Shown: one piece after another, positions 1-64,000 of the stretch
Layout of the letters: each line of letters opens with the position of its first letter
Position numbering within the stretch: the stretch's first letter is position 1
DNA from: Pirellulaceae bacterium
Lineage (GTDB): Bacteria > Planctomycetota > Planctomycetia > Pirellulales > Pirellulaceae
DNA: 64,000 nucleotides
NCBI GenBank assembly: GCA_041685355.1
Contig: JAWLFY010000005.1
Coordinates: 5,269-69,268, forward strand
Direction: 5' to 3'
The notes under the pieces: model-generated
The model's database searches: none
Seen by the model: only the letters and a program-made list of their open reading frames with translations
What the model was told of the DNA's origin: nothing
Program-made: the position numbers and the translations under genes

Positions 1-14
1 AACGGTTCACATTC

Positions 15-497
15 GTGTTATTCATTCGTCGATTCTGGGTTGCCGGTTTGATCCTCGTCATGGTCGCGATTCATGCTGCCGTGATCGGTTACATCCGCAG
101 CCGCGTCGCTCAGGTCAACGAGCAACGCAGCACGGCGTTCGAGATCGGCGAATTCCGTTTCCAACCGGTCGCCGACCCTCAAACCGTCTATCACTTCCGC
201 CTGCACGCGATCGTCGACCCGTCCAAACGCCGACTCGGCGAAGAGCGGCTTTCGAAAATGCGGATGGAAATCTTGGAATCCTCCGAACAGATGCTCCGCC
301 AAGTCGACCCGGCGTGGCTCGACGACCCGAGTCAGGTCCAAATCCGCGAGCGGCTGATGGAGGTGATCCTCCAACACCTCGAACTGGCACTGATCCAACG
401 GGTGTTGATCACCGATTGGCTCGAACTCCCCGTGACGTCGGTCCAGGTCGACCTTCGTGACGCGCCCCCGCGAACGCCAAGCCCCGAGTCGACTTGA
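15..497 (+). CDS. Hypothetical single-pass membrane protein (FliL-like topology, tentative)
   Basis: ORF-track frame. It begins at GTG at position 15, so the true start may lie upstream of the window. It has an N-terminal hydrophobic helix (FWVAGLILVMVAIHAAVIGY) followed by a soluble domain. The stop TGA (495-497) lies inside the first copy of the 18-bp tandem repeat. No diagnostic motif was seen. Confidence 0.5.
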   Translation: MLFIRRFWVAGLILVMVAIHAAVIGYIRSRVAQVNEQRSTAFEIGEFRFQPVADPQTVYHFRLHAIVDPSKRRLGEERLSKMRMEILESSEQMLRQVDPAWLDDPSQVQIRERLMEVILQHLELALIQRVLITDWLELPVTSVQVDLRDAPPRTPSPEST

Positions 498-660
498 AAC
501 CCCGAGTCGACTTGAAGCCCCGAGTCGACTTGAAACCCCGAGTCGACTTGAAACCCCGAGTCGACTTGAAGCCCCGGGTCGACTTGAAACCCCGGGTCGA
601 CTTGAAGTCCCGGGTCGACTTGAAGTCCCGGGTCGACTTGAAGTCCCGGGTCCACTTGAG
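481..660. repeat. Tandem repeat, 10 copies of 18 bp (consensus RCCCGRGTCGACTTGAA)
   Basis: Counted directly: ten head-to-tail 18-bp units from 481 to 660. Variants form a gradient along the array (cccgag in the left copies, cccggg in the right; the leading base pair changes a/g to gt). Each unit carries a GTCGAC palindrome (AGTCGACT in the left copies). The array fills the convergent gap between the 15..497 ORF and the uspA-like gene. Confidence 0.95.
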
Positions 661-666
661 CTGGCG

Positions 667-1095
667 TCAAGATCGCAGCACCAACACGGGGCATCGCGCG
701 AGCCGGATCACCCGCTCGGCGACCGAGCCGAGCAACATGTGTTTGACGAAACCGCGGCCGTGGGAAGGGATCACGATCAGGTCGGCCGAAACCTTCGCGG
801 CGTAATCGGTGATCTCGCGTCCGGCGTCTCCGATGATCACCTTCAGCGTGACCCCTTCGTGGCCGTGCTCGGCGAGCTGCTCCCGGAGATAGTCCGCGCT
901 CGATCGGATTCGTGACTCGTCGGTCACCGTCCCGTACACGACCCCGGGTTCCATCGCCATCAACGGCGCCAAGACGTGGACCGCGTGCACCTTGGAGGCG
1001 TCGCCGGCGATTTCGATCGCCCGGGCGAGCGCCTCCCATGCGAGCTCGGAATGGTCGATCGGGACGACGAGACGTTCGGGTTGGAGACCGGGCAT
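667..1095 (-). CDS. Universal stress protein (UspA family)
   Basis: 142 aa with an ATG start at 1095. UspA-like layout: N-terminal 'RLVVPID.S', 'DLIVIPSHGRG' and C-terminal 'LGSVAERVIRLARCPVLVL'. Confidence 0.85.
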   Translation of the reverse strand: MPGLQPERLVVPIDHSELAWEALARAIEIAGDASKVHAVHVLAPLMAMEPGVVYGTVTDESRIRSSADYLREQLAEHGHEGVTLKVIIGDAGREITDYAAKVSADLIVIPSHGRGFVKHMLLGSVAERVIRLARCPVLVLRS

Positions 1096-1180
1096 CGGAT
1101 GACCTCGAGGCAGGAATCGACGGCCGGCCGGTCCCCTCGACCGGCCCCGTCGCCGACATTGTCCGCCGCCCTCTCGAAGC

Positions 1181-1250
1181 CGTCAAACGGCCCCCGTCAA
1201 ACGGCCCCCGCCAAACGGCCCTCCGAAAGCGGCCTTCCGAAAGCGGCCCT
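1181..1250. repeat. Degenerate tandem repeat, about 5 copies of 14 bp (cgtcaaacggcccc / ccgaaagcggccyt)
   Basis: Read directly. It lies between the uspA-like start and the stop of the 1078-aa gene. Confidence 0.8.
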
Positions 1251-4200
1251 CACTCCTCCGGCCGGGCCGCGAACCTCGGGGTGATCCGCGGCGCGTCGCG
1301 GTGGCTGAGCGCGAACCCGACCCACCCGTCCCTCAGCTCGAGCTGGCTGACGACCAAGTCCTCCATCGCCGGATGCTCGGTGATCGCCGGGAGCATCAAC
1401 GGGAGTGACCGCGACGTCGAGAACACCTTGTTGAAAATCGCCCGCACCGGGAACCGTTCCCGCATCGACATCGCGGGCCCGCTGATCGAAAGGTGTCCGT
1501 CGCGAACCAGCCTCGCTTCCCGGCCCTCGATCTCGGGACGGTAGCCGGCCCGCACGATGAACCGACGAAGGTCCAATCGGTCTCCCTGCGACAAACGCAT
1601 CACCCGCATCGTGACCCACAACCGCCCCTCTTCGATTTCGACCGTCACCGGCCGCGTCGGGGCGAACTGGATCATCACGTCCTCCGGGATGTCGTCGGGC
1701 AACCGAGTCCCCGGACGTTCGAACCGTGACAATGTCTCCCGCACGATCGCGTCGATCGATCGGCTCTCCTCTCGCGGCACCAATTGCTCCACCGTGTTAT
1801 TGATCGCCGATTGATGGATTTGCAAACTCATCAGACTCGAACGCGGCGCCCGAGGCCGCGGCGTGTACGCGGCGAGTTGCCAGTCCCCGGCCAATCGGTA
1901 ACGCGAGATCAACCGCTGGCCGGTCGTCTGCATGTCGACCACCATCGGGTCGAGCCGCATCGTCCCGAGCGGCCCGAACAGCGATCGGTTGAGACGCTCG
2001 GTCGCCTCGCCGATCGACGCTTCGACCCGTCCGTCGATTTCGTCGGTGATCTCGCGACGTACCTTTTCCTGGGCATAACGGTCGGTCCGCGGTTTCAGAT
2101 CGTGATAGCGGCTGGTGGCGATGCCACGCACCAACGAACCGATCAACGGCCACCCGTCGTACTCGGTTTCGATCCCCCGCAACCGAGACCCGCCATCGAC
2201 GCTGGCGTCCGCGTCGCCAAGGCGAACGCCCCCCTCGCGTGTCACCTCGATCGGCTTCGACACGGCGAAATTCGACGCCCCCGAAGTCCGTACCGCGACC
2301 GGCCCGTTTCGTCCGACCGAACGCGTCTCGACCGCCCCCTCGCTCAATAGCCGCAACGACCAACGGTCCCCGCTGGGAAGCAACCGCAGGCGGAGGTCGG
2401 TGCTCACTTGGCTCACCCCTCGGACACGACTGCCGAATAGCATCGCCCGAATCGGGACCGTCTGCGGTTCGACCTCCGGGATCAGTCGCTCCAGGAAATC
2501 GTCGCTGATCGCCACCCGCACGTTCGCGTTTCGGTAATGGACGTCGACCGCCTTGGCGACCCGCGCCGCGCCGGGCCGACTCGCGAATCGCAGCGATTGC
2601 ACCGCGTCGGCGATCTCGAGCGACGCGAGATCGATCGAATCGCTCTCCTTGCTCTCCAACTGGTCGAGCAAACGCGCGTAATCCACCGACGTGCGGTTCC
2701 AACCGCGGACCGATTCGGCCAACGCTACGATCGGTTCACCGTCGAGCCATTCCCGATGGACCGGGTCCAGCCCGTGCCAACGCAGACGCGACAAAAACCG
2801 CTGCGCGAGCAACGCCCGTTCCGCCTCGACCTCGATCGGCCCCCGCCCCGTCTCGACCGGCCCCCGCCCGCCGGATCCGCCAGCCGTCGCGGCCCGCTCT
2901 AAATCGTCGAGCAACAGGTACGATTCCCATCCCTCGACGTCTCCGGTCACCGAGAGCTCCCGACGAACGCGCGCGATCGCCGCGGTGACCCGACGCGTCG
3001 CCACAGAACTCGTGTCGGAGGGGTCGGCCGCGTCACTCGCCAACCGCCAAATCGCTTCCCAAACCGCCAACCGCCGTGACAACGCGTGGCTGGCGCGAAG
3101 CCATTCGAGCTGCTCCCGACGATCGTCCAACCCTTCGGCGTGCCGTAGGCCCTCGTCCGCTCGCTCCGACAACGCACCGATCAACTCGCCCGCCTCGGGG
3201 GCCGCGAGCCGTTCGAGCGATCGGAGCCGCGTCAGCAGACTCCGGACATCAGTCGACCATCGCACCGCGTCCGACCCAGCCCCCACCGCCGGCCGTGCGG
3301 CGCTGACAAGTTGGGTCTCCGTCAATCCACGTCCCGAAGCGACCGCGGTCAGCGTCTTCAACTGCTGCTCCAACCGACTCGCCACCGGCCACCCGTCAAC
3401 GCCCTGCTCATCCCCAGCCGACCCAGCCTTCTCCTGAGCCGACCCAGCCTTCTCCTGAGCCGACCCAGCCTCATCCCGAGCCGACCCAGTTTCCCGAGCG
3501 GGTGAGTTCTCCCCGAGGCCGGATTCGTCCGCCGCGACGCTTTCGGCCTCCACCTCCCGGGCACGCTCCGCGCTCGGGGCGCTCGCCGCGTCTTGGGTGC
3601 TCGCCGCGTCTTGGGTGCTCCTGCCCGTCCTGCCCGAGTCCGCATCCGCGGCATCGGCGGCGTCGGGTCGGGTGCGGAGGCTCGACACGCTGGCAACCTT
3701 CGCCGACGGCGGCACCTCGTTCGCCCGCCCGAGCTCAACCTGCCCAGGTTCTGTCCCCGAATCTCCCGTCCCCGCCCCGTTCGGCCCCGCCGCATCCTGA
3801 CCCCACACCACTGGCGAGTCGAGCGTCACCACCGCATCCCCCAAACTCTCGACGCGGCCCTGGTCTTCAAGCGTCGGTTGTTCACGGGGGCTGACTCCGA
3901 TGTCGCTCCCGAAGCTGCCCAGGCCGCCACGGTGGTTTTCCCAGCTGACCGCGATTCCGCTGCCACTCGCACCCGCTCGCCGCCGTTCGGTCAAGTCCTC
4001 GACGGTTACTTCGCGGTCGTCAGCGAAGTCCAGCTCGAACCCAAGTGTCGACGCGAGTCCCGCCAGCTCTTTTCGCTCGTCGATCCGGGGGGCGGTCAGC
4101 GGTCCCGAGCTCGGGTCCCAGATCCCCGCGAGCCGGTCAGGTACCCGCGGCCCGCGACTGCCCCGCCCTCGGCGTTGGGCGACGTCGGCCCCCGAGGCGA

Positions 4201-4486
4201 ACTGGTCGGCCGGCGCGAGGCTCCAGTCCGCCGTCGGGCGCACCGCACCGCGGATCGACCCGTCACGCGTCGGGCCGTTCGCCCGTCCCGCTGTGTTCCC
4301 CCGCCACCCGGCGTTCCCCCACCACCCGGCGATCCCCCACCACCCGGCGATCTCGGTACGGGCCGAGACCGTCTGCCGGTGAAACTCGGCGAGGCGACCC
4401 GGTTGGTGAAACCACGACCCGACCACGATGGCGGCCGAAGCGGCGGCTGGCCAAACCAGCAGCGATCGATTCACGTCCCTACGCAT
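1250..4486 (-). CDS. Large conserved-hypothetical protein (1078 aa), N-terminal membrane anchor/signal, low-complexity acidic middle
   Basis: Long uninterrupted ORF with an ATG at 4486. N-terminal hydrophobic segment (LLVWPAAASAAIVVGSW). In-frame repeats GWWG/GWRG, STQDAA x2 and EKAGSAQ x2-3. The C-terminal ~600 aa are non-repetitive with ordinary protein-like composition. I recognise no family. Confidence 0.7.
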   Translation of the reverse strand: MRRDVNRSLLVWPAAASAAIVVGSWFHQPGRLAEFHRQTVSARTEIAGWWGIAGWWGNAGWRGNTAGRANGPTRDGSIRGAVRPTADWSLAPADQFASGADVAQRRGRGSRGPRVPDRLAGIWDPSSGPLTAPRIDERKELAGLASTLGFELDFADDREVTVEDLTERRRAGASGSGIAVSWENHRGGLGSFGSDIGVSPREQPTLEDQGRVESLGDAVVTLDSPVVWGQDAAGPNGAGTGDSGTEPGQVELGRANEVPPSAKVASVSSLRTRPDAADAADADSGRTGRSTQDAASTQDAASAPSAERAREVEAESVAADESGLGENSPARETGSARDEAGSAQEKAGSAQEKAGSAGDEQGVDGWPVASRLEQQLKTLTAVASGRGLTETQLVSAARPAVGAGSDAVRWSTDVRSLLTRLRSLERLAAPEAGELIGALSERADEGLRHAEGLDDRREQLEWLRASHALSRRLAVWEAIWRLASDAADPSDTSSVATRRVTAAIARVRRELSVTGDVEGWESYLLLDDLERAATAGGSGGRGPVETGRGPIEVEAERALLAQRFLSRLRWHGLDPVHREWLDGEPIVALAESVRGWNRTSVDYARLLDQLESKESDSIDLASLEIADAVQSLRFASRPGAARVAKAVDVHYRNANVRVAISDDFLERLIPEVEPQTVPIRAMLFGSRVRGVSQVSTDLRLRLLPSGDRWSLRLLSEGAVETRSVGRNGPVAVRTSGASNFAVSKPIEVTREGGVRLGDADASVDGGSRLRGIETEYDGWPLIGSLVRGIATSRYHDLKPRTDRYAQEKVRREITDEIDGRVEASIGEATERLNRSLFGPLGTMRLDPMVVDMQTTGQRLISRYRLAGDWQLAAYTPRPRAPRSSLMSLQIHQSAINNTVEQLVPREESRSIDAIVRETLSRFERPGTRLPDDIPEDVMIQFAPTRPVTVEIEEGRLWVTMRVMRLSQGDRLDLRRFIVRAGYRPEIEGREARLVRDGHLSISGPAMSMRERFPVRAIFNKVFSTSRSLPLMLPAITEHPAMEDLVVSQLELRDGWVGFALSHRDAPRITPRFAARPEE

Positions 4487-4803
4487 CCCTCATTCTCTTC
4501 CGTGAAAGGGCGGTGTCCCCCACGCGATCGGCGGTCCGGGCCGTCGCGGCGTCCGTGTCCACATGCTCCACCATCGACTTCCATCGGCCCGAACATCCAT
4601 CAGCCATGAGCCGGTCCGCCCAGCCGTCACGGCATCCCGATCAGACATCCCCCGCGTTACCGTTAACGCCGTCAAATCCGGGATTCCCGCCCCATCACAA
4701 CCCCGCCGAACAAACGTCCCGGTCGGCCGCTGCGGTCAACCCGAATGATGAATTTGCCGTGTGAAGGGCTGACGACTCGGCCCCTCTTGCGTAACCTTTC
4801 CGC

Positions 4804-5754
4804 ATGAACCCCCCATTTCGCAAAATTTTCGTCGCCGGCCATCGCGGCATGGTCGGCTCGGCTGTCTGTCGGCGGTTGGCAAAAGATGACGTCGAGGTGA
4901 TCGTCGCCGACCGGAATTCGCTCGATCTCCGCGACGAGTCCGCGGTGCTCGCGTTCCTCCGTGACCGACGCCCCGACGCGATCGTGTTCGCCGCGGCAAA
5001 GGTCGGCGGGATCGTCGCCAACAACAGCTACCCCGTCGCGTTTTTGTCGGAAAACGTGCAGATGGCGGTTTCGTCGATCAACGCCGCCTACGAAGCCGGG
5101 GTCGAACGCTTCCTGTTCCTCGGCAGCACCTGCATCTACCCCCGAGATTGCCCCCAACCGATCGAGGAAACGTCGCTCCTGACCGGGCCCCTCGAAAAGA
5201 CGAACGAGGCCTACGCGTTGGCGAAAATCGTGGGGCTGAAACTGTGTGAGTACTACCGTCGTGAGCGAGGGGTCCGTTACCACAGCGCGATGCCGACCAA
5301 CCTGTACGGCCCCGGCGACAACTATCACCCCGAGCACAGCCACGTGCTGCCCGCGTTGATCCGACGCTTCGAAGACGCGAAACGCGCCGGTGACGACGCC
5401 GTCACGATCTGGGGAAGTGGCACCCCACGCCGGGAATTCCTGTACGTCGAAGACTTGGCCGACGCGATCGTGCACCTGCTCGGCGTCGACGACCCGCCCG
5501 ATTGGGTCAACGTCGGGACCGGGACCGACCTGACGATTCTCGAACTCGCCCGTCTCGTCGCCGAAACCGTCGGCTTCCGCGGTCGCGTCGAAACCGACCC
5601 CTCACGGCCCGACGGCACCCCGATCAAATGCACGAACGTCGCGCGGCTCCATGCGCTCGGTTGGCGGCACCGCGTCGAACTCCCCGAAGGCCTCCGTCGC
5701 ACCTACGAAGCCTACCTGGCGGAATCCGATGCCGGGCTCCTCCGCTCCGTCTGA
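4804..5754 (+). CDS. fcl: GDP-L-fucose synthase (GDP-4-keto-6-deoxy-D-mannose 3,5-epimerase/4-reductase)
   Basis: 316 aa. Rossmann motif 'IFVAGHRGMVGSA', 'GSTCIYP', catalytic Y-x-x-x-K in 'NEAYALAKI', and 'MPTNLYGPGDNY'. Adjacent to gmd. Confidence 0.92.
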   Translation: MNPPFRKIFVAGHRGMVGSAVCRRLAKDDVEVIVADRNSLDLRDESAVLAFLRDRRPDAIVFAAAKVGGIVANNSYPVAFLSENVQMAVSSINAAYEAGVERFLFLGSTCIYPRDCPQPIEETSLLTGPLEKTNEAYALAKIVGLKLCEYYRRERGVRYHSAMPTNLYGPGDNYHPEHSHVLPALIRRFEDAKRAGDDAVTIWGSGTPRREFLYVEDLADAIVHLLGVDDPPDWVNVGTGTDLTILELARLVAETVGFRGRVETDPSRPDGTPIKCTNVARLHALGWRHRVELPEGLRRTYEAYLAESDAGLLRSV

Positions 5755-5799
5755 CGGCCCCCGCGTTCGAACCGCCGTCCCGTGTCATGCCGTCCAACG

Positions 5800-5843
5800 C
5801 CCGAAACGAACCCGAAACGAACCCGAAACGAACCCGAAACGAA
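5800..5843. repeat. Tandem repeat, 4 copies of 11 bp (cccgaaacgaa)
   Basis: Read directly in the fcl-gmd intergenic spacer. Confidence 0.85.
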
Positions 5844-5878
5844 CCCTGTCCCTTTTCTCGCACTGACCACGTGACCCC

Positions 5879-6895
5879 ATGGCGAAATCCGCACTGATCA
5901 CCGGAATCACCGGACAAGACGGCAGCTACCTGGCCGAACTCCTGCTCGACAAGGGCTACCAAGTCCACGGACTCGTTCGCCGCAGCAGCACGTTCTCGAC
6001 CGAACGCATCGACCACATCTATCAAGACTTTCACGAGTCCCCCCAGCTCCTGCTCCACTACGGCGACCTCACCGACGGCCAGGCGCTCACCAACTTGGTG
6101 CTCGAGATCCAACCCGACGAGATCTACAACCTGGGGGCACAAAGTCACGTCCGGGTGTCGTTCGACCAACCGGTTTACACCCTCCATACCGTCGGCGTCG
6201 GGGCGCTCAACGTGCTCGAAGCCGCCCGCCTGTTGAACAAGACCAAGCCGGTTCGCGTCTATCAGGCCAGTAGTAGCGAAATGTACGGCGACGTGATGCA
6301 GACCCCGCAATCGGAAACGACGCCGTTCAACCCGCAATCCCCCTACGCCTGTGCCAAGGTCTACGCGTTTCACCAAACGGTCAACTATCGCCGAAGCTAC
6401 GACCTGTTCGCCAGCAACGGGATCCTGTTCAACCACGAATCGGAACGGCGGGGCGAAACCTTCGTGACGCGAAAAATTACCCGCGCCGCCGGACGGATCA
6501 AAACCGGAATGCAAAACAAACTGTTCCTCGGAAACCTCGACGCCAAACGGGACTGGGGATACGCCAAGGACTATGTCGAAGGGATGTGGCGAATCCTGCA
6601 ACACGACGAGCCGGACGATTTCGTGCTCGCCACCGGCCGCACCGAGACGGTCCGCGATTTCTGTCGCCTCGTGTTCAACCAACTCGACCTCCGCTACGAG
6701 GATTACGTCGAGATTGACCCCCGCTACTTCCGTCCCGCCGAAGTCGACCTGTTGCTCGGGGACGCGTCGAAGGCGAAGGAAAAACTCGGCTGGGAAGCGA
6801 CCACCGACCTGGAAGCCCTCGCCCGGATCATGACCGAACACGATCTCGACCTCGCCCGCCGCGAAGCCCACTCGAAGAGCTACGTCCCGAGTTAA
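5879..6895 (+). CDS. gmd: GDP-mannose 4,6-dehydratase
   Basis: 338 aa. '[27 protein letters not shown]', 'QASSSEMYG', 'SPYACAKVY' (Y-x-x-x-K), '[20 protein letters not shown]'. Confidence 0.95.
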
Positions 6896-7282
6896 AGTCC
6901 CCCCTTAACCGCTTCCGCCGAGCGACAGCGGGGTGCGACCGACGAAAGCCCCAAGCCGCCGTTTCAGGGCGTGGATGCCCCGCGGATCCTTTTCCCGATC
7001 GAGGTTCCTCCGCGATGTTCGTGGCCGTTGGTCCGGTTTCCGGTCCAGCCGGAGAACGATCGGGCGCGTCCCGCGTACTCGCAGAACGACGTCGGGGTCA
7101 TCTCCGAGCGGTCAGCGGAGGCCCTGTCGGCGACCGACCCGGGCGAGACCGGAGAGAGGCTGGAGCAGATGATCGCTTCTGAACCGATCGAGCCATTGAA
7201 CACCGGCCCAACTATTTGGGTGCCGGCCCAGCCATTCGGTGCCGATTTGGGTGACATCGATTCGGCGTCGTCGCAGAAACAG

Positions 7283-7366
7283 CGGAGGACACGGGACTCG
7301 AACCCGCAACCGGTTACCCGGCAACTGATTTCGAATCAGTCTGCTAGCCAATTCGCATATCCTCCG
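7283..7366 (-). tRNA. tRNA-Ser (anticodon CGA), type II with long variable arm
   Basis: Folded by hand from the minus-strand sequence GGAGGATATGCGAATTGGCTAGCAGACTGATTCGAAATCAGTTGCCGGGTAACCGGTTGCGGGTTCGAGTCCCGTGTCCTCCG. Acceptor stem GGAGGAT/GTCCTCC. Anticodon stem ACTGA/TCAGT with loop TTCGAAA (U33, CGA, A37). Variable arm CCGG-GTAA-CCGG. T-arm GCGGG-TTCGAGT-CCCGT. CCA is not encoded. The ends are uncertain by 1-2 nt. Confidence 0.85.
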
Positions 7367-7402
7367 GCTGTTTTTCTATCCTGTCCCGAACGCCGCGATT
7401 CG

Positions 7403-7828
7403 TCAAGCCGCTCGCGATCTGGGGGGCACGGTGAACCCGTTTTTCCCTGAAATTCGCCGGAACGCGGCGGTCGCCCGGCGGAGTTCGCCGTCGCCGGCCA
7501 GTACCGATTCGATGGCGCCGCCGCGGGGGTGATCCCCGTGGACCCTCAGGTCACCGGCGGGGCCGGATTCGAGTTGGAGTGGTCGATCGACCGGAATCCC
7601 CGCCCCCCCGAGCAATTCGCGGACACGGGTCACGGCACGTTCGAGCCACCCCGAGACGTCTTGAGGCGTTTCGTCGGTCCCTGCGGCGGCCGCCGCGGGA
7701 TCACCGCTGGCGGCGGCGTCGCCATGAAGGACTTGGTCGAACGAGAGCGCCTCGCCGATCCGGCCGGCCACGTCGGTCGCGATCCGTGCCGCGGCGGTCA
7801 CCGTCGTGGGATTGATCGGGAAACTCAA
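7403..7828 (-). CDS. Hypothetical protein (weak call)
   Basis: Part of ORF 7403..7978. A TTG at 7828 overlaps the TGA stop of the upstream 7825..8136 gene (TTGA), which would give translational coupling. Ala/Gly/Asp-rich, with no recognisable domain. It could be a high-GC artefact. Confidence 0.3.
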   Translation of the reverse strand: MSFPINPTTVTAAARIATDVAGRIGEALSFDQVLHGDAAASGDPAAAAAGTDETPQDVSGWLERAVTRVRELLGGAGIPVDRPLQLESGPAGDLRVHGDHPRGGAIESVLAGDGELRRATAAFRRISGKNGFTVPPRSRAA

Positions 7829-8136
7829 TGTCGATGCTCCGTTTCGAACCCGTACTCCTTGAGCCATTTTTCCCACTTGCTCGCCTCGGCGTGCGTCTTC
7901 AGCGACAGCTCCCGCCACTTGGGACAGCGGTACTTCACGTCGTGGTGCCCGTTGTGGGCGTGCTGTTTCACCTCGCAACCGAGCTTCTCGAGCGTTCCCG
8001 CGATCGTCTCCGCTTTCTTCTCGTCGTGGATGTGCTTCGCCTTCCAGTCTTTGCAGTGGTAGCGGACGATTTCCGCCGCCGACGCGGTCGTGGCGAAACC
8101 GAACAGCAGGGTGGCGAGGGCAAGCAATCGGATCAT
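7825..8136 (-). CDS. Small secreted His/Lys-rich protein (103 aa)
   Basis: ATG at 8136. Clear signal peptide (MIRLLALATLLFGFATTASA|AE). The mature part is rich in H, K, E and C (HCKDWKAKHIHDEKK...HAHNGHH...EHRH). Its codon usage is less GC-biased than the shadow frames. Confidence 0.6.
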   Translation of the reverse strand: MIRLLALATLLFGFATTASAAEIVRYHCKDWKAKHIHDEKKAETIAGTLEKLGCEVKQHAHNGHHDVKYRCPKWRELSLKTHAEASKWEKWLKEYGFETEHRH

Positions 8137-8258
8137 GGCGGCGTCGGTCCCTTGGTCAAAGAGGGCGTGGGATGTCGAAGTCGTGAAGTCACGGCAAGGC
8201 GAGCGGCTCGACAGCCGCCGCCTCGCGTGTTCCCGGATACGAGACGGCGGTGGGCCGA

Positions 8259-8371
8259 GTCAAGGTGACTCCCAAGACGTCACGTCAAGGTGACTCCCAA
8301 GACGTCACGTCAAGGTGACTCCCAAGACGTCACGTCAAGGTGACTCCCAAGACGTCACGTCAAGGTGACTC
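8259..8371. repeat. Tandem repeat, 4.5 copies of 25 bp (gtcaaggtgactcccaagacgtcac)
   Basis: Four perfect 25-bp units (8259-8358) and one partial unit (8359-8371). The partial unit contains the stop codon and last codons of the Gfo/Idh/MocA gene. Each unit contains the inverted pair GTGAC...GTCAC. Confidence 0.95.
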
Positions 8372-9400
8372 GATCGGCACCGGTTTGCCCGCCCGCACCG
8401 ATTCCTCGGCCGCCAAACAGATCGCGACCGACCATCGTCCGTCTTCGGCGGTGCAGTGGAGCGGGGTCCCGTTTCGGTGGGCGTCGACGACCCGGGCGAT
8501 TTGGTCCTCCAGCTCGAACAGTTCGCCCGTCGGCTTTTCGATCGCGACGTCGTGGACCGTTTCTCCGTCGAACGCCCGCAACCGGAACGTCGGGTGCCGC
8601 GTGCGGTCCATCGCCCCGCTCCAAGACGCCCACAGCGCGCCTCGGGTCCCGGTGATCTTGACGGTTTGGTGGTGCTCGAACGCCGCGAGCGTTTGCGAGA
8701 CGACGGCGTACGCCCCCCCGTGGAAGTGCATGATCGCGCTGAAGTTGTCCTGCAGTTCGGGGTGGTCGGGCTGCCGCGAGTTCCCCGTCGCATAGATCTG
8801 CGTCGGATCGCCGGACGCGGAGAGGTACCAGCGTGCCAAGTCGAAGAAATGGATCGGCTCCTCCAGGATCCAGCTGCCGACGCGGGACAGGTCGTACCGC
8901 CATCCGTCGGAGCCGAGCCGGTACGGGTTTCGCGACAGTTCGACCAACGCGTAGAGGGGCGTCCCGATGAACCCTTCATCGATCATTTGTTTCGCCTTGC
9001 CCCACATCGACGAGAGGCGGAGTTCGTGACCGACGGCGAACAGGCGGGCATTCTCGCGGGCGACCTTGATCATGTCGTCACACTCTTCGACCGTGATCCC
9101 CATCGGTTTCTCGAGCAACAGGTGCTTCCCCGCCTTCAACACCGCCGTCGCGACTTCGTGGTGCAGGTGGCTGGGGACGACGACGTCGACGACCTCGATG
9201 TCGTCCCGGCGGAGCAATTCGTGGTAGTCGGTCACCACGTTCGCGTCGGGGTAGGCCTCGGTGGCGCGGGCCGCGGAAGCTTCGCTGTGGGTCGCGATCG
9301 CGGCGAGCCGGGCCCCCAACGTCTTCGTGATCGCGTCGGCGTGATGCTGGCCCCAGGCTCCGAATCCGATCAGCCCAAAGGGTACCGGTTGGTCGTTCAT
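8360..9400 (-). CDS. Gfo/Idh/MocA family oxidoreductase
   Basis: 346 aa. N-terminal Rossmann 'FGLIGFGAWGQHHA', 'VVVPSHLHHEVATAVLKAGKHLLLEKP' (EKP motif), and a C-terminal alpha/beta domain. Confidence 0.9.
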   Translation of the reverse strand: MNDQPVPFGLIGFGAWGQHHADAITKTLGARLAAIATHSEASAARATEAYPDANVVTDYHELLRRDDIEVVDVVVPSHLHHEVATAVLKAGKHLLLEKPMGITVEECDDMIKVARENARLFAVGHELRLSSMWGKAKQMIDEGFIGTPLYALVELSRNPYRLGSDGWRYDLSRVGSWILEEPIHFFDLARWYLSASGDPTQIYATGNSRQPDHPELQDNFSAIMHFHGGAYAVVSQTLAAFEHHQTVKITGTRGALWASWSGAMDRTRHPTFRLRAFDGETVHDVAIEKPTGELFELEDQIARVVDAHRNGTPLHCTAEDGRWSVAICLAAEESVRAGKPVPIESP

Positions 9401-9548
9401 CCGTCGTTGTCTCCTCGTGGTCTATGAAGTTCGGCCACCAGTTTAGCCGGGAACCCCCGTGCGCATCGCCCCCGTCGGAAGGTCCGCCGTGCGGTACACT
9501 GGCGACGAGCGTTCCGATCCGAAACATGCGAGACAGCAAGGTGATTCG

Positions 9549-10319
9549 ATGAAGGTGTTGATGATGCGACGATGGCTTTTGATCGCGGTCACGGTCGGGT
9601 GTTGCGTCGGGGGCGTGGCGTCGCCGCCGGCACGCGCTCAAGGGGAGCTTGAGGACGGGTTTCGCCCGCTGTTCAACGGAAAGGACCTGCAAGGCTGGGT
9701 CGTGCCGGAAGGGGACGGCGGGCACTGGAAGGTGGTCGACGGGGTGATCGACTACGACGCCGGGTCCGAAGCGTCGGGGGACAAGAACCTCCGCACCGAG
9801 GATTCGTTCGGCGACTTCATCCTCAAGATGGATTGGCGGATCAAAGAGACGAGCGGGCTGTACGACATGCCGATCGTGTTGAGCGACGGCAGTTATCTGC
9901 AAGACGCGGAGGGAAACAAGGTCACGTTCAAGATCCCGAACGCCGATTCGGGCGTCTACCTGCGGGGCCACCCCCGGGCCCAGCTCAACATTTGGTGTTG
10001 GTCGACCGGATCGGGCGAGCTTTACGGGTACCGAAACAACCCGAACACCCCGGCGAAGCTTCGCGCGGCGGTCACGCCGCGAATCAACGCGGACAACCCG
10101 GTCGGCGAGTGGAATCGGTTCGTCGTGGTCCTCGTCGACGACCGTCTGACGGTGCTTCTAAACGACCATTTGATCATCGAGAACGCGGAACTGCCCGATC
10201 TGCCAGAGCGGGGCCCGATCGTGCTCCAGCACCACGGCGGGCCCCGTGGCGACGGGACGATGAGTCCCGCGTCGAGTCTGGTTCAGTTCAAAAACTTGTG
10301 GATCAAACCGCTCGATTGA
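9549..10319 (+). CDS. DUF1080 (3-keto-disaccharide hydrolase-like) domain protein, secreted
   Basis: Internal ATG at 9549 followed by a signal peptide (MKVLMMRRWLLIAVTVGCCVGGVASPPARA). 'FRPLFNGKDLQGWVV...GHWKVVDGVI' and C-terminal 'IVLQHHG...VQFKNLWIKPL' are typical of DUF1080. Confidence 0.85.
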   Translation: MKVLMMRRWLLIAVTVGCCVGGVASPPARAQGELEDGFRPLFNGKDLQGWVVPEGDGGHWKVVDGVIDYDAGSEASGDKNLRTEDSFGDFILKMDWRIKETSGLYDMPIVLSDGSYLQDAEGNKVTFKIPNADSGVYLRGHPRAQLNIWCWSTGSGELYGYRNNPNTPAKLRAAVTPRINADNPVGEWNRFVVVLVDDRLTVLLNDHLIIENAELPDLPERGPIVLQHHGGPRGDGTMSPASSLVQFKNLWIKPLD

Positions 10320-11094
10320 CCTTCGCCAAAACGGCGTTCATCAAGGGTGGGGCGAGCCGGTCGGCGTAGACGAGGCCTTTCCCGGCGAGGCTCAGGATCA
10401 CTTCGGCGCGGCGCGCGGCGATCGCGGCCAAGGTCGCCCGCGCGACCCGCCGCGGGTGCCAGCTTCCGAAGCTCCGCGACTCGGAGTCGGGGTTCGTCTC
10501 GACCAACGTCTGGAAGAACTCGCTGCGGGTCGTGCTGGGGCTTACCAACGTCACCTGGATCCCGTCCGGTTTCAATTCGGCGCGGAGCGAGTCGCTCCAG
10601 CCGTGCATCGCGAATTTGCTCGCGGAGTACTCGCTCTTGTCGGGGACGGCGCGGTGTCCGAGCACGCTTCCGATGTTGCAGATCACCGCCGAGCGTCCCT
10701 GCCGAAGGAGCGGGATGCAGAGCCGGGTCAGTTCGGCCGGGGCGAAAAAATTGACCTCCATCACCCGCCGCAAACGTGACTCGCTGGCGTCGGCGAACGG
10801 CCCGATCGCGCCGATCCCGGCGTTGTTCAGCAACAGATCGAGTTCGCCGTCGCGGATCGAGCGGGCGGCGACGACGATCCGCTCGCGAGTCTCCGGGTCC
10901 GTGACGTCGCCGGCGACCGGGATCACGGTTCCCGGCCCGGGCAAATCACGCAGGTCATCCAGCCGCGCGGCACGACGGGCGTTGGCGACGACGTGCGCCC
11001 CACGCTCGACCAACAACTCGCACAGCGCCCGCCCGATCCCGCTACTGGCCCCCGTCACGATCACGGCGGCGTCACAAGGCTTCCAACGAGCCAT
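10303..11094 (-). CDS. SDR family oxidoreductase
   Basis: 263 aa. 'VTGASSGIGRA' (TGxxxGxG), 'NNAG', and 'YSASKFA' (Y-x-x-x-K). Its 3' end overlaps the convergent DUF1080 gene by 17 bp. Confidence 0.9.
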   Translation of the reverse strand: MARWKPCDAAVIVTGASSGIGRALCELLVERGAHVVANARRAARLDDLRDLPGPGTVIPVAGDVTDPETRERIVVAARSIRDGELDLLLNNAGIGAIGPFADASESRLRRVMEVNFFAPAELTRLCIPLLRQGRSAVICNIGSVLGHRAVPDKSEYSASKFAMHGWSDSLRAELKPDGIQVTLVSPSTTRSEFFQTLVETNPDSESRSFGSWHPRRVARATLAAIAARRAEVILSLAGKGLVYADRLAPPLMNAVLAKVNRAV

Positions 11095-11253
11095 CGATGC
11101 CCTTTCCCCAGTCGCCTAGCTGAGCAGCGTCAGTTCGAATCAAAAACTCGGTCAAGGAGTGTCTATCGCCGCCGAAGCCGCGCCGCAATCGTGGGACCGG
11201 ACGGCTTGCGCCGTTCCGCGAAGGTGTGAACGATACAAAGCGGTGTTATTCAG

Positions 11254-12702
11254 CTAGGCGACTTCGCCCGGGCGGTGGTCATCCGCGAGCCGGGCGGGGT
11301 CGGAGACGGTTTCGGATTCGGATTCGGATGATTCCGTATCCCCTTCCGATGTGTTTGTCCACGACGCGGGTTGCACCCGTCGCGCCGATTGATGGACCTT
11401 CCCCATCGCACCGGCTGGCATCCGAACGTGGACGATCACTCGGTCGTCACGATACTCCTTCGACAACACCTCTCCCTTGGCCGAAAGGTACGCGAGCAAG
11501 CGGCCGTCGGCGTGATCGAGTTCGACCTCGACGTTCAGGAACTCACGGCCGAGGGCCTCGCCGACCGACTCGATGAGGGTGGGAATCCCTTCGCCGCTGT
11601 GCGCGCTGACCGGGATCGCGTTCGGGTAGCGATCCAGGATCCGCCGCACGACTTGCGGCGAGCCGACCGCGTCGACCTTGTTGAGCACCAGCAGCGTGTC
11701 CTTCTCCTCGATCCCCAATTCTTCGAGGACATGATAGACGGCGGAGATCTGTTCGAAGACCGCCGGGTTGCTCGCGTCGGCGACGTGCATCAGCAGGTCC
11801 GCTTGGCGGGTTTCTTCCAGGGTCGACTTGAAACTGGCGACGAGGGAGTGGGGCAGGTCCCGGATGAACCCGACGGTGTCGCTTAGCAACACGGTCCCCC
11901 ACCCCGGCAAATGCCAGCGGCGGGTGCGGGTATCGAGCGTCGCGAACAGCTTGTCCGCCGACTCGACGTCGGACGACGTGAGCGCGTTCATCAGCGTGCT
12001 CTTGCCCGCGTTGGTGTAGCCGACCAGCGAAACGGTCGGGGCTTCGCGGCGGGCGGCGACCATCCGCTCGCGACGTCGCTCGACCTTATCGAGTTCGTCA
12101 CGGAGGTCATGGATCCGCTTTTGCGCCAACCGCCGGTCGACCTCCAACTGCTTTTCCCCAGGCCCCCGCATGCCGACGCCCATCGCCTGCCGCGAGAGGT
12201 GCGTCCACATCCGCTTGAGTCGCGGCAACGAGTACTCGAGCTGCGCCAACTCGACCGCCAAACGTGACTCGTGCGTCCGCGCCCCGGCGGCGAAGATGTC
12301 GAGAATCAACTCGGTGCGGTCGAGCACCTTCGCCTTCGTCTTCGTCTCCAGATTCCGGACTTGGGCCGGCGTCAGGTCGTTGTCAAAGATGACGACGTCG
12401 GCCTCTTCCCGTTCGACGAGCAGCCTCAGTTCTTCGACCTTCCCCTTGCCGAGGTACGTCGAGTGGTTGGGCGTATCCCGACGCTGCGTCAACTCCCCGA
12501 CCACTTGGGTCCCGGCGGTGATCGCCAAACCGTGAAGTTCTTCCAACGGGTCCGCCTCGACCGTTTGGTCGCGGAGGATCAATCGGGCCAGAACGCTCCG
12601 TTCTGCCGACTCGTCCGTGATTCGTTTTTCGTCTCGCACGTGGAAGGGTTGACCTCTTGAGATAGGGGGGGAGAGCCGCTGCTCATTATAAACGACGCTC
12701 AA
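11254..12702 (-). CDS. hflX: GTPase HflX
   Basis: 482 aa. HflX N-domain, then G1 'GYTNAGKST', G3 'DTVGF', G4 'NKVD'. The track start at 12702 is TTG and overlaps the uvrC stop (TTGA). A downstream GTG (~12639) is an alternative start. Confidence 0.9.
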   Translation of the reverse strand: MSVVYNEQRLSPPISRGQPFHVRDEKRITDESAERSVLARLILRDQTVEADPLEELHGLAITAGTQVVGELTQRRDTPNHSTYLGKGKVEELRLLVEREEADVVIFDNDLTPAQVRNLETKTKAKVLDRTELILDIFAAGARTHESRLAVELAQLEYSLPRLKRMWTHLSRQAMGVGMRGPGEKQLEVDRRLAQKRIHDLRDELDKVERRRERMVAARREAPTVSLVGYTNAGKSTLMNALTSSDVESADKLFATLDTRTRRWHLPGWGTVLLSDTVGFIRDLPHSLVASFKSTLEETRQADLLMHVADASNPAVFEQISAVYHVLEELGIEEKDTLLVLNKVDAVGSPQVVRRILDRYPNAIPVSAHSGEGIPTLIESVGEALGREFLNVEVELDHADGRLLAYLSAKGEVLSKEYRDDRVIVHVRMPAGAMGKVHQSARRVQPASWTNTSEGDTESSESESETVSDPARLADDHRPGEVA

Positions 12703-14102
12703 CGATCGAGCGTCGACTTGGACCGCAAGATGTGATGGTAGTGCTGGGCGAACCGGTGCGATTCGTCGCGGACGTATTGCAACAACCGGAGCGCGAACGC
12801 GCCGCGACTGAGCCGGAGCGGTTCGGAAATCCCCGGCCGATAAATTTCCTCGTCTCGCTTGGCGAGCGAGATCACCGTCGGCGGATCGATTTCCTGGTCG
12901 CGGAACGCCGTCATCGCCGCGTTGAGCTGTCCCTTGCCGCCGTCGATCAGCAGGATGTCGGGGAACGCCTCGTCGCTGTCACAAAGTTTCCGGAATCGAC
13001 GCGAAACGACCTCGTAAATGCTGCGATAATCGTCGACGCCGGAGACCGTTCGCACCCGGAACCGGCGATATCCTGGCTTGAACGGCAACCCGTCGATGAA
13101 CCGGACCAAGCTCGCGACCGTCTCGCCGCCGCCGAGGTGCGCGATGTCGACGCCTTCGATCACCCGCGGCGTTTTCGACAAACCGAGCACCTTGCGGAGA
13201 CCCGCCAACCCTTTTTTGGGGTCGACGTAAAACACCTCCGGCTGGGCGTGGGTTTCGAGCTCGCCCCGTTCGTCGAGCCGCTCCAGCATCCGGATTTCGT
13301 CTCGCAACGTCGCCGCCCGCTCGAAGTCGAGGTCGCGACTCGCCGATCGCATCTCGTCGGTCATCTCCTTGAGCAACCGCGTCTTTCCCCCTTCGAGGAA
13401 CGTTTGCAGCCGACGGATGTCGCGGCGGTAGTCTTCCTTCGTGATCCTTACGTTACAGGGTGCCGAGCACTGGTCGATGCTCGCCAGCAGACACGGCCGG
13501 AACCACTCCCAACGCTCGTCCCCTTCGCGAATGTCGAGTCCACACGTGCGAAACTTGAAGATCCGCTGGAGCACTTGGATCGCACCTCGCAACGCCCCGG
13601 CGCTCGCGAACGGCCCGTATAACTTGACACCCGACTGTTTCGGCTCGCGGGTGATCTCGACCCGCGGAAACTCCTCCCGTGTCGTGATCATCAGGTAGGG
13701 AAACGTCTTGTCGTCCTTGAGGTCCTTGTTGTGTCGGGGCTGGATGTCCTTGATCAGCCGCGACTCCATCAGCAACGCGTCCACCTCGCTGTCGGACTCG
13801 AGATAGTCGATGTCCGCGATTTCGGTGACCCAGTCCGACGTTCGCTGGTCTTCCGCCGCCGCCCGCAAGAAGTAGCTCCCGGCCCGACTCCGCAAGTTCT
13901 TCGCCTTGCCGACGTAAATCACCACCCCCGCGGCGTCCTTCATCAGGTACACGCCGGCGGTCGTCGGGAACGATTTGACCTTCGCGGCCGCCGCCGCAAA
14001 GGGTGACGTGTCATCGCCCTTGGCGAGTTTTTCGAGCTCGAGACTTTCGAGCTCGAGACTTTCGATCGATTCGTCGGCCGCCCGCCGAGGTTCTTCTGTC
14101 AT
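12699..14102 (-). CDS. uvrC: Excinuclease ABC subunit C (short form, no C-terminal HhH2 region seen)
   Basis: GIY-YIG motif 'GVYLMKDAAGVVIYVGKAKNLRSRAGSY'. UVR domain '...DLDFERAATLRDEIRMLERL'. Endonuclease domain 'IEGVDIAHLGG...LLIDGGKGQL...DESHRFAQHYH'. ATG at 14102 with an AGGAA-type RBS; the track start at 14138 is TTG. The ORF ends right after the endonuclease domain. Confidence 0.88.
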   Translation of the reverse strand: MTEEPRRAADESIESLELESLELEKLAKGDDTSPFAAAAAKVKSFPTTAGVYLMKDAAGVVIYVGKAKNLRSRAGSYFLRAAAEDQRTSDWVTEIADIDYLESDSEVDALLMESRLIKDIQPRHNKDLKDDKTFPYLMITTREEFPRVEITREPKQSGVKLYGPFASAGALRGAIQVLQRIFKFRTCGLDIREGDERWEWFRPCLLASIDQCSAPCNVRITKEDYRRDIRRLQTFLEGGKTRLLKEMTDEMRSASRDLDFERAATLRDEIRMLERLDERGELETHAQPEVFYVDPKKGLAGLRKVLGLSKTPRVIEGVDIAHLGGGETVASLVRFIDGLPFKPGYRRFRVRTVSGVDDYRSIYEVVSRRFRKLCDSDEAFPDILLIDGGKGQLNAAMTAFRDQEIDPPTVISLAKRDEEIYRPGISEPLRLSRGAFALRLLQYVRDESHRFAQHYHHILRSKSTLDR

Positions 14103-14305
14103 CCGTTCCTTTGGCTTCCTCTCATTTGATGTCCGCAAAGGGGGCAGACCCTCTCCCCGCGATCCTCCAAGCGTCTGCCCCCCTTTTAGTATCCGCGGAT
14201 CGCAAAAAACTTCGCCCCCTCTTGCGGGGATGACTTGCCTCTACTGTACGAATAGGCACAATGTTCGGTCTCGGTTCATGCTCGTCACATGAGAGGGGGC
14301 AGATC

Positions 14306-16012
14306 ATGACGAAGGAAGTGTCGGAACGGTCACGTTCTCGAGCGGCGATCGCCCGCGAACTCGAGCTCGAATTAACGAAGCTCCGCAACGAGGCCTCGGC
14401 GGCACGGCTCGAGGCGAAGGCGGCCGAGCTGGAGTTGGTTCTACAAAGGTATCGCGATTCGTTCGACGAGGCCGATCCCGAGACGGGAAATCGGGGCGGA
14501 GTCGATTCGTCACCTTTGGCAACGACCATCGCCGAGCGGTCGGCCGCCGGCCCTGCTTTCACCGATCGTGCCGAGTCGCTCACCGACCGATTCCGGGGAT
14601 GGGACGAGGTCCGTAGCCGGCTTCGGATCACCGAACCCGACACGTCCCGCAGCTTGCCTGCCCGATCCGACGGGACCGACGCCGACCGGCCAGCCCCTGA
14701 CGGGCCAGCCCCTGACGGGCCAGCCCCTGACGGGCCAGCCCCTGCACGGCCGGCCCCTGCACGGCCGGCCCCCGCATGGCATGCTTCTAAACGGCAAGCT
14801 CCTGAAGGGCCAGTCCCCTCACGGCCAGAGCCCTCACGTCAACGGAACCCGGCGTCGCACGGCTCCCTTCGGCCGAAGCGAACGAAGGACGGGGTCGAAT
14901 CCCGGCAACCGATCGAACTTGCAACCGATGCTGGTCTCACTTGGGGCACGAAGCCCGCGATCCTGGATCGACCCGGCGTCGCCAAGTCCAAACCGGGACG
15001 CCGCAACCCGGGGCCGGCCTCTCGCGACTCGGGCTCCGATGCCCGCGATCTGAAACACGCCGCCCTCCGCTTCGAACCGACTCCCCCCGACGACGGTTCG
15101 ACGACCAAGCGGCGTCGTCCGGCGGCTTGGGGTGTCAGTTTCGTTGTCCACGTCGGTCTCCTGTTCGTCCTCGGCTTCTGGACGCTCGCGACGCAGCCGC
15201 CGCGGGACCAGGTTGCACTCGCCGCGACGACTTCCGATCCCACCGCCGACCCGATGGAGACGTTTGTCGTGGAGGCCACCGAGCCGGAAGCCGAGGAACC
15301 GGAGGAACCGTTGGCGGAACCCGAGATCGAGACGAGTCCGGTGGGGGAGATCCCTGTCGCCGACTTTGCCCTCGATCTGAGCCCCGCGCTGCCGACGCCA
15401 GAAAGTTTCGCGGCAGTCACCGGGACGACGTCCGCGTTGGCGTCGGTGAGCGCGGACGCGGACGCCTCCGAAACGATGGAGTTCTGCGGGGTCGAAGGGG
15501 GCGGCAACCACTTCGTCTACTTGGTCGACAGTTCCGGAAGCATGGGAGCGGCGTTCGAATCGGCGCGGGCGGAGTTGCTCCGTTCGATCGCCCTGCTGAA
15601 GCCCGAGCAACGCTTCTATGTCGTTTTCTTTGACGAGAACCCCGACTACATGCGGCTCGAAGATCCGAGCCGGGACGAACCCGCCAGCGTGTCGGCGACG
15701 CCCGAGAACAAACGGCGGCTCGCGCGGTGGGCAGCCGGGATCAGGAAAGACCGCGGCCGTGCCCCGTACGAGCCGCTGCGGTTCGCGTTGGAGCTTCGAC
15801 CCGACGTGATCTTTCTTCTCTCCGACGGCGAATTTCCCCAACGGATCGAGGACCAACTGCGGGACGAGAACCGATATGAAAATCTGTTCGGCGATTCCGG
15901 TCCGATCAGCATCGTGCACACGATCGGGTATCACAGCCGTGAAGGGGAGCTCCGGATGCGGCGGATCGCCGAACAGAACGGCGGCCGGTACCGGCACGTC
16001 CCGAAGCGGTGA
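14306..16012 (+). CDS. Membrane-anchored von Willebrand factor A (vWA) domain protein
   Basis: ATG at 14306 preceded by GAGAGGGGG. N-terminal coiled-coil, then a PAPDG/PAPAR repeat (15-bp tandem units ~14690-14770). One TM helix (WGVSFVVHVGLLFVLGFWTLA). C-terminal vWA domain with a MIDAS-like 'LVDSSGSM'. Confidence 0.75.
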   Translation: MTKEVSERSRSRAAIARELELELTKLRNEASAARLEAKAAELELVLQRYRDSFDEADPETGNRGGVDSSPLATTIAERSAAGPAFTDRAESLTDRFRGWDEVRSRLRITEPDTSRSLPARSDGTDADRPAPDGPAPDGPAPDGPAPARPAPARPAPAWHASKRQAPEGPVPSRPEPSRQRNPASHGSLRPKRTKDGVESRQPIELATDAGLTWGTKPAILDRPGVAKSKPGRRNPGPASRDSGSDARDLKHAALRFEPTPPDDGSTTKRRRPAAWGVSFVVHVGLLFVLGFWTLATQPPRDQVALAATTSDPTADPMETFVVEATEPEAEEPEEPLAEPEIETSPVGEIPVADFALDLSPALPTPESFAAVTGTTSALASVSADADASETMEFCGVEGGGNHFVYLVDSSGSMGAAFESARAELLRSIALLKPEQRFYVVFFDENPDYMRLEDPSRDEPASVSATPENKRRLARWAAGIRKDRGRAPYEPLRFALELRPDVIFLLSDGEFPQRIEDQLRDENRYENLFGDSGPISIVHTIGYHSREGELRMRRIAEQNGGRYRHVPKR

Positions 16013-16018
16013 CGCGAC

Positions 16019-17791
16019 CTAGAAGGAGCTCAGCGACCAGACGACCGTGACCACGGTCGCGGCGGCAACCGCGAAGTAGATCGCGATCGCGGCGCGTCGT
16101 TGCCACCGGTCGCGACGACGACGCTCCGGCGACCATTGCACCTCGTTCTGCAAATCCAGGATGAACGGGATGCACCCTTCGGCGAAGGCTTGACCCGAGG
16201 CCGCGGAGGCGCCGGTGGCGGCGATGAAACAGCCGCGGAGTCGGACCCGACCCTCGGCCGCCGCGACGGCGCGGCGGAGCATCCGTGACATCCCCTCTCG
16301 GCGCCCTCGCATCACGTCCACCAAACGGTGGATTCGACGGTTTTCCTGACTCATCAATCGGTCATCCGCGGGCGCGGCGACGTCGCGACGCATCAACCGG
16401 TACCCGAGAGGCGGAAAGAGTTCGTCACAAATCCAACGCACCGCGCGATCGATCCCCTCGGCCTCGGCGTCCGGTTCGCTAGGAGGCGCCGCGGGCAGGC
16501 AGGCGCCAAGCCGCCGGTGCCGCTGCGTCTCGGGGAAGCGGTCGAGAAACGCGTGGCTCCCTCGGCATTGATCCAGGTCGCAAAAGATCCACTGCGCCGA
16601 CACCGACGTTTCGGTCGCCGCCGCGACCGTTTGCAAATCGCGTTCGACCCGCATCCCGACGTGATCGGCCAGTTCGGTGTCGTCGGCCGCGTCGAGCGGG
16701 ACCATCACGAGCACACCGTTGACCGGACAGAACGGGCGTCGTCGCTCCGCCAGTTCACGGCACACCGCGTCGAGCCGCTCGAGACACTGTTCGGCCTCGA
16801 CCGGATCGAGACGCAACAGTGACGACGCGGCCTTGGTGGGCTGGAGGACCGTTTCCGAATCCGTCGACCGTTCGTCGGTCAACGTTTCGAGGTCCGTCAT
16901 CGTTCGGTTCAACCTTTCCACGGTCGCGTGATCGGCGGTCGCGTGATCGACGGTCGGTGAGACGCCGCCGGTCGAATTCGGACTTGGGTCGATCGCCACG
17001 GCGGTCCCGCCAACGCCCGATCCGGCCGGCCCTCCCGCCGCGCCCGATCCGGCCGGCCCTCCCGCCGCGCCCGATCCGGCCAACGCTCGCGTTTGGGACG
17101 AGGCGGCGGTTCCTGCCGCGCGATCGGTCCAAAGGTGGGCGGGGCTGCGGGAAATCCGACTCCGTCCGGCCAGCTCCACCTGGCGACGTTCGACCCGCGC
17201 CCGCGCCGCCTGGCGAGTGAACGTTCCCGACAAGCTGACGTCGCGACAGCAGACGTAGATCGCTTCGCGGTTTCCGCAGACCTGAACCGCCTCGTCGGAC
17301 TCCTCCGGCTGTGGCAACACCGCCAACTCGACGTGGGCGGCGGCAAAGAATTCGCGAATCCCGCCCGCCGGGCTACCGAGAACCAGATAGAGCGGGGTTC
17401 GCGAGACGTCGATTCCGGCCCGCGCGAATCGGTCAAGGCCGGTCCGGACGGCCGCCGTCGACGAGTCGAACAGCGGACGCTCGTCCGGCCGACGGAGGGT
17501 CCGCGCGAAGAACCATGCCGACCAGGCGGTCGCGTCGATTAATACGCCAAGGATCGGCAGCCACAGGGCGCGGAGTAGCGGCAGCGATGAACGGACGAAC
17601 GCGTCGAGCCGGAACACGATTTGGGCGGTCACCAGCAATCCCAGAACGACCCCCATCGCGGTCACATGGATCGCAATGACCAGCGACCGCTGCCACGTCC
17701 GATCGGCCCGACGCCACGCGACGGTCGGCGCGAACGAGGCGAGGGCGATCATCCCCAAGATGTGCAACGATTTGGCGAGGAGTGCGATCAT
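16019..17791 (-). CDS. tssM: TssM/IcmF-like protein, N-terminal (membrane + cytoplasmic) module only
   Basis: 590 aa with ATG at 17791, 66 bp downstream of tssL. N-terminal hydrophobic helices. 'TPLYLVLGSPAGGIREFF' sits at the position of the TssM P-loop 'PWYLvlGppGsGKTt'. 'PVNGVLVMVPLD' and 'AQWIFCDLDQCRG..AFLDRF' resemble the following TssM blocks (the PiNGv and TKcDll.GF blocks recalled from memory). It ends with one TM helix (AIAIYFAVAAATVVTVVWSL) followed directly by the stop. Similarity was judged by eye only. Confidence 0.6.
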   Translation of the reverse strand: MIALLAKSLHILGMIALASFAPTVAWRRADRTWQRSLVIAIHVTAMGVVLGLLVTAQIVFRLDAFVRSSLPLLRALWLPILGVLIDATAWSAWFFARTLRRPDERPLFDSSTAAVRTGLDRFARAGIDVSRTPLYLVLGSPAGGIREFFAAAHVELAVLPQPEESDEAVQVCGNREAIYVCCRDVSLSGTFTRQAARARVERRQVELAGRSRISRSPAHLWTDRAAGTAASSQTRALAGSGAAGGPAGSGAAGGPAGSGVGGTAVAIDPSPNSTGGVSPTVDHATADHATVERLNRTMTDLETLTDERSTDSETVLQPTKAASSLLRLDPVEAEQCLERLDAVCRELAERRRPFCPVNGVLVMVPLDAADDTELADHVGMRVERDLQTVAAATETSVSAQWIFCDLDQCRGSHAFLDRFPETQRHRRLGACLPAAPPSEPDAEAEGIDRAVRWICDELFPPLGYRLMRRDVAAPADDRLMSQENRRIHRLVDVMRGRREGMSRMLRRAVAAAEGRVRLRGCFIAATGASAASGQAFAEGCIPFILDLQNEVQWSPERRRRDRWQRRAAIAIYFAVAAATVVTVVWSLSSF

Positions 17792-17857
17792 GACTGGCGG
17801 ACTGGCGGTTCGGGGTGGGAGCTGATGCGGGATATCGCGAGAAACGCGGGCGACTCG

Positions 17858-18487
17858 TCACCGGGCCCAAGTCGTGACCGCGAGGTACGACAAGACCGGA
17901 AGCAGAACGACCGCCGATACCCACGCCACATGACTGGAACGTTCAAGCGACGCCGCACCGAGTAACGGAGGGACGTCGGTCGCCGGGGACAGGTCGTGGC
18001 TGAACGGCAATTTCAACTCCGGGACCCAGCCGAGCGTGACGCGGGTGCGATGGATCCAAGCCGATAGCTTCTCCGGCTCCGTGCGGTATTGGCCGGTGAA
18101 GCCGAGCTGGACGCACAAGTAGAAGACCGCGAGGTCCTCGTGGCGGCCGATCGTCTCCGCGAGCGACGCTTGACGCCAAAACATCCACGCCCGGTCGTTC
18201 GTGCCGAACAACTCCCCCTCCAGCTTGTTCTCGTTCCACGCGGCACCGAGCGACTCGTCGTCGGTCATGATCTCGTCGATCCAGCAAACCAACGGGTAGA
18301 CCAAGCCGAGGTAATCGCCGGTGGCCATTCCCGCGGCGAGCTGCGCGTTGTGGATCCGCGTCAACAACTCTTTCAGCTCGGACCGCGGGACCGAAAGGTC
18401 CTTCGACTCCGTGCCCGAATGGTTCGTCAGGATTAGCCAGGTTTGCTCGAAAATCGGGTCGACGAGTTCGGCGGTTTCGGGACGCAT
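17858..18487 (-). CDS. tssL: Type VI secretion protein TssL (DotU family), no peptidoglycan-binding extension
   Basis: Internal ATG at 18487 (MRPETAEL...). DotU hallmark 'AVFYLCVQLGFTGQYR'. A single C-terminal TM helix (VAWVSAVVLLPVLSYLAVTTW) and then the stop. Confidence 0.8.
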   Translation of the reverse strand: MRPETAELVDPIFEQTWLILTNHSGTESKDLSVPRSELKELLTRIHNAQLAAGMATGDYLGLVYPLVCWIDEIMTDDESLGAAWNENKLEGELFGTNDRAWMFWRQASLAETIGRHEDLAVFYLCVQLGFTGQYRTEPEKLSAWIHRTRVTLGWVPELKLPFSHDLSPATDVPPLLGAASLERSSHVAWVSAVVLLPVLSYLAVTTWAR

Positions 18488-18662
18488 GATGCCAGATTCG
18501 AGACGCGAGTGGGTGGGAATGACGGCGGGCCGGTTCGCGGATGGCACGCCGAGGCGGGATCGCGTTGAAACGTAGGTCACCGCCCGGGCCGACGAAGCCC
18601 CGCCACGGGGCGAATTCTCGACGCGTGCGACGGACGACCGATCGCTCCGCGACCTTCTCGAT

Positions 18663-18764
18663 ATCCATCGGTGACGCGAGAGATCCATCGGTGACGCGAG
18701 AGATCCACGGCTGACGCGAGAGCATCGGCTGATGACCCGAGAGCATCAGCTGATGAAGCGAGGG
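18663..18764. repeat. Degenerate tandem repeat, about 5 copies of 20-21 bp (atccatcggtgacgcgagag ...)
   Basis: Two perfect 20-bp copies (18663-18702) followed by three progressively diverged copies. It lies in the divergent tssL / tssA intergenic region. Confidence 0.8.
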
Positions 18765-18836
18765 CATCGACCCGAAACGCAAAAAGTCGGGAGGGAGCCG
18801 TTCACCCCACTTTGACGTGACCTAACGTTTTTCGTC

Positions 18837-20087
18837 ATGACCGCTCGGCCTCTCGCCGGGTCACGTCGCCCGCCTTCGCACGAGTCCCGTCTGATGTCCC
18901 CGCCCCGACCGAGACCTCAACCGGATCCCGCGTCCGAAAACCCCTTGGCTTTCGACATCGAGAATCTGCTGCGGCCGATCTCCGACGCGGAACCCGGTGG
19001 CGACCCGCTCGCCTACAGCCACTGGCTTCGCTCCCAACTGTCGCAGCTCCGCAACCCGGCCCGCTCGGCCAACCCCGACGACCCGGTCCGCGACGTCGAT
19101 GAGCTGATCGATTGGGGCGAGATCTTTGACACGTCTTCGCGAGCGCTCGGTGAAACGACGAAAGACCTGCGTGTCGTTTGCCACTTGACCGAGGCGGCGA
19201 TGCACCGCTTCGGTTTGGCGGGACTCCGCACGGGGATCGTCCTGCTGCGGCGGTTGTGCGAAGAGAACTGGGATTCGCTCGCCCCCGCGGTCGACCCGGA
19301 CGACCCCGAAGTCCGCTGCGCCCCGCTAGAGAACCTGCTCGACGACCCGAATCACGGTCCCCGTCTTCCGACCGCTCTCCGGGCGCTGCCGATCCTGCCG
19401 ACTGACCCGCAACCGGTCAGCTTGATCACGGCGTTGGCGACCAAAGACGAAAAGGCCGCGTCCGATCTGTCCGCGTCGATCGATCGGATTCCCGTCGAGA
19501 CCGCGAACACGCTCTCGTCAGAACTGAACGAGACGTCCGGCGAACTGGACGCGTTGCAGCACGTGTTGCTCGAACGGATGGGAGACTACGCCCCGACGTT
19601 CCTGCACCTCCGTGAATCGCTCGACCTGCTGCGGCAATGGCTCGATAAAGTCTTGGAACCGCAATTGCGTTCGGGCCCGGTCGCCGCCGAAAGCGACTCG
19701 CCGGTGCCCCCCCCCGACGTTCCCGCGACCGCCGACGATTCCGATGACGGGGCCTCGGCCGGCGGGGTGATCCGACGCGACCGGGCGATCGGTCGCCGCG
19801 ACCCGGCCGGCGGCGATCCCGGCGAAGCGCCCGAACGCGTGCTCGATCGAACCGACGTGCTGCGGGCCGACGCGTACCGCCAGCTGACCCGCGCGGCGGA
19901 CGTGTTGCGTCGGATCGAGCCGCACAGCCCGATCCCGTACATGGTTCAACGCGCGGTGCGTCTCGGCCAACTGCCGTTGCCGGAACTGATGGCCGTGATC
20001 GTGCGCGACGAATCGACGCTTGCGACCTACAGCCGCGAGCTAGGGTTGTCCGGCTTCGGGCCGGAGTCATCCGACGATGAGCCCTGA
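18837..20087 (+). CDS. tssA: Type VI secretion protein TssA (ImpA N-terminal domain family)
   Basis: The ImpA_N signature 'LLRPISDAEPGGDPLAYSHWL' and the C-terminal 'IEPHSPIPYMVQRAVRLGQLPLPELM' are both typical of TssA/ImpA proteins. An alternative ATG lies at 18894. Confidence 0.85.
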   Translation: MTARPLAGSRRPPSHESRLMSPPRPRPQPDPASENPLAFDIENLLRPISDAEPGGDPLAYSHWLRSQLSQLRNPARSANPDDPVRDVDELIDWGEIFDTSSRALGETTKDLRVVCHLTEAAMHRFGLAGLRTGIVLLRRLCEENWDSLAPAVDPDDPEVRCAPLENLLDDPNHGPRLPTALRALPILPTDPQPVSLITALATKDEKAASDLSASIDRIPVETANTLSSELNETSGELDALQHVLLERMGDYAPTFLHLRESLDLLRQWLDKVLEPQLRSGPVAAESDSPVPPPDVPATADDSDDGASAGGVIRRDRAIGRRDPAGGDPGEAPERVLDRTDVLRADAYRQLTRAADVLRRIEPHSPIPYMVQRAVRLGQLPLPELMAVIVRDESTLATYSRELGLSGFGPESSDDEP

Positions 20088-20164
20088 ACACCGTTCTCGT
20101 ACCGTCCGGACGCTCCGGTCGGTTGTGGTTCCCTTTTTACGTTTCCGATTTCAAGGAGCATCCC

Positions 20165-20695
20165 ATGGGTGACAGTTTGCAACACACGTTGGACCGAGTC
20201 CGACGTCCCCGAGTTCAGGTGACCTACGACGTCGAGACCGGCGGCGCCTTGGAGCGAAAAGAGCTCCCGCTCGTCGTCGGCGTGATGGCGGACCTGTCGG
20301 GCCAACCGGCCGAACCGAACGCGCCGCTCAAGCAGCGAAAGTTCGTCCCGGTCGACCGCGACAACTTGAACGACGTGCTCGCCAGCAGCAAGGCCCGCGT
20401 CGCGGCCCGCGTCCCGAACCGGCTGGCCGACGACAACACCGAGCTCCCGGTCGAACTGAAGTTCCAGTCGCTCGAAGACTTCGAACCGGAACAGGTCGCC
20501 CGCCAGGTCCCCGCCCTCCGCGAACTGCTCGAGATGCGGACCCAACTGTCGAACCTGCTCGGCAAGCTGGAAGGCAACGACAAGCTCGAACAACTGCTCG
20601 GCGAAGTGCTCGAGAACGGCGAAACCGCCCAGTCATTGGCCGGCGATCTCGGCGTCGAAGACGAGAAGAAAGACTCGGAAGAAAAGTCCAAGTGA
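20165..20695 (+). CDS. tssB: Type VI secretion sheath small subunit TssB (VipA)
   Basis: ATG at 20165 with AAGGAG upstream. 'RPRVQVTYDVETGGALERKELPLVVGVMADLSG' matches the TssB N-terminal core. Confidence 0.92.
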   Translation: MGDSLQHTLDRVRRPRVQVTYDVETGGALERKELPLVVGVMADLSGQPAEPNAPLKQRKFVPVDRDNLNDVLASSKARVAARVPNRLADDNTELPVELKFQSLEDFEPEQVARQVPALRELLEMRTQLSNLLGKLEGNDKLEQLLGEVLENGETAQSLAGDLGVEDEKKDSEEKSK

Positions 20696-20760
20696 CCTTT
20701 CGGACGCTCTGACGCACCCCCCTTTCCTTCGTACTTACCCGAATCCCACGGAACCGAATC

Positions 20761-22233
20761 ATGGCACAAGCCCAAACCGAAGCGGCCGGCGGCGCCGCAG
20801 TCGCCGAACTGTCACTGATCGATCAGATCCTCGACCAAACCCGCGCCCTCGACGACAACGAGCGGGAGCGGAACCAGACCTACATCGAGCAATTCGTCCG
20901 CAAGGTGCTCGACGGCCAAACGACGATCAGCAAAGACGTCGTCACCACGATCACCAACTGGATCGCCGACATCGACCACAAGTTGTCGGTGCAGTTGAGC
21001 GAGGTGATGCACTGCGACGAGTTCCAGAAGCTCGAAGGGACATGGCGCGGCCTGCACTACCTGACCCAGAACAGCGAGACGGGGACGAGCCTCAAGATCC
21101 GCGTGCTGAACGTCAAGAAGGCCGAATTGCAGAAAGACCTGGAGAAGGCCGTCGAGTTTGACCAGAGCACGCTGTTCCGCAAGTGCTACGAAGAGGAGTA
21201 CGGACAACTCGGTGGCGAACCCTACGGGATGCTCGTCGGCGATTACCACTTCAGCCGCACCGCTGACGACGTCAACTTGGTGCGGTTGATCAGCAACGTC
21301 GCCGCCGCCGCGCACGCCCCGTTCGTCGCCGGCGCCGACCCGAACCTGTTCAACATGGACACGTTCACCGAGCTCAGCGGGCCGCGGGACCTGGCGAAGA
21401 TCTTCCAGGGTGTCGAGTACGCCGGGTGGCGGAGCTTCCGCGAGAGCGAGGACAGCCGCTACGTCGCGTTGACCCTGCCGAACGTGCTGGGACGGCTCCC
21501 CTACGGCCAAGAGTTCAAGAAGATCGAAGCGTTCGACTTCGAAGAACAGGTCGACGGCAGCAAACACCAGCAGTACTTGTGGATGAACGCGTCGTGGGCC
21601 TATGCGGCTCGCGTCACCGACGCGTTCTCTAAGCACGGTTGGTTCGCCCAGACCCGCGGGGTCGAAGGGGGCGGCAAGGTCGAAGGGTTGCCCGTGCACA
21701 CCTTCCCGACCGACGACGGCGACGTCGCGATGAAGTGCCCGACCGAAATCGCGATCACCGACCGTCGCGAGTTCGAACTGTCGAACCTCGGCTTCCTGCC
21801 GCTGGTGCACTGCAAGAACACCGACTACGCCGCGTTCCTCGGGGCGCAGAGCTGCCAGAAGCCGAAGACGTACTTCGAAGACGACGCCAACGCCAACGCC
21901 GAGTTGTCCTCGAAGATCAACTACCTGATGTGCGTCAGCCGCTTCGCGCATTACCTGAAGGTGATGGCCCGCGACAAGATCGGGTCGACGATGGAACGCG
22001 GGGAGTGCCAGGAATGGCTCAACGATTGGATCAGCAACTACGTCTGCGACCCGGTCACCGCCGGTGACGAGACGAAGGCCGAACGGCCGCTGAGCGAAGC
22101 CCGCGTCGAAGTCGCCGAGATCGCCGGACGCCCCGGTTGGTACGAGGCGATCGCGTACCTGCGTCCGCATTTCCAGATGGAAACGTTGGGCGCCTCGATG
22201 CGACTCGTCGCCGAAGTCCCGCAACAGGGTTAA
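20761..22233 (+). CDS. tssC: Type VI secretion sheath large subunit TssC (VipB)
   Basis: 490 aa. 'FQKLEGTWRGLHYL', 'LKIRVLNVKKAEL', 'YGMLVGDYHF', 'AAAAHAPFVAG', 'YVALTLPNVLGRLPYG', consistent with the VipB family throughout. Confidence 0.95.
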   Translation: MAQAQTEAAGGAAVAELSLIDQILDQTRALDDNERERNQTYIEQFVRKVLDGQTTISKDVVTTITNWIADIDHKLSVQLSEVMHCDEFQKLEGTWRGLHYLTQNSETGTSLKIRVLNVKKAELQKDLEKAVEFDQSTLFRKCYEEEYGQLGGEPYGMLVGDYHFSRTADDVNLVRLISNVAAAAHAPFVAGADPNLFNMDTFTELSGPRDLAKIFQGVEYAGWRSFRESEDSRYVALTLPNVLGRLPYGQEFKKIEAFDFEEQVDGSKHQQYLWMNASWAYAARVTDAFSKHGWFAQTRGVEGGGKVEGLPVHTFPTDDGDVAMKCPTEIAITDRREFELSNLGFLPLVHCKNTDYAAFLGAQSCQKPKTYFEDDANANAELSSKINYLMCVSRFAHYLKVMARDKIGSTMERGECQEWLNDWISNYVCDPVTAGDETKAERPLSEARVEVAEIAGRPGWYEAIAYLRPHFQMETLGASMRLVAEVPQQG

Positions 22234-22250
22234 ACGCCCGCGGGATGAAA

Positions 22251-22277
22251 CGCGAACCGGCGCGTCGCCGGTTCGCG
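22251..22277 (+). promoter_or_regulatory. Perfect 12-bp stem-loop between tssC and hcp (no U-tract)
   Basis: CGCGAACCGGCG-cgt-CGCCGGTTCGCG read directly, 18 nt after the tssC stop. It is followed by gcgattcc, with no T-run. Confidence 0.5.
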
Positions 22278-22341
22278 GCGATTCCAGACTGACAAGTTCA
22301 AAACCGACCTAACGAACGAATTCACGAAGCGAGGACCTACC

Positions 22342-22848
22342 ATGGCAGTCGACTATTTCCTGAAGATTGATGGCATTAGCGGCGAATCCGAGGACGACAA
22401 GCACAAGGACGAGATCGAGATCGTCGATTTCGAATGGGGCGAAGAACAAACCTCCAACTTCGCCCAAGGCGGCGGCGGCGGTGGCGGCAAGGTCAAGATG
22501 GCCAACTTCAAGTTCCGCACGTTCCTCAACAGCGCCTCCCCGGCCCTGATGCAGTCGTGTGCCGAAGGGAAGCACATCAAGGACGCCGTGTTCACCTGCC
22601 GCAAGGCGGGCGGCGGCCAGAAGGATTACTACAAGGTCACGATGGAAGACCTGATCGTCGCGTCGTGCCACATCAGTGGCGGGAACGGCAACGTCGAAGA
22701 GGGCGGCTACGTCGACGGGCACCCGATCGAAGAGATCACGCTCAACTTCGGCAAGATCAAGTGGGAATACCACCCGCAGAAGAACGACGGCTCGCTCAAC
22801 TCGGCGAAGACCGGCGGCTACGACCTGAAGAAGAACACGCGGGTCTGA
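22342..22848 (+). CDS. hcp: Type VI secretion tube protein Hcp (TssD)
   Basis: 168 aa. 'MAVDYFLKIDGISGESEDDKHKDEIEIVDFEWG' is a classic Hcp N-terminus, and the length is typical. Confidence 0.93.
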   Translation: MAVDYFLKIDGISGESEDDKHKDEIEIVDFEWGEEQTSNFAQGGGGGGGKVKMANFKFRTFLNSASPALMQSCAEGKHIKDAVFTCRKAGGGQKDYYKVTMEDLIVASCHISGGNGNVEEGGYVDGHPIEEITLNFGKIKWEYHPQKNDGSLNSAKTGGYDLKKNTRV

Positions 22849-22886
22849 TCGTCGTCGCTTGACGTCATCGAGCGGATCGAACCGAC

Positions 22887-22923
22887 GACCCGCGGGCGCA
22901 CTTAGGTCCGCGGGTCGTTTTTC
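22887..22923 (+). terminator. Rho-independent-type terminator after hcp
   Basis: GACCCGCGG-(12-nt loop)-CCGCGGGTC followed by GTTTTTC, 39 nt after the hcp stop. Confidence 0.6.
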
Positions 22924-22970
22924 ATCCGCACGGCCCCACCCGACGGCCCTCTCTGACCGGAACCGCAGCG

Positions 22971-23450
22971 ATGCCTATCTCCCGTGAAACGCAACTCTTG
23001 CCTAGCGTCTTCGACCGGCTCGCCGATCTGAGCGGTGACGGCATCAACAGCGACGAGTGGTACGACATCGACCGGCTGACCCAGGCGGTCCGCCGCGACT
23101 TGGAGGACCTGCTCAACACGCAAAGGACCGTTCCCGGTCTCGCGTCGTCGTTCCCGATGCTGGCCGAGTCGGTCGTCGGGTTCGGCGTCCCGGACCCGTC
23201 GACGTTCTCGCTGGAGACGCCGGCCGGGCGACGCCAATTCGCCGCGGCGCTGGTCCACACGATCCACACGTTCGAGCCGCGGCTCCGCGACGTCCGCATC
23301 GAACTGGGGGGCGACAGCGGGGAAAAGCTCCGCGACCTCCGCTTCCGCGTCGTCGCGCGACTGGCCGCCGAGCCGGCACCTCAGATCATCTTCGAATCCA
23401 AGCTCCATGTCCCGAGCGGACAGTTCAGCGTGGGGGAAGCGTCCCAATGA
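22971..23450 (+). CDS. tssE: Type VI secretion baseplate protein TssE (gp25-like)
   Basis: 159 aa. 'LLPSVFDRLAD', 'DLEDLLNTQR', 'FGVPD'. The stop overlaps the tssF start (ATGA). Confidence 0.88.
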   Translation: MPISRETQLLPSVFDRLADLSGDGINSDEWYDIDRLTQAVRRDLEDLLNTQRTVPGLASSFPMLAESVVGFGVPDPSTFSLETPAGRRQFAAALVHTIHTFEPRLRDVRIELGGDSGEKLRDLRFRVVARLAAEPAPQIIFESKLHVPSGQFSVGEASQ

Positions 23451-25279
23451 CCCAAACACTGTTTCAGTACTACGAACGCGAACTGCAGTACCAACGCGAG
23501 CAGGCGTGCGACTTCGCGGCGCGTTATCCGGCGGCCGCCGGGCGGTTGCGGATGGACGCCACCGGTGTCAGCGACCCGCACGTCGAACGGATCATCCAAT
23601 CCGTGTCGCTGCTCGCCGCCCGCGTTCATAAGCGACTCGACGACGACTTGCCCGAAGTCACCGACGCGTTGTTGTCGATCCTGTATCCGCACTACTTGCG
23701 TCCGATCCCGTCGATGGCGATCGTCGAACTGGCGGCCGATCCGGCGAACTTGCCGCCCGAAGGCTTGACCGTTCCCCGCGAGACGCCGCTGCGGACTTCC
23801 CCCGTCGGCGACCACGCGTGTCGCTATCGGACGACCCAGGAAACCGAGTTGTGGCCGATCGAGATCACCGACGTCGCGTTGCTGCAACCTCCCTTCGGGG
23901 ACTGCCCGGCGGTTCCCGCCGAGACCGGGTCGGCGCTCCGGATTCGGATCCGACACCTGCAAGGAAAGCCGCTTCGAGGCGTCCCGGTCGACCACCTCCG
24001 GTTTCACCTGACCGGCCCCGAAACGGTCGTGGCCGGGTTGTACGAGGGTCTGCTCAACGACGCGACCGAAGTCGTGTTTCGGGCCGCCGGGGTGGAACCG
24101 CGACGCCGTTCCGCCGAGTCGACGCTGACCGCCAGCGGGTTCGCCCGTGAGCAAGCGATGCTCCCCTCCCCCGAAGCCTCGTTCGAGGGCTACCGCTTGC
24201 TCACCGAACTGTTCTCCTTCCCCGACAAGTTCGCCTTTGTGGATCTCGGGGGATGGGACGAGATCCGCGACGACTTGTACTCGCCCGAGGTCGAGATCTG
24301 GGTGTTTCTCCGTTCGTCCCAGGACGAAATCGTCGGCGACGTTCGCAAGGACCACATCCGTCTCGGCTGCACGCCCGTGGTGAACCTGTACCCGAAAATT
24401 TGCGAGCCGATCCAATTCACCCGCCACCGGCCGGAGTACCGGGTCGTCCCCGACGCGTCGCGGCGGTTGGGGTGCGAGGTGTACTCGGTCGACGGACTCG
24501 ACAGCGCCCGTTCCGCGGGTGAGCGCGGTTGGCAACCGTTTTTCGATATCAGCCGCCGACACGCCGCCGACACCGCGGTCGGGTATTGGCACGCGGCCCG
24601 CCGCGAGAGTCAGGCGCCGGGGGACCACGGGACCGAGATCTATCTGCAACTGGTCGACGAACATTTCGACCCGTGTTATCCGGGGACCGAAGTCGTCGCG
24701 GTACGGGCGACGTGCACCGACCGTGACGTCCCGAATCTGCTTCGCCAACACGGCGACGCGGTGACGTGGCACGTCGACGCGCCGATTCCCGTCAAATCGG
24801 TCCGCTGCCTGAAACACCCCACGCCACCGCTGCGGCCCCCGGTGCGACGTCACGCCCATTGGAACCTGATCAGCCACCTGGCGCTGGGGCATCGGTTCCT
24901 CGAAGGGCCAGACGGACTCGACGCGCTCCGCGAGATCCTTCACCTGTACGATTTCTCCGACCCGAACTCGTACGACCCTCGCGGGGCGACCGCGCGACAG
25001 ATGATCGACGGGATCGTCGAGATGCGTCATCGGTCGGTCACCCGCCAAGTCGGGCCGCCGGAAGACGGGTGCTTCGCCCGCGGCTCGCAATTGACGTTCG
25101 TGCTCAGCGAGGACAACTACGAATCGGTCGGGGTGTTCCTGTTCGCCTCGGTGCTGCGACGATTCCTGGGGTTGGCGAGCGGGATCAACTCGTTCGTCGA
25201 AACGGTGATCGAGTCGAAGCAGCGTGACGGGGTCGTCGCGCACTTCCCGCCGCACGTCGGGGAGGAGCCGTCGCTGTGA
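23447..25279 (+). CDS. tssF: Type VI secretion baseplate protein TssF
   Basis: ATG at 23447 inside ORF 23057..25279. 'LFQYYERELQYQREQACDFAARYPAAAGRL' is the canonical TssF N-terminus. 610 aa. Confidence 0.92.
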   Translation: MTQTLFQYYERELQYQREQACDFAARYPAAAGRLRMDATGVSDPHVERIIQSVSLLAARVHKRLDDDLPEVTDALLSILYPHYLRPIPSMAIVELAADPANLPPEGLTVPRETPLRTSPVGDHACRYRTTQETELWPIEITDVALLQPPFGDCPAVPAETGSALRIRIRHLQGKPLRGVPVDHLRFHLTGPETVVAGLYEGLLNDATEVVFRAAGVEPRRRSAESTLTASGFAREQAMLPSPEASFEGYRLLTELFSFPDKFAFVDLGGWDEIRDDLYSPEVEIWVFLRSSQDEIVGDVRKDHIRLGCTPVVNLYPKICEPIQFTRHRPEYRVVPDASRRLGCEVYSVDGLDSARSAGERGWQPFFDISRRHAADTAVGYWHAARRESQAPGDHGTEIYLQLVDEHFDPCYPGTEVVAVRATCTDRDVPNLLRQHGDAVTWHVDAPIPVKSVRCLKHPTPPLRPPVRRHAHWNLISHLALGHRFLEGPDGLDALREILHLYDFSDPNSYDPRGATARQMIDGIVEMRHRSVTRQVGPPEDGCFARGSQLTFVLSEDNYESVGVFLFASVLRRFLGLASGINSFVETVIESKQRDGVVAHFPPHVGEEPSL

Positions 25280-26424
25280 CGATCGAATCCCCTGCCGCAT
25301 CCGCGAGCCTTTCGGCCAGCGTTTTCTCCGCGGCGACGCTCACCGACGCCGACCAGCTCCGGCTGCCCCGCGGCTCGGTCGCCCGCGAGTTGTTGGAAAC
25401 GCCCTGGAAGTTCGACTTCTTTCAATCCGTGCTGTTGTTGCAACAGGTCACCGCGTCGAACTCGGGCGCGCCGACAGCGCCGCTCGGTCGGTTTTCGCGT
25501 CCGAGCGACGAGGCGATGCGGTTCGCCGTCCCCGACAGCTTGGCGTTCCCCGGATCGACGATCCGTTCGATCGGATGGAACTTCGCCGAAGGACGCCCGA
25601 TCGTCCGCGTCAACTTCATGGGCCTCACCGGCCCCTCGGGGATGCTCCCCGACGCGTACACCGAACGGCTGCAGCGGATCGATCTGGGCTCGCGACACGA
25701 GAACCGGCATGCGCTCCGCGATTGGCTCGACAACTTCAATCACCGACTGATCTCGCTGTTCTTTGACGCGTGGGCGAAGTACCGCTTTCCGGTCGCGATC
25801 GAGCGTCAACGGATCGAATCGGAGCGGGGGCGGAAACGGGCGACGACGGTGCGGGTCGCGCTCTCCGCCGTCGCGGGACTCGACCCAGAGCACCGTGAGC
25901 AGGCGATCGATCGAGACGAGCTGTTGGGGCTCGCCGGAATGTTCGCCCAGCGGCCGATGACGGTCTGCAACCTGCAAGCGGCGCTGCGGCGGTCGCTCGG
26001 GGTACCGATCCGGATCCGACAATTCCAACCGGAGTGGCTGGTCGTCGAGCCCGATTCGCAAACGTCGCTCGGCATCGCCAACGGCATCCTCGGCCGCGAC
26101 GCGTTGGTCGGCGAGCGGATATGGAGCCGCGCGCAAAAGATCTTGATCGAGGTCGGGCCGTTATCGAGAGAGGACTTCCCGAGGTTTCTGCCGCCGACCG
26201 GTGAGAACCCTGGCGACGCGTACCGCAAACTCGCCGAACTGGTGCGGTTGGCGATCGGCCCCTCGACCGAGTTCGACATCCGACCGATGCTCAAGGTCGA
26301 AAGTCCCCTGGAGGTGCGTCTCTCTGCCGCCGACGAGGCGAACCGACTCGGCATCGACAGTTGGATGGGGACCCCCGAGAACGCCGAAACCGTCGGCGAC
26401 GCCGTCTTCGCCGGCGCCGCGTAG
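25276..26424 (+). CDS. tssG: Type VI secretion baseplate protein TssG
   Basis: GTG at 25276 overlaps the tssF stop (GTGA). 'PWKFDFFQSVLLLQQ' and 'RVNFMGLTGPSGMLP' are typical of TssG. Confidence 0.9.
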   Translation: MTIESPAASASLSASVFSAATLTDADQLRLPRGSVARELLETPWKFDFFQSVLLLQQVTASNSGAPTAPLGRFSRPSDEAMRFAVPDSLAFPGSTIRSIGWNFAEGRPIVRVNFMGLTGPSGMLPDAYTERLQRIDLGSRHENRHALRDWLDNFNHRLISLFFDAWAKYRFPVAIERQRIESERGRKRATTVRVALSAVAGLDPEHREQAIDRDELLGLAGMFAQRPMTVCNLQAALRRSLGVPIRIRQFQPEWLVVEPDSQTSLGIANGILGRDALVGERIWSRAQKILIEVGPLSREDFPRFLPPTGENPGDAYRKLAELVRLAIGPSTEFDIRPMLKVESPLEVRLSAADEANRLGIDSWMGTPENAETVGDAVFAGAA

Positions 26425-26538
26425 CGGGGCAGCCCGACATTCGACCCGGCGCGACGTGTCGGCCGTTGGGCCTGGATCCAAGGTAGACCGCCCAAGCCCA
26501 AGGAGCGATTCTTGGGCAACGGTTAAGATGGACAAATC

Positions 26539-26934
26539 ATGAACGCCAATAAAATCACATGGTTGCGAACAGGCTGTCTTGCCTTGCTCGCTCTGCTGTT
26601 CATTGTGGCGGGCATCAACCATTTCGCATCTCCTGATTTTTACTTGAAGATCATGCCGCCGTATTTGCCTTGGCCGTTGGCGTTGGTTTACGTGTCCGGG
26701 TTCTTTGAAGTGCTCGGCGGAATCGGCCTTGCGGTGCCACGGTTGCGTCGGGCAGCCGGTTGGGGATTGATCGCGTTGTTGATCGCGGTGTTTCCAGCGA
26801 ACTTGCACATGGTCGTTCATGCCGATGACTTTCCGGCGATTCCGTACTGGGCGTTGGTGGCCCGATTGCCGCTGCAAGGGTTGCTGATCGCGTGGGTGTG
26901 GTGGGTGGCTGTGCGGCCGCGAGGGACGTTATGA
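26539..26934 (+). CDS. DoxX-family small membrane protein
   Basis: 131 aa with four hydrophobic helices. 'LLFIVAGINHF', 'EVLGGIGL', 'FPANLHM'. Visibly more A/T-rich than the flanking genes. Confidence 0.8.
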   Translation: MNANKITWLRTGCLALLALLFIVAGINHFASPDFYLKIMPPYLPWPLALVYVSGFFEVLGGIGLAVPRLRRAAGWGLIALLIAVFPANLHMVVHADDFPAIPYWALVARLPLQGLLIAWVWWVAVRPRGTL

Positions 26935-26975
26935 TCGGGGGCTGAGCGGTCGCTGGCGGGGCGTCGGCCGATTCA

Positions 26976-27989
26976 TTGAGAGCCGTGCGTCTTGGAGTGG
27001 ACCTTGGAGTGGACCTTGGAGTGGACACCGTGAACGAACCGCATTCGATTGATGTTTCCTCGCCGGAGTCGTCCTCCCGCCCGCCGGGCGACGGCCGGGC
27101 CTCGCGCCGGGACCGAGTCTCGCGTCGGCGTTTTCTCGCGTCGGTCTCGGCGACGTGTGGTTCGGTGGCGTGCGTCGCCTCGACGGGGGCTGGGCGAGCG
27201 GGGGCGGGCGAGTTCACCGGCAAGATCAAAAAGGCGGTCAAGTTCCACATGATCTCCGGCGACGATCGCGACTTGCCGGTGGCGGATAAGTTTCGCCTGC
27301 TGCAAGATCTGGGGTTTGATGGCGTCGAGGTCCGCAGCGAGATGAAAGCGGACGCGGAGGAGAACCTGCGGGCGTACGAGAAGGCGCGGGACGCGGTCGG
27401 GTTTCCGATCCACGGCGTCATCCACTCCAGCAATCCCGATTTGGTGACCGCGATCGATCAGGCCAAGCGGTTGGGCGGCACATCGGTGTTGCACGTGGTC
27501 CGCTACGACAAGCGGATCGGATACCTCGAGAACTACCGGCAAACGCAAGAGATCATCCGGCGTGCGGTTGATCATGCGGCGAAACAGGACGTGATGATCC
27601 TGGTCGAGAACGTTTGGGCGTCGTACCTGATCGAGCCGCTCGGGATGGCCCGGTTCCTCGACGAGATCGATCATCCGGCGGTGGGCGCCTACTTCGACAT
27701 CGGCAACGTCGTCCGTTGGGGTTGGCCCGAACACTGGATCGAGGTGTTGGGGGAACGGATCAAGAAGCTCGACGTCAAAGAGTTCGACCTTGACGTCGCG
27801 ATGACCGAAGGGCTCCGCAAAGGGTTCGGGATGCCGTTGGGGACCGGCAGCGTCGATTGGGGGAAAGTCCGGGACGAGCTCGCGAAGCTGAACTACGAAG
27901 GCTGGGCGACCGCGGAGGTTCCCGGCGGCGACCGCGACCGGCTGGCCGACATCGCCGCCCAGATGGACCGCGTCCTGGACTTGGCGTGA
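26976..27989 (+). CDS. Sugar phosphate isomerase/epimerase (xylose isomerase-like TIM barrel), Tat-exported
   Basis: Twin-arginine motif 'SRRRFLASVSA'. TIM-barrel blocks 'GFDGVEV', 'LVENVW', 'YFDIGNVVRWG', 'KEFD'. The start is uncertain because the first codons lie in a 3 x 12-bp repeat (26991-27026). Confidence 0.8.
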   Translation: MRAVRLGVDLGVDLGVDTVNEPHSIDVSSPESSSRPPGDGRASRRDRVSRRRFLASVSATCGSVACVASTGAGRAGAGEFTGKIKKAVKFHMISGDDRDLPVADKFRLLQDLGFDGVEVRSEMKADAEENLRAYEKARDAVGFPIHGVIHSSNPDLVTAIDQAKRLGGTSVLHVVRYDKRIGYLENYRQTQEIIRRAVDHAAKQDVMILVENVWASYLIEPLGMARFLDEIDHPAVGAYFDIGNVVRWGWPEHWIEVLGERIKKLDVKEFDLDVAMTEGLRKGFGMPLGTGSVDWGKVRDELAKLNYEGWATAEVPGGDRDRLADIAAQMDRVLDLA

Positions 27990-28061
27990 GTGCCTCCCGT
28001 ATGTGAGCCCACCCGGGCTATCGCCCGAGTTCCGTCTACTTCGTGATTCCACACCGTTCTC

Positions 28062-29066
28062 ATGGCCATCGGCATCGACCCCACCGTCGACTTCGCCTGC
28101 AAGCGGGTACTGGGAAGCCCGGAGCATCCGGCGATTACGCTTCACTTCCTGAACGCGGTGTTGCAGTTCTCGTCGCCGATTCGGGAGGTTCAGATTCTCA
28201 ATCCGGCGATTGAGAAGGAACATGACGACGACAAATGGTCGCTCTTGGACATTCTTGCCAGCGACGAACAAGGCCGTCTTTACGACATCGAAGTGCAGAC
28301 GACCCGTCCGCTGGGCCTGCCGCAGCGTCTGGCGTACTACGCCGCGAGTCTACTTGTCGGTCAATTGCAGAGTGGGGGCGGGTACGATCAGCTTCGGCCT
28401 TCGATCGGAATCTGCCTGCTAGACGCGATCGAGTTTCGCGAGGAAACGGCGCTGCATCACAGTTTCCGACTGCGGTCCGCGGGGGGGCTGTCGTTGACCG
28501 ATTGTTTGCAGATCGTGCTGTTCGAGTTGCCCAAGTACACCGCGCCGAGCGATAATCGGGTTGTGCGCGACCCGGTCGAGCAGTGGCTGTACTTTTTCTG
28601 TCGCGCCGACGAGTCGACCGCGGATGAATTGGCCGCGCGGCTTCCCGATCCGGTCTTTACCGAAGCCACAGGAGTGTTGGAGATGATTGCCAGGAATCCC
28701 GAGGAGCGCCGACTGTACAACGAGCGTCTGAAAATGGAACGCGACGTGCGAGCAAGAAGCCTGCAAGCGCGAGAGGAAGGGCGAGAGGAAGGGCGAGAGG
28801 AAGGGCGAGAGGAAGGGCGAGAGGAAGGGCGAGAGGAAGGGCGAGAGGAAGGGCGAGAGGAAGGGCGAAAGGAAGGGCGAAAGGAAGGGCGAAAGGAAGG
28901 GCAAATCGAGGGTTTGCGGCAAGGCGCAATGATTGGGCGCATCCAGGTCCTACAGGAGCTTAACGGGCTCACGTCCCAGCCCGCGAATGAACTGGCGGAC
29001 CTGAGCATCGAAGAACGCGTGGCGTTAGAAGCGGAGCTACAACGAAGGTTACGAGATCGCAGCTGA
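28062..29066 (+). CDS. Rpn-family recombination-promoting nuclease / putative transposase (PD-(D/E)XK)
   Basis: N-terminus 'DPTVDFACKRVLGSPEHPAITLHFLNAVL...DDKWSLLDILASDEQGRLYDIEVQ' matches the Rpn/'T_den_put_tspse' family pattern (D...D/E-x-Q/K). It carries an in-frame (EEGR)8(KEGR)3 repeat. Confidence 0.8.
   Translation: MAIGIDPTVDFACKRVLGSPEHPAITLHFLNAVLQFSSPIREVQILNPAIEKEHDDDKWSLLDILASDEQGRLYDIEVQTTRPLGLPQRLAYYAASLLVGQLQSGGGYDQLRPSIGICLLDAIEFREETALHHSFRLRSAGGLSLTDCLQIVLFELPKYTAPSDNRVVRDPVEQWLYFFCRADESTADELAARLPDPVFTEATGVLEMIARNPEERRLYNERLKMERDVRARSLQAREEGREEGREEGREEGREEGREEGREEGREEGRKEGRKEGRKEGQIEGLRQGAMIGRIQVLQELNGLTSQPANELADLSIEERVALEAELQRRLRDRS
28771..28902 (+). repeat. In-frame tandem repeat, 11 copies of 12 bp (gagaggaagggc x8, gaaaggaagggc x3)
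   Basis: Counted directly. It encodes EEGR/KEGR repeats inside the Rpn-family gene. Confidence 0.95.
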
Positions 29067-29173
29067 ATCGAGGATGCGACCGACGGCTTTTCACGTGGTG
29101 CCGCTCCCAGTGCGTTGGCTCATTCGGACGCGTCCCCGAAGAAGAATCCATGGTTCACACCGATCGCAACCGG

Positions 29174-30232
29174 TCAGAACAATCGCATTTGGCTGGGGCC
29201 GGAACGGGGCCGTCGAAAGCGGGTCGAGTCGTGAGGCGGCAGGCGTTTGTCGAGGCCGTAGCGGCGAGTGAACAGCCGGAACATGGCGGCGATTTGATCG
29301 GCGATTTCGCCGTTTCCCCGCATCCGTTCGCCCCACTGGGAACCGTTCAGCTGCCCGTCGCGTGCGTCGCGAATCCGGTTTTCGATCGGAGATTGCCGCT
29401 CCGGGCGCGTGCGACCGAGCCATTCCCGGAATACGGGTTCGACGGTGGAGGGCAAACGGAGGAACACGTACCCGGCCGCCGCGGCACCCGACGATTTGGC
29501 GGCTCGCAATAGCTCCGGCAATTCGGAATCGTTCAGCCCCGGGATGATCGGGGCCGTCATCACACCGACCGGGACGCCTGCCGCCGCGAGCGTTTCGATC
29601 GCCCGCAAGCGGGCGGTCGGGGTGCTCGTCCGCGGTTCCATCTCGCGGGCCAATTCCGCGTCGAGCGTCGTCACGGATAAAAAGACATGCACTAGGTTAT
29701 CGCGTGCGAGAGCGGTCAAGACGTCGAGGTCGCGAAGGACGAGAGCGTTCTTCGTGACGATGCTGACCGGCTGCGAGTATTCTCGCGCGACCTCGAGGCA
29801 CCCGCGGGTCAGCCTAAATTCCCGCTCGGCCGGCTGGTAGCAGTCGGTGACACCGGAAAACGTGATCCGTTCCCCCTGCCACGACGGTCGATCGAGAAAC
29901 TTCCGCAGCAGCGCGGGCGCGTCCCGTTTGACGACGATCTTGGTTTCGAAGTCGAGCCCGGCGTTGAAACCTAAATATTCGTGCGTGTTGCGGGCGTAGC
30001 AGTACGGGCACGCGTGGGCGCATCCGCGGTACGGGTTGACGCTGTAGCGGAACGGGATGTCGGGCGACGTGTTCTCCGAAACGATCGATTTCGAATCGTC
30101 AAACAGGTACTCGATCGGTCGGTGTCCGAGTTGGCGACGGGACTCTTCATCCCACTCCAGTTGTTCGAGTTCGACTTCTCGTTGAACCGATTCGAACCGA
30201 TTCGGCGGGTCGATTCCTGCGCCATGTCGCAT
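29174..30232 (-). CDS. Radical SAM protein (PA0069 / SplB-like family)
   Basis: 352 aa. 'IDPPNRF', CxxxCxxC in 'RGCAHACPYCYARNTHEYLG', and 'ITFSGVTDCYQP'. Confidence 0.88.
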   Translation of the reverse strand: MRHGAGIDPPNRFESVQREVELEQLEWDEESRRQLGHRPIEYLFDDSKSIVSENTSPDIPFRYSVNPYRGCAHACPYCYARNTHEYLGFNAGLDFETKIVVKRDAPALLRKFLDRPSWQGERITFSGVTDCYQPAEREFRLTRGCLEVAREYSQPVSIVTKNALVLRDLDVLTALARDNLVHVFLSVTTLDAELAREMEPRTSTPTARLRAIETLAAAGVPVGVMTAPIIPGLNDSELPELLRAAKSSGAAAAGYVFLRLPSTVEPVFREWLGRTRPERQSPIENRIRDARDGQLNGSQWGERMRGNGEIADQIAAMFRLFTRRYGLDKRLPPHDSTRFRRPRSGPSQMRLF

Positions 30233-30292
30233 CGCTTGGGCCCTGGTGGTGCCGCATCGTCATCACCGCCGGAGTCTATCAACTTCTGTTGC

Positions 30293-30684
30293 GCCCTTTC
30301 AGGGCTCGGGGATCGTTATTGGTCTTGGTTCCCGGGGCGGCGCTGCGCTCTGCCCCGGGCTGGTCTCTTGACGCCCTTCGGGCGAACGGGACGCCATGCG
30401 TGTCGGTATCGGTTGGCTAGGGCGGTGTTAAGTACCGCATGCGGCGCTTCGTGCCCGCCGCGAAGCGGCATCAGAGTTCGGCTTCGGGCGAACGGGACGC
30501 CATGCGTGTCGGTATCGGTTGGCTAGGGCGGTGTTAAGTACCGCATGCGGCGCGCCGTGCCCGCCGCGAAGCGGCATCAGAGGCCAGCCCAGGGCAGAGC
30601 GATTCGGTGGCGACAGCCGCCCCGATCGCGTCGCCCTGGGTTGCGGGGACACCCCCCCCAAAAAAAACATCGCCCTGAAAGGGC
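30293..30684. repeat. Composite nested-repeat element: 13-bp outer IR, ~20-bp inner IR, and a 101-bp unit duplicated in tandem
   Basis: Outer IR: GCCCTTTCAGGGC (30293-30305) and its reverse complement (30672-30684). Inner IR: cgctctgccccgggctggtc (30345-30364) versus the reverse complement of 30583-30602 (18/20 match). Tandem copies at 30376-30476 and 30482-30582 have a 106-bp period and differ at 2 positions. No credible ORF lies inside. Confidence 0.8.
30660..30684 (-). terminator. Candidate rho-independent terminator of the heme-protein gene
   Basis: The minus strand reads GCCCT-TTC-AGGGC GATG TTTTTTTT GGGGGGGG, about 75 nt after the stop at 30759. The stem is only 5 bp. Confidence 0.45.
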
Positions 30685-30758
30685 ATCATCGATGGCCGGA
30701 ACGTGGACGGACGTGTGACCGGGACCCGCGGCGAACGTGGTGCCGGCGCCGAACGGTC

Positions 30759-33700
30759 TTAGCGGCGGGTGCCGAGGGTTAGGTACGCGAACAGGTCACG
30801 GAGTTGATCCGCGGTGAGGTCTTTCAGCGTGTCCTCGGGCATCAGCGAGGTGGGGAGCGCCTTGAGCTCATCGATCTCGTCGCGGCTGATCACGGTGAGT
30901 TGGTTGTCGGCGTTACGGAGCGTGACCGTCTTCGGGTCTTGGGCCGCGATCATCCCGTTGAGGACGCGGCCGTCTTCGGTGAGCGCGACGTACGACTGGA
31001 AACCCTCCCGAATCTCGAGGCTCGGTTCGATGATCCCGGCGAGCCAGAAACTGAGGTTGCCTCGTTCGTAGCCGTCGAGGGGTGGTCCGACCTTGCTCCC
31101 TTCGCCGAACAGCTGGTGACACTTGCCGCAGCGGTCGGCGTACAGCTTCTTGCCCGCACCGGGGTCGCCGTCCGCGTCGCCGAGGGTGGCACGGATCTCG
31201 GCGATCCGTGCTTGCTTTTCTTCGCTCGTGGCGGCGAGCGCCGGGCCGAACGCGGTCTCGGCCGCTTCGACGATTTGCGGGTCGTCGTAGGTGCGGAGTT
31301 GTTGCACGACGTCGACCGGGACGTCTTCCCGTTTGAGCCGCCACTCGTTGAGCTCGCGGAGCAGGGCGATCGCCCATTCGGGACGGCTGGCGAGGGTCCG
31401 GCAGGCGGTCGCCCGCAGCCCATGTTCGTTGGAGATCGAGCTGCCGAAGGCGGCGGCGAGGGTTCGCGGGATCGCGTCGTTGTCGTATTGGCCGAGTGCC
31501 CGGATCGCGACCCGCTGCAACGCCGCCTCGCGGGTTCCCCGGCCGGTCGCCAAGGACAACAGGGTCGAGACGGCTTGCTCGTAGCGGACTTCGCCGAGCG
31601 TCTTTGCGACCTCGATCCGCGTGACCAAGTCGGCCGAATCGTCACGGAGAAGTTGGAGGGCGTCATCGATCGCGCCGTCGGCTTTTTGCCGGAGCCCGAG
31701 TGCGATCCCGGAAGCCCCTTGCTCGGCGCGGCGCTGCTCGAGCGCCTCGGCGAGCGCGTCGGGGAGGGCTGGCAACGAGCGGCCTTCGAACGCGCGGCTC
31801 AGGCCGACGATCAGCTCCGACGCGGTCTCCTCGTCGGGGGCGAGTTCGAGCAGTCGGGCACAGCGGCGGAGGTCTTCCGGGGTGCCGGCCGCCGCGTACC
31901 GCTGCATCAGCCGCGACGTGATGACTTCACGTGTCATCGGCAACCGCCAGAACTCGGGGTCGCGGCAGAGTTCTTCGACCGCGTCCCAGGCCTCCGCGTG
32001 GGCCTCGAGCGCCCACCAAACCATCAGCGGTTGGTGGGGGTCGTCGAGGTCGGCGTCGTGGGTCAGCAGGGCACGGACGACCGCGACCGCGTTTCCCGCA
32101 TCGATCCGCTGTGCCGTCGACGCGAGCTGCGATCGGACCTGGACGTCCGACTCCCCGGCCGCCAACTCCGCCATCTCGGGGGCCCCTTCGTGACGGTCAC
32201 CTAGCAACCGCACGGCCCAGCGGCGGACGTGGGGGTCGTCGTGGCGAAACCAACCGACCGCGAGCTCGCGGGTCAGTTCCCCCATCAGATGGAGCGCCCA
32301 AAGCGATTCGAGGCATCCTTGTTGGTCGACCCGCCGGGCCAACTTTGGGGCGAGCGAGCGATCGCCTCGCCAGCCGAGTTCGAGGGCGGCGCGGTGCCGG
32401 ACCCATTTGTTCGCGTGCTCGAACCGCTCGATCAATCGTTCTGACGCCACCGTCCGCAGGTCGCCTTGGGTGTAGGCCGGACGCGTCGGCTTCTCGGAAT
32501 CTTTGCCGTCGGAATCTTCCCGATCGGAGGTTCCGACGTCGGGGACGACACGATAGATGCGGCCGCTCGATTTGTGCCAATCGTCGATCGGGCTGACGTG
32601 GCTCAATCGGGTGTCATACCAGTCGGCGATGTAGACCGCCCCGTCGGGACCGACGCCGCTGTAGACCGGACGGAACCAACGGTCGGACGAATCGATCAGG
32701 TTCTCCTCGTCGACGGTGCGATAGGTCGAACCGTCGCGGATCCTTTGGCTGAGCCAGACCAGGTTGTGAAGCGAGTTCGGGGCGATGATCGAACCGTCGA
32801 ATTCGGAAGGGAAGAGGCCCCCTTCGTAGATGCAGAACGCTTGGGCGAACCGGCGGTTGTCTCCCTCCAGCCGCATCGGGCCGAAATAGCCGAACGCGTA
32901 GGGGTTGGTCAGCGCGCCATGTTTGCCCCAGTTTTTCGCCGAGTAGCTGCCTTGGGGGTAGTACCAACCGCGGGTGTTGCCGCCGTTGGTGCCGGAGAAC
33001 ACGCGTCCCTTCGAATCGATCTCCAGGCTGAACGTGTTTCCGCCCCCTTCGGCGTAGATCTCGAAAACCTTCGTTTCGGGGTGGTATCGCCAGATGCATT
33101 GGCCTTGATACGAGACCCCCTTGGTCACCTCGGAGCTGACCGTCGCGGTCGTCGTGCTGCCGTTGGCCCCGTACAGCCAGCCGTCGGGGGAGAGGGTCAG
33201 GCTGTTGGCGACCGAATGGGTGTCTTGGAGCCCGAATCCGGAGAGGTGGACTTCGGGATCGGCGTCGGGGACCCCGTCGCCGTCTTCGTCGGGATAGAAC
33301 AGCAGGTAAGGGGGGTTGAGCACCCAGATGCCGTCGTGGCCGACTTGGACCGACGTCGCGATGTTGAGCCCTTCGATCACGTCGCGGTGCGAATCGTAGG
33401 TGCCGTCGCCGGTGGTGTCTTCGAGCACCGAGATCACGTCGGCCCCCGGGACCCCGTGTGGGGGCGGGTCGGGGACCTTGTCGAACACGGCCCGGAGGTG
33501 TTGGTCGTAGCGGATCACCTTCAACCCGGCGGGGTATTGGTATTGGCGGTACTGGACCACCCACATCCGGCCGGCGGAGTCCCAGCTCAGGAAGAGGGGT
33601 TGGGTCACCTCCGGTTCGGCGGCGACGAGTTCGACGCGGAACCCGTCACGGACGTTCATCGTGTCGACCGACTCGTCGGGCGGGGTCGGATCGGAGTCGT

Positions 33701-34004
33701 CCGCTTGGACGCCCCGTCCGGGGTAGGTCCGCATGATTTCAGCGACCTTCTCGTTTCCCGCCAACGACAGATCGGCTTGCGGGTTGACGACGTCCGAATC
33801 GGGATCGTCCGCCGCGTCGTCCTGGGCCAAAAGAGGCGTGGCCGCATGCAGCGACATCGTGACGGTTAGCGCGAAGACCGCGAGCCCGAAACGCAAGCGT
33901 GTCTCGAGAACGAAACGACGGACCGGCAGAGGGACTCGGGTGATCGCCGAAAAGCGTAACCGATGGCGAGAGGGTCCGAACCGAAGTCGAAGGGGCGGCG
34001 TCAT
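30759..34004 (-). CDS. PVC-type heme-binding CxxCH protein (membrane-bound dehydrogenase-like beta-propeller + HEAT repeats + cytochrome c)
   Basis: About 1081 aa from the ATG at 34004 (the track start at 34025 is TTG). Signal-like N-terminus. Propeller-type blocks ('DGWLYGANG', 'GAVYIADWYD'). HEAT-like middle region. C-terminal 'CGKCHQLFGEG...GPPLDG' and 'SLMPE'. This architecture is typical of Planctomycetes/Verrucomicrobia. Confidence 0.85.
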   Translation of the reverse strand: MTPPLRLRFGPSRHRLRFSAITRVPLPVRRFVLETRLRFGLAVFALTVTMSLHAATPLLAQDDAADDPDSDVVNPQADLSLAGNEKVAEIMRTYPGRGVQADDSDPTPPDESVDTMNVRDGFRVELVAAEPEVTQPLFLSWDSAGRMWVVQYRQYQYPAGLKVIRYDQHLRAVFDKVPDPPPHGVPGADVISVLEDTTGDGTYDSHRDVIEGLNIATSVQVGHDGIWVLNPPYLLFYPDEDGDGVPDADPEVHLSGFGLQDTHSVANSLTLSPDGWLYGANGSTTTATVSSEVTKGVSYQGQCIWRYHPETKVFEIYAEGGGNTFSLEIDSKGRVFSGTNGGNTRGWYYPQGSYSAKNWGKHGALTNPYAFGYFGPMRLEGDNRRFAQAFCIYEGGLFPSEFDGSIIAPNSLHNLVWLSQRIRDGSTYRTVDEENLIDSSDRWFRPVYSGVGPDGAVYIADWYDTRLSHVSPIDDWHKSSGRIYRVVPDVGTSDREDSDGKDSEKPTRPAYTQGDLRTVASERLIERFEHANKWVRHRAALELGWRGDRSLAPKLARRVDQQGCLESLWALHLMGELTRELAVGWFRHDDPHVRRWAVRLLGDRHEGAPEMAELAAGESDVQVRSQLASTAQRIDAGNAVAVVRALLTHDADLDDPHQPLMVWWALEAHAEAWDAVEELCRDPEFWRLPMTREVITSRLMQRYAAAGTPEDLRRCARLLELAPDEETASELIVGLSRAFEGRSLPALPDALAEALEQRRAEQGASGIALGLRQKADGAIDDALQLLRDDSADLVTRIEVAKTLGEVRYEQAVSTLLSLATGRGTREAALQRVAIRALGQYDNDAIPRTLAAAFGSSISNEHGLRATACRTLASRPEWAIALLRELNEWRLKREDVPVDVVQQLRTYDDPQIVEAAETAFGPALAATSEEKQARIAEIRATLGDADGDPGAGKKLYADRCGKCHQLFGEGSKVGPPLDGYERGNLSFWLAGIIEPSLEIREGFQSYVALTEDGRVLNGMIAAQDPKTVTLRNADNQLTVISRDEIDELKALPTSLMPEDTLKDLTADQLRDLFAYLTLGTRR

Positions 34005-34201
34005 GATCGGTGTGAAGGATTTCAAGGGCGGGTGGGGTCCCCCGGTCGGCGACAGGGCGGGTGGAGGGACGGTGGGGTGATCGAGCGGCTTCGGGGCTGT
34101 CGAGCAGCGTCACTCGGACCGTGGCGGACCACGCAGCGGTTGAGTGAATTTCCTACCCGACGGCGAATTTCCATGCGTTCGCCCATTCTAACCACGGCAA
34201 C

Positions 34202-34243
34202 GTCCCCGCGGGTCCGGACGGGGTCCCCGCGGGTCCGGACGGG
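34202..34243. repeat. Tandem repeat, 2 copies of 21 bp (gtccccgcgggtccggacggg)
   Basis: Read directly, upstream of the kinase gene. Each unit contains CCGCGG and TCCGGA palindromes. Confidence 0.85.
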
Positions 34244-34326
34244 GTGACGCTCGGCTTGTGGGCCGCGAGGGGCGACCGGGGACTTCGGGCGAATCGGCGG
34301 GGCGCGGCTTTCCGGGGGGCGATGGT

Positions 34327-36561
34327 ATGATCGGAAGGATGACGAACGTGACAGTGAACTTACTGCAAACGATCGAATCGAACACGATGCTCCGGGAGCG
34401 TCTCGCGTCGATGCCGCCCGATCACAAGACGATCGCGGTTTCTCCCGACGGGCGTCCCGAAAGCTTCTCGCATCCGTCGTGGCGACAGGCCGACGAATCG
34501 CCGACGGGCGAATCGTCAGCTGGCGAATCGTCAGCTGGTGAGGGATCAGCGGGCGAGGTTGCGACGGACGAGACCGTTTGGTTGTCCGATCCGGATGCCG
34601 CGGGGCGGGTTTCGTCGGGGGCGACTGGCTCGGACCCGTCGGGGCCAGCGCGTTCGAAGCCGTCAGTCGCGGTTCCGACGCCCGACGAGGGGTTCGTCCC
34701 GCGACGGCGGTTGGCGAGTGTGGGCGCGGGGAAGTCCGGCGAGACGGAGTACCGAATGGTCGGGCGTCTCGGCAGCGGCGGGACGGGGTTCGTGTATCAG
34801 GCCCACCAAAGATCGGTCGACCGGGAAGTCGCCGTTAAGGTTCTGCGTGACGAGTTGGCCCGAGACCCCCAGGCGCGGTCGCGGTTTCTCGCTGAGGCTC
34901 GCGTGATCGGGGCGTTGGACCACCCGAACGTGATCGCGTTGCACGAGTTGGGGGTCGACTTCGACGGGAACCTGTTTTATTCGATGAAACGGGTCGACGG
35001 GACGAGTTGGGACCAGCGGATCGAGACGCAATCGCAGAAGGAGAACCTGGAGACGTTGTTGCGGGTCGCCGACGGGATCCGCTACGCACACTCGCGAGGC
35101 TTGATCCATCGGGACTTGAAGCCCGAGAACGTGATGCTCGGTCAGTTCGGCGAGGTGTTGCTCGCCGATTGGGGGTTAGCGTTGAGTCACGCCACCGCGG
35201 CGGCGGACGGGAGTCCGCACCGTTCGGCGATCGGCGGCACCCCGGCGTACATGGCCCCGGAGTTGGCGACCGGAGACGCGTCCGCGATCTCGTTCGGGAC
35301 CGACATCTACTTGCTCGGGGCGATCCTGTTTCAGGTGTTGACCGGTTATCCGCCGCATCACGGCGAGAGTCTGCTCGCGTGCATCCGTTCGGCGGCGAGC
35401 AACGAGATCCGTCCGACGCGGGTCAACGGCGAGTTGATGGAGATCGCGATGCGGGCGATGGCCTCACGTCCGCAGGACCGGTTCGCGACGGTGGACGAAT
35501 TCATCGCGGCGATCCAAGACCACCGCACCCATCAGCAGAGCGACCGATTGGTGCGACGGGCCCGCGAGCGGATCGAATCGGCCGGGACGGAGAACCATTA
35601 CGAGGCGTTCCGGGTGGCCGACGCGTTGTTGCGGGAAGCGATTGAGGTGTGGCCGGAGAACAAGGCGGCGACGCGGGCGATCCACGAATTGCAGCTCGAC
35701 TTTGCCCGAACGGCCGCGGCACGCGGCGATCTCGATTTGGCGCTCGCCCTGTACGAGGCGGCGGGTGAGGGGGAATCGGAGGCGTCGGCCCGGTTACGGG
35801 TGCAGATCAAGGAGCGGCGACAGACCGAGGAGCGTCAGGCGAAGTATTCGACGCTGTTCACCGCGTCGCCCGAAGCGGGGCTGCTCGTCCGACTCTCCAG
35901 CGGCGAGGTGGTCGAGGCGAACCCCGCGTTCGTGCAGTTGCTCGGATACGCCGAGGAGGAGATCGTCGGGCGGCGGATCCCCGAGCTGAACTTGTGGGCG
36001 TCTCCCGAGCGGCGGATCGAGTTCGTCGAGAAGTTACGGCAGGGCGGGGCGGTCGAGAATTTGGAAGTCCCGTTCGTGCACCGGGACGGCGGCCGGGTCG
36101 ACGTGTTGGTCAGCGCCCGGACGACCGAGGTGGCGGGGGAGGAAATGTTGATTTCCACCATCCGCGACATCTCCCAGCGGAAGGCGGCCGAGAACGAACT
36201 CGCCCGGAGCCGCCGTCGCCTCCGCGAGTTGCAACGGATGGCGGGGCTGGGCACGTGGTCGTTCGACGTCGCGACGGAACAGATCACGTGGAGCGAAGAG
36301 ACCTACCGGATGCTCCGCCGCGATCCGTCGGCCGGGCCGCCCAGTTTCGCGGAGTATCTCGATTCGATCCACCCGGACGATCGGCAGCGGATGCGGGCGA
36401 CGATCCTGACGTCGCTGGAGAACGGAACCGCCTACGAATTGCGAATCCGTCAGCGGGTCGGCGAACTCGGATACCGGCGTTTCATCGCTCGGGGCCAACC
36501 GGTCCAGGACGACGAAGGGAGCACGGTCGAGCTGTACGGCGTCGTGTTGCCCGACGAATAA
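34327..36561 (+). CDS. Ser/Thr protein kinase with C-terminal tandem PAS domains
   Basis: Kinase motifs 'GSGGTGFVYQA', 'VAVKVL', 'HRDLKPENVML', 'ADWGLA', 'GTPAYMAPE'. Then a TPR-like helix region and two PAS-like modules. The start is uncertain (ATG at 34327; the track start is 34258). An in-frame GESSA repeat lies near the N-terminus. Confidence 0.85.
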   Translation: MIGRMTNVTVNLLQTIESNTMLRERLASMPPDHKTIAVSPDGRPESFSHPSWRQADESPTGESSAGESSAGEGSAGEVATDETVWLSDPDAAGRVSSGATGSDPSGPARSKPSVAVPTPDEGFVPRRRLASVGAGKSGETEYRMVGRLGSGGTGFVYQAHQRSVDREVAVKVLRDELARDPQARSRFLAEARVIGALDHPNVIALHELGVDFDGNLFYSMKRVDGTSWDQRIETQSQKENLETLLRVADGIRYAHSRGLIHRDLKPENVMLGQFGEVLLADWGLALSHATAAADGSPHRSAIGGTPAYMAPELATGDASAISFGTDIYLLGAILFQVLTGYPPHHGESLLACIRSAASNEIRPTRVNGELMEIAMRAMASRPQDRFATVDEFIAAIQDHRTHQQSDRLVRRARERIESAGTENHYEAFRVADALLREAIEVWPENKAATRAIHELQLDFARTAAARGDLDLALALYEAAGEGESEASARLRVQIKERRQTEERQAKYSTLFTASPEAGLLVRLSSGEVVEANPAFVQLLGYAEEEIVGRRIPELNLWASPERRIEFVEKLRQGGAVENLEVPFVHRDGGRVDVLVSARTTEVAGEEMLISTIRDISQRKAAENELARSRRRLRELQRMAGLGTWSFDVATEQITWSEETYRMLRRDPSAGPPSFAEYLDSIHPDDRQRMRATILTSLENGTAYELRIRQRVGELGYRRFIARGQPVQDDEGSTVELYGVVLPDE

Positions 36562-36768
36562 CGGATCGACGCGAAACCCGCCATCGTCGATCGGGTTAAA
36601 ACCGATAGAATCGTTCGGACTCGGCCCGAAACGGGTTGATCTGGCGGTTCCGTGACCGGCGTCAGCCCAAACCGCCGCCGGGCGCCATCGATGCCTAGGG
36701 GCTGACCGCCCCGGAAACGCCGATCTCCAGTCCTCGCCAGCCGTTTGACCGTCAGCCCATCCACCGCG

Positions 36769-37398
36769 ATGCGTTATCAACAGTCCGACCCGGACGTGAG
36801 GTTGATGCTGCGCGTGAAGGACGACGACGCCGGGGCGTTCGAGGCGTTGGTGCGGCGGTATGAGGCGAGGCTCGTCCGATTGATGCAACACTTGGGCCCC
36901 CGGTCCGACATGGCGGAAGATTTGGCGCAAGAGGTTTTTTTGAGGGTGTATCGGGCGAGGAAGAGCTACGTCCCGGGCGCAAAGTTTTCCACGTGGCTGT
37001 TCACGATCGCGGGGAACGTGGCGCGGAACGCGTCTCGGTCGGTCCACCGACGGGCGGAGGTGAGTGAGGTCGATGCCCCCTCGGCGGACCTTTCGGGGGC
37101 GGGCAATCTGCTGGCGTCCACCGTGACGGAAGCGAGCGGGCTGATGCCGGTCCGGTTGGCCGAGGGATCGGAGCGAGCGGCGATCGTCCGCGCGGCGGTC
37201 GCGCAGCTGGGGGAAAGGCAGCGGATGGCGTTGATGCTTTCGCGATTCGAAAACCTCAGTTATTCCGAGATCGCCGAAGCGATGGGGTTGACGACGAAGG
37301 CGGTGAAGTCGCTTCTGAGCCGGGCGCGGGTTAATTTGAAGGAACTTTTGCAACCCTACATCGACTCGGGGATCATCCCGGACGAGGTTCAGCGATGA
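36769..37398 (+). CDS. ECF-type RNA polymerase sigma-70 family factor
   Basis: Region 2 'AFEALVRRYEARL...DLAQEVFLRVY...FSTWLFTIAGN'. Region 4 'LSYSEIAEAMGLTTKAVKSLLSRAR'. ATG at 36769 (the track start at 36745 is TTG). Confidence 0.9.
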   Translation: MRYQQSDPDVRLMLRVKDDDAGAFEALVRRYEARLVRLMQHLGPRSDMAEDLAQEVFLRVYRARKSYVPGAKFSTWLFTIAGNVARNASRSVHRRAEVSEVDAPSADLSGAGNLLASTVTEASGLMPVRLAEGSERAAIVRAAVAQLGERQRMALMLSRFENLSYSEIAEAMGLTTKAVKSLLSRARVNLKELLQPYIDSGIIPDEVQR

Positions 37399-38891
37399 GT
37401 GCCGCGTCACTCTCCGACGACCGTCCCGTCGACCCGGACGACGAGTCCCTCGTCGCTTATCTCGACGGCGAGCTCGCCGCGGAAGACCGCGACGCGTTGG
37501 AACGGCGTCTGCTCGAGGAGGACGCCCTCCGCGGCCGGCTCCGCGAATTGCAACACAGCTGGGACCTGTTGGAGGAACTGCCGTCGGCGACCCCCAACGA
37601 GAAGATGGTCGAGTCGACGCTCGAGATGGTCGTGTCGGACGTCGTTCGGGCTTCGCCGGAGCGTCCGATGTGGCACAAGGTGAGGGGGCCGTTGGTCGTC
37701 TTCGCCGCGCTGTTGCTCCCGCCGTTGGTCGCGTTCGGCGCGGTGGCGTGGAAGCGGACCGCCGATTATCGTCGCGAACTGGAGATGTTGGCGGTCGCCG
37801 AGAACGTCGACGCGTATCTGCAAGCGGACGACCTCGAACTGATGCGTGAGCTCGCCACCAACGAACGTTGGAATCGGATGATCCTCGCCGCGCGGGAAGT
37901 CGGGTTGATCCCTTATGACACGTCACCGATCGTCGCATCGGTCCCGGTCGGCGAACGGGAATCGACGTTGGAAGCCCTCGACGCGGATCAACGCTCTCGC
38001 TTGGCGACCCGTTGGGATCGCTTTCAACAACTCGCCCCGGAAACACGGCAGCGTGTCGAGGCGACCCATCGGCAGGTCCGGCAACAGACCGATGCCGCCT
38101 CGCTCGTCCGCACGATGAAAGATTACTCGGCGTGGAAGGAAACGCTGCGGCCCCGGCTAACGGACGACATGGAGGGTCGCTCGAAAGAGGCCCGAACCGA
38201 CGCGGCCCGTCGGTCGGCGGCGATCGAGATGGCAATCACCGATACGATTCGTGATTTGACCGAGCGGTCCGGGATGGCGTTGGATGACGCGACCGCCCGC
38301 GAGATCTACCATGTGTTGGAAGAGATCGTCCGGATGCGGCTCCGCAGCGGCGACTCGGCGACCTCCGCGTTGGTCGATTATTTGGAAGAACGCTCGCGAA
38401 ACGTCGCCGAGATGATCGACGAGGATCCCCGCGACATCGCGACCCGATCGGCGATCGTGGTGATCCTGCGGGCCGATTCCGGACGACGACCGTTCCGCTT
38501 CGGCCCGCCACTGCCGGACGATTTGGAACCGGTCACGCCGCTCTCCCACGACGAACTCGAATGGATCCGTGTCGTGTTGCCACGCGAAGAACAGCGTCGA
38601 CTCGACCTGATCGCCGGCGACGATTCGGGACGTCTCGCCTACCTCCGGGCATGGGCCGAAGAGGCGTTCCAGCGGACGTCGCCGTACCAGCGGCGCCGCG
38701 ACGAGCACTCGACGCGATATTTTGCGTTGCCAGCGGGGCTTCGCGACCGTGTCGATCTGGACGACCCGGCGAAGTTGGCGCGGCATTTGTCGTGGGGACG
38801 CGGGCGCGGATCGAACGGCCCCTCCCCGCCACGGGGTCCCCGCCGAGATCGCGGCCAACGGGATGGCGGCGGAGACGAAAACGACCGTTAA
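37395..38891 (+). CDS. Putative anti-sigma factor (single-pass membrane protein)
   Basis: ATGA overlap with the sigma gene. N-terminus 'LVAYLDGELAAEDRDALERRLLEE..LRGRLRELQHSWDLL' resembles the anti-sigma N-domain. One TM helix (LVVFAALLLPPLVAFGAVAW). The ~370-aa C-terminal domain is unrecognised. Confidence 0.6.
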   Translation: MSAASLSDDRPVDPDDESLVAYLDGELAAEDRDALERRLLEEDALRGRLRELQHSWDLLEELPSATPNEKMVESTLEMVVSDVVRASPERPMWHKVRGPLVVFAALLLPPLVAFGAVAWKRTADYRRELEMLAVAENVDAYLQADDLELMRELATNERWNRMILAAREVGLIPYDTSPIVASVPVGERESTLEALDADQRSRLATRWDRFQQLAPETRQRVEATHRQVRQQTDAASLVRTMKDYSAWKETLRPRLTDDMEGRSKEARTDAARRSAAIEMAITDTIRDLTERSGMALDDATAREIYHVLEEIVRMRLRSGDSATSALVDYLEERSRNVAEMIDEDPRDIATRSAIVVILRADSGRRPFRFGPPLPDDLEPVTPLSHDELEWIRVVLPREEQRRLDLIAGDDSGRLAYLRAWAEEAFQRTSPYQRRRDEHSTRYFALPAGLRDRVDLDDPAKLARHLSWGRGRGSNGPSPPRGPRRDRGQRDGGGDENDR

Positions 38892-38907
38892 GCATGAGAA
38901 GGAATCG

Positions 38908-39900
38908 ATGAAAGCCGCGTACATTGAGTCGACCGGGACGCCCGACGTGATCCGGTACGGTGAACTCCCCGACCCGCGGCCTGGGCCCCGCGACGTGGTG
39001 ATCCGCGTCGAAGCGGTTTCGGTCAACCCGATCGACACGTACGTCCGTGGCGGACTGGTCGCGTTCGAGCTGCCGATCCCGTTCGTCGTCGGCTGCGACG
39101 CCTCAGGGATCGTCGAGTCGGTCGGCGCGGAGGTCGACCGCTTCGCCCCCGGTGACCCCGTGTGGTGTACCAACCAAGGGCTGCTAGGTCGGCAAGGGAC
39201 GTTCGCCGAGCGGATCGCCGTCGACGCCGATTGGTGCTATCCCCGGCCGCCGGAAGTCACCGCCGAGGCGGTCGCGTCGATCGCCCTGGTCGGGATCACC
39301 GCCCACTTGGGTCTGTTCCGCGAAGCGTCGCTCCGAGCCGGTGAGACGGTGTTGGTGATCGGCGGCAGCGGCGGCGTCGGATCGATGGTGGTCCAGATGG
39401 CGAAGGCGACCGGGGCGCGAGTCGTTGCGACGGCCGGGTCGGCCGAGAAGCGACAAACCGTGATCGACTTGGGCGCCGACGTCGCGATCGACTACACCGC
39501 CGAATCGATCGCCGAGGCGACCCGGGCGGCTTGTCCCGACGGCGTCAACGTGGTCTGGGAGACCCGCCGGGTTCCCGATTTCGACCTCGCCGTCGAATGC
39601 CTCGCCGAACGCGGCCGGATGGTATTGATGGCGGGACGCGACGCCCGCCCCGAGTTCCCTGTCGGCCCGTTCTATGTCAAAGAATGCTCGCTGCACGGGT
39701 TCGCGATGTTCAAGGCAAGCCCGGCAGAAATGCGGGCCGCCGCCGAAGCGATCAACGGTTGGATGGTCGACGGAAAGCTGAAGCCGAACATCGGCCTCCG
39801 GTTGCCGCTCGAGCAGGCCGCCGAGGCACACCGCCGACAGGAAGCCGCGACCGTCGAAGGTAAAGGCAACCTGCAAGGCAAGATCGTCCTCACCCCGTAA
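38908..39900 (+). CDS. NADPH:quinone reductase-like zinc-independent MDR oxidoreductase
   Basis: ATG at 38908 with GAGAAGGA upstream. 'VVIRVEAVSVNPIDTYVRGG', 'VLVIGGSGGVGSMVVQMAK', 'GKIVLTP'. Confidence 0.88.
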   Translation: MKAAYIESTGTPDVIRYGELPDPRPGPRDVVIRVEAVSVNPIDTYVRGGLVAFELPIPFVVGCDASGIVESVGAEVDRFAPGDPVWCTNQGLLGRQGTFAERIAVDADWCYPRPPEVTAEAVASIALVGITAHLGLFREASLRAGETVLVIGGSGGVGSMVVQMAKATGARVVATAGSAEKRQTVIDLGADVAIDYTAESIAEATRAACPDGVNVVWETRRVPDFDLAVECLAERGRMVLMAGRDARPEFPVGPFYVKECSLHGFAMFKASPAEMRAAAEAINGWMVDGKLKPNIGLRLPLEQAAEAHRRQEAATVEGKGNLQGKIVLTP

Positions 39901-39923
39901 ACGCGGCGAGCCGTTCCGGCCCG

Positions 39924-40676
39924 TTAGCGGCGTCGACGGCGGTCCCGTTCAAAGCGGATGCGGCAACCGATCGGGACGGTTTCGCTGAGCTCCGGCGTTT
40001 TCCCGTCGAGCACGGCGTCGATCGCTTTGGCGACGTGCCGCCGCGTGACGTTCTCGCCGTCGGGGCTGTCGTCGAGTGAGCCCATGTAGGCGACGTGTCG
40101 GTCGCCGTCGAGGACGTAACACTCCGGCGTCGTCGTGGCGCCGTACTCCTTGGCGATCTGCTGCGACTCGTCGTACAGGTAGGGGAACGTGAACCCCTTT
40201 TCCTCCGCCCGCTCCTTCATCGCTTCGGGCGAGTCCGCTTCGACGCGGTTGACGTTGATCGCCACGACGGCGACGTTCCGGTTTCGGCATTCGTTCGCGA
40301 GCGAAATCAGCCGGTCTTCGACGTCGACCGCGTAGGGACAACTGTTGCAGGTAAACACGACGACCACGGCGTCGTGGTCGTGAAGGTCGCCGAGCGAATG
40401 GAGATTGCCCTTGGTGTCGGGAAGGTCCTTCCACGCGGGAGCCGGGTCGCCGATGTCGAGCACCCGATTGTATTCCCCGGCCCCGGCGGGTCCCGACGAT
40501 CCGATGACCGCAACGAGGATTCCGATCGCCAGTCGCGGGAGCATCCCGCGTGGGGCGAACCGGGCGGCCGCAGATCGCGATGTCGCGACTCGCGATGCGA
40601 CGGTGCGCGATGCGACGGTGCGGGGCGTGGGGGTACCTTCGGCGACGGGACGCATCGGCTCGTTTACGAGACGCAT
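39924..40676 (-). CDS. Thioredoxin-fold (TlpA/redoxin-like) protein, secreted or anchored
   Basis: ATG at 40676. Hydrophobic segment 'LAIGILVAVIGSSG'. 'VVVVFTCNSCPYA' (CxxC) and 'FTFPYLYDESQQIAKEYGATTTPECYVLD'. The upstream part of ORF 39924..41495 was rejected. Confidence 0.85.
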   Translation of the reverse strand: MRLVNEPMRPVAEGTPTPRTVASRTVASRVATSRSAAARFAPRGMLPRLAIGILVAVIGSSGPAGAGEYNRVLDIGDPAPAWKDLPDTKGNLHSLGDLHDHDAVVVVFTCNSCPYAVDVEDRLISLANECRNRNVAVVAINVNRVEADSPEAMKERAEEKGFTFPYLYDESQQIAKEYGATTTPECYVLDGDRHVAYMGSLDDSPDGENVTRRHVAKAIDAVLDGKTPELSETVPIGCRIRFERDRRRRR

Positions 40677-40759
40677 CGATTGCTCCTTAGCGGTGCGAGG
40701 GTCTGACAGCCTATCGGAAAACGGGCAGTCCCTTTTTCGGATCGGCACTGGCGTCCGAG

Positions 40760-43240
40760 TCAGTTCGATGGGGAGAGCGGCCGCGCCTTCCAGATTTCGT
40801 CGGCGTATTGCCGGATCGTCCGGTCGCTGGAGAACCATCCGCTGTTGGCGGTGTTGAGGATGCTCATCTCGTCCCAGCGTTCGGGGGCCGCGTACGTTTG
40901 GTCGACCTTGCGTTGGGTGTCGATGTAATCCCGCAGGTCGGCGATCGAGAGCCACGGATCGTGGGGGTTCCGGAGGCCCGAGGTGAGCAGGTTGAAGATT
41001 CCCGGTTCCGCGCGATTGAAGTGTCCGCCCTCGAGCAGGTCCATCACCCGTTTGATTTCCGGATCGGCCGCGATGATCTCGTTCGGCCGGTAGTCGCGGC
41101 GTTTCTCTTGCACCTGGTCGGCATCGAGCCCGAACAGGAAGAAATTCTCCGCGCCGGCGTTGTCGCGGATTTCGATGTTGGCGCCGTCGAGGGTGCCGAT
41201 CGTGAGTGCCCCGTTCATCATGAACTTCATGTTTCCGGTGCCCGACGCTTCCTTGCCGGCGGTCGAGATCTGTTCGGAGAGTTCGGTTCCGGGGCAGATC
41301 ACTTCCATCGCGGAGACGCGATAGTTCGGCAGGAAGACGAGCCGCAGCAGTTCCTTCGTTTTCGGCTCGGCGTTGACCACACGGGCGACGTCGTTGATCA
41401 GCTTGATGATCAGCTTCGCGACGTGGTACCCGGGAGCGGCCTTGCCGCCGATCAGGACGCACCGCGGCGTGATCCCCTCGGTATCGCCGGAACAAATCCG
41501 ATCGTAGAGGTGGATCACGTGCAACACGTTCAGGAGTTGCCGCTTGTATTCGTGAATCCTTTTGACCTGGACGTCGAACATGGCGTCGGTGTCGAACCGG
41601 ATCCCGGTGTTCTTCTCGACGTAATCGGCGAGCCGTTCCTTGTTGGCCCGTTTGATGGCCCGCCAGCGTTCTCGGAATCCGGCGTCGCCGGCGTGCGACT
41701 CAAGCCCCTTGATTTCGGTGAGATCGTCTTGCCAGCGTTGGCCGACGGTCTCGTTGAGCAGGTCGCGAAGCCCGGGGTTGCAGTGGGCGAGCCAACGCCG
41801 CTGGGTCACGCCGTTCGTCTTGTTGTTGAACTTCTTGGGCCACAGCGAATAGAAGTCGGAGAACAGGCCGTTCTTCAGCAATTCGGTGTGCAGGGCGGCG
41901 ACGCCGTTGACGGAGAAGCTGCCGACGATCGCCAAGTAGGCCATCCGGATGTGCGGCTGGTCCCCCTCTTCGATCAGCGACATTTTTCGCCGCATCTCGG
42001 TGTCACCCGGCCATTGTCGTTCGATCTCTTGCAAGAACCGGCGGTTGATCTCGTAGATGATGTCCATCAGCCGCGGCAGCAGTCGGCTGAACAGCGACAC
42101 CGACCATCGTTCGAGGGCTTCGGGGAGGAGCGTGTGGTTGGTGTACGCCATGCAGCGAGTCGTGATGTTCCACGCGTCTTCCCATTCCTGCCCGTGCTCA
42201 TCCATCAAGATTCGCATCAGCTCGGCGATCGCACACGCCGGGTGGGTGTCGTTGAGCTGGAAGCAGTGCCGGGCATCGAACTCGCTGAAATCTTCACCGT
42301 GGGTTTCGACCCACTGGTCGATCACGTCTTGGAGGCTGGCGGAGACCAGGAAGTACTGCTGTTTGAGGCGCAGTTCCTTCCCGTTCTCGCTCGCGTCGTT
42401 CGGATACAGGACCATCGAGATCTGTTCGGCCGACGTCTTCGCGGCGACCGCTTCGGGGTAGCTGCCCGCGTTGAACTCGTCGAGATCGAACACGTCGGTC
42501 GTGGTCGCCCGCCACAGGCGGAGGGTGTTGACGGTCCCGTTGCGGTACCCGGGGATCGGCATGTCGTAGGGGACGGCGACGACGTCGTGGCTGTCGGCCC
42601 ATCGGGTGCGAAGCCGCCCGTCATCCCCGTGGTAATACTCGGTCCGCCCGTAAAAGCGGACTTGTCGGGTCGACTCCGGACGTTCGATTTCCCACGGGTT
42701 TCCGTCCCGCAGCCAGTGGTCCGGTTCCTCGACCTGAAACCCGTCGCGGATATGTTGCTGGAACATTCCGTACTCATAGCGGATGCCGTAGCCGACCACG
42801 GGAAGACGCAGGTTGGCACAGCTATCGAGGAAGCAGGCGGCGAGCCGTCCGAGGCCACCGTTGCCGAGCCCCGCGTCGATCTCCTTTTCGACCAGTTCTT
42901 CGAGGCCGACGCCGTAGCGGTGCAAGGCGTCTCGCACGGCGTCATCCAAGTCGAGATTCTGGACGGCGTTGGAGAGCGAGCGACCGATCAAAAATTCGAG
43001 CGAGAGATAGCAAACCTTCTTGTGGTCCCCGGTCCGCATGCGGTGATCCGTATCCCGCCACTGGGCCACCAAACGGTCGCGGACGGCGATCGCGAGCGCT
43101 CGATACAGGTATTGGCGATCGCCGTCGTCGTGGCCGAGCGTGATCGTCAGATGCCGGTGCAATTCCTGCGGCAGGTCGCCCAGTTGCGCGGTCGCTCTGG
43201 CGGGCTCCATCGTCGAGGTCTCTTGGCACAGGTCCGTCAT
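40760..43240 (-). CDS. glgP: Glycogen/alpha-glucan phosphorylase
   Basis: 827 aa from the ATG at 43240. 'VCYLSLEFLIGRSL', 'LGNGGLGRLAACFLDS', and the PLP-lysine block 'EASGTGNMKFMMNGALTIGTLDGANIEI'. Confidence 0.95.
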   Translation of the reverse strand: MTDLCQETSTMEPARATAQLGDLPQELHRHLTITLGHDDGDRQYLYRALAIAVRDRLVAQWRDTDHRMRTGDHKKVCYLSLEFLIGRSLSNAVQNLDLDDAVRDALHRYGVGLEELVEKEIDAGLGNGGLGRLAACFLDSCANLRLPVVGYGIRYEYGMFQQHIRDGFQVEEPDHWLRDGNPWEIERPESTRQVRFYGRTEYYHGDDGRLRTRWADSHDVVAVPYDMPIPGYRNGTVNTLRLWRATTTDVFDLDEFNAGSYPEAVAAKTSAEQISMVLYPNDASENGKELRLKQQYFLVSASLQDVIDQWVETHGEDFSEFDARHCFQLNDTHPACAIAELMRILMDEHGQEWEDAWNITTRCMAYTNHTLLPEALERWSVSLFSRLLPRLMDIIYEINRRFLQEIERQWPGDTEMRRKMSLIEEGDQPHIRMAYLAIVGSFSVNGVAALHTELLKNGLFSDFYSLWPKKFNNKTNGVTQRRWLAHCNPGLRDLLNETVGQRWQDDLTEIKGLESHAGDAGFRERWRAIKRANKERLADYVEKNTGIRFDTDAMFDVQVKRIHEYKRQLLNVLHVIHLYDRICSGDTEGITPRCVLIGGKAAPGYHVAKLIIKLINDVARVVNAEPKTKELLRLVFLPNYRVSAMEVICPGTELSEQISTAGKEASGTGNMKFMMNGALTIGTLDGANIEIRDNAGAENFFLFGLDADQVQEKRRDYRPNEIIAADPEIKRVMDLLEGGHFNRAEPGIFNLLTSGLRNPHDPWLSIADLRDYIDTQRKVDQTYAAPERWDEMSILNTANSGWFSSDRTIRQYADEIWKARPLSPSN

Positions 43241-43250
43241 GGCTTCTCGA

Positions 43251-43326
43251 GTGGGTTGGGATGACGAAAGTGGGTTGGGATGACGAAAGTGGGTTGGGAT
43301 GACGAAAGTGGATTGGGATGACGCAG
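43251..43326. repeat. Tandem repeat, 4 copies of 19 bp (gtgggttgggatgacgaaa)
   Basis: Three perfect copies plus one diverged copy, starting 11 nt upstream of the glgP ATG. This places it in the glgP leader/promoter, downstream of the FtsK-like gene. Confidence 0.9.
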
Positions 43327-43397
43327 GGACTGGACGGGTCGAAAGGTGTTCCGTCCCCAAGATGTTCCGTCCCCGAGAGTTTACGGGGAAACGACAA

Positions 43398-46300
43398 TTA
43401 ACAGTAGGTCGAAGATCCGGGGCCCGTGAGCCACGCCCGGACCTCCGCGGGGTCGGGGATCTCGCACGGACGGAACTTGACGACCCGTCCGTCGGCATCG
43501 TCGTACAGAATCATCGTGGCGGCCGATAGCTCGGCCGCCGCCGGGGTATCGATCAGCGCCGCGGAGTCGGACGCGTTGAGCCGGCCCAACACACGGAGTT
43601 CCAGGTCGTGCAAGGACGACCGGGGCAACCACCGCGTGAGCGTCTCGGCGGCGCCGCACACGACCACCGAGAAAACGTTCACCGCGGGGCCTTCGCGAAG
43701 GACATGTTGCAGCGATTTCCCCCCGCCGACCGAATCCGTGGCGTCGAGCGAAAAGGAGAACGCTTCGTCTTGACGGAGATCGCGGAATCGATCGAGCGGG
43801 TCGATCACGACAAATCGCGGGGTGCCGGCGGTCCCCGAATCGAGCCGTCGCCGCACCTCGCCATCGAGTTCGACCATCGCCGACTCGCTGTCGCGGGGCC
43901 GGACCGTGGACACCTCGATCCCGGCCTTCCCGATCCAATCGGCCAGTGGCGGCCCGTCCTCGGCACGACGCCCGTCGAAGTAGTGGACCTTCGCGCCGGG
44001 ATCGCCCCGCAGCAGCGTCCCGAGCATGCTTGCCACGACCGGCCCGCGAGATTCGGGGGGGGCGACGACCAACACGTTCCTTCCCGCGTCGGACGTCAGT
44101 TCGGCCGACACCGGCGGGCCGATCTCGACCGATTCGCCAAGCAACCCGCGCCGCGACAGGGCGACCTCGACACCTCCGCTTGCTCCGATCGGCACGCCAG
44201 GTCTGCCGACGGCGGCGTCGGCCAACGCGGGGGTCCAGCGACAGGGGCGATTCCCTTCGAACACGACCGGGGGGGGCAACCGTGAGACACGCGACCCGTC
44301 ACGGGCGGCGATCCCGCGGATCATTTCGGTTTGTCGGTCCGCCCCCAGCCAGGCGACCTGGAACGGCCGATTCCCCTCGATCAATCCTCCCGCGTCATTG
44401 TAGATCGCTTCGCCGGGGCGGCTGATCAAACGGGCCGCGGTGTTCTCGTCGGAGAGGATCAAGGCCGCGTCCGATTCGCTGCACTGCAACGCGATCCGGA
44501 CCGCCATCTGGCCGAGCGTCGCGCGGGGAAGCGAGTGGGTGCCGGCCAACGATTGGCTGCTCAGGATCACGTGCATCCCGAACGAACGGCCTTGACGGAC
44601 CAATCGGTCGAGCAACATCGCGCAGTCCGCGGCGAGCCGATCGTCGCGGACGAACAGTTCTTGGAACTCGTCGACCAACAACACGATCCGCGGCATCGGC
44701 TGACCCGCGTTGCGGCGATAACCGACCAGGTCTTGCGCGGCAGCGGCGCGGAACGCCTCGCCGCGTTCTTGCAATTCTTCGTCGAGCCGCCGCAACACGC
44801 TGTGGCCGAACTCCCGTTCACTCTCGATCCCGATCACCCGGGCGTGTGGCAAGCCGCCGTCGGCGTAAGGCTTGAACTCGACCCCTTTCTTGAAGTCGAG
44901 CAGGTACATTTGCAGCTCGTCGGGCGTGTACAGCGACGCGGCCGCCAAGATCGTCGCGTGCAGCAGCGTGCTCTTCCCCGATCCCGTCTTCCCCGCGATC
45001 AAAACGTGTTGCCGAACGCCCTCGCCGAGTTCCATCGCGAGCGCGCGGTTCGCCCCTTGGGTTCCGATCGGGATCGACAGCCCTGGGCCGGCGTCTCGGT
45101 CTCCGCCCGTGGCCAAGTCGCCCGCGGCAGGGAGGATCGACTCGAGCGGGATTTGCACCCGCGCCGCGGCAACGGCGTCTTGACCGATCCGTTCGATCAG
45201 CCGTCCCCTCAATCCGTCGGGCGGACCTGCGGCGGGCACGAGCGGCGGCCATTCGCGGCCCCCTTCGTCACACCTCACGGCCCCGTCGGGGGCGATTCGG
45301 ATCGAAAGCAACTTGTCCGAATCGAGCCGCTCGCCGTCGGGCCAAGGCCGCGACAGGTCACGCACGAGGAGGGTGAACACGCCGCACCGTCGGCCGCTTT
45401 CGATCAGCGCGTTGAGGTGGCGGACGGCGGTTCGCGAGAGCCCGTCGGGGACCCCGATCGCGGCCACCGCGCGGTACGGTTCGGCCATCGACCCGGCGAC
45501 CTCGTTGTAATCTTCGACCCGTGCGTAACGGTCGCGGAGCATCGTCTGCAAAACGTCCTCAACGTGGTGCGCGAGTTCCCCCAGCCGCGCTTCGATCTGG
45601 GACTCGGTCGTCCACACGCGATGTCCCACCAGCGCCGGGTCGTGGTCGGCCAAGTCCATGAACCGGGTGAAGTGCTGGCCGCGACCGATCGGGTCGATCA
45701 ACGTCAACCGCCCGCGACCGGGCGGGGCCGACGAGAGCAATCGCCACAACGTTTGGTGGGCCAGATCGACCGCGTCGGTCATCCGTTCGGTCGGGGCGGA
45801 GATCATCACGCCGCTGTGGACCCGGCGGTGGACCGCGACCGGCAACTCGAGTTGAACCGTGCCATCTTCCGTTGCGACCGCGTCGCGATCCGTTTCGACC
45901 GCACCTCCCTCCGCTTGCCCCGTGCCGCCGGCTTGTCCCGTGCCGCCGGCTTGTCCCGTGCCGCCGGCTTGTCCCGTGACGCCGGCTTGTCCCGTGACGC
46001 CCGATTCGCCGGTCGCTCCGTTCCGCTTGGCCACCACGGACATTGACCCGATCGGCAAGGCGTCGACGGTCGCGCCCCGTTCGCCGCTGCCCGCGATCAC
46101 GGCGGCCCAGTCGGGATGGCGGCGGCGGAGCCGGTTTCGGGCGGCGTCGGCGTGCGCGATGCCGCGACGGATTCCGTCGTCGACGCGTCGTTGGAGTCTC
46201 GTCAGCTCGTCTCGTCGACGGGCCTCGTTCGCTTCCCGCTGTTGATTCAGCGTCGCTTCGGTGTCGAGAATCTCCTGCGTGATCGCGCGGGCCGTCTCGT

Positions 46301-47444
46301 CGGCGCGGAATCGCATCTGAGTCGCGACCGCTGCGATCTCGCGGGCGAAAGTCTCGGCAACCCGGTCGGCGTCCTCCCGCCACTTGCGATGCGCCTCGTC
46401 CCGCTCATCGGCGAGACGTTTGACCCGATCGCGGGTTTGCCCCTGGGCCCACGTCCGGATCTCGGCGAGCCGTCGGTCTCGTTGCCGCGCCGCCTCGTCC
46501 CGTTCCCGTTCGGAGCGCTCGGTCGCCAACTTGCGTCCGATCGCGGCGGCCCGTTCGGCGACGACGGCCCAACGTTCGGCGGTCGGGTAGTGTCGGCGGG
46601 TCTGTTTCTTGACCGGTCGCATCAAGATCAGGAAGGCGAAAAATCCGAGCAGCCCGCCGACCGGCACGCCCGCCGCCATCACAAGCCACGGCGGGTCGGG
46701 GCCGAGGAAGTAGGCGGCGACGCCCCATGCGACGACGAGCACCACGGTCCCCACCGCGAGTGACGATCCGTCGAGGATCCGCGCCGCGGTCCCCGCGTGC
46801 AAAGCCTCGATCGTCTCGTCGACACCTTGTGCGGCCCGGTCGATCGTGGCGAACACGTCATCGAGCGTCGCGGGCTTGGCCGTCCCGGTCTCATCCCACG
46901 GGTTGTCGGGGGGCGGGACTTGCGGCAGGTAGTCGAGTCGGCCGAGCGTCAACGCACGACACGCTTCGAGCGATGCTTGGAGCGGCTTCAGGGCCTCCGC
47001 AATGCGGGCGAACGATGCCCGCCGCTTCATCTCCGGCTTCCGTTTCACCACGTCGTGCCGACCGATCACCGCTTGGCGTCTCGCATCGGCTTCCGATTCG
47101 ATCGCCTTGGCGTCTTCCGAAGCGGCCCGCCGGTCCGCCGCGAGCCGCTCGCTCAGCTCCTCTCGCAAGCGGATCGTGTCCGATTCGTAACGGTGCGTCA
47201 GAGTCTCCTCCGCCGCGTCCCACTCGTCGAGAACTTGTCGGCGACGGGTGGCGCAGCGATGTCGACACTCGGCCATCGTCTGTTCCCGTGCGACCGCCTC
47301 CTCTTCGACCTGCCGCGCGTGCCCGGCGAGCAGCTCGCCGCGACGACGTTCGACGTCCCGCAGACGTGCCTCCAGCCCGTCGAGCAGGCGCTGTTGGCGG
47401 CGGGGGTCGAACAGGCCGGCGGGTCCGACCGCGGAATCTTTCAT
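43398..47444 (-). CDS. EssC/EccC-like FtsK/SpoIIIE family ATPase with three tandem ATPase-like domains
   Basis: 1348 aa. ~220-aa coiled-coil N-terminus. Two adjacent TM helices (LAVGTVVLVVAWGVAAYFLG, MAAGVPVGGLLGFFAFLILM). A second coiled-coil and a (GQAGGT)n linker. Domain 1 has no P-loop. Domain 2 has 'HVLIAGKTGSGKST' (Walker A) and 'IVLLVDEFQ' (Walker B). Domain 3 'NVLVVAPPESRGPVV' is degenerate. No FtsK gamma/winged-helix tail is present. Confidence 0.85.
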   Translation of the reverse strand: MKDSAVGPAGLFDPRRQQRLLDGLEARLRDVERRRGELLAGHARQVEEEAVAREQTMAECRHRCATRRRQVLDEWDAAEETLTHRYESDTIRLREELSERLAADRRAASEDAKAIESEADARRQAVIGRHDVVKRKPEMKRRASFARIAEALKPLQASLEACRALTLGRLDYLPQVPPPDNPWDETGTAKPATLDDVFATIDRAAQGVDETIEALHAGTAARILDGSSLAVGTVVLVVAWGVAAYFLGPDPPWLVMAAGVPVGGLLGFFAFLILMRPVKKQTRRHYPTAERWAVVAERAAAIGRKLATERSERERDEAARQRDRRLAEIRTWAQGQTRDRVKRLADERDEAHRKWREDADRVAETFAREIAAVATQMRFRADETARAITQEILDTEATLNQQREANEARRRDELTRLQRRVDDGIRRGIAHADAARNRLRRRHPDWAAVIAGSGERGATVDALPIGSMSVVAKRNGATGESGVTGQAGVTGQAGGTGQAGGTGQAGGTGQAEGGAVETDRDAVATEDGTVQLELPVAVHRRVHSGVMISAPTERMTDAVDLAHQTLWRLLSSAPPGRGRLTLIDPIGRGQHFTRFMDLADHDPALVGHRVWTTESQIEARLGELAHHVEDVLQTMLRDRYARVEDYNEVAGSMAEPYRAVAAIGVPDGLSRTAVRHLNALIESGRRCGVFTLLVRDLSRPWPDGERLDSDKLLSIRIAPDGAVRCDEGGREWPPLVPAAGPPDGLRGRLIERIGQDAVAAARVQIPLESILPAAGDLATGGDRDAGPGLSIPIGTQGANRALAMELGEGVRQHVLIAGKTGSGKSTLLHATILAAASLYTPDELQMYLLDFKKGVEFKPYADGGLPHARVIGIESEREFGHSVLRRLDEELQERGEAFRAAAAQDLVGYRRNAGQPMPRIVLLVDEFQELFVRDDRLAADCAMLLDRLVRQGRSFGMHVILSSQSLAGTHSLPRATLGQMAVRIALQCSESDAALILSDENTAARLISRPGEAIYNDAGGLIEGNRPFQVAWLGADRQTEMIRGIAARDGSRVSRLPPPVVFEGNRPCRWTPALADAAVGRPGVPIGASGGVEVALSRRGLLGESVEIGPPVSAELTSDAGRNVLVVAPPESRGPVVASMLGTLLRGDPGAKVHYFDGRRAEDGPPLADWIGKAGIEVSTVRPRDSESAMVELDGEVRRRLDSGTAGTPRFVVIDPLDRFRDLRQDEAFSFSLDATDSVGGGKSLQHVLREGPAVNVFSVVVCGAAETLTRWLPRSSLHDLELRVLGRLNASDSAALIDTPAAAELSAATMILYDDADGRVVKFRPCEIPDPAEVRAWLTGPGSSTYC

Positions 47445-47483
47445 TGCGATCTGTCGAAATCGGTGTCGAGTACGGGCGGTCGG

Positions 47484-47777
47484 TCAGGCGTCGGTCGCTC
47501 CTCCTGAGTCTAGTGCGGAATTCCCGCCCCGGTTGGCGGCCGTGTCGTCGTCTCGCAGCATCCGGTCGGCGGAGCGGACCACCCGAGTGTATTCCGCGAG
47601 CGCCGCCGCGAGCCGGTTCAGGCTCGGACCGAGCTCCGCCAAATGCTGTCGCTCGAACTCCGCGGCACGCGCATCGGCCCAGTCTGTTCGGACCGACTGC
47701 CACAACCGCGCCAACTCGACGAATTCGTGCCGGAGCCGGTCGTCCGCGTCTCGGATCGGAGTCAACGGGTCGTGCAC
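47484..47777 (-). CDS. WXG100-like small helical protein (W-x-D variant)
   Basis: 97 aa with a GTG start. Predicted helix-turn-helix size class. 'TDWADARAAEF' resembles the WXG100 core 'W.G.aa.aF'. It has a disordered acidic/Gly tail. It sits 39 nt upstream of the FtsK-like gene, in an operon-like arrangement. Confidence 0.45.
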   Translation of the reverse strand: MHDPLTPIRDADDRLRHEFVELARLWQSVRTDWADARAAEFERQHLAELGPSLNRLAAALAEYTRVVRSADRMLRDDDTAANRGGNSALDSGGATDA

Positions 47778-47840
47778 CGGGGCGGCTCCAAACGGAACGG
47801 GATGTCAAACGGGCTGTCGAGCCGGACTCTTCCAGATCGC

Positions 47841-49424
47841 TCACGCGTTGAACGTGCGGAGCATCTTGCGGCCCTTGAACAGGTGAAACAGTTCGGCGGC
47901 GCCGAGCGGGCGCATTCGCCCCTCGACCGCCTGGTCGATCGTTTCCAACCCGTCGGTCACGACGCGGCACGTCGTCCCGTCGCGGACCGCCCGAAACACG
48001 CCGGCGTGTTCGTCCAAGAAGAAACCGAGCAATTCCGGCTCGATCGATTCGTACTCGCTCCGGTCGAGGTGTCGCGTCAGCGGGTCGATCAACCGCCGCT
48101 GGGCCTCGTTGAGCTGGTCGGCGGGGACGGTGAAGATCTCAGGGTGCTCGGCCTGCCAACCCGCATAAATCGCATAAATGTCTTCGTTCGGGAGGTCGGC
48201 GACATCGGCTGACAAGGCGAACACGGCGGGTCCCGTCATCCCGACGTTGCTGTATCGCTGGTCGCCGAAACTGTACTCGAAGCGAACCAAGCGGACGTCG
48301 ACCGGCTCTTCGAAACTTGGCCACATCATCCGCCGCGACGCGATGACCTCGACCGACGTCGGGGGAACGCCCATCTGTTGTGGTTGCGAAAGCCACAACG
48401 CCATCTCCGCCTCGGCCGTCGCCGACTCGTCTCGCCACCGCGGATCGACCCGGTTGCCGAGACCCAGTTCGTCCAGATAGTGAATCGCACGCAGCCGTGC
48501 CGCGGGCTCGGCGGTTAATTCGATGAGCCGCTGCTCGCCGGACTGCTCGCCCAACCGCGCGAGTGCCCCGGCGGCCTCACACTGCACCCGGCGATGGCGG
48601 AGCTCGACGGTCCGGTTCAGACTCCCGATCGCTGACCGGTCCCCGATGATCCCGAGCGCGTCACATAGCGAGACCGCCAAAGCCACCGCTTCCCCCAGTC
48701 GCGATTGCACCTCGGTCACGTCGTCGCCGAACGAACGGGGGTCCTCCTCGAACCGGTCCAGCCGGTGTGCGATCTCTCCGAGCAACGCGTCGAGCGTCGC
48801 CACCCGGTCGGCGGCCGGATGGGTCGGCGTCCGACCGACACGGGTGACGTAATTGGCCAAATCCAACACCGGGGCGGCGAGCGGCGGTCGGTCGAGCAGT
48901 TCGAGCAGCGCCGGGAATACCGCGTCGATCGGCCAGTCGTCGTTTTGCATCAACGGACTCAGCAGGTGGCCCGCTTCCATCCAATCTCGCGGCGGATGAA
49001 TCGGGATCGCCGAGGCGAGCGCGGTCAGCGACTCACGCCCCCGATCCATCGACAACAGCTGGAGCAACAAATGCGTGTTCGGCGTCGGTTGGGGCAACGC
49101 CTCGAGCACCCCGGTGACCGAATCCGCTTCGATCCCCCCCTCCGCCGCGACTCCCGTCCGCAGCGCCGTCAGATGCACCAGCCGCAGCAACCCTCCGAGA
49201 ATCGCCGGGTCGGATGTCGCGAGCGTTTCCCGATTCCGGCACAGCTCCGCGAGCATCACCCCGGCGTCGAGTGTCGGCTCCTGGGCCAGTTCATGGAGCC
49301 GAACGCCGGCTTGAACCGGGTCCGCCTCCGGGCCGAGCAAGGGGGTTAGATAGTCGTGCGGTAAGATGGTGCCGATCCTCGATACGGATGACGATCCCTG
49401 ACGGGGGAAACAGTTTGTTCCCAT
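47841..49424 (-). CDS. Hypothetical cytoplasmic protein, HEAT/ARM-like N-terminal region plus alpha/beta C-terminal domain
   Basis: 527 aa with ATG at 49424. No TM helix or signal peptide. Helical-repeat character ('RRVQCEAAGALARLGEQ'). It is the first gene of the apparent three-gene operon. Confidence 0.65.
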   Translation of the reverse strand: MGTNCFPRQGSSSVSRIGTILPHDYLTPLLGPEADPVQAGVRLHELAQEPTLDAGVMLAELCRNRETLATSDPAILGGLLRLVHLTALRTGVAAEGGIEADSVTGVLEALPQPTPNTHLLLQLLSMDRGRESLTALASAIPIHPPRDWMEAGHLLSPLMQNDDWPIDAVFPALLELLDRPPLAAPVLDLANYVTRVGRTPTHPAADRVATLDALLGEIAHRLDRFEEDPRSFGDDVTEVQSRLGEAVALAVSLCDALGIIGDRSAIGSLNRTVELRHRRVQCEAAGALARLGEQSGEQRLIELTAEPAARLRAIHYLDELGLGNRVDPRWRDESATAEAEMALWLSQPQQMGVPPTSVEVIASRRMMWPSFEEPVDVRLVRFEYSFGDQRYSNVGMTGPAVFALSADVADLPNEDIYAIYAGWQAEHPEIFTVPADQLNEAQRRLIDPLTRHLDRSEYESIEPELLGFFLDEHAGVFRAVRDGTTCRVVTDGLETIDQAVEGRMRPLGAAELFHLFKGRKMLRTFNA

Positions 49425-49567
49425 TGTCCGCCGGTCGTCGAGGCCGTCAATTCGGCGCCCGACGCGTGCCCGACGTGCGGTCGCGGGTTAGACTCGGTGA
49501 CCGAAGCGACCCTCCGCCGGAACCGTTTGGCCCCGTCTCGGCTCACCCGCCGCTTCCCCTCCCCGAT

Positions 49568-49660
49568 CGAATCCGCCGAATCCGCCTGTGAATCCGCTGA
49601 ATCCGCCTGTGAATCCGCTGAATCCGCCTGCCGAACCGAATCCGCCGGCCGAACCGATCC
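49568..49660. repeat. Degenerate tandem repeat built on gaatccgc(c/t) / 21-bp units
   Basis: gaatccgcctgtgaatccgct x2, followed by diverged copies. It lies in the divergent region upstream of the sulfatase gene. Confidence 0.7.
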
Positions 49661-49681
49661 GCCACCCCGATTGAACCCGCC

Positions 49682-51508
49682 ATGTTTCCCGATTCCCCCC
49701 GATCGCTCGCCGTCACCGCGGCCGCGGTGCTTGCCATTACCGCGATGCCTGCCATCACCGCGATGTCTGCCGCTTCCCTCGCCGCCGCCGACGAGTCGAC
49801 TTCACGCCCCAACGTCGTGATCGTGATCACCGACGACCAGGGCTACGGCGACCTTGGTTGCCACGGAAACCCGGTCTTGAAGACGCCGCAACTGGACCGA
49901 CTGCACGCCGATTCGGTGCGGCTCGCCGACTACCACGTCGCCCCCACCTGCTCCCCGACGCGGGCGGCGTTGCTGACCGGGCACTGGACGAACCGGACCG
50001 GGGTTTGGCACACGATCATGGGCCGATCGATGCTCCGCCGGGACGAAGTCACGATCGGCGAGATCTTTCGGCAAGCCGGTTATCAGACCGGGATGTTCGG
50101 CAAATGGCACCTCGGCGACAACCATCCCTACCGGCCCGAAGACCGAGGTTTTACCGAGGTCGTCCGACATGGCGGCGGCGGGGTCGGACAAACGCCCGAC
50201 TATTGGGACAACGCATATTTCGACGGGCACTACTGGCACAACGGCGATCCGATCCCGGCCGAAGGATTCTGCACCGACGTTTTCTTCGACCACGCGAAGC
50301 GATTCATTGGTGACTGTGGCCGGGAAGGGAAACCGTTTCTCGCCTACATCAGCACCAACGCACCCCACGGCCCGATGCACGCCCCCCAAGCGGCGAGCGC
50401 CCCGTATCAAGATCTGGGCGTCAACGTGGCCAATTTCTTCGGGATGATCGCGAACATCGACGAGAACGTCGGGGCGCTCCGGGAATTTCTCCGCGAGGAA
50501 GGGCTCGAGGAAAACACGATCTTGATTTTCACCACTGACAACGGGACCGCCGCCGGAGACCGCGTGTTCGACGCCGGGATGCGGGGAAAGAAAGGGAGCG
50601 AGTACGACGGCGGGCACCGCGTCCCGTTCTTCGTCCGCTGGCCCGCCGGCGGGCTCACCGGGGGCCGCGACGTGACCCCGATCACGGCCCACGTCGACGT
50701 CGTCCCGACGCTCGCCGACTGGTGTGGGGTGACCCCGCCGTCCGAACTCCGATTCGACGGCGTCTCGCTGCGACCGCTGTTTGACGGTTCAGCCGAAGAT
50801 TGGCCCGACCGGATTTTGGTCACCGACTCGCAACGCGTCAAAGATCCGATCAAGTGGCGAAAAAGCGCCGTGATGACTTCGCGTTGGCGGCTGAACAATC
50901 GCGACGAGCTGTACGACATCGACGCCGACCCGGGGCAAAAGCGAGACGTCTCGGCCGACCACCCCGAGGTCGTGCAGCGGCTGCGAGCGTTCTACGACTC
51001 GTGGTGGGCGGAACTCGAACCGAGCTTCTCCGACGCCACCGCGATCGACTTAGGACACCCCGCCGAAAACCCCGCCCGGCTGACCTCGCACGATTGGATT
51101 ACGACACGGCTGACGCCATGGAACCAATCCCACATCCGCGCCGCGATGCAGGGGAAGGAGAACACCGGGTTTTGGAACGTGAACGTCGTCCAACCGGGGG
51201 CGTATGAGATCCGACTTCGCCGCTGGCCTGCCGAAGTCGATGCCGCGATCGACGCCCCACTCCCCCCCGGCGAGGACGTCCCCGGCGCCAAGGCGTACCG
51301 AACGACCCCCGGGAAGGCGATCCCCGCCGTCCGGGCAACGCTCACCATTGGCGACGAAGTGTTCACCACCGATGTCGCCTCGGGTGTCGATGAGGCGAAC
51401 TTCCGAGTCCGGCTCCCGGCCGGCCGGACGACGATGGCGGCGACCTTGGAAACCGCCGACGGCGAAACTTACGGTGCCTACTACGCCTACGTCGAATTGA
51501 CCGAGTGA
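49682..51508 (+). CDS. Arylsulfatase (formylglycine-dependent sulfatase family)
   Basis: Signal peptide, then 'PNVVIVITDDQGYGDLGCHG' and the sulfatase signature 'CSPTRAALLTGH'. Also 'GKWHLG' and 'FTTDNG'. Confidence 0.92.
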   Translation: MFPDSPRSLAVTAAAVLAITAMPAITAMSAASLAAADESTSRPNVVIVITDDQGYGDLGCHGNPVLKTPQLDRLHADSVRLADYHVAPTCSPTRAALLTGHWTNRTGVWHTIMGRSMLRRDEVTIGEIFRQAGYQTGMFGKWHLGDNHPYRPEDRGFTEVVRHGGGGVGQTPDYWDNAYFDGHYWHNGDPIPAEGFCTDVFFDHAKRFIGDCGREGKPFLAYISTNAPHGPMHAPQAASAPYQDLGVNVANFFGMIANIDENVGALREFLREEGLEENTILIFTTDNGTAAGDRVFDAGMRGKKGSEYDGGHRVPFFVRWPAGGLTGGRDVTPITAHVDVVPTLADWCGVTPPSELRFDGVSLRPLFDGSAEDWPDRILVTDSQRVKDPIKWRKSAVMTSRWRLNNRDELYDIDADPGQKRDVSADHPEVVQRLRAFYDSWWAELEPSFSDATAIDLGHPAENPARLTSHDWITTRLTPWNQSHIRAAMQGKENTGFWNVNVVQPGAYEIRLRRWPAEVDAAIDAPLPPGEDVPGAKAYRTTPGKAIPAVRATLTIGDEVFTTDVASGVDEANFRVRLPAGRTTMAATLETADGETYGAYYAYVELTE

Positions 51509-51624
51509 CGCCAGCCGTTCCCTTTGCCACCACCGCCTCTACAATCGCCTGGGCGTCGTCAATTCGCGATCTCCGCTTCGTTCTCGCGCGTCCCCCTCAT
51601 TTCCCCCACGCCGGAGTCCCTTTT

Positions 51625-52353
51625 ATGAATCGCCTCTCTCTCTCCCTCGCGCTCCCCGCCGCGATCCTGGTTTCCGTATCCTCGCTGACCCTCCCGGCTC
51701 GGGGCGAAGAGGGGAAAGGCGATCCCGTATCGTTGTTCAACGGCAAGGACCTGACCGGCTGGGTCGGCCGTGACGACTTGTGGTCGGTGAAAGGTGGCGC
51801 GATCGTCGGCCGCACGACCGAGGAAGACCCGATCGACGGCAACACGTTCCTGATCTGGAAAGGTGGCCAGCCGAGCGACTTCGAGCTGATCGTCGAGTTC
51901 AAGATTGACAGCGGAAATTCGGGAATCCAGTACCGCAGCGAAGTGCTCGACGAGGAAAAATTCGTCGTCGGCGGATACCAAGCCGACATCGACTTCTCGA
52001 ACCGCTACGCCGGAATCGTTTATTCCGAGCGGACCGGTCGAGGGATCCTCGCCGAACGGGGCGAGAAGGTCACGATCGGCAAGGATGGGAAGAAAGAGAT
52101 CGACCGGTTCGCCGACGGGACGTCGCTCGGTGCCGGGATCCACCCGGGAAAGTGGAACGAATTCCGGATCGTCGCCGACGGGAACCACCTGGTTCAATAC
52201 ATCAACGGGGCAAAGGTCAGCGAGGTGATCGATGGCGAGACCGACAAGGCGAAAAAGTCGGGCGTGATCGCGCTGCAGCTCCACCAGGGCCCGGCGATGG
52301 TCGTGTCGTTCAAAAACTTGACGCTTCGGCCGCTCGGCGAGACCAAGGAATAG
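51625..52353 (+). CDS. DUF1080 (3-keto-disaccharide hydrolase-like) domain protein, secreted
   Basis: ATG at 51625 with a signal peptide. 'LFNGKDLTGWVG...LWSVKGGAIVG', 'NSGIQYRS', 'IALQLHQGPAMVVSFKNLTLRPL'. Confidence 0.85.
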   Translation: MNRLSLSLALPAAILVSVSSLTLPARGEEGKGDPVSLFNGKDLTGWVGRDDLWSVKGGAIVGRTTEEDPIDGNTFLIWKGGQPSDFELIVEFKIDSGNSGIQYRSEVLDEEKFVVGGYQADIDFSNRYAGIVYSERTGRGILAERGEKVTIGKDGKKEIDRFADGTSLGAGIHPGKWNEFRIVADGNHLVQYINGAKVSEVIDGETDKAKKSGVIALQLHQGPAMVVSFKNLTLRPLGETKE

Positions 52354-52394
52354 CGTACCGTTTCCGTCCGGCTATCATGAAGACGGAGGAGATC

Positions 52395-53060
52395 ATGGCA
52401 AAATCGATATGGCCGAGTGACGAAAAGACCGATGTCCTGCTCCGCCGTGCGCGGGAAGGGAGCGAGGACGCGGTCAATCAGTTGCTGGAGCGGCACCGTG
52501 TGCCGATCCGGCGGATGGTCGAGATGCGTCTGGATCGGAAGGTCCAGCGGCGGATCGACGTCAGCGACGTCGTCCAAGAGGTGATGGTCGAGGCGAGCGG
52601 ACGGCTGACGAAGTACCTCGACGACCCCGCGATGGCGTTCCACCTGTGGCTCCGCCAAATCGCTTGGGACCAGATCATCGACACCTACCGACGGCACCGG
52701 GTCAGCGCTAAACGGAGCATGGACCGGGAACAGCCGATGGAGGCCGCCGCCCCCGACCATTCGACGTTGGACTTAGCGATCCAGTTGTGTGACCCCGCGA
52801 TGACGCCCGCCGCCGTCGCGACCCAGCGGGAGATCGCCGAGAAGGTCGAATCGGCGATCGGACGGCTCGACGAGACCGACCGCGAGGTGATCCTGATGCG
52901 GCACTACGAACATTTATCGAACCTGGAGATCGCCGAGGTCTTGGGGCTCAACCCCCCCGCGGCGAGCATGCGGTATCTTCGCGCCGTCCGTCGGTTGCGG
53001 ACGCTGCTGGAGGCGGAGGACGCGGAGGGCGAGAACGCCCCCAGCGACGCCCACGCGTGA
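52395..53060 (+). CDS. ECF-type sigma-70 family factor (kinase-associated)
   Basis: ATG at 52395 with GGAGGA upstream. 'AVNQLLERHRVPIRRMV', 'DVVQEVMVEA', and region 4 'LSNLEIAEVLGLNPPAASMRYLRAVRRLR'. The stop overlaps the kinase GTG (GTGA). Confidence 0.88.
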   Translation: MAKSIWPSDEKTDVLLRRAREGSEDAVNQLLERHRVPIRRMVEMRLDRKVQRRIDVSDVVQEVMVEASGRLTKYLDDPAMAFHLWLRQIAWDQIIDTYRRHRVSAKRSMDREQPMEAAAPDHSTLDLAIQLCDPAMTPAAVATQREIAEKVESAIGRLDETDREVILMRHYEHLSNLEIAEVLGLNPPAASMRYLRAVRRLRTLLEAEDAEGENAPSDAHA

Positions 53061-54910
53061 GCGATCAGGAACGGCAACGGGCCGCGCTCCCCGAGCAACA
53101 TGAACACACCGAGCAACATGAACACACCGAGCAACATGAACACACCGAGCAACATGAACAACAGCTCGCGGACCTGCTCGCCGAACTGACCGACGCGGTG
53201 TGTCGTGGCGAGCCGGTCGATTTCGATGCCACGTGTTCCCGACACCCGCATCTTGCTGACGAGCTCCGCGGCGTGTGGGGCGCCGTATTGGTGACCGATA
53301 CCGCGGCCTCGGCCCAAGAGGAACGTCCCCGCCACGAGTCTGTCGACGAGGACGGCGGCAGCGAAAGCGACGACGGATCATCGGGCCGGTGGCGGGGGAT
53401 CGAGTTGCCGACGACCGTCGGTGACTACGAACTGCTCGAGGAGGTCGGTCGGGGCGGCATGGGGGTCGTGTTCCGGGCCCGTCAGATCAGCCTCGATCGT
53501 GAGGTCGCGGTCAAGATGATCCTCCGGGGTCGACTTGCCAGCGACGCGGATCTCCACCGCTTCCTCGCCGAAGCCTCCGCGACCGCCAAGCTCGAGCACC
53601 CCAACATCGTCCCGGTCTACGACGTCGGTGACGTCAACGGACGCCCCTTCTTCAGCATGAAGTTTATCGAAGGGGAGACCCTGGCCGACCGGCTTCGTGA
53701 CGGGCCGTTACCGCAGCGGGAAGCGGCGAGGCTGATCGCCGTAGTCGCCCGGGCGATCGGATTCGCCCACCGCCAAGGGATCCTGCACCGTGACCTCAAG
53801 CCGAGCAACATCCTGCTCGCGCGGGACGGGACCCCGATGATCAGCGATTTCGGGCTCGCGAAGCGGGTCGGGACGAAGGTCGACCTGACACGCAGCGGCA
53901 TGCTCGTCGGGACGCCCGCCTACATGTCGCCGGAACAGGCCGGGGGACGCCGCGCCGCGGTCGGCCCCGCCAGCGACGTCTACAGCCTCGGCTGTGTCCT
54001 CTACGCCACCCTCACCGGTCGCCCGCCGTTCGTCGCCGAGTCACCGATGGAGCTGGTGATGCTGGTCATCGAGCAGGAACCGCCGCCGCCACGGAACCTC
54101 CGACCCGGTATCGATCGTGATCTGGAAATGATCGTCGTCCGCTGCCTGCAGAAACCCGCCGACCTCCGATACGGGTCGGCCGACGCGTTCGCCGATGACC
54201 TCGAGGCGTACCTCGCCGACGAGCGGGTCGCGGCCCGAAGCGGCCACTTCAACCAAGTCGTCGCGCGGCTGTTCCGCGAAACCCACCACGCGGCGGTTCT
54301 CGAGAACTGGGGACTGCTCTGGATGTGGCACTCGCTCGTCCTCTTGCTCGCCTGCCTGGCGACGTGGTCGCTCGACGTCGCCGGCGTCACCCAACGGGGC
54401 GCCTACGCGTCGGTCTGGACCCTCGGGCTCGGGGCGTGGGCCGCCGTCTTCTGGAAACTCCGACAACGGATGGGGCCGGTCACGTTCATCGAACGACAAG
54501 TCGCCCACGTGTGGGGCGCCAGCATGATCGCGATCGCGCTGCTGTTCCCGCTCGAATGGTGGCTCGAAATGCCCGTGCTCAGCCTCTCCCCGATGCTCGG
54601 GGTGATCAGCGCGATGGTGTTTATCATCAAGGCGGGGATGCTTAGCGGGACCTTCTATGCCCAAGCCGTCGCGCTCCTGATCGCGTCGATCGCGATGGCC
54701 CTCATCCCGCAAGCCTCGCACCTGATCTTCGGCGTCGTCGCCGCCGCCTGCTTCTATATCCCGGGGCTCAAATACCAACGCCGTCGCGGTCGCCCCTCCG
54801 ACGATTCCGGCGTGAGCAAATCCTCGTCGGGCGGCTCCCGATCAGCTTCGAATCGTTCGGTATCAAGAACACCTTCTTTCCCTCCCGATCATGGATCCGT
54901 TCATGAGTGA
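53057..54910 (+). CDS. Ser/Thr protein kinase with polytopic C-terminal membrane domain
   Basis: 'GRGGMGVVFRA', 'VAVKMI', 'HRDLKPSNILL', 'SDFGLA', 'GTPAYMSPE'. About 6 hydrophobic helices follow residue ~400. The N-terminal (EQHEHT)3-4 repeat is encoded by 18-bp tandem units at 53093-53160. Confidence 0.88.
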   Translation: MSDQERQRAALPEQHEHTEQHEHTEQHEHTEQHEQQLADLLAELTDAVCRGEPVDFDATCSRHPHLADELRGVWGAVLVTDTAASAQEERPRHESVDEDGGSESDDGSSGRWRGIELPTTVGDYELLEEVGRGGMGVVFRARQISLDREVAVKMILRGRLASDADLHRFLAEASATAKLEHPNIVPVYDVGDVNGRPFFSMKFIEGETLADRLRDGPLPQREAARLIAVVARAIGFAHRQGILHRDLKPSNILLARDGTPMISDFGLAKRVGTKVDLTRSGMLVGTPAYMSPEQAGGRRAAVGPASDVYSLGCVLYATLTGRPPFVAESPMELVMLVIEQEPPPPRNLRPGIDRDLEMIVVRCLQKPADLRYGSADAFADDLEAYLADERVAARSGHFNQVVARLFRETHHAAVLENWGLLWMWHSLVLLLACLATWSLDVAGVTQRGAYASVWTLGLGAWAAVFWKLRQRMGPVTFIERQVAHVWGASMIAIALLFPLEWWLEMPVLSLSPMLGVISAMVFIIKAGMLSGTFYAQAVALLIASIAMALIPQASHLIFGVVAAACFYIPGLKYQRRRGRPSDDSGVSKSSSGGSRSASNRSVSRTPSFPPDHGSVHE

Positions 54911-55727
54911 TCGCTCGGTTCGTCGCCGCTTGCTGATGCCCGCGTTGTGGTTGTTGTCCGGGTTGGTCGCACCGGCGATCCTGGCGGACGACTCGCCACA
55001 GCGGCTACGAGTACTCAGCTACAACATTCACCATGGCGAGGGGGTCGACGGGGTGCTGGATTTGCCGCGGATCGCTCGCGTGATCCGATCGGTCGATCCC
55101 CACGTCGTCGCGTTGCAAGAGGTCGATCAGAACGTCGAACGGACCGGCACGGTCGATCAGCCGACAGAACTGGCTCGGTTGACCGAAATGGAGGTCGCGT
55201 TCGGGGCGAACATTGAGCTGCAAGGTGGTCACTACGGCAACGCGATCCTGTCGCGGTTGCCGGTCGTTCGCCACACCAATCATCGGCTGCCGAACCGGGA
55301 CGACGGCGAACAACGTGGCGTGCTCGCGGCGGAGTTGGCACTGCCGGGGACTGACGAATCGCTCCGTTTCTTGGCGACGCATTTCGATCATCGCCGTGAC
55401 GACCGGGAGCGTCTCGCGTCGGCCAAAGCGGTGGACATGATCGTCAGCCGCGAGCCACGAATGCCGACGATCCTCGCGGGCGACTTGAATGACGTCCCGT
55501 CGAGCCGGGTGCTGGGGGCGTTCAGCGGAATTTGGAAACGGGCCAACGACGAGCCGTTGGCGACGATCCCGGTGGATCGCCCGACGCGGCAAATCGATTA
55601 CATCCTCGTGCGGCCGGCCGAGCGATGGCGGGTGATCGATGTGCGGGTGCTCGAAGAATCGGTCGCGTCCGATCACCGCGCGATTTTCGCGGAGCTCGAG
55701 CTGATGCCGGCACCTCCGGAGAACTGA
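54903..55727 (+). CDS. Endonuclease/exonuclease/phosphatase (EEP) family protein, secreted
   Basis: Signal-like N-terminus. 'LRVLSYNIHHGEG', 'VVALQEVD', 'ILAGDLND', 'SDHRAIFAEL'. Confidence 0.85.
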   Translation: MSDRSVRRRLLMPALWLLSGLVAPAILADDSPQRLRVLSYNIHHGEGVDGVLDLPRIARVIRSVDPHVVALQEVDQNVERTGTVDQPTELARLTEMEVAFGANIELQGGHYGNAILSRLPVVRHTNHRLPNRDDGEQRGVLAAELALPGTDESLRFLATHFDHRRDDRERLASAKAVDMIVSREPRMPTILAGDLNDVPSSRVLGAFSGIWKRANDEPLATIPVDRPTRQIDYILVRPAERWRVIDVRVLEESVASDHRAIFAELELMPAPPEN

Positions 55728-55732
55728 GAGCC

Positions 55733-55813
55733 ATCCGAAAAGGGGCCGACCCTTTGTAGGTTTCCAGCGAACCACCGGCTCGCTCCGAGAGAGGATCGGA
55801 CCCCTTTTCGGAT
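55733..55813. terminator. Long-range inverted repeat in a convergent gap (possible bidirectional terminator)
   Basis: atccgaaaaggggccga (55733-55749) pairs with tcggaccccttttcggat (55796-55813), with one bulge. Both arms contain A/T runs next to G/C runs. Confidence 0.4.
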
Positions 55814-55969
55814 AGGCACTGAACACGGACGACGTCGTTTCGGAGTTCGCGTCCCGCCGCACGCTTCCACGTTCAAGGCAAGCCGAGTCACCCTACGAAA
55901 ACCTCGTGCGCCGACCGGCGAAGCTTGGATCGACGGTTCGGGGAACGAGCTGCGTCCCGTTCTTTCCGC

Positions 55970-58900
55970 TTACTCCGTGGCTTCGAGCAAGTTTCCCGGT
56001 AGCGTCTTGGGCCAGTCGCCGGTGAGGCGGATCGATCGGATTCGGCAACTGCGGTCGGCTTCGCCTAGCAGGCCGAATCGTCGGTCGAGCGAGGTGGCGA
56101 AGCGGGCGACCGGCTTGCCGTTGACGGTGACCACCACGGCGTCGCCCTCGGCGGTCAGTTCGACGTCGTTCCAATCGTTTTCGCGGAGTTCCGGTTTCCC
56201 GTCACCGAGTCGTTCGTCCGGGTCGACCTCGTTCAACGGGTCGAGCTCCACCGACTCCAGCGAATCGCGTTGCGGCAGCCATCGCAGCTTTACCCCGTCG
56301 GGCCGTAGCAAGACGCCGATCCGCCCGACCGACGGGTGCGTCTCCTGCTTGTCCGCCTCGTGAAAGAATTCGTACCGGATCGTTTCCCCGTCGAGCAGCG
56401 GCCGCATGTACTGGATGTGTCGTTGGCCGGCCGTGGCCGTCGAGACGCCTCCGTTGCCGGACCGCAGTTCCCGATCGCGACCGTACCAAGCGAATCGTTC
56501 GACGTTCTGGAGGTTCTGTTGTCGTTGCGCCTGAACCTGGTCGGGGTCTTGGTCGGACTTCAGCGGCAACGCGATCGGCATCAAGTTTCCGCCGATGATC
56601 GGACAGCTCCAGCCGCGGAGGTCTTCGTCGATCAGGTCGACTTCGCGGGCAATCGTGGGGTTCCCCTCCAATCGGATGTCGGCCGCCTCCGAGATCGTGT
56701 AACGTTCGAAGTGCACGCCCACGAACGGCATCGACGACGTCCGGCGATCGACCGTCGCTTCCTTTCCGTTGATGTCGACCACGACCTTGTCACCGCGGAC
56801 GACGAGCGAAAGCGTGTTGTCCTTCTCGATATGGGTCGCTTGTTGGTCGAGCACCACGGTACTCCGCGTGACCAGTCCGCGGATGGTGAGGGTCGAGTTG
56901 TGCGGCTTGACCACGTAGGACGTCCCGCCGAATTGCGAGTGACTTTCGCCCCAACCGCGGCGGATGTTGCGATGGCTGAAGGAAAAATCACCCGCCAGCG
57001 GATACTTCAGCATCAACGCGTTCTGGCCGCTCCCCCCGGTGAACCGCAACGTCCCGTCACGCATCACGTAAATCGGCTCCGTCATGGGAGCGACCGGCTT
57101 GTGGATGTACGGGAGCTGAACGCTGACGAAATGTTTCAAGGGCGACCCGACCGTCGCGCCGGCCGCGGCGGTCCATCCCGCGTCGACGATCACCCGGTTG
57201 AACACCGAGGCGGAGGCGCTGAGGCTCCGGCGGCGGGAATGGTCGATCAGCGGTTCCCACGCCGCGACCGCCGCGTCTCGGAGGGTTGCGTGGGAAAGGC
57301 ATCGCGCGGCAAACATCGCCGACACGACCGGGATCGGAGTCTCGACGTTCTTGGTCGGCATCGTCTCCTTCAGCCGTTCGACGACGCGTTCCAGCGGCGT
57401 CTTGGCCTCGTCGGTCCGTCCGTCGGCGAGCAGCGCCAGACCGATCATCGCCTCCACCTCGTCGCCCGGCGTCTCCCGATGTGACTCGAGTCGCCGCAGG
57501 AGTGTGTTGGTCCTGCCGCATTCGGCCGCCGCCTCGGCGATCATCAGGCTGAGACCGGCGATCGGAAACTTGTCACTCGCGACCGGGATCTCGTGTGGAC
57601 TCGTCCGCCCCTCGAATAGTGACGCGAACGCTTCGGGCGGATCGACGTACAGCACCAAGTTGCTCGACCGGAGCAACGGTTCGTCGTCGGAATCTCCGAA
57701 GACGACCCGGGACAACAGCGTGTAACGTTGCTCGGGGTCGACGTTCGCCAATTGCATCGCGAGTTTGGGGACCAAGTCGCCGGATGTCTGGAGCCCGGGA
57801 GCCCGCCGCACGCCTTGACGCAATAAACTTCCCGACATCGACCAGAGTTTTCCCTTGGTCGCCGAGCCCCCGAGCGACGCCATCTCGGCGTTGTAGCGAT
57901 CGATCCCGTAGCTACCCGAATAGTTCGAATAGTGAAGCTGCACACTGACTAAGTATCGATCCATCGCCTGTTTCGCGAGCGTCCGATCGATCCCCGGTTC
58001 CTCCAACACTTGGCGAACCATCCACCCCCAGATCGCCCCGGCGTCGCTGATCGGCTTGTGCCGACTTGCCTCGTCGAGCAGGTACGTTTCGATCGCCGCG
58101 ACGACCGGGGTCACGCCCCACCGGTCGTGAACCGGCAACACCGCGTGGAGCACCTCGTTGACGGTCGTCTTTGCGTCTCCCTGACCCGAACGGTCCTTTG
58201 CCGCGGCGGGCGACCGTACCGCCGGTTCCGAATCGTCCAACGGGGTCGCGACGCCGAGCCCCTTCCCCAGGTCACGCAGCGCCTGATCGGTGGCGTGCTC
58301 CTGATCCTTCGTGACAGCGAGATGCACTCGAATCAGGTCGATCTGGTACGTCGCCGCCACCCTGCTCCGGCGATCATCGAGCAGTTCGCTCAGTTCGGCG
58401 GTGTTGCCGCTCGCCACCGCGGCCGTGGCGAGCAGACGCGACAGGCTTGGCGGATGCGTTTTGGGCTTTGGAAAGTTCGACGTATTGCTCGACGTCAACA
58501 GGTCGACGGCGTAGGGGAAGACCTCGTCCGGTCGGACCGCGGGCAGGACCGCCTCCTTCAACGCGACGTAAATCTGATTCGCCGCCGTCGGGTCCTCCGC
58601 TTTTTGCGACGCGTCGACGATTGTCGCGATTTCAAGGGCGACCCAATCGAGATTTTCTTGGGGCTGGTTACCGGACGACCCGACCGAGCGGCTTTGGGTC
58701 GGGATCACGAAGGCGCTTCCGCTGGAGGCGGATTCGGTCAACGTTCGTAGCGGCGGGCCGCCGCCGAACCCGCGGCGCAGCGCTTCGGCGACGACGTCCC
58801 ACGCCCCCGCCTCGCCCGCCGTCTCGGCGACGCGGAGACAGTTTCTGGCGGTGTCGACCGTCACGACGGCGGGCGTCTCCGCCGCCGGCGCCACGTTGTC

Positions 58901-61900
58901 CAGCATCGCCCGCATCGCGGCGGACGCGGCTTCGGGATCGTCAGTGTCACCCGAGCGGAACTTTGCGGTCAGCAAATAGCCGCTGATCTCGGTCCGCTCC
59001 TCATGATTGGCGAGTTCGACCAGGGCGTCCGCAAGCCGGCTGGCCTCCGCGCGGACCGCTGAGTCGTCCGAACCGAGCGCCACCGCGACGGGGGAATAGT
59101 AAGAGAGGATCGCGCTCCTTTCGGTCTGACCGAGATCGTCCGGTGCGTCGGGGATCGATTCGGCCAGTCGGCGGAGCGCCGCCGCCGCGGCGTCCTGCTT
59201 CAATGCGACGTGCACGAGCGTTTCGATCGCGAGCAGAGAACGGTCGTCAGGAAACGACTCCCGTCGTTGGTCGAGTTCGTTCGCGAATCGTCGTAGCCGT
59301 TTGCGACCCTCTCCCGATTCCGCTGACTTGCTCACCACCAACGCGGCCACGGACGTACGTTCCGGCGGCGTCTGGAGAGATACCGTCAACGGGATCAGGT
59401 CGAACCTTGGTCGTGAGGAACCCTTCCCGCCCGCGTCGGCATCCGCGTCCTGATTCGCATCCGCCTTCTCGGTACCGTCCGACGGGTTGCGGTCCTCCAG
59501 CGACAAGAATCGGTCGAAATCGGTGTCTTTCAATCCGTCAATCGATTTCGATAATCCCTGTTCGAACTGGGGTCGGAATTTGTAGTTGCTGCTCCAGCGT
59601 TTGACCCGTTCGAACTTTTCGGGCTCCGCCAACGTCTCGCTGTAGATGCGGATCGCGTCGAGTCGGGCGTCCACTTTGACCAAACTGTCAGCGATCGCCT
59701 GATAAGATCGCAGGTCTTGGTAGTCGCCGTAGCCGGGGTTGTACTGGTTCTGCTCCGAGTTGTCCGTCGCTTCGTAACCCTGAAGCAGCTGTTTCCGCGC
59801 CTTGTCCTGTTCGCCAGCGGCGACATAGACATCGGCGAGCTTCGCGTCGATCGTGTATTGGTAGCCGCTCAACCGGATGCTGTCGTCTTGGTTCTCTTTC
59901 GCGTACTCCAACGCGAGCACCGCGAGCGGTTCGAAGCCGGACTTCTTCTCGAGCACTTGCCCGAGTTGCCACCACATCTGGTATGGGAGTGGTTGTTCAT
60001 CCTCTTCAATCAATTGCGCAAGTCGAGTTGCAGCTTCGTCGACCTCCTGGGAGTCGAACTCGACCACGAACAGCAACAAGTTCGCCAACGCCCGGGTGTC
60101 TTCGTCGTCGGCGAGTTCGGTGAGCCGGCGGCGCGCGAATTCGGCAAGGTCATCGCGGGCCCGAATGGCCTGTAGACAGGGCGCCAGCGGTCCCCCAATG
60201 TTTCCGCCGCTGCCGTAGGAGTTTCCTTGCCAGAACCGGTTTCCGGGTCGGAAAGCGGCGTCGTCGGAAAGGATTCGCTTCACCGCTTTCGCGACCGATT
60301 CGGATTCCGCTAACTGTTTTTCATGCCCGACGGTGCGTAGGACGCCCCCGAGCGAATTGAGCGGCGCGGTTTCCAGGACATGATCCAGGAACGCGAGGGC
60401 GGCTTCACTCGGGGTCGACGACTCACGTCGGTAAAGGCGTACCATTTGCCCGAGGTAGTGCGATGGCATCTGGTTGACGTCGACCTTCGCGAGAGCTTGA
60501 TACGCCTTGTCGGACGCCTTCGCCGAAGTGACCGCCCGTTCGAACTCGTAATACTCGCGTTGTAGAAGTTGCGGATCCTTGTCGATCGCGGCGATGAACT
60601 TGTCGACCGCCTCGGCATGTTGACCCGCGGCGTTCAGCCGTTTCGCCATCTCCCACAGCGTCTTGGGATCGTTGGGCTGCAGTTCGGCGATCTGCTCGAA
60701 AAGTTTCTCGGCATCGTCGCGACGTCCCGCGGCGGTATACAGCTCCGCCAACTCGGTTTTCAGATCCGGCGAGTTGGGGGCCGCCTCGACGCGACGTTCG
60801 GCCTGTGCGAGTAGCTTGTCGAGCCGGCCCACCTGCTGCAGTAACTGGACCGCTTGTCGGCGGTAGTAGTCGCTGTTGGAGACCGACTGGCCGCCGGCTT
60901 GTCGCAGCGTCCGATAGGCGACTTCGGCGGCGGCTTCGCTCTCGCCGGCGTCGAGGAATCGTTGGGCGAGTTGCAGCAGGTCGCTGACCGATTGGCCGCC
61001 GCGTCTTTGGGAACGTTGCAGGATCGCCTTCGCCATGTCCTGCATCCCGAGCCGGTTGAGTTGGTCCGCGAGGGCTATCTCGGTCGCCGGATCGAGCCGC
61101 ATCCCGAACAGCCGCTGCGCCGCGGACTTGGCCCGTTCCAAGCGGCCGAGCTTCGTCGCCAAGTTCATCGCCGCCAGTTCTCGGACCCGCAGTGTTGCCT
61201 GGTCGAGCGGCTCGATCGCGTCGAGCGCCTCGAGCGCGGCTTGGGGGCGGTTCAGCTCTGCCGCCATCCGCGCGTGTTCGATCCACAAATCGTGATCATC
61301 GGGATGTCGCGCGGTCGCCGCCGTGATCCGGTCGTACGCGGCGGGCAGATCGCCGGCCCACCACCGGGCGAACGCGGCGAGCGTCGTCCGCAGCTTTCGC
61401 TCGGTGTCCGCGTATTGTGAATCGGCCGGGAACAGGTGAACGTCTTCGCTCAAGTGCTGCAGCAAGCGTTTTCGTTCCGGCGAGTCTTCTCCGAAACGGG
61501 TTCCGACGTATAACTGTTGGACGAAGGAGGACGCGAGCAATCGATCCGAAAACGGCACCGAAATCTGATTCCGCTGATACCGCCCGTCGACCTGGTAACC
61601 GACCGACAGTTCGCCGTTTCCGGAGGACGAACGACGACGCGTGGCCGATCGAGATTGCTTGACCGCCTGAGTCGCGATCGCCAAGTCGATGGCGTCTGAT
61701 CTTGTTTCCGCCGCGATCTCGTCGAGCGAGGGGACGCCGTTTAGCACCGACTCGAGACGGGCGATCTCCGCGGTGGTCATCGATTCCGCCCACTTCGGGA
61801 TCGACTTCCGGGCTGCCTTCAACAGTCGGGCCACCTCGTCGTTCTGGCGAGCGGCGACGAAGAACGCGAACGCGTTGATGGCGTCGTCCGGCGACTCGGG

Positions 61901-64000
61901 CGTCCCTTCAAATCGTTCGCGAAACGTCTCCGCTTCTGACGTTTTACCGGCCGCGACCAACTCGTCGTGAACCGCGGCGGCGATCATGCCGCCCTGTTGT
62001 CCGGTCATCAACTGGCCGCCCGCTTCATAGGCCCCGCGGACGAGAGCGATCTGTGATTCGTCGAGCGGTTCGGGCGGCTCGAGGTCGACGTTACCCCGAA
62101 GTTGGGCGGGCGGATTCCGTCGCATCATTCGCTGTTGCAACAGCTGAAAGACGATCAAATCCCGCTCGCTCTCGTCGACTTCGGCAATCCGCCACAGCCA
62201 CTTGAGCGTGTCTTGTTCGCCACCCGCGAATACGCTCGGACTACTCTGGTCGGGGCTGAACGCCGCCGCGATCGTCTTGGCCTGCATCGCGTCCCAAAGC
62301 TCGTCGGCATCCTGGGTCGTTTCCAGTTCGGATTCTTCGACGAGCGAACTGGCGAGCTCGTCGAGTTTGCCCTTTTGGGCGGCAACCGCAAACCGTGTGG
62401 CGAGTGCCAAGTACTTCGCCTCGCGGACGTTTGACACTTTCACGGCGCTGCCGGCACGCGAGGAAATCGAGTAGTTCGCCGAGGCGTACCGCCCGACACG
62501 AAACAGTTGGCCAAGCATGTAGACCTGCTGGGTCTGGTTGAGCCGTGAACTCGAATAGATTCGTTGCAACGAATTCGTCGTGTTCGAGGTCGCGGTGGGT
62601 TGACGTTTTCGGGATGGACTCGACTTGCTCATTTCGGAGGAGGTGTCACCCGCGAGCTCCAACGATTCGACGCGGGCGGCTTGCTCGAGTGCCTCGTCGG
62701 TTTCGCCCGCGACGACTAACAGGGCGGCCAACTTCGCCCGCACCTCCCATAAGTCGCGATGCTGATCGAGCGTCACTCGGCAGAACCGCACCGCCGCATC
62801 GGTATCCCCACGGCCGATCGTACGATCGATCAGTTCGATCATCGCGACCGGATCGTCGAGCGCACGGAATCGCTGCAGCGACGCCTCCGCCTGTTCGATC
62901 TGGCCGCTGTCGACCATCAAGGCAAGCAACCGGTTTCGGTTCTCCGGCGTATCGGCCAGCGAAACGAGCCGCTCTTGATACTCGAGCGCGAGTTCCGGCT
63001 CGGACGACACTTCCGCCAACGTCACCAGTTCGTTCAAGAGTTCCGGGTCGCGAGGGCTTTCGACCAATAGCGGCTCCAACGTTTGACGCGCGGATCCGAA
63101 ATCGTTCACGGCCCGGTGGGCGGCTGACCGGAGCACCACCGAGGACCGCGTTTGGGACGATTCCCGGCCGCGCAGCTCCAACCGGCTGATCAGCCGTTCG
63201 AAGTCGCCTTGTTGTTCGTAGAGCGGGGCCAGCGTCCCGACCCAACGTTTTTCGTCGTCGAGGTCACCGGCGTCGTCGAGCAATTCCCAGTAAATCTCGA
63301 TCGCCTCGTCGGTTTGAAACTGTCTCGCGAGCGCCCCGGCGAGGGCTTGTCGTGTGTCTCGGTGGCGGGGCGCGGCCCGTAGCGCGCGGCGGAGGGTTTC
63401 GATCCCTTCGTCATCGCGACCGACCTGGAAGCACTGGTCGGCGTACAAGCGGTACGACTCCGGGTTGCCCGGTTGGGCATCGATCAGTTCGGAGGCGGTC
63501 GCGAGCGCCTCGTCGATCTGGCCGAGCCGCATCTGCAGGCCTGCGATCCGCTTTAAATAATTCGGCAGGAAACGCGGGTCGCGTTCGGCGAGCGAACGGT
63601 AGACCTCGACCGCGTCACCCAGCCGGGCCCCCTTGCGGTAGAGTTCGGCCGCGACGGCAAGGGCCGAGGTGTCGTCCGGGTCCGCTTCGATCGCCGACTC
63701 GATCGCGGCGGTCGCGTCGCTGAGCCGCGCCGCGGCGTCGAACATCAACGCGAGCCGGCGGTAGTCGTTCGACGCGCCGCTCTCCTCGGCTTGCCGCTGG
63801 GCTTCCGTGATCTGCTCGTCGAGCGTGCCGCTGCCGGCGTAGACGCCGATCCGCGCCTGCAACACCTGCTCGCGTTCTTCCGGCGTTTCCGCCATTTCGT
63901 CGGACCGATCCAGTTGGTCGAGCGCCTCGTCGTAGCGCTGCGACCGCGCGAGCAAATCGGCGAAGCGGAGCCGTTGGGCGAAGGTCGGGTCGAGCTCGGC
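55970..64000 (-). CDS. Giant TPR-repeat protein (>2670 aa, N-terminus outside window) with beta-rich C-terminal domains
   Basis: A single open frame from the window edge to the stop at 55970. The N-terminal two-thirds is TPR-like ('YDEALDQL', 'EAIEIYWELL', 'DDAEKLFEQIAELQPNDP'). The C-terminal ~700 aa is non-repetitive and resembles the DUF1581/DUF1583-type ends of planctomycete giant proteins; that family assignment is from memory and tentative. Confidence 0.8.
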   Translation of the reverse strand, partial: AELDPTFAQRLRFADLLARSQRYDEALDQLDRSDEMAETPEEREQVLQARIGVYAGSGTLDEQITEAQRQAEESGASNDYRRLALMFDAAARLSDATAAIESAIEADPDDTSALAVAAELYRKGARLGDAVEVYRSLAERDPRFLPNYLKRIAGLQMRLGQIDEALATASELIDAQPGNPESYRLYADQCFQVGRDDEGIETLRRALRAAPRHRDTRQALAGALARQFQTDEAIEIYWELLDDAGDLDDEKRWVGTLAPLYEQQGDFERLISRLELRGRESSQTRSSVVLRSAAHRAVNDFGSARQTLEPLLVESPRDPELLNELVTLAEVSSEPELALEYQERLVSLADTPENRNRLLALMVDSGQIEQAEASLQRFRALDDPVAMIELIDRTIGRGDTDAAVRFCRVTLDQHRDLWEVRAKLAALLVVAGETDEALEQAARVESLELAGDTSSEMSKSSPSRKRQPTATSNTTNSLQRIYSSSRLNQTQQVYMLGQLFRVGRYASANYSISSRAGSAVKVSNVREAKYLALATRFAVAAQKGKLDELASSLVEESELETTQDADELWDAMQAKTIAAAFSPDQSSPSVFAGGEQDTLKWLWRIAEVDESERDLIVFQLLQQRMMRRNPPAQLRGNVDLEPPEPLDESQIALVRGAYEAGGQLMTGQQGGMIAAAVHDELVAAGKTSEAETFRERFEGTPESPDDAINAFAFFVAARQNDEVARLLKAARKSIPKWAESMTTAEIARLESVLNGVPSLDEIAAETRSDAIDLAIATQAVKQSRSATRRRSSSGNGELSVGYQVDGRYQRNQISVPFSDRLLASSFVQQLYVGTRFGEDSPERKRLLQHLSEDVHLFPADSQYADTERKLRTTLAAFARWWAGDLPAAYDRITAATARHPDDHDLWIEHARMAAELNRPQAALEALDAIEPLDQATLRVRELAAMNLATKLGRLERAKSAAQRLFGMRLDPATEIALADQLNRLGMQDMAKAILQRSQRRGGQSVSDLLQLAQRFLDAGESEAAAEVAYRTLRQAGGQSVSNSDYYRRQAVQLLQQVGRLDKLLAQAERRVEAAPNSPDLKTELAELYTAAGRRDDAEKLFEQIAELQPNDPKTLWEMAKRLNAAGQHAEAVDKFIAAIDKDPQLLQREYYEFERAVTSAKASDKAYQALAKVDVNQMPSHYLGQMVRLYRRESSTPSEAALAFLDHVLETAPLNSLGGVLRTVGHEKQLAESESVAKAVKRILSDDAAFRPGNRFWQGNSYGSGGNIGGPLAPCLQAIRARDDLAEFARRRLTELADDEDTRALANLLLFVVEFDSQEVDEAATRLAQLIEEDEQPLPYQMWWQLGQVLEKKSGFEPLAVLALEYAKENQDDSIRLSGYQYTIDAKLADVYVAAGEQDKARKQLLQGYEATDNSEQNQYNPGYGDYQDLRSYQAIADSLVKVDARLDAIRIYSETLAEPEKFERVKRWSSNYKFRPQFEQGLSKSIDGLKDTDFDRFLSLEDRNPSDGTEKADANQDADADAGGKGSSRPRFDLIPLTVSLQTPPERTSVAALVVSKSAESGEGRKRLRRFANELDQRRESFPDDRSLLAIETLVHVALKQDAAAAALRRLAESIPDAPDDLGQTERSAILSYYSPVAVALGSDDSAVRAEASRLADALVELANHEERTEISGYLLTAKFRSGDTDDPEAASAAMRAMLDNVAPAAETPAVVTVDTARNCLRVAETAGEAGAWDVVAEALRRGFGGGPPLRTLTESASSGSAFVIPTQSRSVGSSGNQPQENLDWVALEIATIVDASQKAEDPTAANQIYVALKEAVLPAVRPDEVFPYAVDLLTSSNTSNFPKPKTHPPSLSRLLATAAVASGNTAELSELLDDRRSRVAATYQIDLIRVHLAVTKDQEHATDQALRDLGKGLGVATPLDDSEPAVRSPAAAKDRSGQGDAKTTVNEVLHAVLPVHDRWGVTPVVAAIETYLLDEASRHKPISDAGAIWGWMVRQVLEEPGIDRTLAKQAMDRYLVSVQLHYSNYSGSYGIDRYNAEMASLGGSATKGKLWSMSGSLLRQGVRRAPGLQTSGDLVPKLAMQLANVDPEQRYTLLSRVVFGDSDDEPLLRSSNLVLYVDPPEAFASLFEGRTSPHEIPVASDKFPIAGLSLMIAEAAAECGRTNTLLRRLESHRETPGDEVEAMIGLALLADGRTDEAKTPLERVVERLKETMPTKNVETPIPVVSAMFAARCLSHATLRDAAVAAWEPLIDHSRRRSLSASASVFNRVIVDAGWTAAAGATVGSPLKHFVSVQLPYIHKPVAPMTEPIYVMRDGTLRFTGGSGQNALMLKYPLAGDFSFSHRNIRRGWGESHSQFGGTSYVVKPHNSTLTIRGLVTRSTVVLDQQATHIEKDNTLSLVVRGDKVVVDINGKEATVDRRTSSMPFVGVHFERYTISEAADIRLEGNPTIAREVDLIDEDLRGWSCPIIGGNLMPIALPLKSDQDPDQVQAQRQQNLQNVERFAWYGRDRELRSGNGGVSTATAGQRHIQYMRPLLDGETIRYEFFHEADKQETHPSVGRIGVLLRPDGVKLRWLPQRDSLESVELDPLNEVDPDERLGDGKPELRENDWNDVELTAEGDAVVVTVNGKPVARFATSLDRRFGLLGEADRSCRIRSIRLTGDWPKTLPGNLLEATE

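What the first reader, a model, noticed from the sequence alone, without database searches (positions are those of the whole stretch)
16019..26424. Compact T6SS locus lacking tssJ, tssK, clpV, vgrG and PAAR within 64 kb
Nine T6SS genes are recognisable by hallmark motifs: tssA, tssB, tssC, hcp, tssE, tssF and tssG on the + strand, with tssL and a tssM-like gene divergent on the - strand. tssE/F/G are coupled by 4-nt overlaps.

I could find no ORF with TssK, TssJ, ClpV (AAA+), VgrG (gp27/gp5) or PAAR features anywhere in the window. In canonical T6SS-i loci tssK sits directly upstream of tssL, and clpV/vgrG follow tssG. Here tssL heads its operon, and tssG is followed by an A/T-richer DoxX gene and an Rpn-family nuclease.

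Either the missing parts are encoded elsewhere, or this lineage runs a reduced or divergent machine. To my knowledge, T6SS loci in Planctomycetota have only been catalogued computationally and never characterised.
Basis: partly seen in the sequence, partly recalled or inferred. Interest (0 to 1): 0.75.

Follow-up and report, generated by a model that had tools for sequence, protein, structure and literature searches.

The report
Trimmed planctomycete T6SS with short TssM
A real, evolutionarily maintained nine-gene type VI secretion core in a Pirellulaceae genome has lost its usual neighbours (tssK, clpV, vgrG, PAAR) from the locus, and its membrane anchor is a half-length TssM with no periplasmic part, so it is an under-described variant of a known machine, not a new kind.

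Summary
Nine T6SS genes lie at 16019-26424, confirmed by Pfam and NCBIfam. tssE/F/G overlap by 4 nt. No TssK, TssJ, ClpV, VgrG or PAAR was found in the window, or in 10 kb beyond its left edge.

The same module (tssG-F-E-hcp-C-B-A divergent from tssL-tssM) recurs in Rosistilla, Roseimaritima and several MAGs, often with clpV after tssM. All nine genes are under purifying selection (dN/dS 0.03-0.19).

More distant planctomycete loci, including Rhodopirellula baltica, keep tssK before tssL and clpV-vgrG-PAAR after tssG. So this locus is a trimmed derivative of a layout like the Pseudomonas aeruginosa H1-T6SS.

T6SS genes are scattered across this phylum: tssK lay within 10 kb of tssF in 1 of 15 loci, and orphan tssK-tssL(-tssM) operons exist. 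Supply of the missing genes from elsewhere is therefore the likeliest reading. I could not search the whole genome, so it is unproven.

The "tssM-like" gene belongs to a large family of about 520-640 aa proteins. They end at the last membrane helix, lack the periplasmic domain and have a degenerate Walker A motif. This fits the absence of TssJ.

The parts
16019..17791 (-). Short TssM (590 aa). It has 2-3 N-terminal membrane helices, a degenerate P-loop (GSPAGGIR), a low-complexity linker (about aa 210-330), an IcmF-related_N domain (aa 348-536) and a C-terminal membrane helix (567-585) followed by only 5 residues. There is no periplasmic domain.
   Evidence: Pfam. NCBIfam TIGR03348 gives only 20.6 bits, matching positions 194-364 of 1168. 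Sequence. Full-length conservation in 21 homologues. Hydropathy. AF2 model. hhalign to long TssM aligns only residues 351-531. The MAG's own annotation calls only a 293-aa fragment.
17858..18487 (-). TssL/DotU, 209 aa, with a single C-terminal membrane helix and no peptidoglycan-binding extension. It is the first gene of the minus-strand operon. The open frame runs on to 18688, but homologues and the annotation support the 18487 start.
18488..18893 (.). Divergent tssL / tssA intergenic region, presumably holding both promoters. It contains a tandem array of about 5 copies of a 20-21 nt unit at 18663-18769.
   Evidence: A related 21-nt x2 repeat sits at the same place in the close relative L090. 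None was found in L004 or L089.
18894..20087 (+). TssA (397 aa; ImpA_N; TIGR03363 class). The ORF is open from 18837.
20165..20695 (+). TssB, the small sheath subunit (176 aa). The ORF is open from 20123.
20761..22233 (+). TssC, the large sheath subunit (490 aa). It is more than 90% identical across the clade, including Rosistilla.
22342..22848 (+). Hcp/TssD tube protein (168 aa)
22971..23450 (+). TssE (gp25-like baseplate wedge, 159 aa)
23447..25279 (+). TssF (610 aa). Its ATG overlaps the tssE stop (ATGA).
25276..26424 (+). TssG (382 aa). Its GTG overlaps the tssF stop (GTGA).

Best explanation
The locus is the compact core module of a planctomycete-type T6SS.

What it encodes (shown): the contractile sheath (TssB/C), the tube (Hcp), the baseplate wedge (TssE/F/G), the assembly protein TssA, and a membrane anchor made only of TssL plus a short TssM that lies in the cytoplasmic membrane with no periplasmic domain.

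Where it comes from (inferred from relatives): an ancestral layout like the P. aeruginosa H1-T6SS (subtype i3). That layout is tssK-tssL-tssM divergent from tssA-B-C-hcp-tagJ-E-F-G-clpV-vgrG-PAAR. Some Planctomycetota still have it.

In the Rosistilla/Roseimaritima clade, tssK, tagJ, vgrG and PAAR are no longer linked to the module. In the sub-lineage of this window, clpV has also left the locus.

The module is maintained by selection, so I infer that it still builds a firing apparatus. The spike (VgrG/PAAR) and the baseplate connector (TssK) would then be encoded elsewhere in the genome. Sheath recycling would be done by an unlinked ClpV or by ClpB.

Lack of TssJ and of the TssM periplasmic domain is a trait of this whole T6SS lineage and not an accident of this locus. 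The complex is therefore anchored in the inner membrane without the usual TssJ-TssM trans-envelope channel.
For: 1. Gene identities.
2. The same 9-gene module in the same divergent arrangement is found in Rosistilla carotiformis (L004), a TARA scaffold (L005), a Roseimaritima MAG (L008), a UBA MAG (L089), the close relative L090 and L091/L007.
3. clpV follows tssM directly in L004 and L089. In four more MAGs it appears to be on the same contig, judged only by matching contig lengths.
4. Purifying selection acts on all nine genes (window vs L090: dN/dS 0.03-0.19; housekeeping flanks 0.04-0.08). TssC is more than 90% identical across genera.
5. Relatives with the full set and a short TssM:
   - L057: tssM(short)-tssL-tssK on the minus strand, divergent from A-B-C-hcp-tagJ-E-F-G-clpV-x-vgrG-DUF6931-PAAR.
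   - L092: tssG, an unknown gene, clpV and an FHA-like gene, then further on tssK-tssL-short tssM.
   - R. baltica: tssK, tssL, a 577-aa gene with no COG hit, then A-B-C-hcp-E-F-G-vgrG-x-PAAR.
6. Scattering is normal in the phylum. In 15 Planctomycetota-labelled loci with full 10-kb flanks around tssF, TssK was present in 1, VgrG in 4, PAAR in 2, and TssL with short TssM in 4. Orphan tssK-tssL (L093) and tssK-tssL-tssM(short) (L094) operons exist.
7. The short TssM is a large family: 377 representatives at E <= 1e-30, and the best 150 are all 305-636 aa.
8. The closest named solved sheaths are P. aeruginosa HsiB1 (4uqz) and 5n8n. That 5n8n is the P. aeruginosa H1 sheath, and the H1 gene order itself, are from my own knowledge.
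Against: - No TssK, VgrG or PAAR gene was actually found in this MAG or in any genome carrying the 9/10-gene module.
- The 120 best of 1018 TssK hits include none named Rosistilla or Roseimaritima, although those genomes are in the database under those names. The list is truncated, so this is only weak evidence.
- No clade-type ClpV (more than 70% identity to Rosistilla's) is attributable to this MAG.
- Function is inferred from sequence conservation only. No expression or structural data exist.
- A non-homologous periplasmic or outer-membrane partner could exist and would weaken the 'inner-membrane only' reading. Secreted c41/c39 proteins occur in some planctomycete loci.
Confidence: 0.6

Rival explanations
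1. Truly reduced machine. The Rosistilla/Roseimaritima clade, including this genome, has no TssK, VgrG or PAAR anywhere, and this sub-lineage also has no ClpV. It runs a contractile apparatus built from nine proteins, or from nine plus unrecognised non-homologous parts.
For: - No K, VgrG or PAAR lies within 10 kb of the module in any of 7 clade loci.
- No clade-named TssK is among the top 120 hits.
- The module is bounded as a unit: it is inverted as a block in L007/L091.
- Purifying selection shows it works as it stands.
Against: - TssK and VgrG are required in every T6SS studied experimentally (established knowledge).
- Close gene-family relatives still use them.
- Unlinked tssK operons are common in the phylum.
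- Absence was never tested genome-wide.
Confidence: 0.12
2. Decaying remnant. The locus is what remains of a T6SS after the essential genes were deleted, and it no longer functions.
For: Five usually essential components are missing from the locus. An Rpn-like PD-(D/E)XK gene and lower-GC DNA sit next to tssG.
Against: - All nine ORFs are intact, with preserved translational coupling.
- dN/dS is 0.03-0.19, like the housekeeping neighbours.
- The same module is conserved across genera with TssC more than 90% identical.
Confidence: 0.04
3. Split view of a canonical cluster. The missing genes lie just outside the window, or were lost through an assembly or binning artefact.
For: The source is a MAG contig of 140.6 kb. 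About 55 kb on the left and 12 kb on the right could not be read.
Against: - The cluster is flanked inside the window by 16 kb and 38 kb of unrelated genes.
- The 10 kb beyond the left edge holds no tss gene.
- The same boundaries occur in an independent 693-kb contig (L090) and in complete genomes.
Confidence: 0.03
4. Repurposed apparatus. Without a trans-envelope channel, the inner-membrane-anchored sheath and tube act inside the cell envelope, for example into the enlarged planctomycete periplasm, or on membranes. They would not inject neighbouring cells.
For: The short TssM ends at its last membrane helix, and no TssJ was seen in any planctomycete locus for which annotations were returned. 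The family is large and conserved.
Against: - Relatives with a short TssM carry VgrG, PAAR, DUF6931 adaptor-like genes and large downstream ORFs typical of effector delivery.
- Other T6SSs work without TssJ (from my knowledge: Agrobacterium, Acinetobacter) or without TssJLM (Bacteroidota).
Confidence: 0.1

Closest known systems
Pseudomonas aeruginosa H1-T6SS (HSI-I; subtype T6SS-i3)
   Same: - Two divergent operons, with tssL-tssM on one side and tssA-tssB-tssC-hcp-(tagJ)-tssE-tssF-tssG on the other.
- The fuller planctomycete relative L057 also has tssK before tssL, and tagJ, clpV and vgrG in the H1 positions.
- HsiB1 (4uqz) and 5n8n are the best named solved matches to TssB/TssC.
- The identity of 5n8n as the H1 sheath and the H1 gene order are from my own knowledge.
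   Different: - No tssJ, fha, tagF, ppkA/pppA, tssK, tagJ, clpV or vgrG in this locus.
- TssM is about half length, has no periplasmic domain and no Walker A lysine, and fails the TssM equivalog model.
Rhodopirellula baltica SH1 T6SS locus BX119912C (Boyer et al. 2009, PMC2660368)
   Same: - Same family (Pirellulaceae).
- tssL is followed by a 577-aa ORF with no COG3523 hit, the size and position of the short TssM.
- Then tssA-B-C-hcp-E-F-G.
- No tssJ and no clpV in the locus.
   Different: - R. baltica keeps tssK upstream of tssL and vgrG-x-PAAR-large ORF downstream of tssG, all on one strand.
- Its TssF was not among the 80 best relatives kept, and none of the named members listed for the window's 90% TssC cluster is Rhodopirellula (15 of 34 listed). 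So it may belong to a different sub-lineage.
- I could not read its sequences.
Rosistilla carotiformis Poly24 / R. oblonga / Roseimaritima ulvae T6SS modules (annotated, unstudied)
   Same: Identical nine-gene order and orientation. Short TssM 50-55% identical, TssF 73%, TssC more than 90%.
   Different: They carry clpV (tssH) immediately after tssM in Rosistilla carotiformis and have a clade-type ClpV in R. oblonga and Roseimaritima ulvae. The window and its closest relatives (L090, L091) do not have it after tssM.
T6SS-iii of Bacteroidota, and TssJ-less or ClpV-less T6SSs (Agrobacterium, Acinetobacter; Francisella, Campylobacter)
   Same: These are precedents showing that the canonical TssJLM complex or ClpV is dispensable or replaceable in working T6SSs (from my own knowledge).
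   Different: - T6SS-iii lacks TssL and TssM altogether and uses TssN-R. Here TssL and a TssM remnant are retained.
- The Francisella-type sheath is the most distant match (252 bits, against 546 for 5n8n).

Membership tests
T6SS-i (canonical 13-component system) | TssB/TssC contractile sheath | tested here: met
   Pfam E 7e-58 and 5e-133. TIGR03358 and TIGR03355 are above cut-off.
T6SS-i (canonical 13-component system) | Hcp tube protein | tested here: met
   PF05638 E 2e-39. TIGR03344 73.4 bits vs 58.9.
T6SS-i (canonical 13-component system) | Baseplate wedge TssE, TssF, TssG | tested here: met
   All three are above the curated cut-offs, and the genes are coupled by 4-nt overlaps.
T6SS-i (canonical 13-component system) | TssA | tested here: met
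   ImpA_N E 4e-25. TIGR03363 181 bits vs 160.85.
T6SS-i (canonical 13-component system) | TssL (DotU) | tested here: met
   PF09850 67.7 bits vs cut-off 27, with a C-terminal membrane helix. Caveat: it is below the NCBIfam cut-off (57.7 vs 89.95).
T6SS-i (canonical 13-component system) | Full-length TssM (about 1100-1300 aa) with a Walker A NTPase and a periplasmic IcmF-related/IcmF_C domain that binds TssJ | tested here: not met
   - 590 aa, with only IcmF-related_N.
- TIGR03348 20.6 bits vs 388.
- P-loop reads GSPAGGIR.
- The protein ends 5 residues after its last membrane helix.
- Long-TssM HMMs find nothing else in the window.
T6SS-i (canonical 13-component system) | TssJ outer-membrane lipoprotein | tested here: not met
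   No PF12790 hit in any window gene call or leftover ORF. None among the annotated genes of related loci. The rest of the genome could not be searched.
T6SS-i (canonical 13-component system) | TssK baseplate connector | tested here: not met
   Absent from the window by Pfam and by a clade HMM (best E 4.8), and absent from 10 kb beyond the left edge. Genome-wide presence is not testable with these tools.
T6SS-i (canonical 13-component system) | VgrG spike and PAAR tip | tested here: not met
   Absent from the window. Genome-wide presence is not testable here.
T6SS-i (canonical 13-component system) | ClpV (TssH) sheath-recycling ATPase | tested here: not met
   Absent from the window. Present right after tssM in clade relatives L004 and L089.
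Short TssM family ('IcmF/TssM N-terminal domain-containing protein' of Planctomycetia) | About 520-640 aa; N-terminal membrane helices; degenerate P-loop; IcmF-related_N; terminal membrane helix; encoded directly after tssL | tested here: met
   - Full-length alignment to 20 homologues, 31-94% identity.
- The profile finds 377 representatives at E <= 1e-30, and the best 150 are all 636 aa or shorter.
- Positioned after tssL in the window, L004, L005, L008, L009, L026, L057, L089-L092 and L094.
T6SS-iii (Bacteroidota) | No TssL or TssM; TssN/O/P/Q/R membrane complex | tested here: not met
   TssL and a TssM-derived protein are present. TssN-R were not searched for.
T6SS-ii (Francisella) | IglA/IglB-type sheath | tested here: not met
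   IglB is the weakest sheath match (252 bits, against 546-584 for the best).

The most novel reading that the evidence does not exclude
Planctomycetia run a T6SS whose membrane complex is confined to the cytoplasmic membrane: TssL plus a half-length TssM, with no TssJ and no periplasm-spanning channel. Within it, the Rosistilla/Roseimaritima clade, including this genome, has pared the machine to nine or ten genes and truly lacks TssK, VgrG and PAAR. That would be a minimal contractile secretion apparatus with a baseplate-to-membrane link and a spike unlike any studied T6SS.
Probability: 0.1. Interest if true: 0.85.

Novelty: new variant of a known kind. Interest (0 to 1): 0.55.

Why it matters
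The TssJ-TssL-TssM trans-envelope complex is treated as the defining membrane core of T6SS-i.

Here a large, conserved lineage keeps TssL but has a TssM that stops at the inner membrane. It occurs in a phylum with an atypical cell envelope. This raises a concrete question: how is the tube guided through peptidoglycan and the outer membrane without a channel?

It also offers a natural minimal system for asking which TssM functions are cytoplasmic.

The clade includes cultured strains with complete genomes (Rosistilla, Roseimaritima). So the genome-wide check for tssK/vgrG/PAAR, and then cryo-ET or Hcp secretion assays, are directly feasible.

In practical terms, cluster-based detectors that require TssJ, TssK, TssM, ClpV or VgrG in one locus will under-call these systems.

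Tried and rejected
1. Locating TssK genome-wide.
   - A TssK profile search returned 1018 hits, but only the top 120 are shown. All are L057-like Pirellulales proteins, and none is named for a clade genome.
   - Cluster look-up gave no accession numbers for unnamed NCBI proteins, so hits could not be assigned to the MAG.
   - Three speculative contig look-ups (P0115, P0079, P0112) landed in other assemblies.
2. Searching with Rosistilla ClpV to find where clpV went in this genome found only clade loci where it still follows tssM.
3. The metagenome scan with the short-TssM alignment returned only two short contigs.
4. The AlphaFold model of the short TssM (pLDDT 73) had no significant Foldseek match in the PDB. 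The best hits were E about 0.4 to P-loop GTPases, which I do not use. A PDB sequence search gave only low-complexity noise.
5. I considered the 583-aa VWA membrane protein (14261-16012), convergent with tssM, as a possible accessory part. I rejected it because it travels with the uvrC/hflX flank and not with the module (next to tssG in L007), is fast-evolving (dN/dS 0.35) and is absent from other clade loci.
6. I considered the giant ORF 55970-63955 and the 1078-aa ORF 1250-4486 as effectors or VgrG-like proteins. The giant ORF carries TPR/DUF1581/DUF1583 domains and the other has no family hit. Neither links to T6SS.
7. Literature searches found no study of planctomycete T6SS architecture or of a TssM without a periplasmic domain.


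Full report
**Source.** The window comes from contig JAWLDK010000002.1 (140.6 kb) of the MAG GCA_041686655.1. An identical TssC also occurs in a sibling MAG and in a Logan assembly. The closest named relatives of its T6SS proteins are Pirellulaceae: Rosistilla and Roseimaritima.

**Checking the observation.** GC3-guided gene calling and Pfam scans confirm nine T6SS genes exactly at 16019-26424.
- On the minus strand: a TssM-like gene and tssL.
- On the plus strand: tssA, tssB, tssC, hcp, tssE, tssF and tssG.

NCBIfam places seven of them above curated cut-offs. TssL scores 57.7 bits against a cut-off of 89.95. The TssM-like protein scores 20.6 against 388, matching only profile positions 194-364 of 1168. 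The tssE/tssF and tssF/tssG junctions are ATGA and GTGA overlaps.

I scanned about 40 gene calls across all 64 kb plus ten leftover ORFs against Pfam. I also scanned the six-frame translation with HMMs built from planctomycete and acidobacterial T6SS loci for TssK, VgrG, ClpV, PAAR, DUF4280, TagJ and long TssM. None of the five 'missing' families is present.

The neighbours are ordinary genes:
- Left: uvrC, hflX and sugar-nucleotide enzymes.
- Right: DoxX, a TIM-barrel enzyme, a PDDEXK_2/Rpn-like protein, a radical-SAM enzyme, kinases, ECF sigma factors and glycogen phosphorylase.

DoxX (GC 0.571) and the Rpn-like gene (0.602) are indeed A/T-richer than the window (0.651). The 10 kb beyond the left edge of the window also holds no tss gene.

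**The TssM-like gene.** The 590-aa ORF has the following parts:
- 2-3 N-terminal hydrophobic helices;
- 'TPLYLVLGSPAGGIR' where canonical TssM carries its Walker A motif (no GK[ST]);
- a low-complexity linker;
- the IcmF-related_N domain;
- a terminal membrane helix followed by five residues.

It aligns end to end with 20 homologues of 565-605 aa at 31-94% identity. A profile of these, searched against 1.84 billion cluster representatives, finds 377 at E <= 1e-30. The best 150 are all 305-636 aa.

Profile-profile comparison with long TssMs from Acidobacteriota aligns only residues 351-531 to residues 208-390 of a 1227-aa TssM (probability 72%, E 3.5e-5). This is therefore a distant, short paralogue-like form that keeps only the cytoplasmic segment. 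The periplasmic domain, which in canonical systems contacts TssJ (established knowledge), is absent. It is not encoded separately in the window either.

The AF2 model is confident for the two cytoplasmic lobes but matches nothing solved. The MAG's own annotation truncates the gene to 293 aa.

**Comparative synteny.** The same module, tssG-F-E-hcp-C-B-A divergent from tssL-tssM(short), is found in:
- Rosistilla carotiformis (complete genome);
- a TARA scaffold whose TssM is only 30% identical;
- a Roseimaritima MAG (L008);
- a UBA MAG (L089);
- the near relative L090;
- L091/L007, two contigs of one MAG.

In L004 and L089 a ClpV/TssH gene follows tssM directly. In four further MAGs, clade-type ClpV (more than 70% identical) appears to sit on the same contig as the short TssM, judged only by matching contig lengths. 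The window, L090 and L091 lack it. None of these loci has tssK, vgrG or PAAR within 10 kb.

More distant loci with a short TssM do have them:
- L057: tssM(short)-tssL-tssK on the minus strand, divergent from A-B-C-hcp-ImpE/TagJ-E-F-G-clpV-x-vgrG-DUF6931-PAAR.
- L092, the complete genome of Planctomycetales bacterium 10988: tssG, clpV and an FHA-like gene, then tssK-tssL-tssM(633 aa).
- R. baltica locus (Boyer 2009): tssK, tssL, a 577-aa ORF with no COG hit, tssA-B-C-hcp-E-F-G, vgrG, an ORF, PAAR and a 1463-aa ORF.

That is the gene order of the P. aeruginosa H1-T6SS (my knowledge). P. aeruginosa HsiB1 (4uqz) and the sheath entry 5n8n are the closest named solved homologues of TssB/TssC. An unidentified entry, 9n4v, scores slightly higher.

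**Scattering in the phylum.** I took 15 Planctomycetota-labelled loci with full 10-kb flanks around tssF and counted which components were present:

| Component | Loci with it (of 15) |
|---|---|
| TssK | 1 |
| VgrG | 4 |
| PAAR | 2 |
| ClpV | 7 |
| TssL + short TssM | 4 |

The single long TssM was in a Brocadiaceae MAG. In 20 loci from other phyla, long TssM was present in 14 and VgrG in 14. Isolated tssK-tssL (L093) and tssK-tssL-tssM(short) (L094) operons, with no other tss gene nearby, also exist.

**Is the module alive?** Between the window and L090 (dS 0.16-0.35), dN/dS is 0.03 for tssC, 0.05-0.13 for tssL, F, B, hcp, E, M and G, and 0.19 for tssA. The flanking uvrC, hflX and SDR genes give 0.04-0.08. 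TssC falls in one 90%-identity cluster with the Rosistilla proteins. A relic is therefore very unlikely.

**Interpretation.**

Shown:
- The locus is a conserved, selected core module.
- Its anchor is TssL plus a short inner-membrane TssM.
- The five other components are not in the locus, in this genome or in its clade.

Inferred:
- The module descends from an H1-like layout by loss of linkage.
- The spike and TssK are supplied from other loci.
- Sheath recycling uses an unlinked ClpV or ClpB.
- The lineage works without a TssJ-TssM channel.

I could not test genome-wide presence. The protein searches list only the best 120 hits, contig look-ups are limited to window proteins and listed hits, and all caps are used. 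The reduced-machine reading therefore keeps a real, if minor, probability.

**Literature.** T6SS genes in R. baltica have been noted only in surveys. Planctomycetota appear in distribution lists. I found nothing on their architecture or on a TssM lacking the periplasmic domain.

**Verdict.** The most interesting feature is the short TssM/TssJ-less membrane complex together with the modular scattering of the system. It is a new variant of a known kind, of moderate interest.

Noticed in passing
window 43398-47777 (-): A 1348-aa FtsK/SpoIIIE-family ATPase (E 3e-25) is preceded by a 97-aa ORF with a weak WXG100 match (E 0.009, below cut-off). This pairing resembles the EssC/WXG100 pair of a type VII-like secretion system, in a planctomycete.
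   Followed up: no
window 18663-18769: A tandem array of about 5 copies of a 20-21 nt unit (consensus about TGACGCGAGAGCATCGGCTGA) lies in the divergent tssL/tssA intergenic region. A related 21-nt x2 repeat sits at the same place in the close relative L090; none was found in Rosistilla (L004) or L089. It may be a regulator binding site.
   Followed up: partly
L007 and L091 versus window 10303-26424: In MAG GCA_964462125.1 the VWA-uvrC-hflX-SDR flank lies next to tssG. In the window it lies next to tssM. The nine-gene module is therefore inverted as a block relative to the same flank.
   Followed up: partly
L024, L031, L033, L092 (c41); L018, L024, L033 (c39): Two signal-peptide proteins recur in some planctomycete T6SS loci. 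One has a weak match to the outer-membrane beta-barrel family PF13557 (23.6 bits vs cut-off 22). The other carries HEAT repeats. They are candidate lineage-specific periplasmic or outer-membrane parts. Neither has a homologue in the window.
   Followed up: partly
window 16019-17791 / L001 5145-6026: The gene call held for the source MAG gives only the C-terminal 293 aa of the short TssM. The full 590-aa frame is conserved in 20 homologues. The low-complexity Gly/Ala/Ser linker probably misled the gene caller.
   Followed up: yes
L031, L024: Two contigs labelled 'uncultured Alcaligenaceae bacterium'. L031 carries a planctomycete-type T6SS locus (short TssM, TagJ, 40% TssF identity). L024 has 43% TssF identity and the c41/c39 genes, but no TssM or TagJ was detected in it. 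The contigs are probably mis-binned or mislabelled.
   Followed up: no
L093 10001-12092; L094 5960-10005: Orphan tssK-tssL and tssK-tssL-tssM(short) operons have no other tss gene within reach. In L093, tssL is followed by a T2SS-F-like gene.
   Followed up: partly
window 55970-63955 (-): An ORF of more than 2661 aa, cut by the window end, carries TPR repeats and the planctomycete-specific DUF1581 and DUF1583_N domains. It has no link to the T6SS.
   Followed up: no
window 1250-4486 (-): A 1078-aa ORF has a coding-like composition and no Pfam match at all. It is also called in the MAG annotation.
   Followed up: no
PDB entry 9n4v: A solved T6SS sheath labelled only 'DUF877 family protein' matches TssC and TssB better (584 and 174 bits) than the P. 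aeruginosa entries. I could not determine its organism, and no paper in the library cites it.
   Followed up: partly

What the first reader, a model, noticed from the sequence alone, without database searches (positions are those of the whole stretch)
16019..17791. TssM-like protein that stops at the membrane: no periplasmic domain, degenerate P-loop
Canonical TssM is more than 1100 aa. After the cytoplasmic NTPase-like domain and the last TM helix comes a ~750-aa periplasmic domain that contacts TssJ and forms the trans-envelope channel.

This ORF is 590 aa. It keeps the N-terminal helices and the cytoplasmic blocks: 'TPLYLVLGSPAGGIREFF' at the P-loop position with the GK[ST] lost, then 'PVNGVLVMVPLD' and 'WIFCDLDQCRG'. 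It ends with one TM helix and the stop codon.

The next gene is convergent, with stops only 6 bp apart. There is therefore no room for a frameshifted remainder. Combined with a TssL that has no peptidoglycan-binding extension and no recognisable tssJ, the locus encodes no obvious periplasm-spanning component. That is intriguing for a lineage with an atypical envelope.
Basis: partly seen in the sequence, partly recalled or inferred. Interest (0 to 1): 0.8.

Follow-up and report, generated by a model that had tools for sequence, protein, structure and literature searches.

The report
TssM without its periplasmic half
This planctomycete type VI secretion locus encodes a conserved, selected 590-aa TssM that keeps only the inner-membrane and cytoplasmic half and ends at its last membrane helix, so a large group of these bacterial "crossbows" lacks the usual protein bridge to the outer membrane.

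Summary
ORF 16019..17791(-) is intact at 590 aa. It sits after tssL in a T6SS block (TssA, B, C, Hcp, E, F, G) and matches Pfam IcmF-related_N above threshold. It has N-terminal membrane helices, a GTPase-like cytoplasmic domain whose Walker A reads G139-SPAG-G144-I-R, a variable linker, and one C-terminal membrane helix. The stop codon follows, 6 bp from a convergent gene's stop.

It is not a strain-specific truncation.
- 28 close homologues in Pirellulaceae are all 455-605 aa or fragments.
- A library-wide profile search found 1267 clusters at 50% identity. The best 150 are all 636 aa or shorter and end at the same helix.
- dN/dS is 0.03-0.07 in the folded parts.
- In about 20 related loci, only known T6SS genes recur next to it. 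No tssJ and no split periplasmic gene appears.

Best reading: a lineage-wide T6SS-i variant in Planctomycetia, in which TssL and short TssM dock the baseplate at the inner membrane only. Whether something non-homologous spans the periplasm is open. A pair of giant membrane-anchored periplasmic proteins flanks the T6SS genes in three distant genomes and is a lead. I found no paper describing this form.

The parts
16019..17791 (-). short TssM (590 aa), whole gene including the stop codon
   Evidence: Intact ORF. PF14331 scores 42.4 bits. It sits after tssL, as canonical tssM does. Conserved full-length in 22 aligned homologues.
17498..17698 (-). conserved membrane hairpin (aa 32-98; helices 32-59 and 71-98, with a ~12-aa periplasmic loop). 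A less conserved helix at aa 2-28 precedes it.
   Evidence: Hydropathy, AF2 helices, and basic residues flanking the cytoplasmic sides. The family consensus keeps these two helices.
17345..17398 (-). degenerate P-loop TPLYLVLGSPAGGIREFF (aa 132-149): strand, glycine-rich loop, helix
   Evidence: AF2 gives strand 134-139 and helix 145-151. G139 and G144 are kept; the K145/T146 positions of A. tumefaciens TssM are I and R here. None of the 180 sequences fetched has G....GK[ST].
16787..17209 (-). disordered, variable low-complexity linker (about aa 195-335), holding tandem repeats of 27 bp (17005-17081) and 15 bp (16920-16960)
   Evidence: pLDDT below 50. Poorly aligned and of variable length. 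dN/dS 0.30 against 0.03-0.07 elsewhere. TRF. The public assembly has a gap here.
16184..16750 (-). IcmF-related_N core (aa 348-536), including PVNGVLVMVPLD and WIFCDLDQCRG
   Evidence: Pfam. TIGR03348 positions 194-364. hhalign to the full-length Azospirillum TssM aligns these motifs.
16022..16096 (-). C-terminal membrane helix (aa 566-590), equivalent to canonical TM3; the protein ends here
   Evidence: Hydropathy 2.2. Preceded by QNEVQWS..RRRRDRWQRR. Across the family, a median of 4 and a maximum of 28 residues follow the helix.
17858..18487 (-). TssL/DotU, short tail-anchored form (209 aa from M68 of the ORF)
   Evidence: PF09850 scores 67.7 bits. Membrane helix at ORF aa 252-275 of 276. 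The start follows the gene call in the public record.
18837..20087 (+). TssA (start may be about 57 bp downstream)
   Evidence: PF06812 and TIGR03363, 180.9 bits.
20123..20695 (+). TssB sheath small subunit
   Evidence: PF05591 and TIGR03358.
20761..22233 (+). TssC sheath large subunit
   Evidence: TIGR03355, 691.6 bits.
22342..22848 (+). Hcp tube protein
   Evidence: PF05638.
22971..23450 (+). TssE
   Evidence: TIGR03357.
23447..25279 (+). TssF. The start is inferred from 610-aa orthologues; the ORF is open from 23057.
   Evidence: PF05947, 628 bits from ORF aa 131. Orthologue lengths.
25276..26424 (+). TssG, the last gene of the block
   Evidence: PF06996.
14261..16012 (+). convergent neighbour: a single-pass membrane protein with a C-terminal VWA domain. 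Probably not part of the system.
   Evidence: VWA_2 at 23.9 bits, below the cut-off. Membrane helix at aa 287-312. Present only in the closest relative L005. Other lineages have clpV, cotH or unrelated genes at this position.

Best explanation
The gene encodes a functional, lineage-wide short form of TssM. The protein keeps the parts that in canonical systems sit in and under the inner membrane: a membrane hairpin, a GTPase-like cytoplasmic domain containing the IcmF-related_N core, and the third membrane helix. It ends there. The roughly 750-residue periplasmic domain that normally binds TssJ and forms the trans-envelope channel is absent.

Shown: the architecture, its conservation across Pirellulaceae, Gemmataceae and related Planctomycetia, purifying selection, constant linkage to a tail-anchored TssL (and to TssK where the genes are together), and the absence of tssJ or any recurrent unknown gene beside it.

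Inferred: short TssM and TssL form an inner-membrane-only platform. Its cytoplasmic face docks the TssK/TssFGE baseplate, as the canonical cytoplasmic domain does. Nucleotide binding is lost, so the domain acts as a scaffold. On sheath contraction the Hcp/VgrG needle crosses the periplasm, wall and outer membrane without a channel built from TssM and TssJ. A fixed-length bridge may be unworkable in cells with an enlarged, irregular periplasm.

Confidence is about 0.9 for identity and architecture and about 0.5 for the inner-membrane-only mechanism. The figure given is a blend of the two.
For: - Intact ORF and motifs.
- PF14331 above its cut-off, and hhalign at 94.8% to a full-length TssM.
- Topology and fold. 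The Foldseek top 50 for the confident model are almost all GTPases.
- 28 close homologues are all 605 aa or shorter and carry PF14331 only.
- 1267 clusters at 50% identity were found; 951 have E<=1e-10. The best 150 are all 636 aa or shorter and match through to the profile's end.
- None of 180 fetched sequences has a Walker A, and the tail after the last helix has a median of 4 residues.
- dN/dS is 0.07, 0.30 and 0.03 for the N-terminal part, linker and C-terminal part.
- The same position next to DotU holds in all loci. TssK-DotU-short TssM modules occur in a Gemmataceae MAG, an unnamed metagenome contig and strain Pan216.
- Clustering ORFs from 14 loci recovers only known T6SS families.
- The Rhodopirellula baltica locus in Boyer 2009 has a 577-aa gene with no COG at this position, and no COG3523 or COG3521.
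- The canonical roles of the TssM domains come from PMC6517824 and PMC10433429.
Against: - No experiment shows that these systems fire.
- Whole genomes could not be scanned, so a distantly encoded TssJ, IcmF_C-like protein or non-homologous periplasmic partner is not excluded.
- A pair of giant membrane-anchored periplasmic proteins flanks the T6SS genes in three distant genomes and could supply the missing span.
- Homology to TssM is statistically shown only for the PF14331 core. The equivalog model TIGR03348 scores 20.6 bits against a cut-off of 388.
- The GTPase-fold matches are all above E 0.001.
- tssK, vgrG and clpV are not in this window, so completeness of the system in this genome is unproven.
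Confidence: 0.7

Rival explanations
1. The periplasmic function is replaced rather than lost. Short TssM works with a non-homologous periplasm-spanning partner encoded elsewhere. The candidates are the conserved pair of giant single-pass inner-membrane proteins, called GiantA and GiantB here. Each has an N-terminus in the cytoplasm, one membrane helix near residue 50-76, and about 1600 residues outside. GiantA carries a MIDAS-type VWA domain and a weak caspase-like region. GiantB carries a C-terminal CarboxypepD_reg-like beta-sandwich.
For: - In Pan216 the order is TssK-DotU-short TssM-GiantA-GiantB on one strand.
- In Aureliella the pair is convergent with short tssM.
- In a TARA MAG a GiantB homologue abuts tssG.
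- The GiantA proteins share 30% identity over about 1700 aa. The GiantB proteins match at E 6e-28, and at 44% identity over the C-terminal 337 aa between L003 and L022.
- Topology and motifs.
Against: - The pair lies within 10 kb of T6SS genes in only 3 of about 20 loci, and it is not in this window.
- The pair also occurs with no T6SS gene within 10 kb in two metagenome contigs.
- There is no detectable similarity to TssM periplasmic domains, TssJ or any solved structure.
- Large VWA or beta-sandwich surface proteins are common in planctomycete genomes, so adjacency may be chance.
Confidence: 0.25
2. The gene is a decayed or truncated remnant, or an assembly artefact, and the T6SS block in this genome is non-functional.
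For: - tssK, vgrG, PAAR and clpV are missing from the window, although clpV follows tssM in several relatives.
- The public assembly has a gap inside the gene, and only a 293-aa fragment was called there.
Against: - The same length and the same end point are seen in hundreds of divergent clusters.
- dN/dS is 0.03-0.07 in the folded parts.
- All nine T6SS genes in the block are intact and score strongly.
- The gap lies in a tandem repeat far from the C-terminus, and a gap-free orthologue has the same frame.
Confidence: 0.03
3. It is not a TssM counterpart. It is a different membrane protein that merely shares the IcmF-related_N domain and has another role, for example regulating assembly.
For: - The TssM equivalog model scores far below its cut-off.
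- Only about 180 residues align with full-length TssM.
- A PDB sequence search finds nothing.
Against: - It occupies the tssM slot after tssK-tssL in every arrangement.
- No other TssM candidate appears in any locus.
- Its order of parts (hairpin, P-loop-like strand and loop, PF14331 core, membrane helix) matches the published TssM cytoplasmic half.
Confidence: 0.05

Closest known systems
Canonical T6SS-i TssM (EAEC Sci1 TssM, A. tumefaciens ImpL/TssM; TIGR03348, COG3523)
   Same: N-terminal membrane hairpin, cytoplasmic NTPase-like domain with the PF14331 core, a following membrane helix, and a gene position after tssK-tssL. The glycines of the P-loop fall at the same residue numbers as in the A. 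tumefaciens protein.
   Different: It lacks the whole periplasmic domain of about 750 aa, so it can have no TssJ contact and no channel. Walker A K/T and the DxxG motif are lost. A disordered linker of 100-140 aa is inserted in the cytoplasmic domain. It scores 20.6 bits against a 388-bit cut-off on the equivalog model.
T6SS lacking or not needing TssJ (Acinetobacter, Serratia marcescens), as cited in preprint 10.1101/2023.12.21.572528
   Same: No tssJ in the locus.
   Different: By my own knowledge, those systems still have a full-length TssM that reaches across the periplasm. An outer-membrane anchor is still assumed for them.
T6SS-iv of Amoebophilus asiaticus
   Same: No component that spans the envelope.
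   Different: T6SS-iv lacks TssJ, TssL, TssM and ClpV altogether. Here TssL and a half TssM are kept, ClpV is present in relatives, and the core genes are typical T6SS-i.
T6SS-iii of Bacteroidota (TssN/O/P/Q/R in place of TssJLM; from my own knowledge and PMC10433429)
   Same: The canonical TssJLM complex is not used in full. A non-homologous envelope module may replace it.
   Different: T6SS-iii has no TssL or TssM at all. The planctomycete systems keep both.
Azospirillum sp. B510 TssM (plasmid pAB510a, 1404 aa). Azospirillum gives the best TssC matches among plasmid records.
   Same: PF14331 core, no Walker A ('VPWYLRTGVVPGDDGG'), and aligned motifs.
   Different: It has about 1000 further residues after the membrane helix, although Pfam does not recognise them as IcmF_C.

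Membership tests
TssM/IcmF (T6SS membrane subunit) | Cytoplasmic IcmF-related_N domain (PF14331) | tested here: met
   42.4 bits against a cut-off of 25, aa 348-536. hhalign at 94.8% to a full-length TssM.
TssM/IcmF (T6SS membrane subunit) | N-terminal membrane hairpin, and a third membrane helix after the cytoplasmic domain | tested here: met
   Hydropathy and AF2 helices at 32-59, 71-98 and 566-590, with basic residues on the cytoplasmic sides. This is a prediction only.
TssM/IcmF (T6SS membrane subunit) | Large periplasmic C-terminal domain (PF06761 and PF06744) that binds TssJ and forms the channel | tested here: not met
   The protein ends at the membrane helix. The family median is 4 residues after it. 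No Pfam hit.
TssM/IcmF (T6SS membrane subunit) | Walker A GxxxxGK[ST] (present in many members, not all) | tested here: not met
   The sequence is G139SPAGG144IR. None of 180 fetched sequences has the motif. A full-length Azospirillum TssM lacks it too.
TssM/IcmF (T6SS membrane subunit) | Reaches the NCBIfam equivalog score (TIGR03348, 388 bits) | tested here: not met
   20.6 bits.
TssM/IcmF (T6SS membrane subunit) | Encoded next to tssL (and tssK) within T6SS genes | tested here: met
   This holds in the window and in the related loci. A DotU gene lies next to it in all 14 loci clustered.
TssM/IcmF (T6SS membrane subunit) | Binds TssL, TssK and TssG and is required for Hcp export | not testable with these tools
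   Needs pull-downs and mutants.
T6SS-i (canonical 13-14 core genes) | TssA, B, C, Hcp, E, F and G present | tested here: met
   All are above the curated cut-offs.
T6SS-i (canonical 13-14 core genes) | TssK, VgrG and ClpV present | tested here: inconclusive
   Absent from the 64-kb window. Present beside short TssM in relatives: ClpV, TssK, and TssK, VgrG and PAAR in R. baltica.
T6SS-i (canonical 13-14 core genes) | TssJ outer-membrane lipoprotein | tested here: inconclusive
   None in the window or in any related locus. Whole genomes were not scanned, and TssJ is small and divergent.
P-loop GTPase fold (for the cytoplasmic domain) | Structural match to GTPases | tested here: inconclusive
   For the model with pLDDT 88.9, the top 50 hits are almost all GTPases, with best E 9.9e-3 and probability 0.96, but none is at or below 1e-3. 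For the window protein's own model the best E is 0.37.

The most novel reading that the evidence does not exclude
A large clade of otherwise canonical T6SS-i machines in Planctomycetia works without any TssM/TssJ trans-envelope complex. Either the needle is fired from an inner-membrane-only anchor straight through an enlarged periplasm and the outer membrane, or a new, non-homologous periplasm-spanning module takes over. The candidate for that module is the giant single-pass VWA and beta-sandwich protein pair. Either way the 'core' status of the TssJLM channel would need revising.
Probability: 0.45. Interest if true: 0.85.

Novelty: new variant of a known kind. Interest (0 to 1): 0.72.

Why it matters
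The TssJ-TssL-TssM complex is treated as a core part of T6SS-i. It is thought to fix the machine to both membranes and to provide the channel for the needle (PMC6517824, PMC10433429). A recent preprint states that an outer-membrane anchor is assumed for all T6SSs except T6SS-iv.

Here, hundreds of divergent and selected TssM proteins end at the inner membrane, in loci with no tssJ. That gives a natural experiment on three questions:
- Is the periplasmic channel needed for firing?
- What does the cytoplasmic half of TssM do on its own?
- How does a contractile injector cope with the enlarged periplasm of planctomycetes?

Several carriers are cultured and have complete genomes: Rhodopirellula baltica, Roseimaritima ulvae, Rosistilla species, Aureliella helgolandensis and strain Pan216. 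The question is therefore directly testable. The finding also explains why COG- or equivalog-based screens score these loci as lacking TssM.

Tried and rejected
- PDB sequence search with the family profile found nothing relevant.
- Foldseek with the window protein's own model gave no significant hit, best E 0.37. The 130-residue disordered linker probably splits the domain.
- A second protein-database search with a diverse alignment returned only the close set again, so it did not widen the taxonomy.
- The genome-collection scan found only 7 loci because the peptide patterns were narrow.
- I tried to fetch canonical TssM from plasmid T6SS loci. The Ralstonia and Gemmatirosa regions did not include tssM. 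Only the atypical Azospirillum one was recovered.
- I tested whether the window's convergent VWA protein is related to GiantA. Only a generic MIDAS motif matches (hhalign 15%), so this was rejected.
- I looked for a conserved divergent gene upstream of tssK, comparable to RB9676. No similarity was found among the candidates.
- Literature searches for a short or truncated TssM, or for T6SS in Planctomycetes, found only passing mentions of T6SS genes in R. baltica and in the phylum.
- The terminator and promoter scan around the gene was uninformative.
Full report
**The observation**

ORF 16019..17791 on the minus strand is open for 590 codons. The TAG stop at 16019-16021 lies 6 bp from the TGA stop of the convergent ORF 14261..16012, so there is no room for a frameshifted continuation.

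Hydropathy analysis and an AlphaFold2 model (mean pLDDT 73, above 85 in the folded parts) give the following layout:
- three N-terminal helices, at aa 2-28, 32-59 and 71-98;
- an alpha/beta domain built from aa 109-212 and aa 330-550;
- a disordered insert at aa 213-323;
- a final hydrophobic helix at aa 566-590, preceded by RRRRDRWQRR.

The positive-inside rule places the hairpin 32-98 and the last helix like TM1-TM2 and TM3 of canonical TssM. That topology is described in PMC6517824. Only a loop of about 12 residues and essentially no tail would face the periplasm.

**The surroundings**

The window is 65% G+C and carries genes typical of planctomycetes: DUF7133/cytochrome c, sulfatases, 3-keto-disaccharide hydrolases, ECF sigma factor plus kinase, and DUF1581/1583. 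It matches MAG GCA_041686655.1.

The gene ends a T6SS block that runs from 16019 to 26424:
- short TssM (16019-17791, minus strand);
- TssL/DotU (17858-18487, minus strand);
- then, divergently, TssA, TssB, TssC, Hcp, TssE, TssF and TssG, all above the curated cut-offs.

TssL is the short tail-anchored form with no peptidoglycan-binding domain. The window holds no tssJ, tssK, vgrG, PAAR or clpV.

**Identity**

Pfam IcmF-related_N (PF14331) matches aa 348-536 at 42.4 bits, against a cut-off of 25. No periplasmic TssM family matches. The NCBIfam TssM equivalog aligns the same stretch to its positions 194-364 of 1168, but at only 20.6 bits against a 388-bit cut-off.

A profile of 37 diverse family members aligns to a full-length 1404-aa Azospirillum TssM with 94.8% probability (E 5e-8). 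In that alignment PVNGVLVMVPLD pairs with PVDGVILTVPLE, and the CDL..G motif pairs with the corresponding block.

The N-terminal 'P-loop' region is not aligned significantly by any profile. Its assignment rests on three points:
- It forms a strand, a glycine-rich loop and a helix in the models.
- G139 and G144 carry the same residue numbers as the Walker A glycines of A. tumefaciens TssM (G139, G144, K145, T146). Here positions 145 and 146 are I and R.
- A high-confidence model of a short-linker member (pLDDT 88.9, pTM 0.83) retrieves almost only TRAFAC-type GTPases among its top 50 PDB matches: G-alpha, Sar1/Arf, YsxC/EngB, Toc34, EngA, Rac and EF-Tu. The best is E 9.9e-3 at probability 0.96, but none reaches E 0.001.

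I therefore regard the GTPase-like fold as likely and the loss of nucleotide binding as inferred.

**Not a local accident**

A word-indexed search found 28 homologues at 86% down to 29% identity. Full-length ones are 565-605 aa, and all carry PF14331 alone. They include Rosistilla oblonga, R. carotiformis, R. ulvae, Roseimaritima ulvae and Pirellulaceae MAGs.

An exhaustive HMMER search of 1.84 billion cluster representatives found 1267 clusters at E<=1e-3, 951 at E<=1e-10 and 378 at E<=1e-30. The best 150 are all 305-636 aa, and they match through to the end of the profile near their own C-termini. Named members add Gemmataceae, Aureliella helgolandensis and one MAG binned as Alphaproteobacteria whose gene context looks planctomycetal.

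After the last hydrophobic 19-mer there is a median of 4 residues and a maximum of 28.

Against the closest orthologue (dS 0.30), dN/dS is 0.07 for aa 1-200, 0.30 for the linker and 0.03 for aa 336-590. The gene is under purifying selection.

**Gene neighbourhoods**

In Roseimaritima ulvae, a TARA MAG, the closest MAG, Aureliella and a further MAG (L023), the block TssG-F-E-Hcp-C-B-A / DotU-short TssM is the same. The next gene differs: clpV, cotH, a VWA protein, giant proteins, or a thioredoxin.

In a Gemmataceae MAG, another metagenome contig and strain Pan216, the module is TssK-DotU-short TssM. Other arrangements also exist.

The supplement of Boyer et al. 2009 lists the R. baltica SH1 locus as TssK-DotU-RB9685-TssA-B-C-Hcp-E-F-G-VgrG-x-PAAR. 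RB9685 is 1734 bp (577 aa) and has no COG assigned. The locus contains no COG3523 (IcmF) and no COG3521 (TssJ). The short gene was therefore visible in 2009 but not recognised.

All-against-all clustering of ORFs from 14 loci finds only known T6SS families recurring: DotU and short TssM in 14 of 14, ClpV in 5, TssK in 3. No adjacent split periplasmic gene and no tssJ exists.

**A lead**

In Pan216, short tssM is followed on the same strand by two giant genes of 1693 aa and at least 1771 aa. Aureliella has homologues of both, convergent with short tssM. A TARA MAG has a homologue of the second next to tssG.

The first pair shares 30% identity over about 1700 aa. Each protein has a short basic N-terminus, one membrane helix near residue 50-76, and about 1600 residues predicted to be outside. 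One has a MIDAS-type VWA domain and a weak caspase-like region. The other has a C-terminal CarboxypepD_reg-like beta-sandwich.

They are the right shape for a periplasm-spanning partner. However, three points weaken the link:
- They are absent from this window and from most loci.
- They occur without T6SS neighbours in two metagenome contigs.
- They resemble nothing solved.

I treat this as a hypothesis at about 0.25.

**Mechanism**

In canonical systems the cytoplasmic domain of TssM, together with TssL, contacts TssK and TssG and docks the baseplate. The periplasmic domain binds TssJ, forms the double ring and opens a transient outer-membrane pore (PMC6517824, PMC10433429).

The short form keeps exactly the first set of parts. 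The most economical reading is an inner-membrane-only docking platform with a scaffold-type, nucleotide-free GTPase-like domain.

How the needle passes the wall and outer membrane is unknown. It may punch through unaided, as T6SS-iv is thought to do without any membrane complex, or it may use an unrecognised partner. Pirellulales have an enlarged periplasm (PMC7716846 abstract; PMC5394234). A rigid bridge of fixed length would fit poorly there. This rationale is my inference.

**Comparison and novelty**

The protein is homologous to the N-terminal half of TssM and sits in its genomic slot. It fails two defining features of the family as curated: the periplasmic domain and the equivalog score. 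It is best described as a short-form TssM defining a variant of T6SS-i, not as a standard member.

Other systems differ as follows:
- Systems without TssJ (Acinetobacter, Serratia) keep a full-length TssM (plus my own knowledge).
- T6SS-iii and T6SS-iv lack TssL and TssM entirely.

Databases name the protein 'IcmF/TssM N-terminal domain-containing protein'. In 8 searches of the held library I found no paper that discusses this form. Subscription-only literature was not searchable.

**Limits**

- No whole-genome scan was possible.
- There are no functional data.
- Fold matches are below significance.
- The repeat copy number in the linker is uncertain, because the public assembly has a 100-N gap there.

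Noticed in passing
window 17005-17081 (also 16920-16960); L014 2747-2846: The linker of short TssM holds a 27-bp tandem repeat (2.8 copies, coding GSGAAGGPA) and a 15-bp repeat. The public assembly GCA_041686655.1 has a 100-N gap exactly here and calls only the C-terminal 293 aa as a gene (P0176). The window has the gap closed with two copies.
   Followed up: yes
window 14261-16012 (+), repeats 14669-14838: The convergent neighbour is a single-pass membrane protein. It has an N-terminal coiled coil, a proline-rich PAPDG repeat (15-bp tandem, also a 100-N gap in the public record), a membrane helix at aa 287-312 and a C-terminal MIDAS-type VWA domain. It is shared only with the closest relative and is not specifically related to the giant VWA proteins.
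   Followed up: partly
L024 14049-21428; L022 11797-21766; L003 1-1014; L025; L026: A conserved pair of giant single-pass inner-membrane proteins (about 1600-1770 aa). One carries a VWA domain plus a weak caspase-like region; the other carries a CarboxypepD_reg-like end. The pair lies next to T6SS genes in Pan216, Aureliella and a TARA MAG, but stands alone in two metagenome contigs.
   Followed up: partly
window 16019-26424 versus L001, L008, L009, L011, L012: clpV follows short tssM in five relatives but is missing here and in the closest MAG, where the VWA gene takes its place. tssK, vgrG and PAAR are also outside this 64-kb window, so the system is split over several loci in this genome.
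   Followed up: partly
L018 3793-8007 (-) (Azospirillum sp. B510 pAB510a): A full-length 1404-aa TssM, from the genus with the best TssC matches among plasmid records, also lacks a Walker A motif. Its roughly 1000-aa C-terminal part matches no Pfam IcmF periplasmic family.
   Followed up: no
L024 2771-6009 and 7946-9373: The Pan216 T6SS locus has two tandem TssC (VipB) genes and, on the opposite strand, a 475-aa gene matching both VipA and VipB families. This may be a fused sheath protein.
   Followed up: no
window 28062-29066 (+): A PD-(D/E)XK family transposase-like gene (PF12784) lies 1.6 kb beyond the end of the T6SS block.
   Followed up: no
window 55970-63955 (-); 1250-4486 (-); 43398-47444 (-): Three large genes: a 2661-aa TPR/DUF1581/DUF1583 protein running to the window edge, a 1078-aa ORF with no Pfam match, and a 1348-aa FtsK/SpoIIIE-type ATPase with an N-terminal membrane region.
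   Followed up: no
L006 (ENA contig_140573) 6378-10563: A divergent TssK-DotU-short TssM region whose gene calls look broken: Arg/Pro-rich translations, and TssM matches split over three frames. This suggests frameshifts or assembly errors.
   Followed up: no

What the first reader, a model, noticed from the sequence alone, without database searches (positions are those of the whole stretch)
43398..49424. Type VII-like three-gene module (HEAT-like protein, WXG100-like protein, triple-domain FtsK/SpoIIIE ATPase) in a diderm planctomycete-like genome
Three co-oriented genes are separated by 63 and 39 nt. They encode a 527-aa cytoplasmic helical-repeat protein, a 97-aa helical protein with a WXG100-like core, and a 1348-aa membrane FtsK/SpoIIIE protein with three tandem ATPase-like domains and no gamma (DNA-binding) domain.

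A multi-domain FtsK-like ATPase next to a ~100-aa WXG-type protein is the minimal genomic signature of ESX/T7SS in Actinobacteria and Firmicutes. None of the other T7SS membrane parts (EccB/D/E, EsaA, EssA/B) is recognisable here. The N-terminal architecture differs too: long coiled-coils flank a TM hairpin instead of FHA domains.

Scattered WXG100/FtsK pairs outside monoderms have been noted bioinformatically. To my knowledge none has been studied. How such a system would cross an outer membrane is unknown.
Basis: partly seen in the sequence, partly recalled or inferred. Interest (0 to 1): 0.8.

Follow-up and report, generated by a model that had tools for sequence, protein, structure and literature searches.

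The report
Planctomycete WXG-like protein plus EssC-like ATPase
The window carries a small helical-hairpin protein next to a membrane-anchored ATPase related to type VII secretion motors; this pairing is conserved across Planctomycetota and was noted once in a 2012 footnote but never studied, while the neighbouring HEAT-repeat gene is only a local neighbour.

Summary
The three minus-strand genes exist exactly as described (527, 97 and 1348 aa; gaps 63 and 39 nt).

The ATPase has a 2-TM hairpin between long helical regions and three P-loop-fold domains. Only the middle domain keeps Walker A/B. Its closest characterised relatives are EccC/EssC, not FtsK.

The 97-aa protein is a predicted helix-turn-helix hairpin with an invariant W-x-D in the turn instead of W-x-G. 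It is a divergent paralogue of bona fide WXG100 proteins.

The small gene plus ATPase pair is found in 70 of 75 informative loci across Planctomycetota. Most loci carry a four-gene module: WXG100, a ~200-aa helical protein, the WxD protein, and the ATPase.

The HEAT gene is linked only in a narrow Pirellulaceae clade, and its family mostly sits elsewhere. No other T7SS membrane parts are present.

Zhang et al. [quoted passage not shown]

Verdict: a real member of a computationally noted, experimentally unstudied T7SS-like family. The pair is supported; the triad is only partly supported. Export function is inferred, not shown.

The parts
47841..49424 (-). 527-aa protein with PBS-type HEAT repeats (aa ~217-315) and a conserved C-terminal region with no family match. 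No signal peptide or TM segment. It is a neighbour of the module, linked to it only in a narrow Pirellulaceae clade.
47484..47777 (-). 97-aa WXG100-like hairpin protein of the 'WxD' type. Predicted helix 6-30, turn 31-35 carrying W33-A-D35, helix 36-88, then a disordered acidic tail. GTG start with GGAG 7 nt upstream.
43398..47444 (-). 1348-aa membrane-anchored EccC/EssC-related (YueA-like) FtsK/HerA-superfamily ATPase.
46785..47444 (-). ATPase aa 1-220: N-terminal cytoplasmic charged helical (coiled-coil-like) region, in the place of the FHA domains of EssC.
   Evidence: Composition 66% E/R/K/D/Q/A/L. Weak matches to the ZorA tail. No Pfam domain.
46611..46769 (-). ATPase aa 226-278: two hydrophobic helices joined by the short loop GPDPPW (a TM hairpin), followed by the basic stretch RPVKKQTRRH.
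   Evidence: Kyte-Doolittle scan. Equivalent segments occur in 69 of 73 full-length planctomycete homologues.
46095..46607 (-). ATPase aa 280-450: second charged helical (coiled-coil-like) region.
   Evidence: It matches apolipoprotein A-IV helices in the PDB profile search.
45913..46001 (-). 18-nt tandem repeat, 4.9 copies, encoding (GTGQAG)n in the linker. It is lineage-specific and its copy number is unresolved in one public assembly.
45090..45812 (-). ATPase aa 545-785: first P-loop-fold domain, degenerate (IDPIGRGQ, no Walker lysine).
   Evidence: AF2 alpha/beta domain and collinear Foldseek alignment to EccC. No significant sequence match to EccC domains. Matches the first domain of proteobacterial plasmid homologues.
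44310..45089 (-). ATPase aa 786-1045: the only catalytically intact FtsK/SpoIIIE domain. Walker A G818-T826 lies at 44967-44993 and Walker B VDEFQE at about 44658-44681.
   Evidence: Pfam FtsK_SpoIIIE 3e-25. Best match is to D1 of EccC-like proteins. Motifs are invariant in homologues.
43401..44309 (-). ATPase aa 1046-1348: third P-loop-fold domain, degenerate. APPE-SRG replaces Walker A and IDPLDRF replaces Walker B.
   Evidence: hhalign against the middle domain: probability 92%, E 6.6e-7, in register. AF2.
49423..49450 (-). The only sigma-70-like promoter match in the region. Its second hexamer ends within the annotated ATG of the 527-aa gene. No terminator-like site lies between the three genes on this strand.
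   Evidence: This is a consensus match only.

Best explanation
The 97-aa gene and the 1348-aa gene form the core of a T7SS-related module. A WXG100-type helical hairpin protein, with W-x-D in the turn, is encoded directly upstream of a YueA/EssC/EccC-like ATPase.

[quoted passage not shown] In Planctomycetota it is anchored in the cytoplasmic membrane by a tight 2-TM hairpin flanked by long coiled-coil-like helices.

The window copy belongs to a Pirellulaceae-specific paralogous clade. That clade has lost the two other genes of the phylum-wide four-gene module: a WXG100 protein and a ~200-aa helical protein. The window copy lies downstream of a HEAT-repeat family gene.

Inferred mechanism, not shown: the ATPase oligomerises in the inner membrane as EccC/EssC do. 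The hairpin protein dimerises into a four-helix bundle and binds a degenerate domain. It is either exported to the periplasm or acts as co-substrate or activator for export of a partner.

The HEAT protein is most likely only a co-transcribed neighbour. At most it is a lineage-specific accessory or cargo.
For: ATPase affinity:
- NCBIfam scores are EccCa 104 bits, EssC 86, EccCb 76 and FtsK 19.
- The family profile against PDB gives T. curvata EccC 3.6e-39, EccC5 4e-30, YukB 3e-25, TcpA 1e-9 and FtsK 1e-8.
- The AF2 model (pLDDT 82.6) has as its top Foldseek hit the EccC cytoplasmic D1-D3 structure, 1.6e-22 over 888 columns.
- The next-nearest database proteins are FHA-bearing EssC-like and EccCa proteins.

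One active domain:
- 71 of 73 homologues have a single GxxxxGK[ST].
- The third domain aligns in register with the middle one, with its motifs destroyed.

Hairpin protein:
- AF2 (pLDDT 85.5) gives a helix-turn-helix with W33/D35 in the turn.
- W and D are invariant in 55/55 and 60/60 sequences.
- The family profile's best PDB hit is S. aureus EsxA at 3.8e-5.
- An iterative HMM started from the window protein recruits the distal small protein. All 26/26 members of that distal family hit Pfam WXG100, with a best E-value of 3.6e-12, and the member listed individually scores 36.2 bits against a gathering score of 27.3.

Synteny:
- 70 of 75 informative loci carry the small gene.
- Independent gene calls show 90 aa (WXG100), 196 aa, 73 aa (WXG100 weak) and a 1275-aa ATPase.

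Prior description: Zhang et al. 2012, footnote 6, names planctomycetes.

Same family on proteobacterial plasmids: the arrangement is WXG100, variable gene(s), small gene, ATPase. In Helicobacter the variable genes are an HNH toxin and a SUKH immunity gene.
Against: - All curated T7SS thresholds are missed: 104 vs 509 bits for EccCa, and 16.6 vs 27.3 bits for WXG100.
- The turn motif is WxD, not WXG.
- The C-terminal export motif HxxxD/ExxhxxxH is only partly matched.
- Foldseek hits for the hairpin are not significant, E about 1.
- No EccB/D/E, MycP, EsaA or EssA/B is present, and no other conserved membrane partner was seen in 80 loci.
- The periplasmic loop of the TM hairpin is about 6 residues, and no outer-membrane component is evident.
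- The central P-loop domain also matches defence ATPases, SspH at 90 bits.
- The proteobacterial relatives lack TM segments, so the family is not intrinsically a membrane channel.
- Nothing here shows expression or export.
Confidence: 0.6

Rival explanations
1. One reading: all three genes form one functional T7SS-like triad. The HEAT-repeat protein would serve as a dedicated cytoplasmic chaperone, adaptor or cargo of the system.
For: - The genes are co-oriented and tightly spaced (63 and 39 nt), with no terminator-like site between them and one promoter-like site upstream.
- HEAT, small gene and ATPase are kept together in 13 Pirellulaceae loci and in the nearest relative, even though the upstream flank differs in the window.
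- The slot upstream of the small gene holds variable genes in other lineages: c4, an HNH toxin plus immunity gene, or a 405-aa protein in R. baltica. This resembles a cargo slot.
Against: - The HEAT family has 849 representative clusters and is mostly unlinked. Only 10 of 68 HEAT loci have the small gene downstream and 7 of 43 have the ATPase, all of them the closest relatives. Neighbours elsewhere are variable.
- The HEAT gene is absent from 67 of 80 ATPase loci.
- Profile comparisons to c4 and c6 find no WXG/LXG-like N-terminal targeting region.
Confidence: 0.2
2. The module is not a secretion system. The ATPase and its WXG-like partner would act in the cytoplasm or at the membrane in another process, such as a conflict or signalling system like the TerY-P-associated versions, or planctomycete-specific membrane or cell-cycle biology. 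The hairpin protein would be a regulator.
For: - Proteobacterial homologues are soluble and sit beside CARF, VWA/TerY, PP2C and kinase genes.
- The planctomycete family is phylum-wide, roughly tracks taxonomy and lies among housekeeping genes. That pattern suits a core function more than an accessory weapon.
- No dedicated channel or outer-membrane partner is present.
- H. pylori HP0062 has been discussed as a possible chaperone or adaptor.
Against: - Every characterised relative of this ATPase clade (EccC, EssC, YukB) is a protein translocase, and WXG100 proteins are its substrates or co-substrates.
- The Helicobacter plasmid version carries an HNH toxin with a weak WXG-like N-terminus plus a SUKH immunity gene, the hallmark of exported polymorphic toxins.
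- The planctomycete ATPase has acquired a membrane anchor.
Confidence: 0.25
3. The large protein is a chromosome-segregation FtsK or a conjugative TraB/coupling-type DNA translocase, and the small ORF is incidental.
For: It has a Pfam FtsK_SpoIIIE domain, and public records annotate it as 'FtsK/SpoIIIE domain-containing' or 'DNA segregation ATPase'.
Against: - The FtsK model NF007615 scores 18.7 bits against a cut-off of 1566.
- There is no gamma domain, no 4TM N-terminus and no alpha domain.
- PDB scores for FtsK and TcpA are about 30 orders of magnitude weaker than for EccC.
- Planctomycetes have a separate canonical, essential FtsK, Plim_2063.
- The small gene is conserved in 93% of loci.
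- No relaxase or other conjugation genes are nearby.
Confidence: 0.03

Closest known systems
[quoted passage not shown] Includes the H. pylori HP0062/HP0066 'minimal T7SS' pair.
   Same: - Three FtsK/HerA-fold domains with only the middle one intact, and an adjacent small WXG-type gene. Planctomycetes are explicitly listed.
- HP0062 (PDB 3FX7) is the best PDB match of the planctomycete distal WXG100 family (5.6e-12). It has WRD in its turn, like the planctomycete consensus TWRD.
- Plasmid ATPases from Caballeronia and Helicobacter match all three domain profiles collinearly, with 238 and 179 bits for the middle domain.
   Different: - The planctomycete proteins carry an extra N-terminal region of about 500 aa with a TM hairpin between two long helical regions. 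The two plasmid homologues examined have no TM segment.
- The family was called 'mobile'. In Planctomycetota it is chromosomal, flanked by housekeeping genes, and its tree broadly follows taxonomy.
- The window copy lacks the distal WXG100 gene and the middle gene.
Type VII secretion core of Actinomycetota and Bacillota: EccC/EssC (YukB) ATPase plus EsxA/EsxB WXG100 proteins (T7SSa, T7SSb and variants c-j).
   Same: - A membrane ATPase with two TM helices, cytoplasmic N-terminus and cytoplasmic tandem P-loop domains.
- Best sequence and structure matches are EccC/EssC.
- An adjacent ~100-aa signal-peptide-less helix-turn-helix protein.
- Two small paralogues in the ancestral module, recalling EsxA/EsxB.
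   Different: - No FHA domains.
- Three P-loop-fold domains instead of DUF plus three, and only one with Walker motifs.
- WxD instead of WXG.
- No EccB/D/E/MycP, no EsaA/EssA/EssB/EsaB and no ubiquitin-like TsxB.
- The host is diderm.
- All curated model cut-offs are missed.
FtsK/SpoIIIE DNA translocases and conjugative coupling proteins (TcpA, TraB).
   Same: They share the FtsK/HerA-superfamily P-loop fold of the middle domain.
   Different: - No gamma or alpha domain.
- Much weaker scores.
- A different N-terminus.
- Partnered with a WXG-type gene.

Membership tests
EccC/EssC T7SS ATPase (TIGR03924, TIGR03925, TIGR03928) | Score at or above the curated NCBIfam cut-off. | tested here: not met
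   EccCa 104.4 vs 509 bits, EssC 86.5 vs 778, EccCb 75.6 vs 347. Only aa ~789-1015 match.
EccC/EssC T7SS ATPase | Closest characterised relatives are EccC/EssC rather than FtsK, TraB or VirD4. | tested here: met
   PDB profile: EccC 3.6e-39, EccC5 4e-30, YukB 3e-25, against TcpA 1e-9 and FtsK 1e-8. Foldseek top hits are EccC and EssC. No formal tree with all outgroups was built.
EccC/EssC T7SS ATPase | Two N-proximal TM helices with the ATPase domains in the cytoplasm. | tested here: met
   Hydrophobic hairpin at aa 226-249 and 252-278 with a basic stretch after TM2. Conserved in 69/73 homologues.
EccC/EssC T7SS ATPase | Three FtsK/SpoIIIE domains (D1-D3) with nucleotide-binding motifs, preceded by a DUF domain (and FHA domains in EssC). 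| tested here: not met
   Three P-loop-fold domains are predicted, but only the middle one has Walker A/B. There is no fourth domain and no FHA hit.
WXG100 (Pfam PF06013 / TIGR03930) | Score at or above the gathering cut-off. | tested here: not met
   Window protein: 16.6 vs 27.3 bits (Pfam) and 20 vs 44.85 bits (TIGR03930). 5 of 55 family members hit weakly. All 26/26 members of the paralogous distal family hit WXG100 at E<0.01; the one listed individually scores 36.2 bits, above the cut-off.
WXG100 | About 100 aa, no signal peptide, helix-turn-helix hairpin. | tested here: met
   97 aa. AF2 pLDDT 85.5 with helices 6-30 and 36-88. No hydrophobic segment. Foldseek top hits are HP0062, EsxA and EsxB but not significant.
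WXG100 | W-x-G motif in the turn. | tested here: not met
   W33-A34-D35. D is invariant in 55/55 and 60/60 sequences. H. pylori HP0062 has the same WRD variant.
WXG100 | C-terminal export signature (HxxxD/ExxhxxxH, or YxxxD/E in CFP-10-like proteins). | tested here: inconclusive
   V67-x3-D71-x2-L74 fits the first three positions and the last position is not conserved. Position 71 is acidic in only 26/55. Most homologues end one residue after a conserved Cys at position 74. The motif is taken from PMC3935865.
WXG100 | Forms homo- or heterodimeric four-helix bundles and is secreted in an ATPase-dependent manner. | not testable with these tools
   No multimer modelling or experiment was available.
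Complete T7SSa / T7SSb apparatus | EccB/EccD/EccE/MycP, or EsaA/EssA/EssB/EsaB, encoded with the ATPase. | tested here: not met
   Flanks are glycogen phosphorylase, an AhpC-like gene, ADH, sulfatase and kinases. Clustering of 80 loci finds no conserved neighbour beyond c6, c4 and c3.
Solo-WXG + three-domain, middle-active YueA-like ATPase family (Zhang et al. 2012) | ATPase with three HerA/FtsK domains, only the middle one active, beside a stand-alone WXG-type gene, in planctomycetes among other Gram-negative lineages. | tested here: met
   domains; adjacent small gene; Planctomycetota; definition; homology to proteobacterial members.
Solo-WXG + three-domain, middle-active YueA-like ATPase family (Zhang et al. 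2012) | 'Mobile versions of T7SS'. | tested here: inconclusive
   No mobile-element genes flank the window module, and GC content is within the window's range. The ATPase NJ tree is broadly taxon-coherent. Proteobacterial and Deinococcus members are on plasmids.
FtsK DNA translocase | N-terminal 4TM, alpha/beta motor and gamma (KOPS-binding) domain; NF007615 cut-off. | tested here: not met
   18.7 vs 1566 bits. No FtsK_gamma, FtsK_alpha or FtsK_4TM hits.
HEAT repeat (PF13646 HEAT_2, PBS-lyase type), for the 527-aa protein | Significant match to the repeat model. | tested here: inconclusive
   The window protein alone scores 17.5 vs 27.7 bits. 29/39 family members hit at E<1e-3, and the family profile hits alphaRep proteins at 2.4e-24 over aa ~217-307.

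The most novel reading that the evidence does not exclude
Planctomycetota carry a vertically inherited, phylum-wide minimal type VII-like export machine. Its only dedicated membrane component would be a 2-TM, single-active-site EssC-like ATPase. It would move WXG100-type hairpin dimers, and a ~200-aa helical partner, across the cytoplasmic membrane of a diderm cell into the enlarged periplasm. This would be the simplest T7SS known, and informative about how T7SS arose from soluble WXG/FtsK conflict modules. The window copy would be a specialised paralogue that has recruited a new partner.
Probability: 0.3. Interest if true: 0.8.

Novelty: new member of a known kind. Interest (0 to 1): 0.52.

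Why it matters
Current T7SS literature treats the system as confined to Actinomycetota and Bacillota. The single published remark on Gram-negative versions is a table footnote. I found no paper linking T7SS and Planctomycetota beyond that.

This analysis shows that the module is near-universal next to this ATPase family across Planctomycetia and Phycisphaerae. At least 499 species-representative loci were found, and about 8000 protein clusters. The planctomycete ATPase is membrane-anchored and looks chromosomally stable.

If it exports proteins, it is a type VII-like system working in a true diderm with no known partners. That bears on two questions: what the minimal T7SS channel is, and how substrates cross a second membrane. 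If it does not export, it reveals a non-secretory role for WXG100/EssC-like pairs.

Either outcome can be tested in genetically tractable planctomycetes.

Tried and rejected
- **RNA genes.** Rfam and tRNA scans found nothing relevant to the locus.
- **First homologue search.** It was redone with the C-terminal 829 aa.
- **c4, the ~200-aa middle gene of the wider module.** No Pfam or PDB sequence match; the MHC helix hits are chance. There is only a weak N-terminal resemblance to WXG100, hhalign E 0.015.
- **HEAT protein against c4 and c6 profiles.** No relation. The local alignments in that call were contaminated by over-long ORFs, so c3 vs c6 was repeated with clean alignments.
- **Foldseek of the 97-aa model.** The top hits are WXG100 proteins but E is about 1, so this is treated as suggestive only.
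- **Metagenome scan with a 39-sequence HEAT alignment.** It failed for lack of a conserved stretch and was redone with 11 sequences.
- **Defence-system reading.** PADLOC hits to SspH, mad8 and HerA cover only the generic P-loop domain. This was rejected because of the phylum-wide conserved synteny with WXG genes.
- **P. limnophila essentiality supplements.** No entry was found for a SpoIIIE/FtsK-like second gene.
- **Sutcliffe 2011.** It could not be read; its content is taken only from citing papers.
- **Second module in the source genome.** I could not test whether the source genome also holds a canonical c6-c4-c3-ATPase module elsewhere. The window has none.

Full report
**Observation.** They are 47841-49424 (527 aa), 47484-47777 (97 aa, GTG start, GGAG 7 nt upstream) and 43398-47444 (1348 aa). 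The gaps are 63 and 39 nt. The module is bounded by unrelated genes. Downstream lie a glycogen phosphorylase and an AhpC-like gene. Upstream lies a divergent sulfatase, followed by a 3-keto-disaccharide hydrolase, an ECF sigma factor and a Ser/Thr kinase. Two public assemblies carry near-identical DNA (GCA_041686655.1 and GCA_041687535.1). One and 1348 aa. The other truncates the ATPase to 794 aa because a 100-N scaffold gap lies inside an in-frame 18-nt repeat. The closest relatives by sequence are Pirellulaceae, such as Rubripirellula, Novipirellula and Roseiconus.

**The ATPase.**
- Pfam finds a single FtsK_SpoIIIE domain at aa 789-966 (3e-25). It finds no FtsK gamma, alpha or 4TM domain and no FHA domain.
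- NCBIfam ranks EccCa (104 bits), EssC (86) and EccCb (76) far above FtsK (18.7). All are far below their curated cut-offs.
- A profile of the family searched against PDB sequences gives T. curvata EccC 3.6e-39, EccC5 4e-30 and B. subtilis YukB 3e-25. TcpA scores 1e-9 and FtsK 1e-8.
- An AlphaFold2 model of aa 520-1348 (50-sequence alignment, pLDDT 82.6) shows three alpha/beta P-loop-type domains. Foldseek aligns the whole model to the EccC D1-D3 crystal structure (1.6e-22, 888 columns). EssC and EccC D2-D3 structures follow, and FtsK motor domains come only at 1e-12.
- Only the middle domain has Walker A (GKTGSGKST, aa 818-826) and Walker B (VDEFQE). Both are invariant in homologues.
- The third domain is a recognisable but degenerate copy of the middle one. 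hhalign gives 92% probability, with GKTGSGKS aligned to APPE-SRG and VDEFQE to IDPLDRF.
- The first domain is supported by the model and by homology to the first domain of plasmid relatives. It has no significant sequence match to EccC domains.
- By sequence the middle domain matches D1 of EccC-like proteins best.
- The N-terminal half consists of a charged helical region (aa 1-220), a tight TM hairpin (aa 226-249 and 252-278, loop GPDPPW, basic after TM2), a second helical region (280-450) and a low-complexity linker with (GTGQAG)n.
- In summary, the protein is EccC/EssC-like in topology and affinity but has one active site flanked by two degenerate domains.

**The 97-aa protein.**
- On its own it only grazes WXG100 models: Pfam 16.6 bits, E 0.009, and TIGR03930 20 bits, E 6e-4.
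- Family-level evidence is stronger. An iterative HMM started from the window protein collects 118 ORFs in 70 of 80 related loci. These fall into two paralogous groups.
- The proximal group (c3, 68-100 aa) contains the window protein. W33 and D35 are invariant in 55/55 and 60/60 sequences.
- In the distal group (c6, ~90 aa), 26 of 26 members hit Pfam WXG100, with a best E-value of 3.6e-12. The member listed individually scores 36.2 bits against a gathering score of 27.3.
- The c3 profile's best PDB hit is S. aureus EsxA (3.8e-5).
- The c6 profile's best PDB hit is H. pylori HP0062 (5.6e-12), followed by EsxB and EsxA.
- The c3 and c6 profiles align with the W-x-D motifs in register (hhalign E 1.7e-4, probability 49%).
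- AlphaFold2 (pLDDT 85.5) predicts helix 6-30, a turn carrying W33-A-D35, helix 36-88 and a disordered tail.
- Foldseek's top hits are HP0062, EsxA, T. curvata EsxA and EsxB (TM up to 0.7), but they are not statistically significant.
- HP0062 is a crystallographic antiparallel homodimer with WRD in the bend, and it clusters with an FtsK/SpoIIIE gene (PMC3397514). So 'WxD' is a known variant of the motif in Gram-negative bacteria.
- The published C-terminal signature HxxxD/ExxhxxxH is only partly matched.

**Synteny of the pair.**
The 80 best are almost all Planctomycetota. They include Pirellulaceae, Rhodopirellula baltica, Gemmatales, Isosphaeraceae, Thermoguttaceae, Planctomycetaceae, Phycisphaerae and Sedimentisphaerales, plus one Chthoniobacter.
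- The protein database holds about 8000 clusters at E<=1e-20. They are annotated only as FtsK/SpoIIIE, AAA or hypothetical proteins.
- Of the 75 loci with upstream sequence, 70 have the small c3 gene directly upstream of the ATPase, often overlapping it.
- About 50 loci carry a four-gene module: c6 (WXG100), c4 (~200-aa helical protein, no family match), c3 and the ATPase.
- Independent gene calls with precomputed Pfam hits show the same module between recA/aldH and rpoD/dnaG.
- No further conserved neighbour exists, so no EccB/D/E- or EssA/B-like partner is encoded with the module.
- About five loci are orphan ATPases beside unrelated genes.

**Where the window copy sits.** A neighbour-joining tree of the C-terminal 800 aa splits the family into two clades. 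One is a broad clade that roughly follows taxonomy and always carries c6-c4-c3. The other is a long-branched, Pirellulaceae-only clade that contains the window copy. Pirellulaceae occur in both clades, so the window's clade is best read as a lineage-specific paralogue. Within it, some loci keep c6-c4-c3 (L009, L021). R. baltica has a different 405-aa gene upstream of c3. Thirteen loci, like the window, have the HEAT gene upstream of c3. The window itself has no c4 or c6. In this clade the c3 proteins have replaced a conserved penultimate Cys by Leu and gained an acidic tail.

**The HEAT gene.**
- The family is real and large: 849 representative clusters at E<=1e-3, about 510-550 aa.
- It has PBS-type HEAT repeats in the middle and a conserved C-terminal region with no family match.
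- In 80 metagenomic loci found with the HEAT protein, only the closest relatives (about 57% identity or more) have the small gene and the ATPase downstream. That is 10 of 68 and 7 of 43 loci with enough room. The others have variable neighbours.
- So the 'triad' is a local arrangement, not a conserved system. Tight spacing, the absence of intergenic terminator-like sites, and retention of the three genes when the upstream flank changed leave co-transcription and a lineage-specific role possible. I found no WXG/LXG-like targeting region in the HEAT protein.

**What is already known.**
- Zhang et al. [quoted passage not shown] That is exactly the architecture found here.
- Sutcliffe 2011 is cited for WXG100 proteins in Cyanobacteria, Lentisphaerae, Proteobacteria and Verrucomicrobia.
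- Recent T7SS surveys and a 2025 review of Planctomycetota do not mention the planctomycete system.

**Plasmid relatives.** I confirmed the family link directly. A Caballeronia plasmid encodes WXG100 (89 aa, 1.3e-26 to the c6 profile), two unknown genes, a 76-aa gene and a 927-aa ATPase. These lie next to CARF, VWA, PP2C and kinase genes. A Helicobacter plasmid encodes an 89-aa WXG-type gene, an HNH endonuclease, a SUKH immunity gene, a 77-aa gene and an 823-aa ATPase. Both ATPases match the three planctomycete domain profiles collinearly and have one Walker A each. Neither has a TM segment. The planctomycete novelty is therefore the membrane hairpin with long coiled-coil-like arms, together with phylum-wide and apparently vertical conservation.

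**Mechanism, mostly inferred.**
- Shown: homology of the ATPase to T7SS motors; a single competent nucleotide site; predicted N-in/C-in membrane topology; a WXG100-type hairpin partner; conserved adjacency.
- Inferred from EccC/EssC biology: oligomerisation in the inner membrane; binding of a hairpin dimer to a degenerate domain, which activates the single active domain; translocation of the hairpin dimer, and of the c4-like partner in canonical modules, into the periplasm. I put the protein-export reading at roughly 45-50%.
- The identity statement has about 90% confidence. That statement is a T7SS-related WXG/YueA-like pair of the Zhang et al. type, in its planctomycete membrane-anchored form.
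- The main rival is a non-secretory regulatory or conflict role. It is suggested by the soluble proteobacterial relatives, by the lack of any channel or outer-membrane partner, and by the housekeeping-like conservation.

**Verdict.** The T7SS-like interpretation is supported for the WxD/ATPase pair and not for the triad as a unit. The kind has been noted computationally, with planctomycetes listed, but never examined. I rate it a new member of a known kind with useful new detail, and of moderate interest because it makes a neglected question experimentally approachable.

Noticed in passing
window 16019-26424: A type VI secretion core cluster lies about 18 kb from the finding: TssM-like (IcmF_N), TssL/DotU, TssA/ImpA_N, TssB/VipA, TssC/VipB, Hcp, TssE/gp25, TssF and TssG.
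   Followed up: partly
window 45913-46001: An 18-nt tandem repeat (4.9 copies, 97% matches) encodes (GTGQAG)n in the ATPase linker and is absent from homologues. In GCA_041686655.1 a 100-N gap sits inside it, and the gene is mis-annotated as 794 aa plus two antisense ORFs. GCA_041687535.1 differs by three substitutions in the repeat. The copy number may therefore be under-assembled or polymorphic.
   Followed up: yes
L166 4866-9828 and about 50 other loci (e.g. L031 5281-10364): The phylum-wide form of the module has four genes: WXG100 (~90 aa, consensus TWRD), a ~200-aa helical protein with no family or PDB match (c4), the ~70-aa WxD protein, and the ATPase. Stop and start codons often overlap. 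The N-terminus of c4 weakly resembles the WXG100 N-terminal helix.
   Followed up: partly
alignments A3/A6, column of window residue L74: Most proximal small proteins end with a conserved Cys followed by one residue (…C-E or …C-S at the C-terminus; 55/60 in A6). The window's clade has Leu there instead, plus an acidic tail, and the window protein has the longest tail (23 aa). The Caballeronia plasmid's 76-aa protein also ends …GCAQ.
   Followed up: no
L168 (Caballeronia plasmid pSBC2-5) 1555-11488; L169 (Helicobacter plasmid) 2104-6506: Soluble proteobacterial homologues of the ATPase lie in the arrangement WXG100, variable gene(s), small gene, ATPase. One is beside CARF, VWA/TerY, PP2C and kinase genes. 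The other carries an HNH endonuclease and a SUKH (SMI1/KNR4) immunity gene in the variable slot.
   Followed up: partly
L010, L011, L018, L076 (and possibly L053): These are orphan ATPase paralogues without any small WXG-like gene upstream. They lie beside AcrB, ABC/cNMP or EF-hand genes.
   Followed up: partly
L007 6288-7505, L020 6307-7524 (Rhodopirellula baltica): In these relatives a 405-aa gene with no Pfam match occupies the position that the HEAT gene holds in the window, directly upstream of the small gene.
   Followed up: no
window 49423-49450 and 49350-49424: The second hexamer of the only promoter-like match ends within the annotated ATG of the 527-aa gene. The first ~25 residues of that protein are not conserved in homologues, so the true start may lie further downstream.
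   Followed up: no
window 55970-63955 (-): A giant 2661-aa ORF with TPR repeats, DUF1581 and DUF1583_N, which are planctomycete-typical domains.
   Followed up: no
window 34258-36561 (+) and 53057-54910 (+): Two Ser/Thr protein kinases lie within about 7 kb on either side of the module, one of them with PAS domains. Public gene calls place an ECF sigma factor next to the second one. Kinases often accompany T7SS variants, but they are also very abundant in planctomycetes, so no link is claimed.
   Followed up: no
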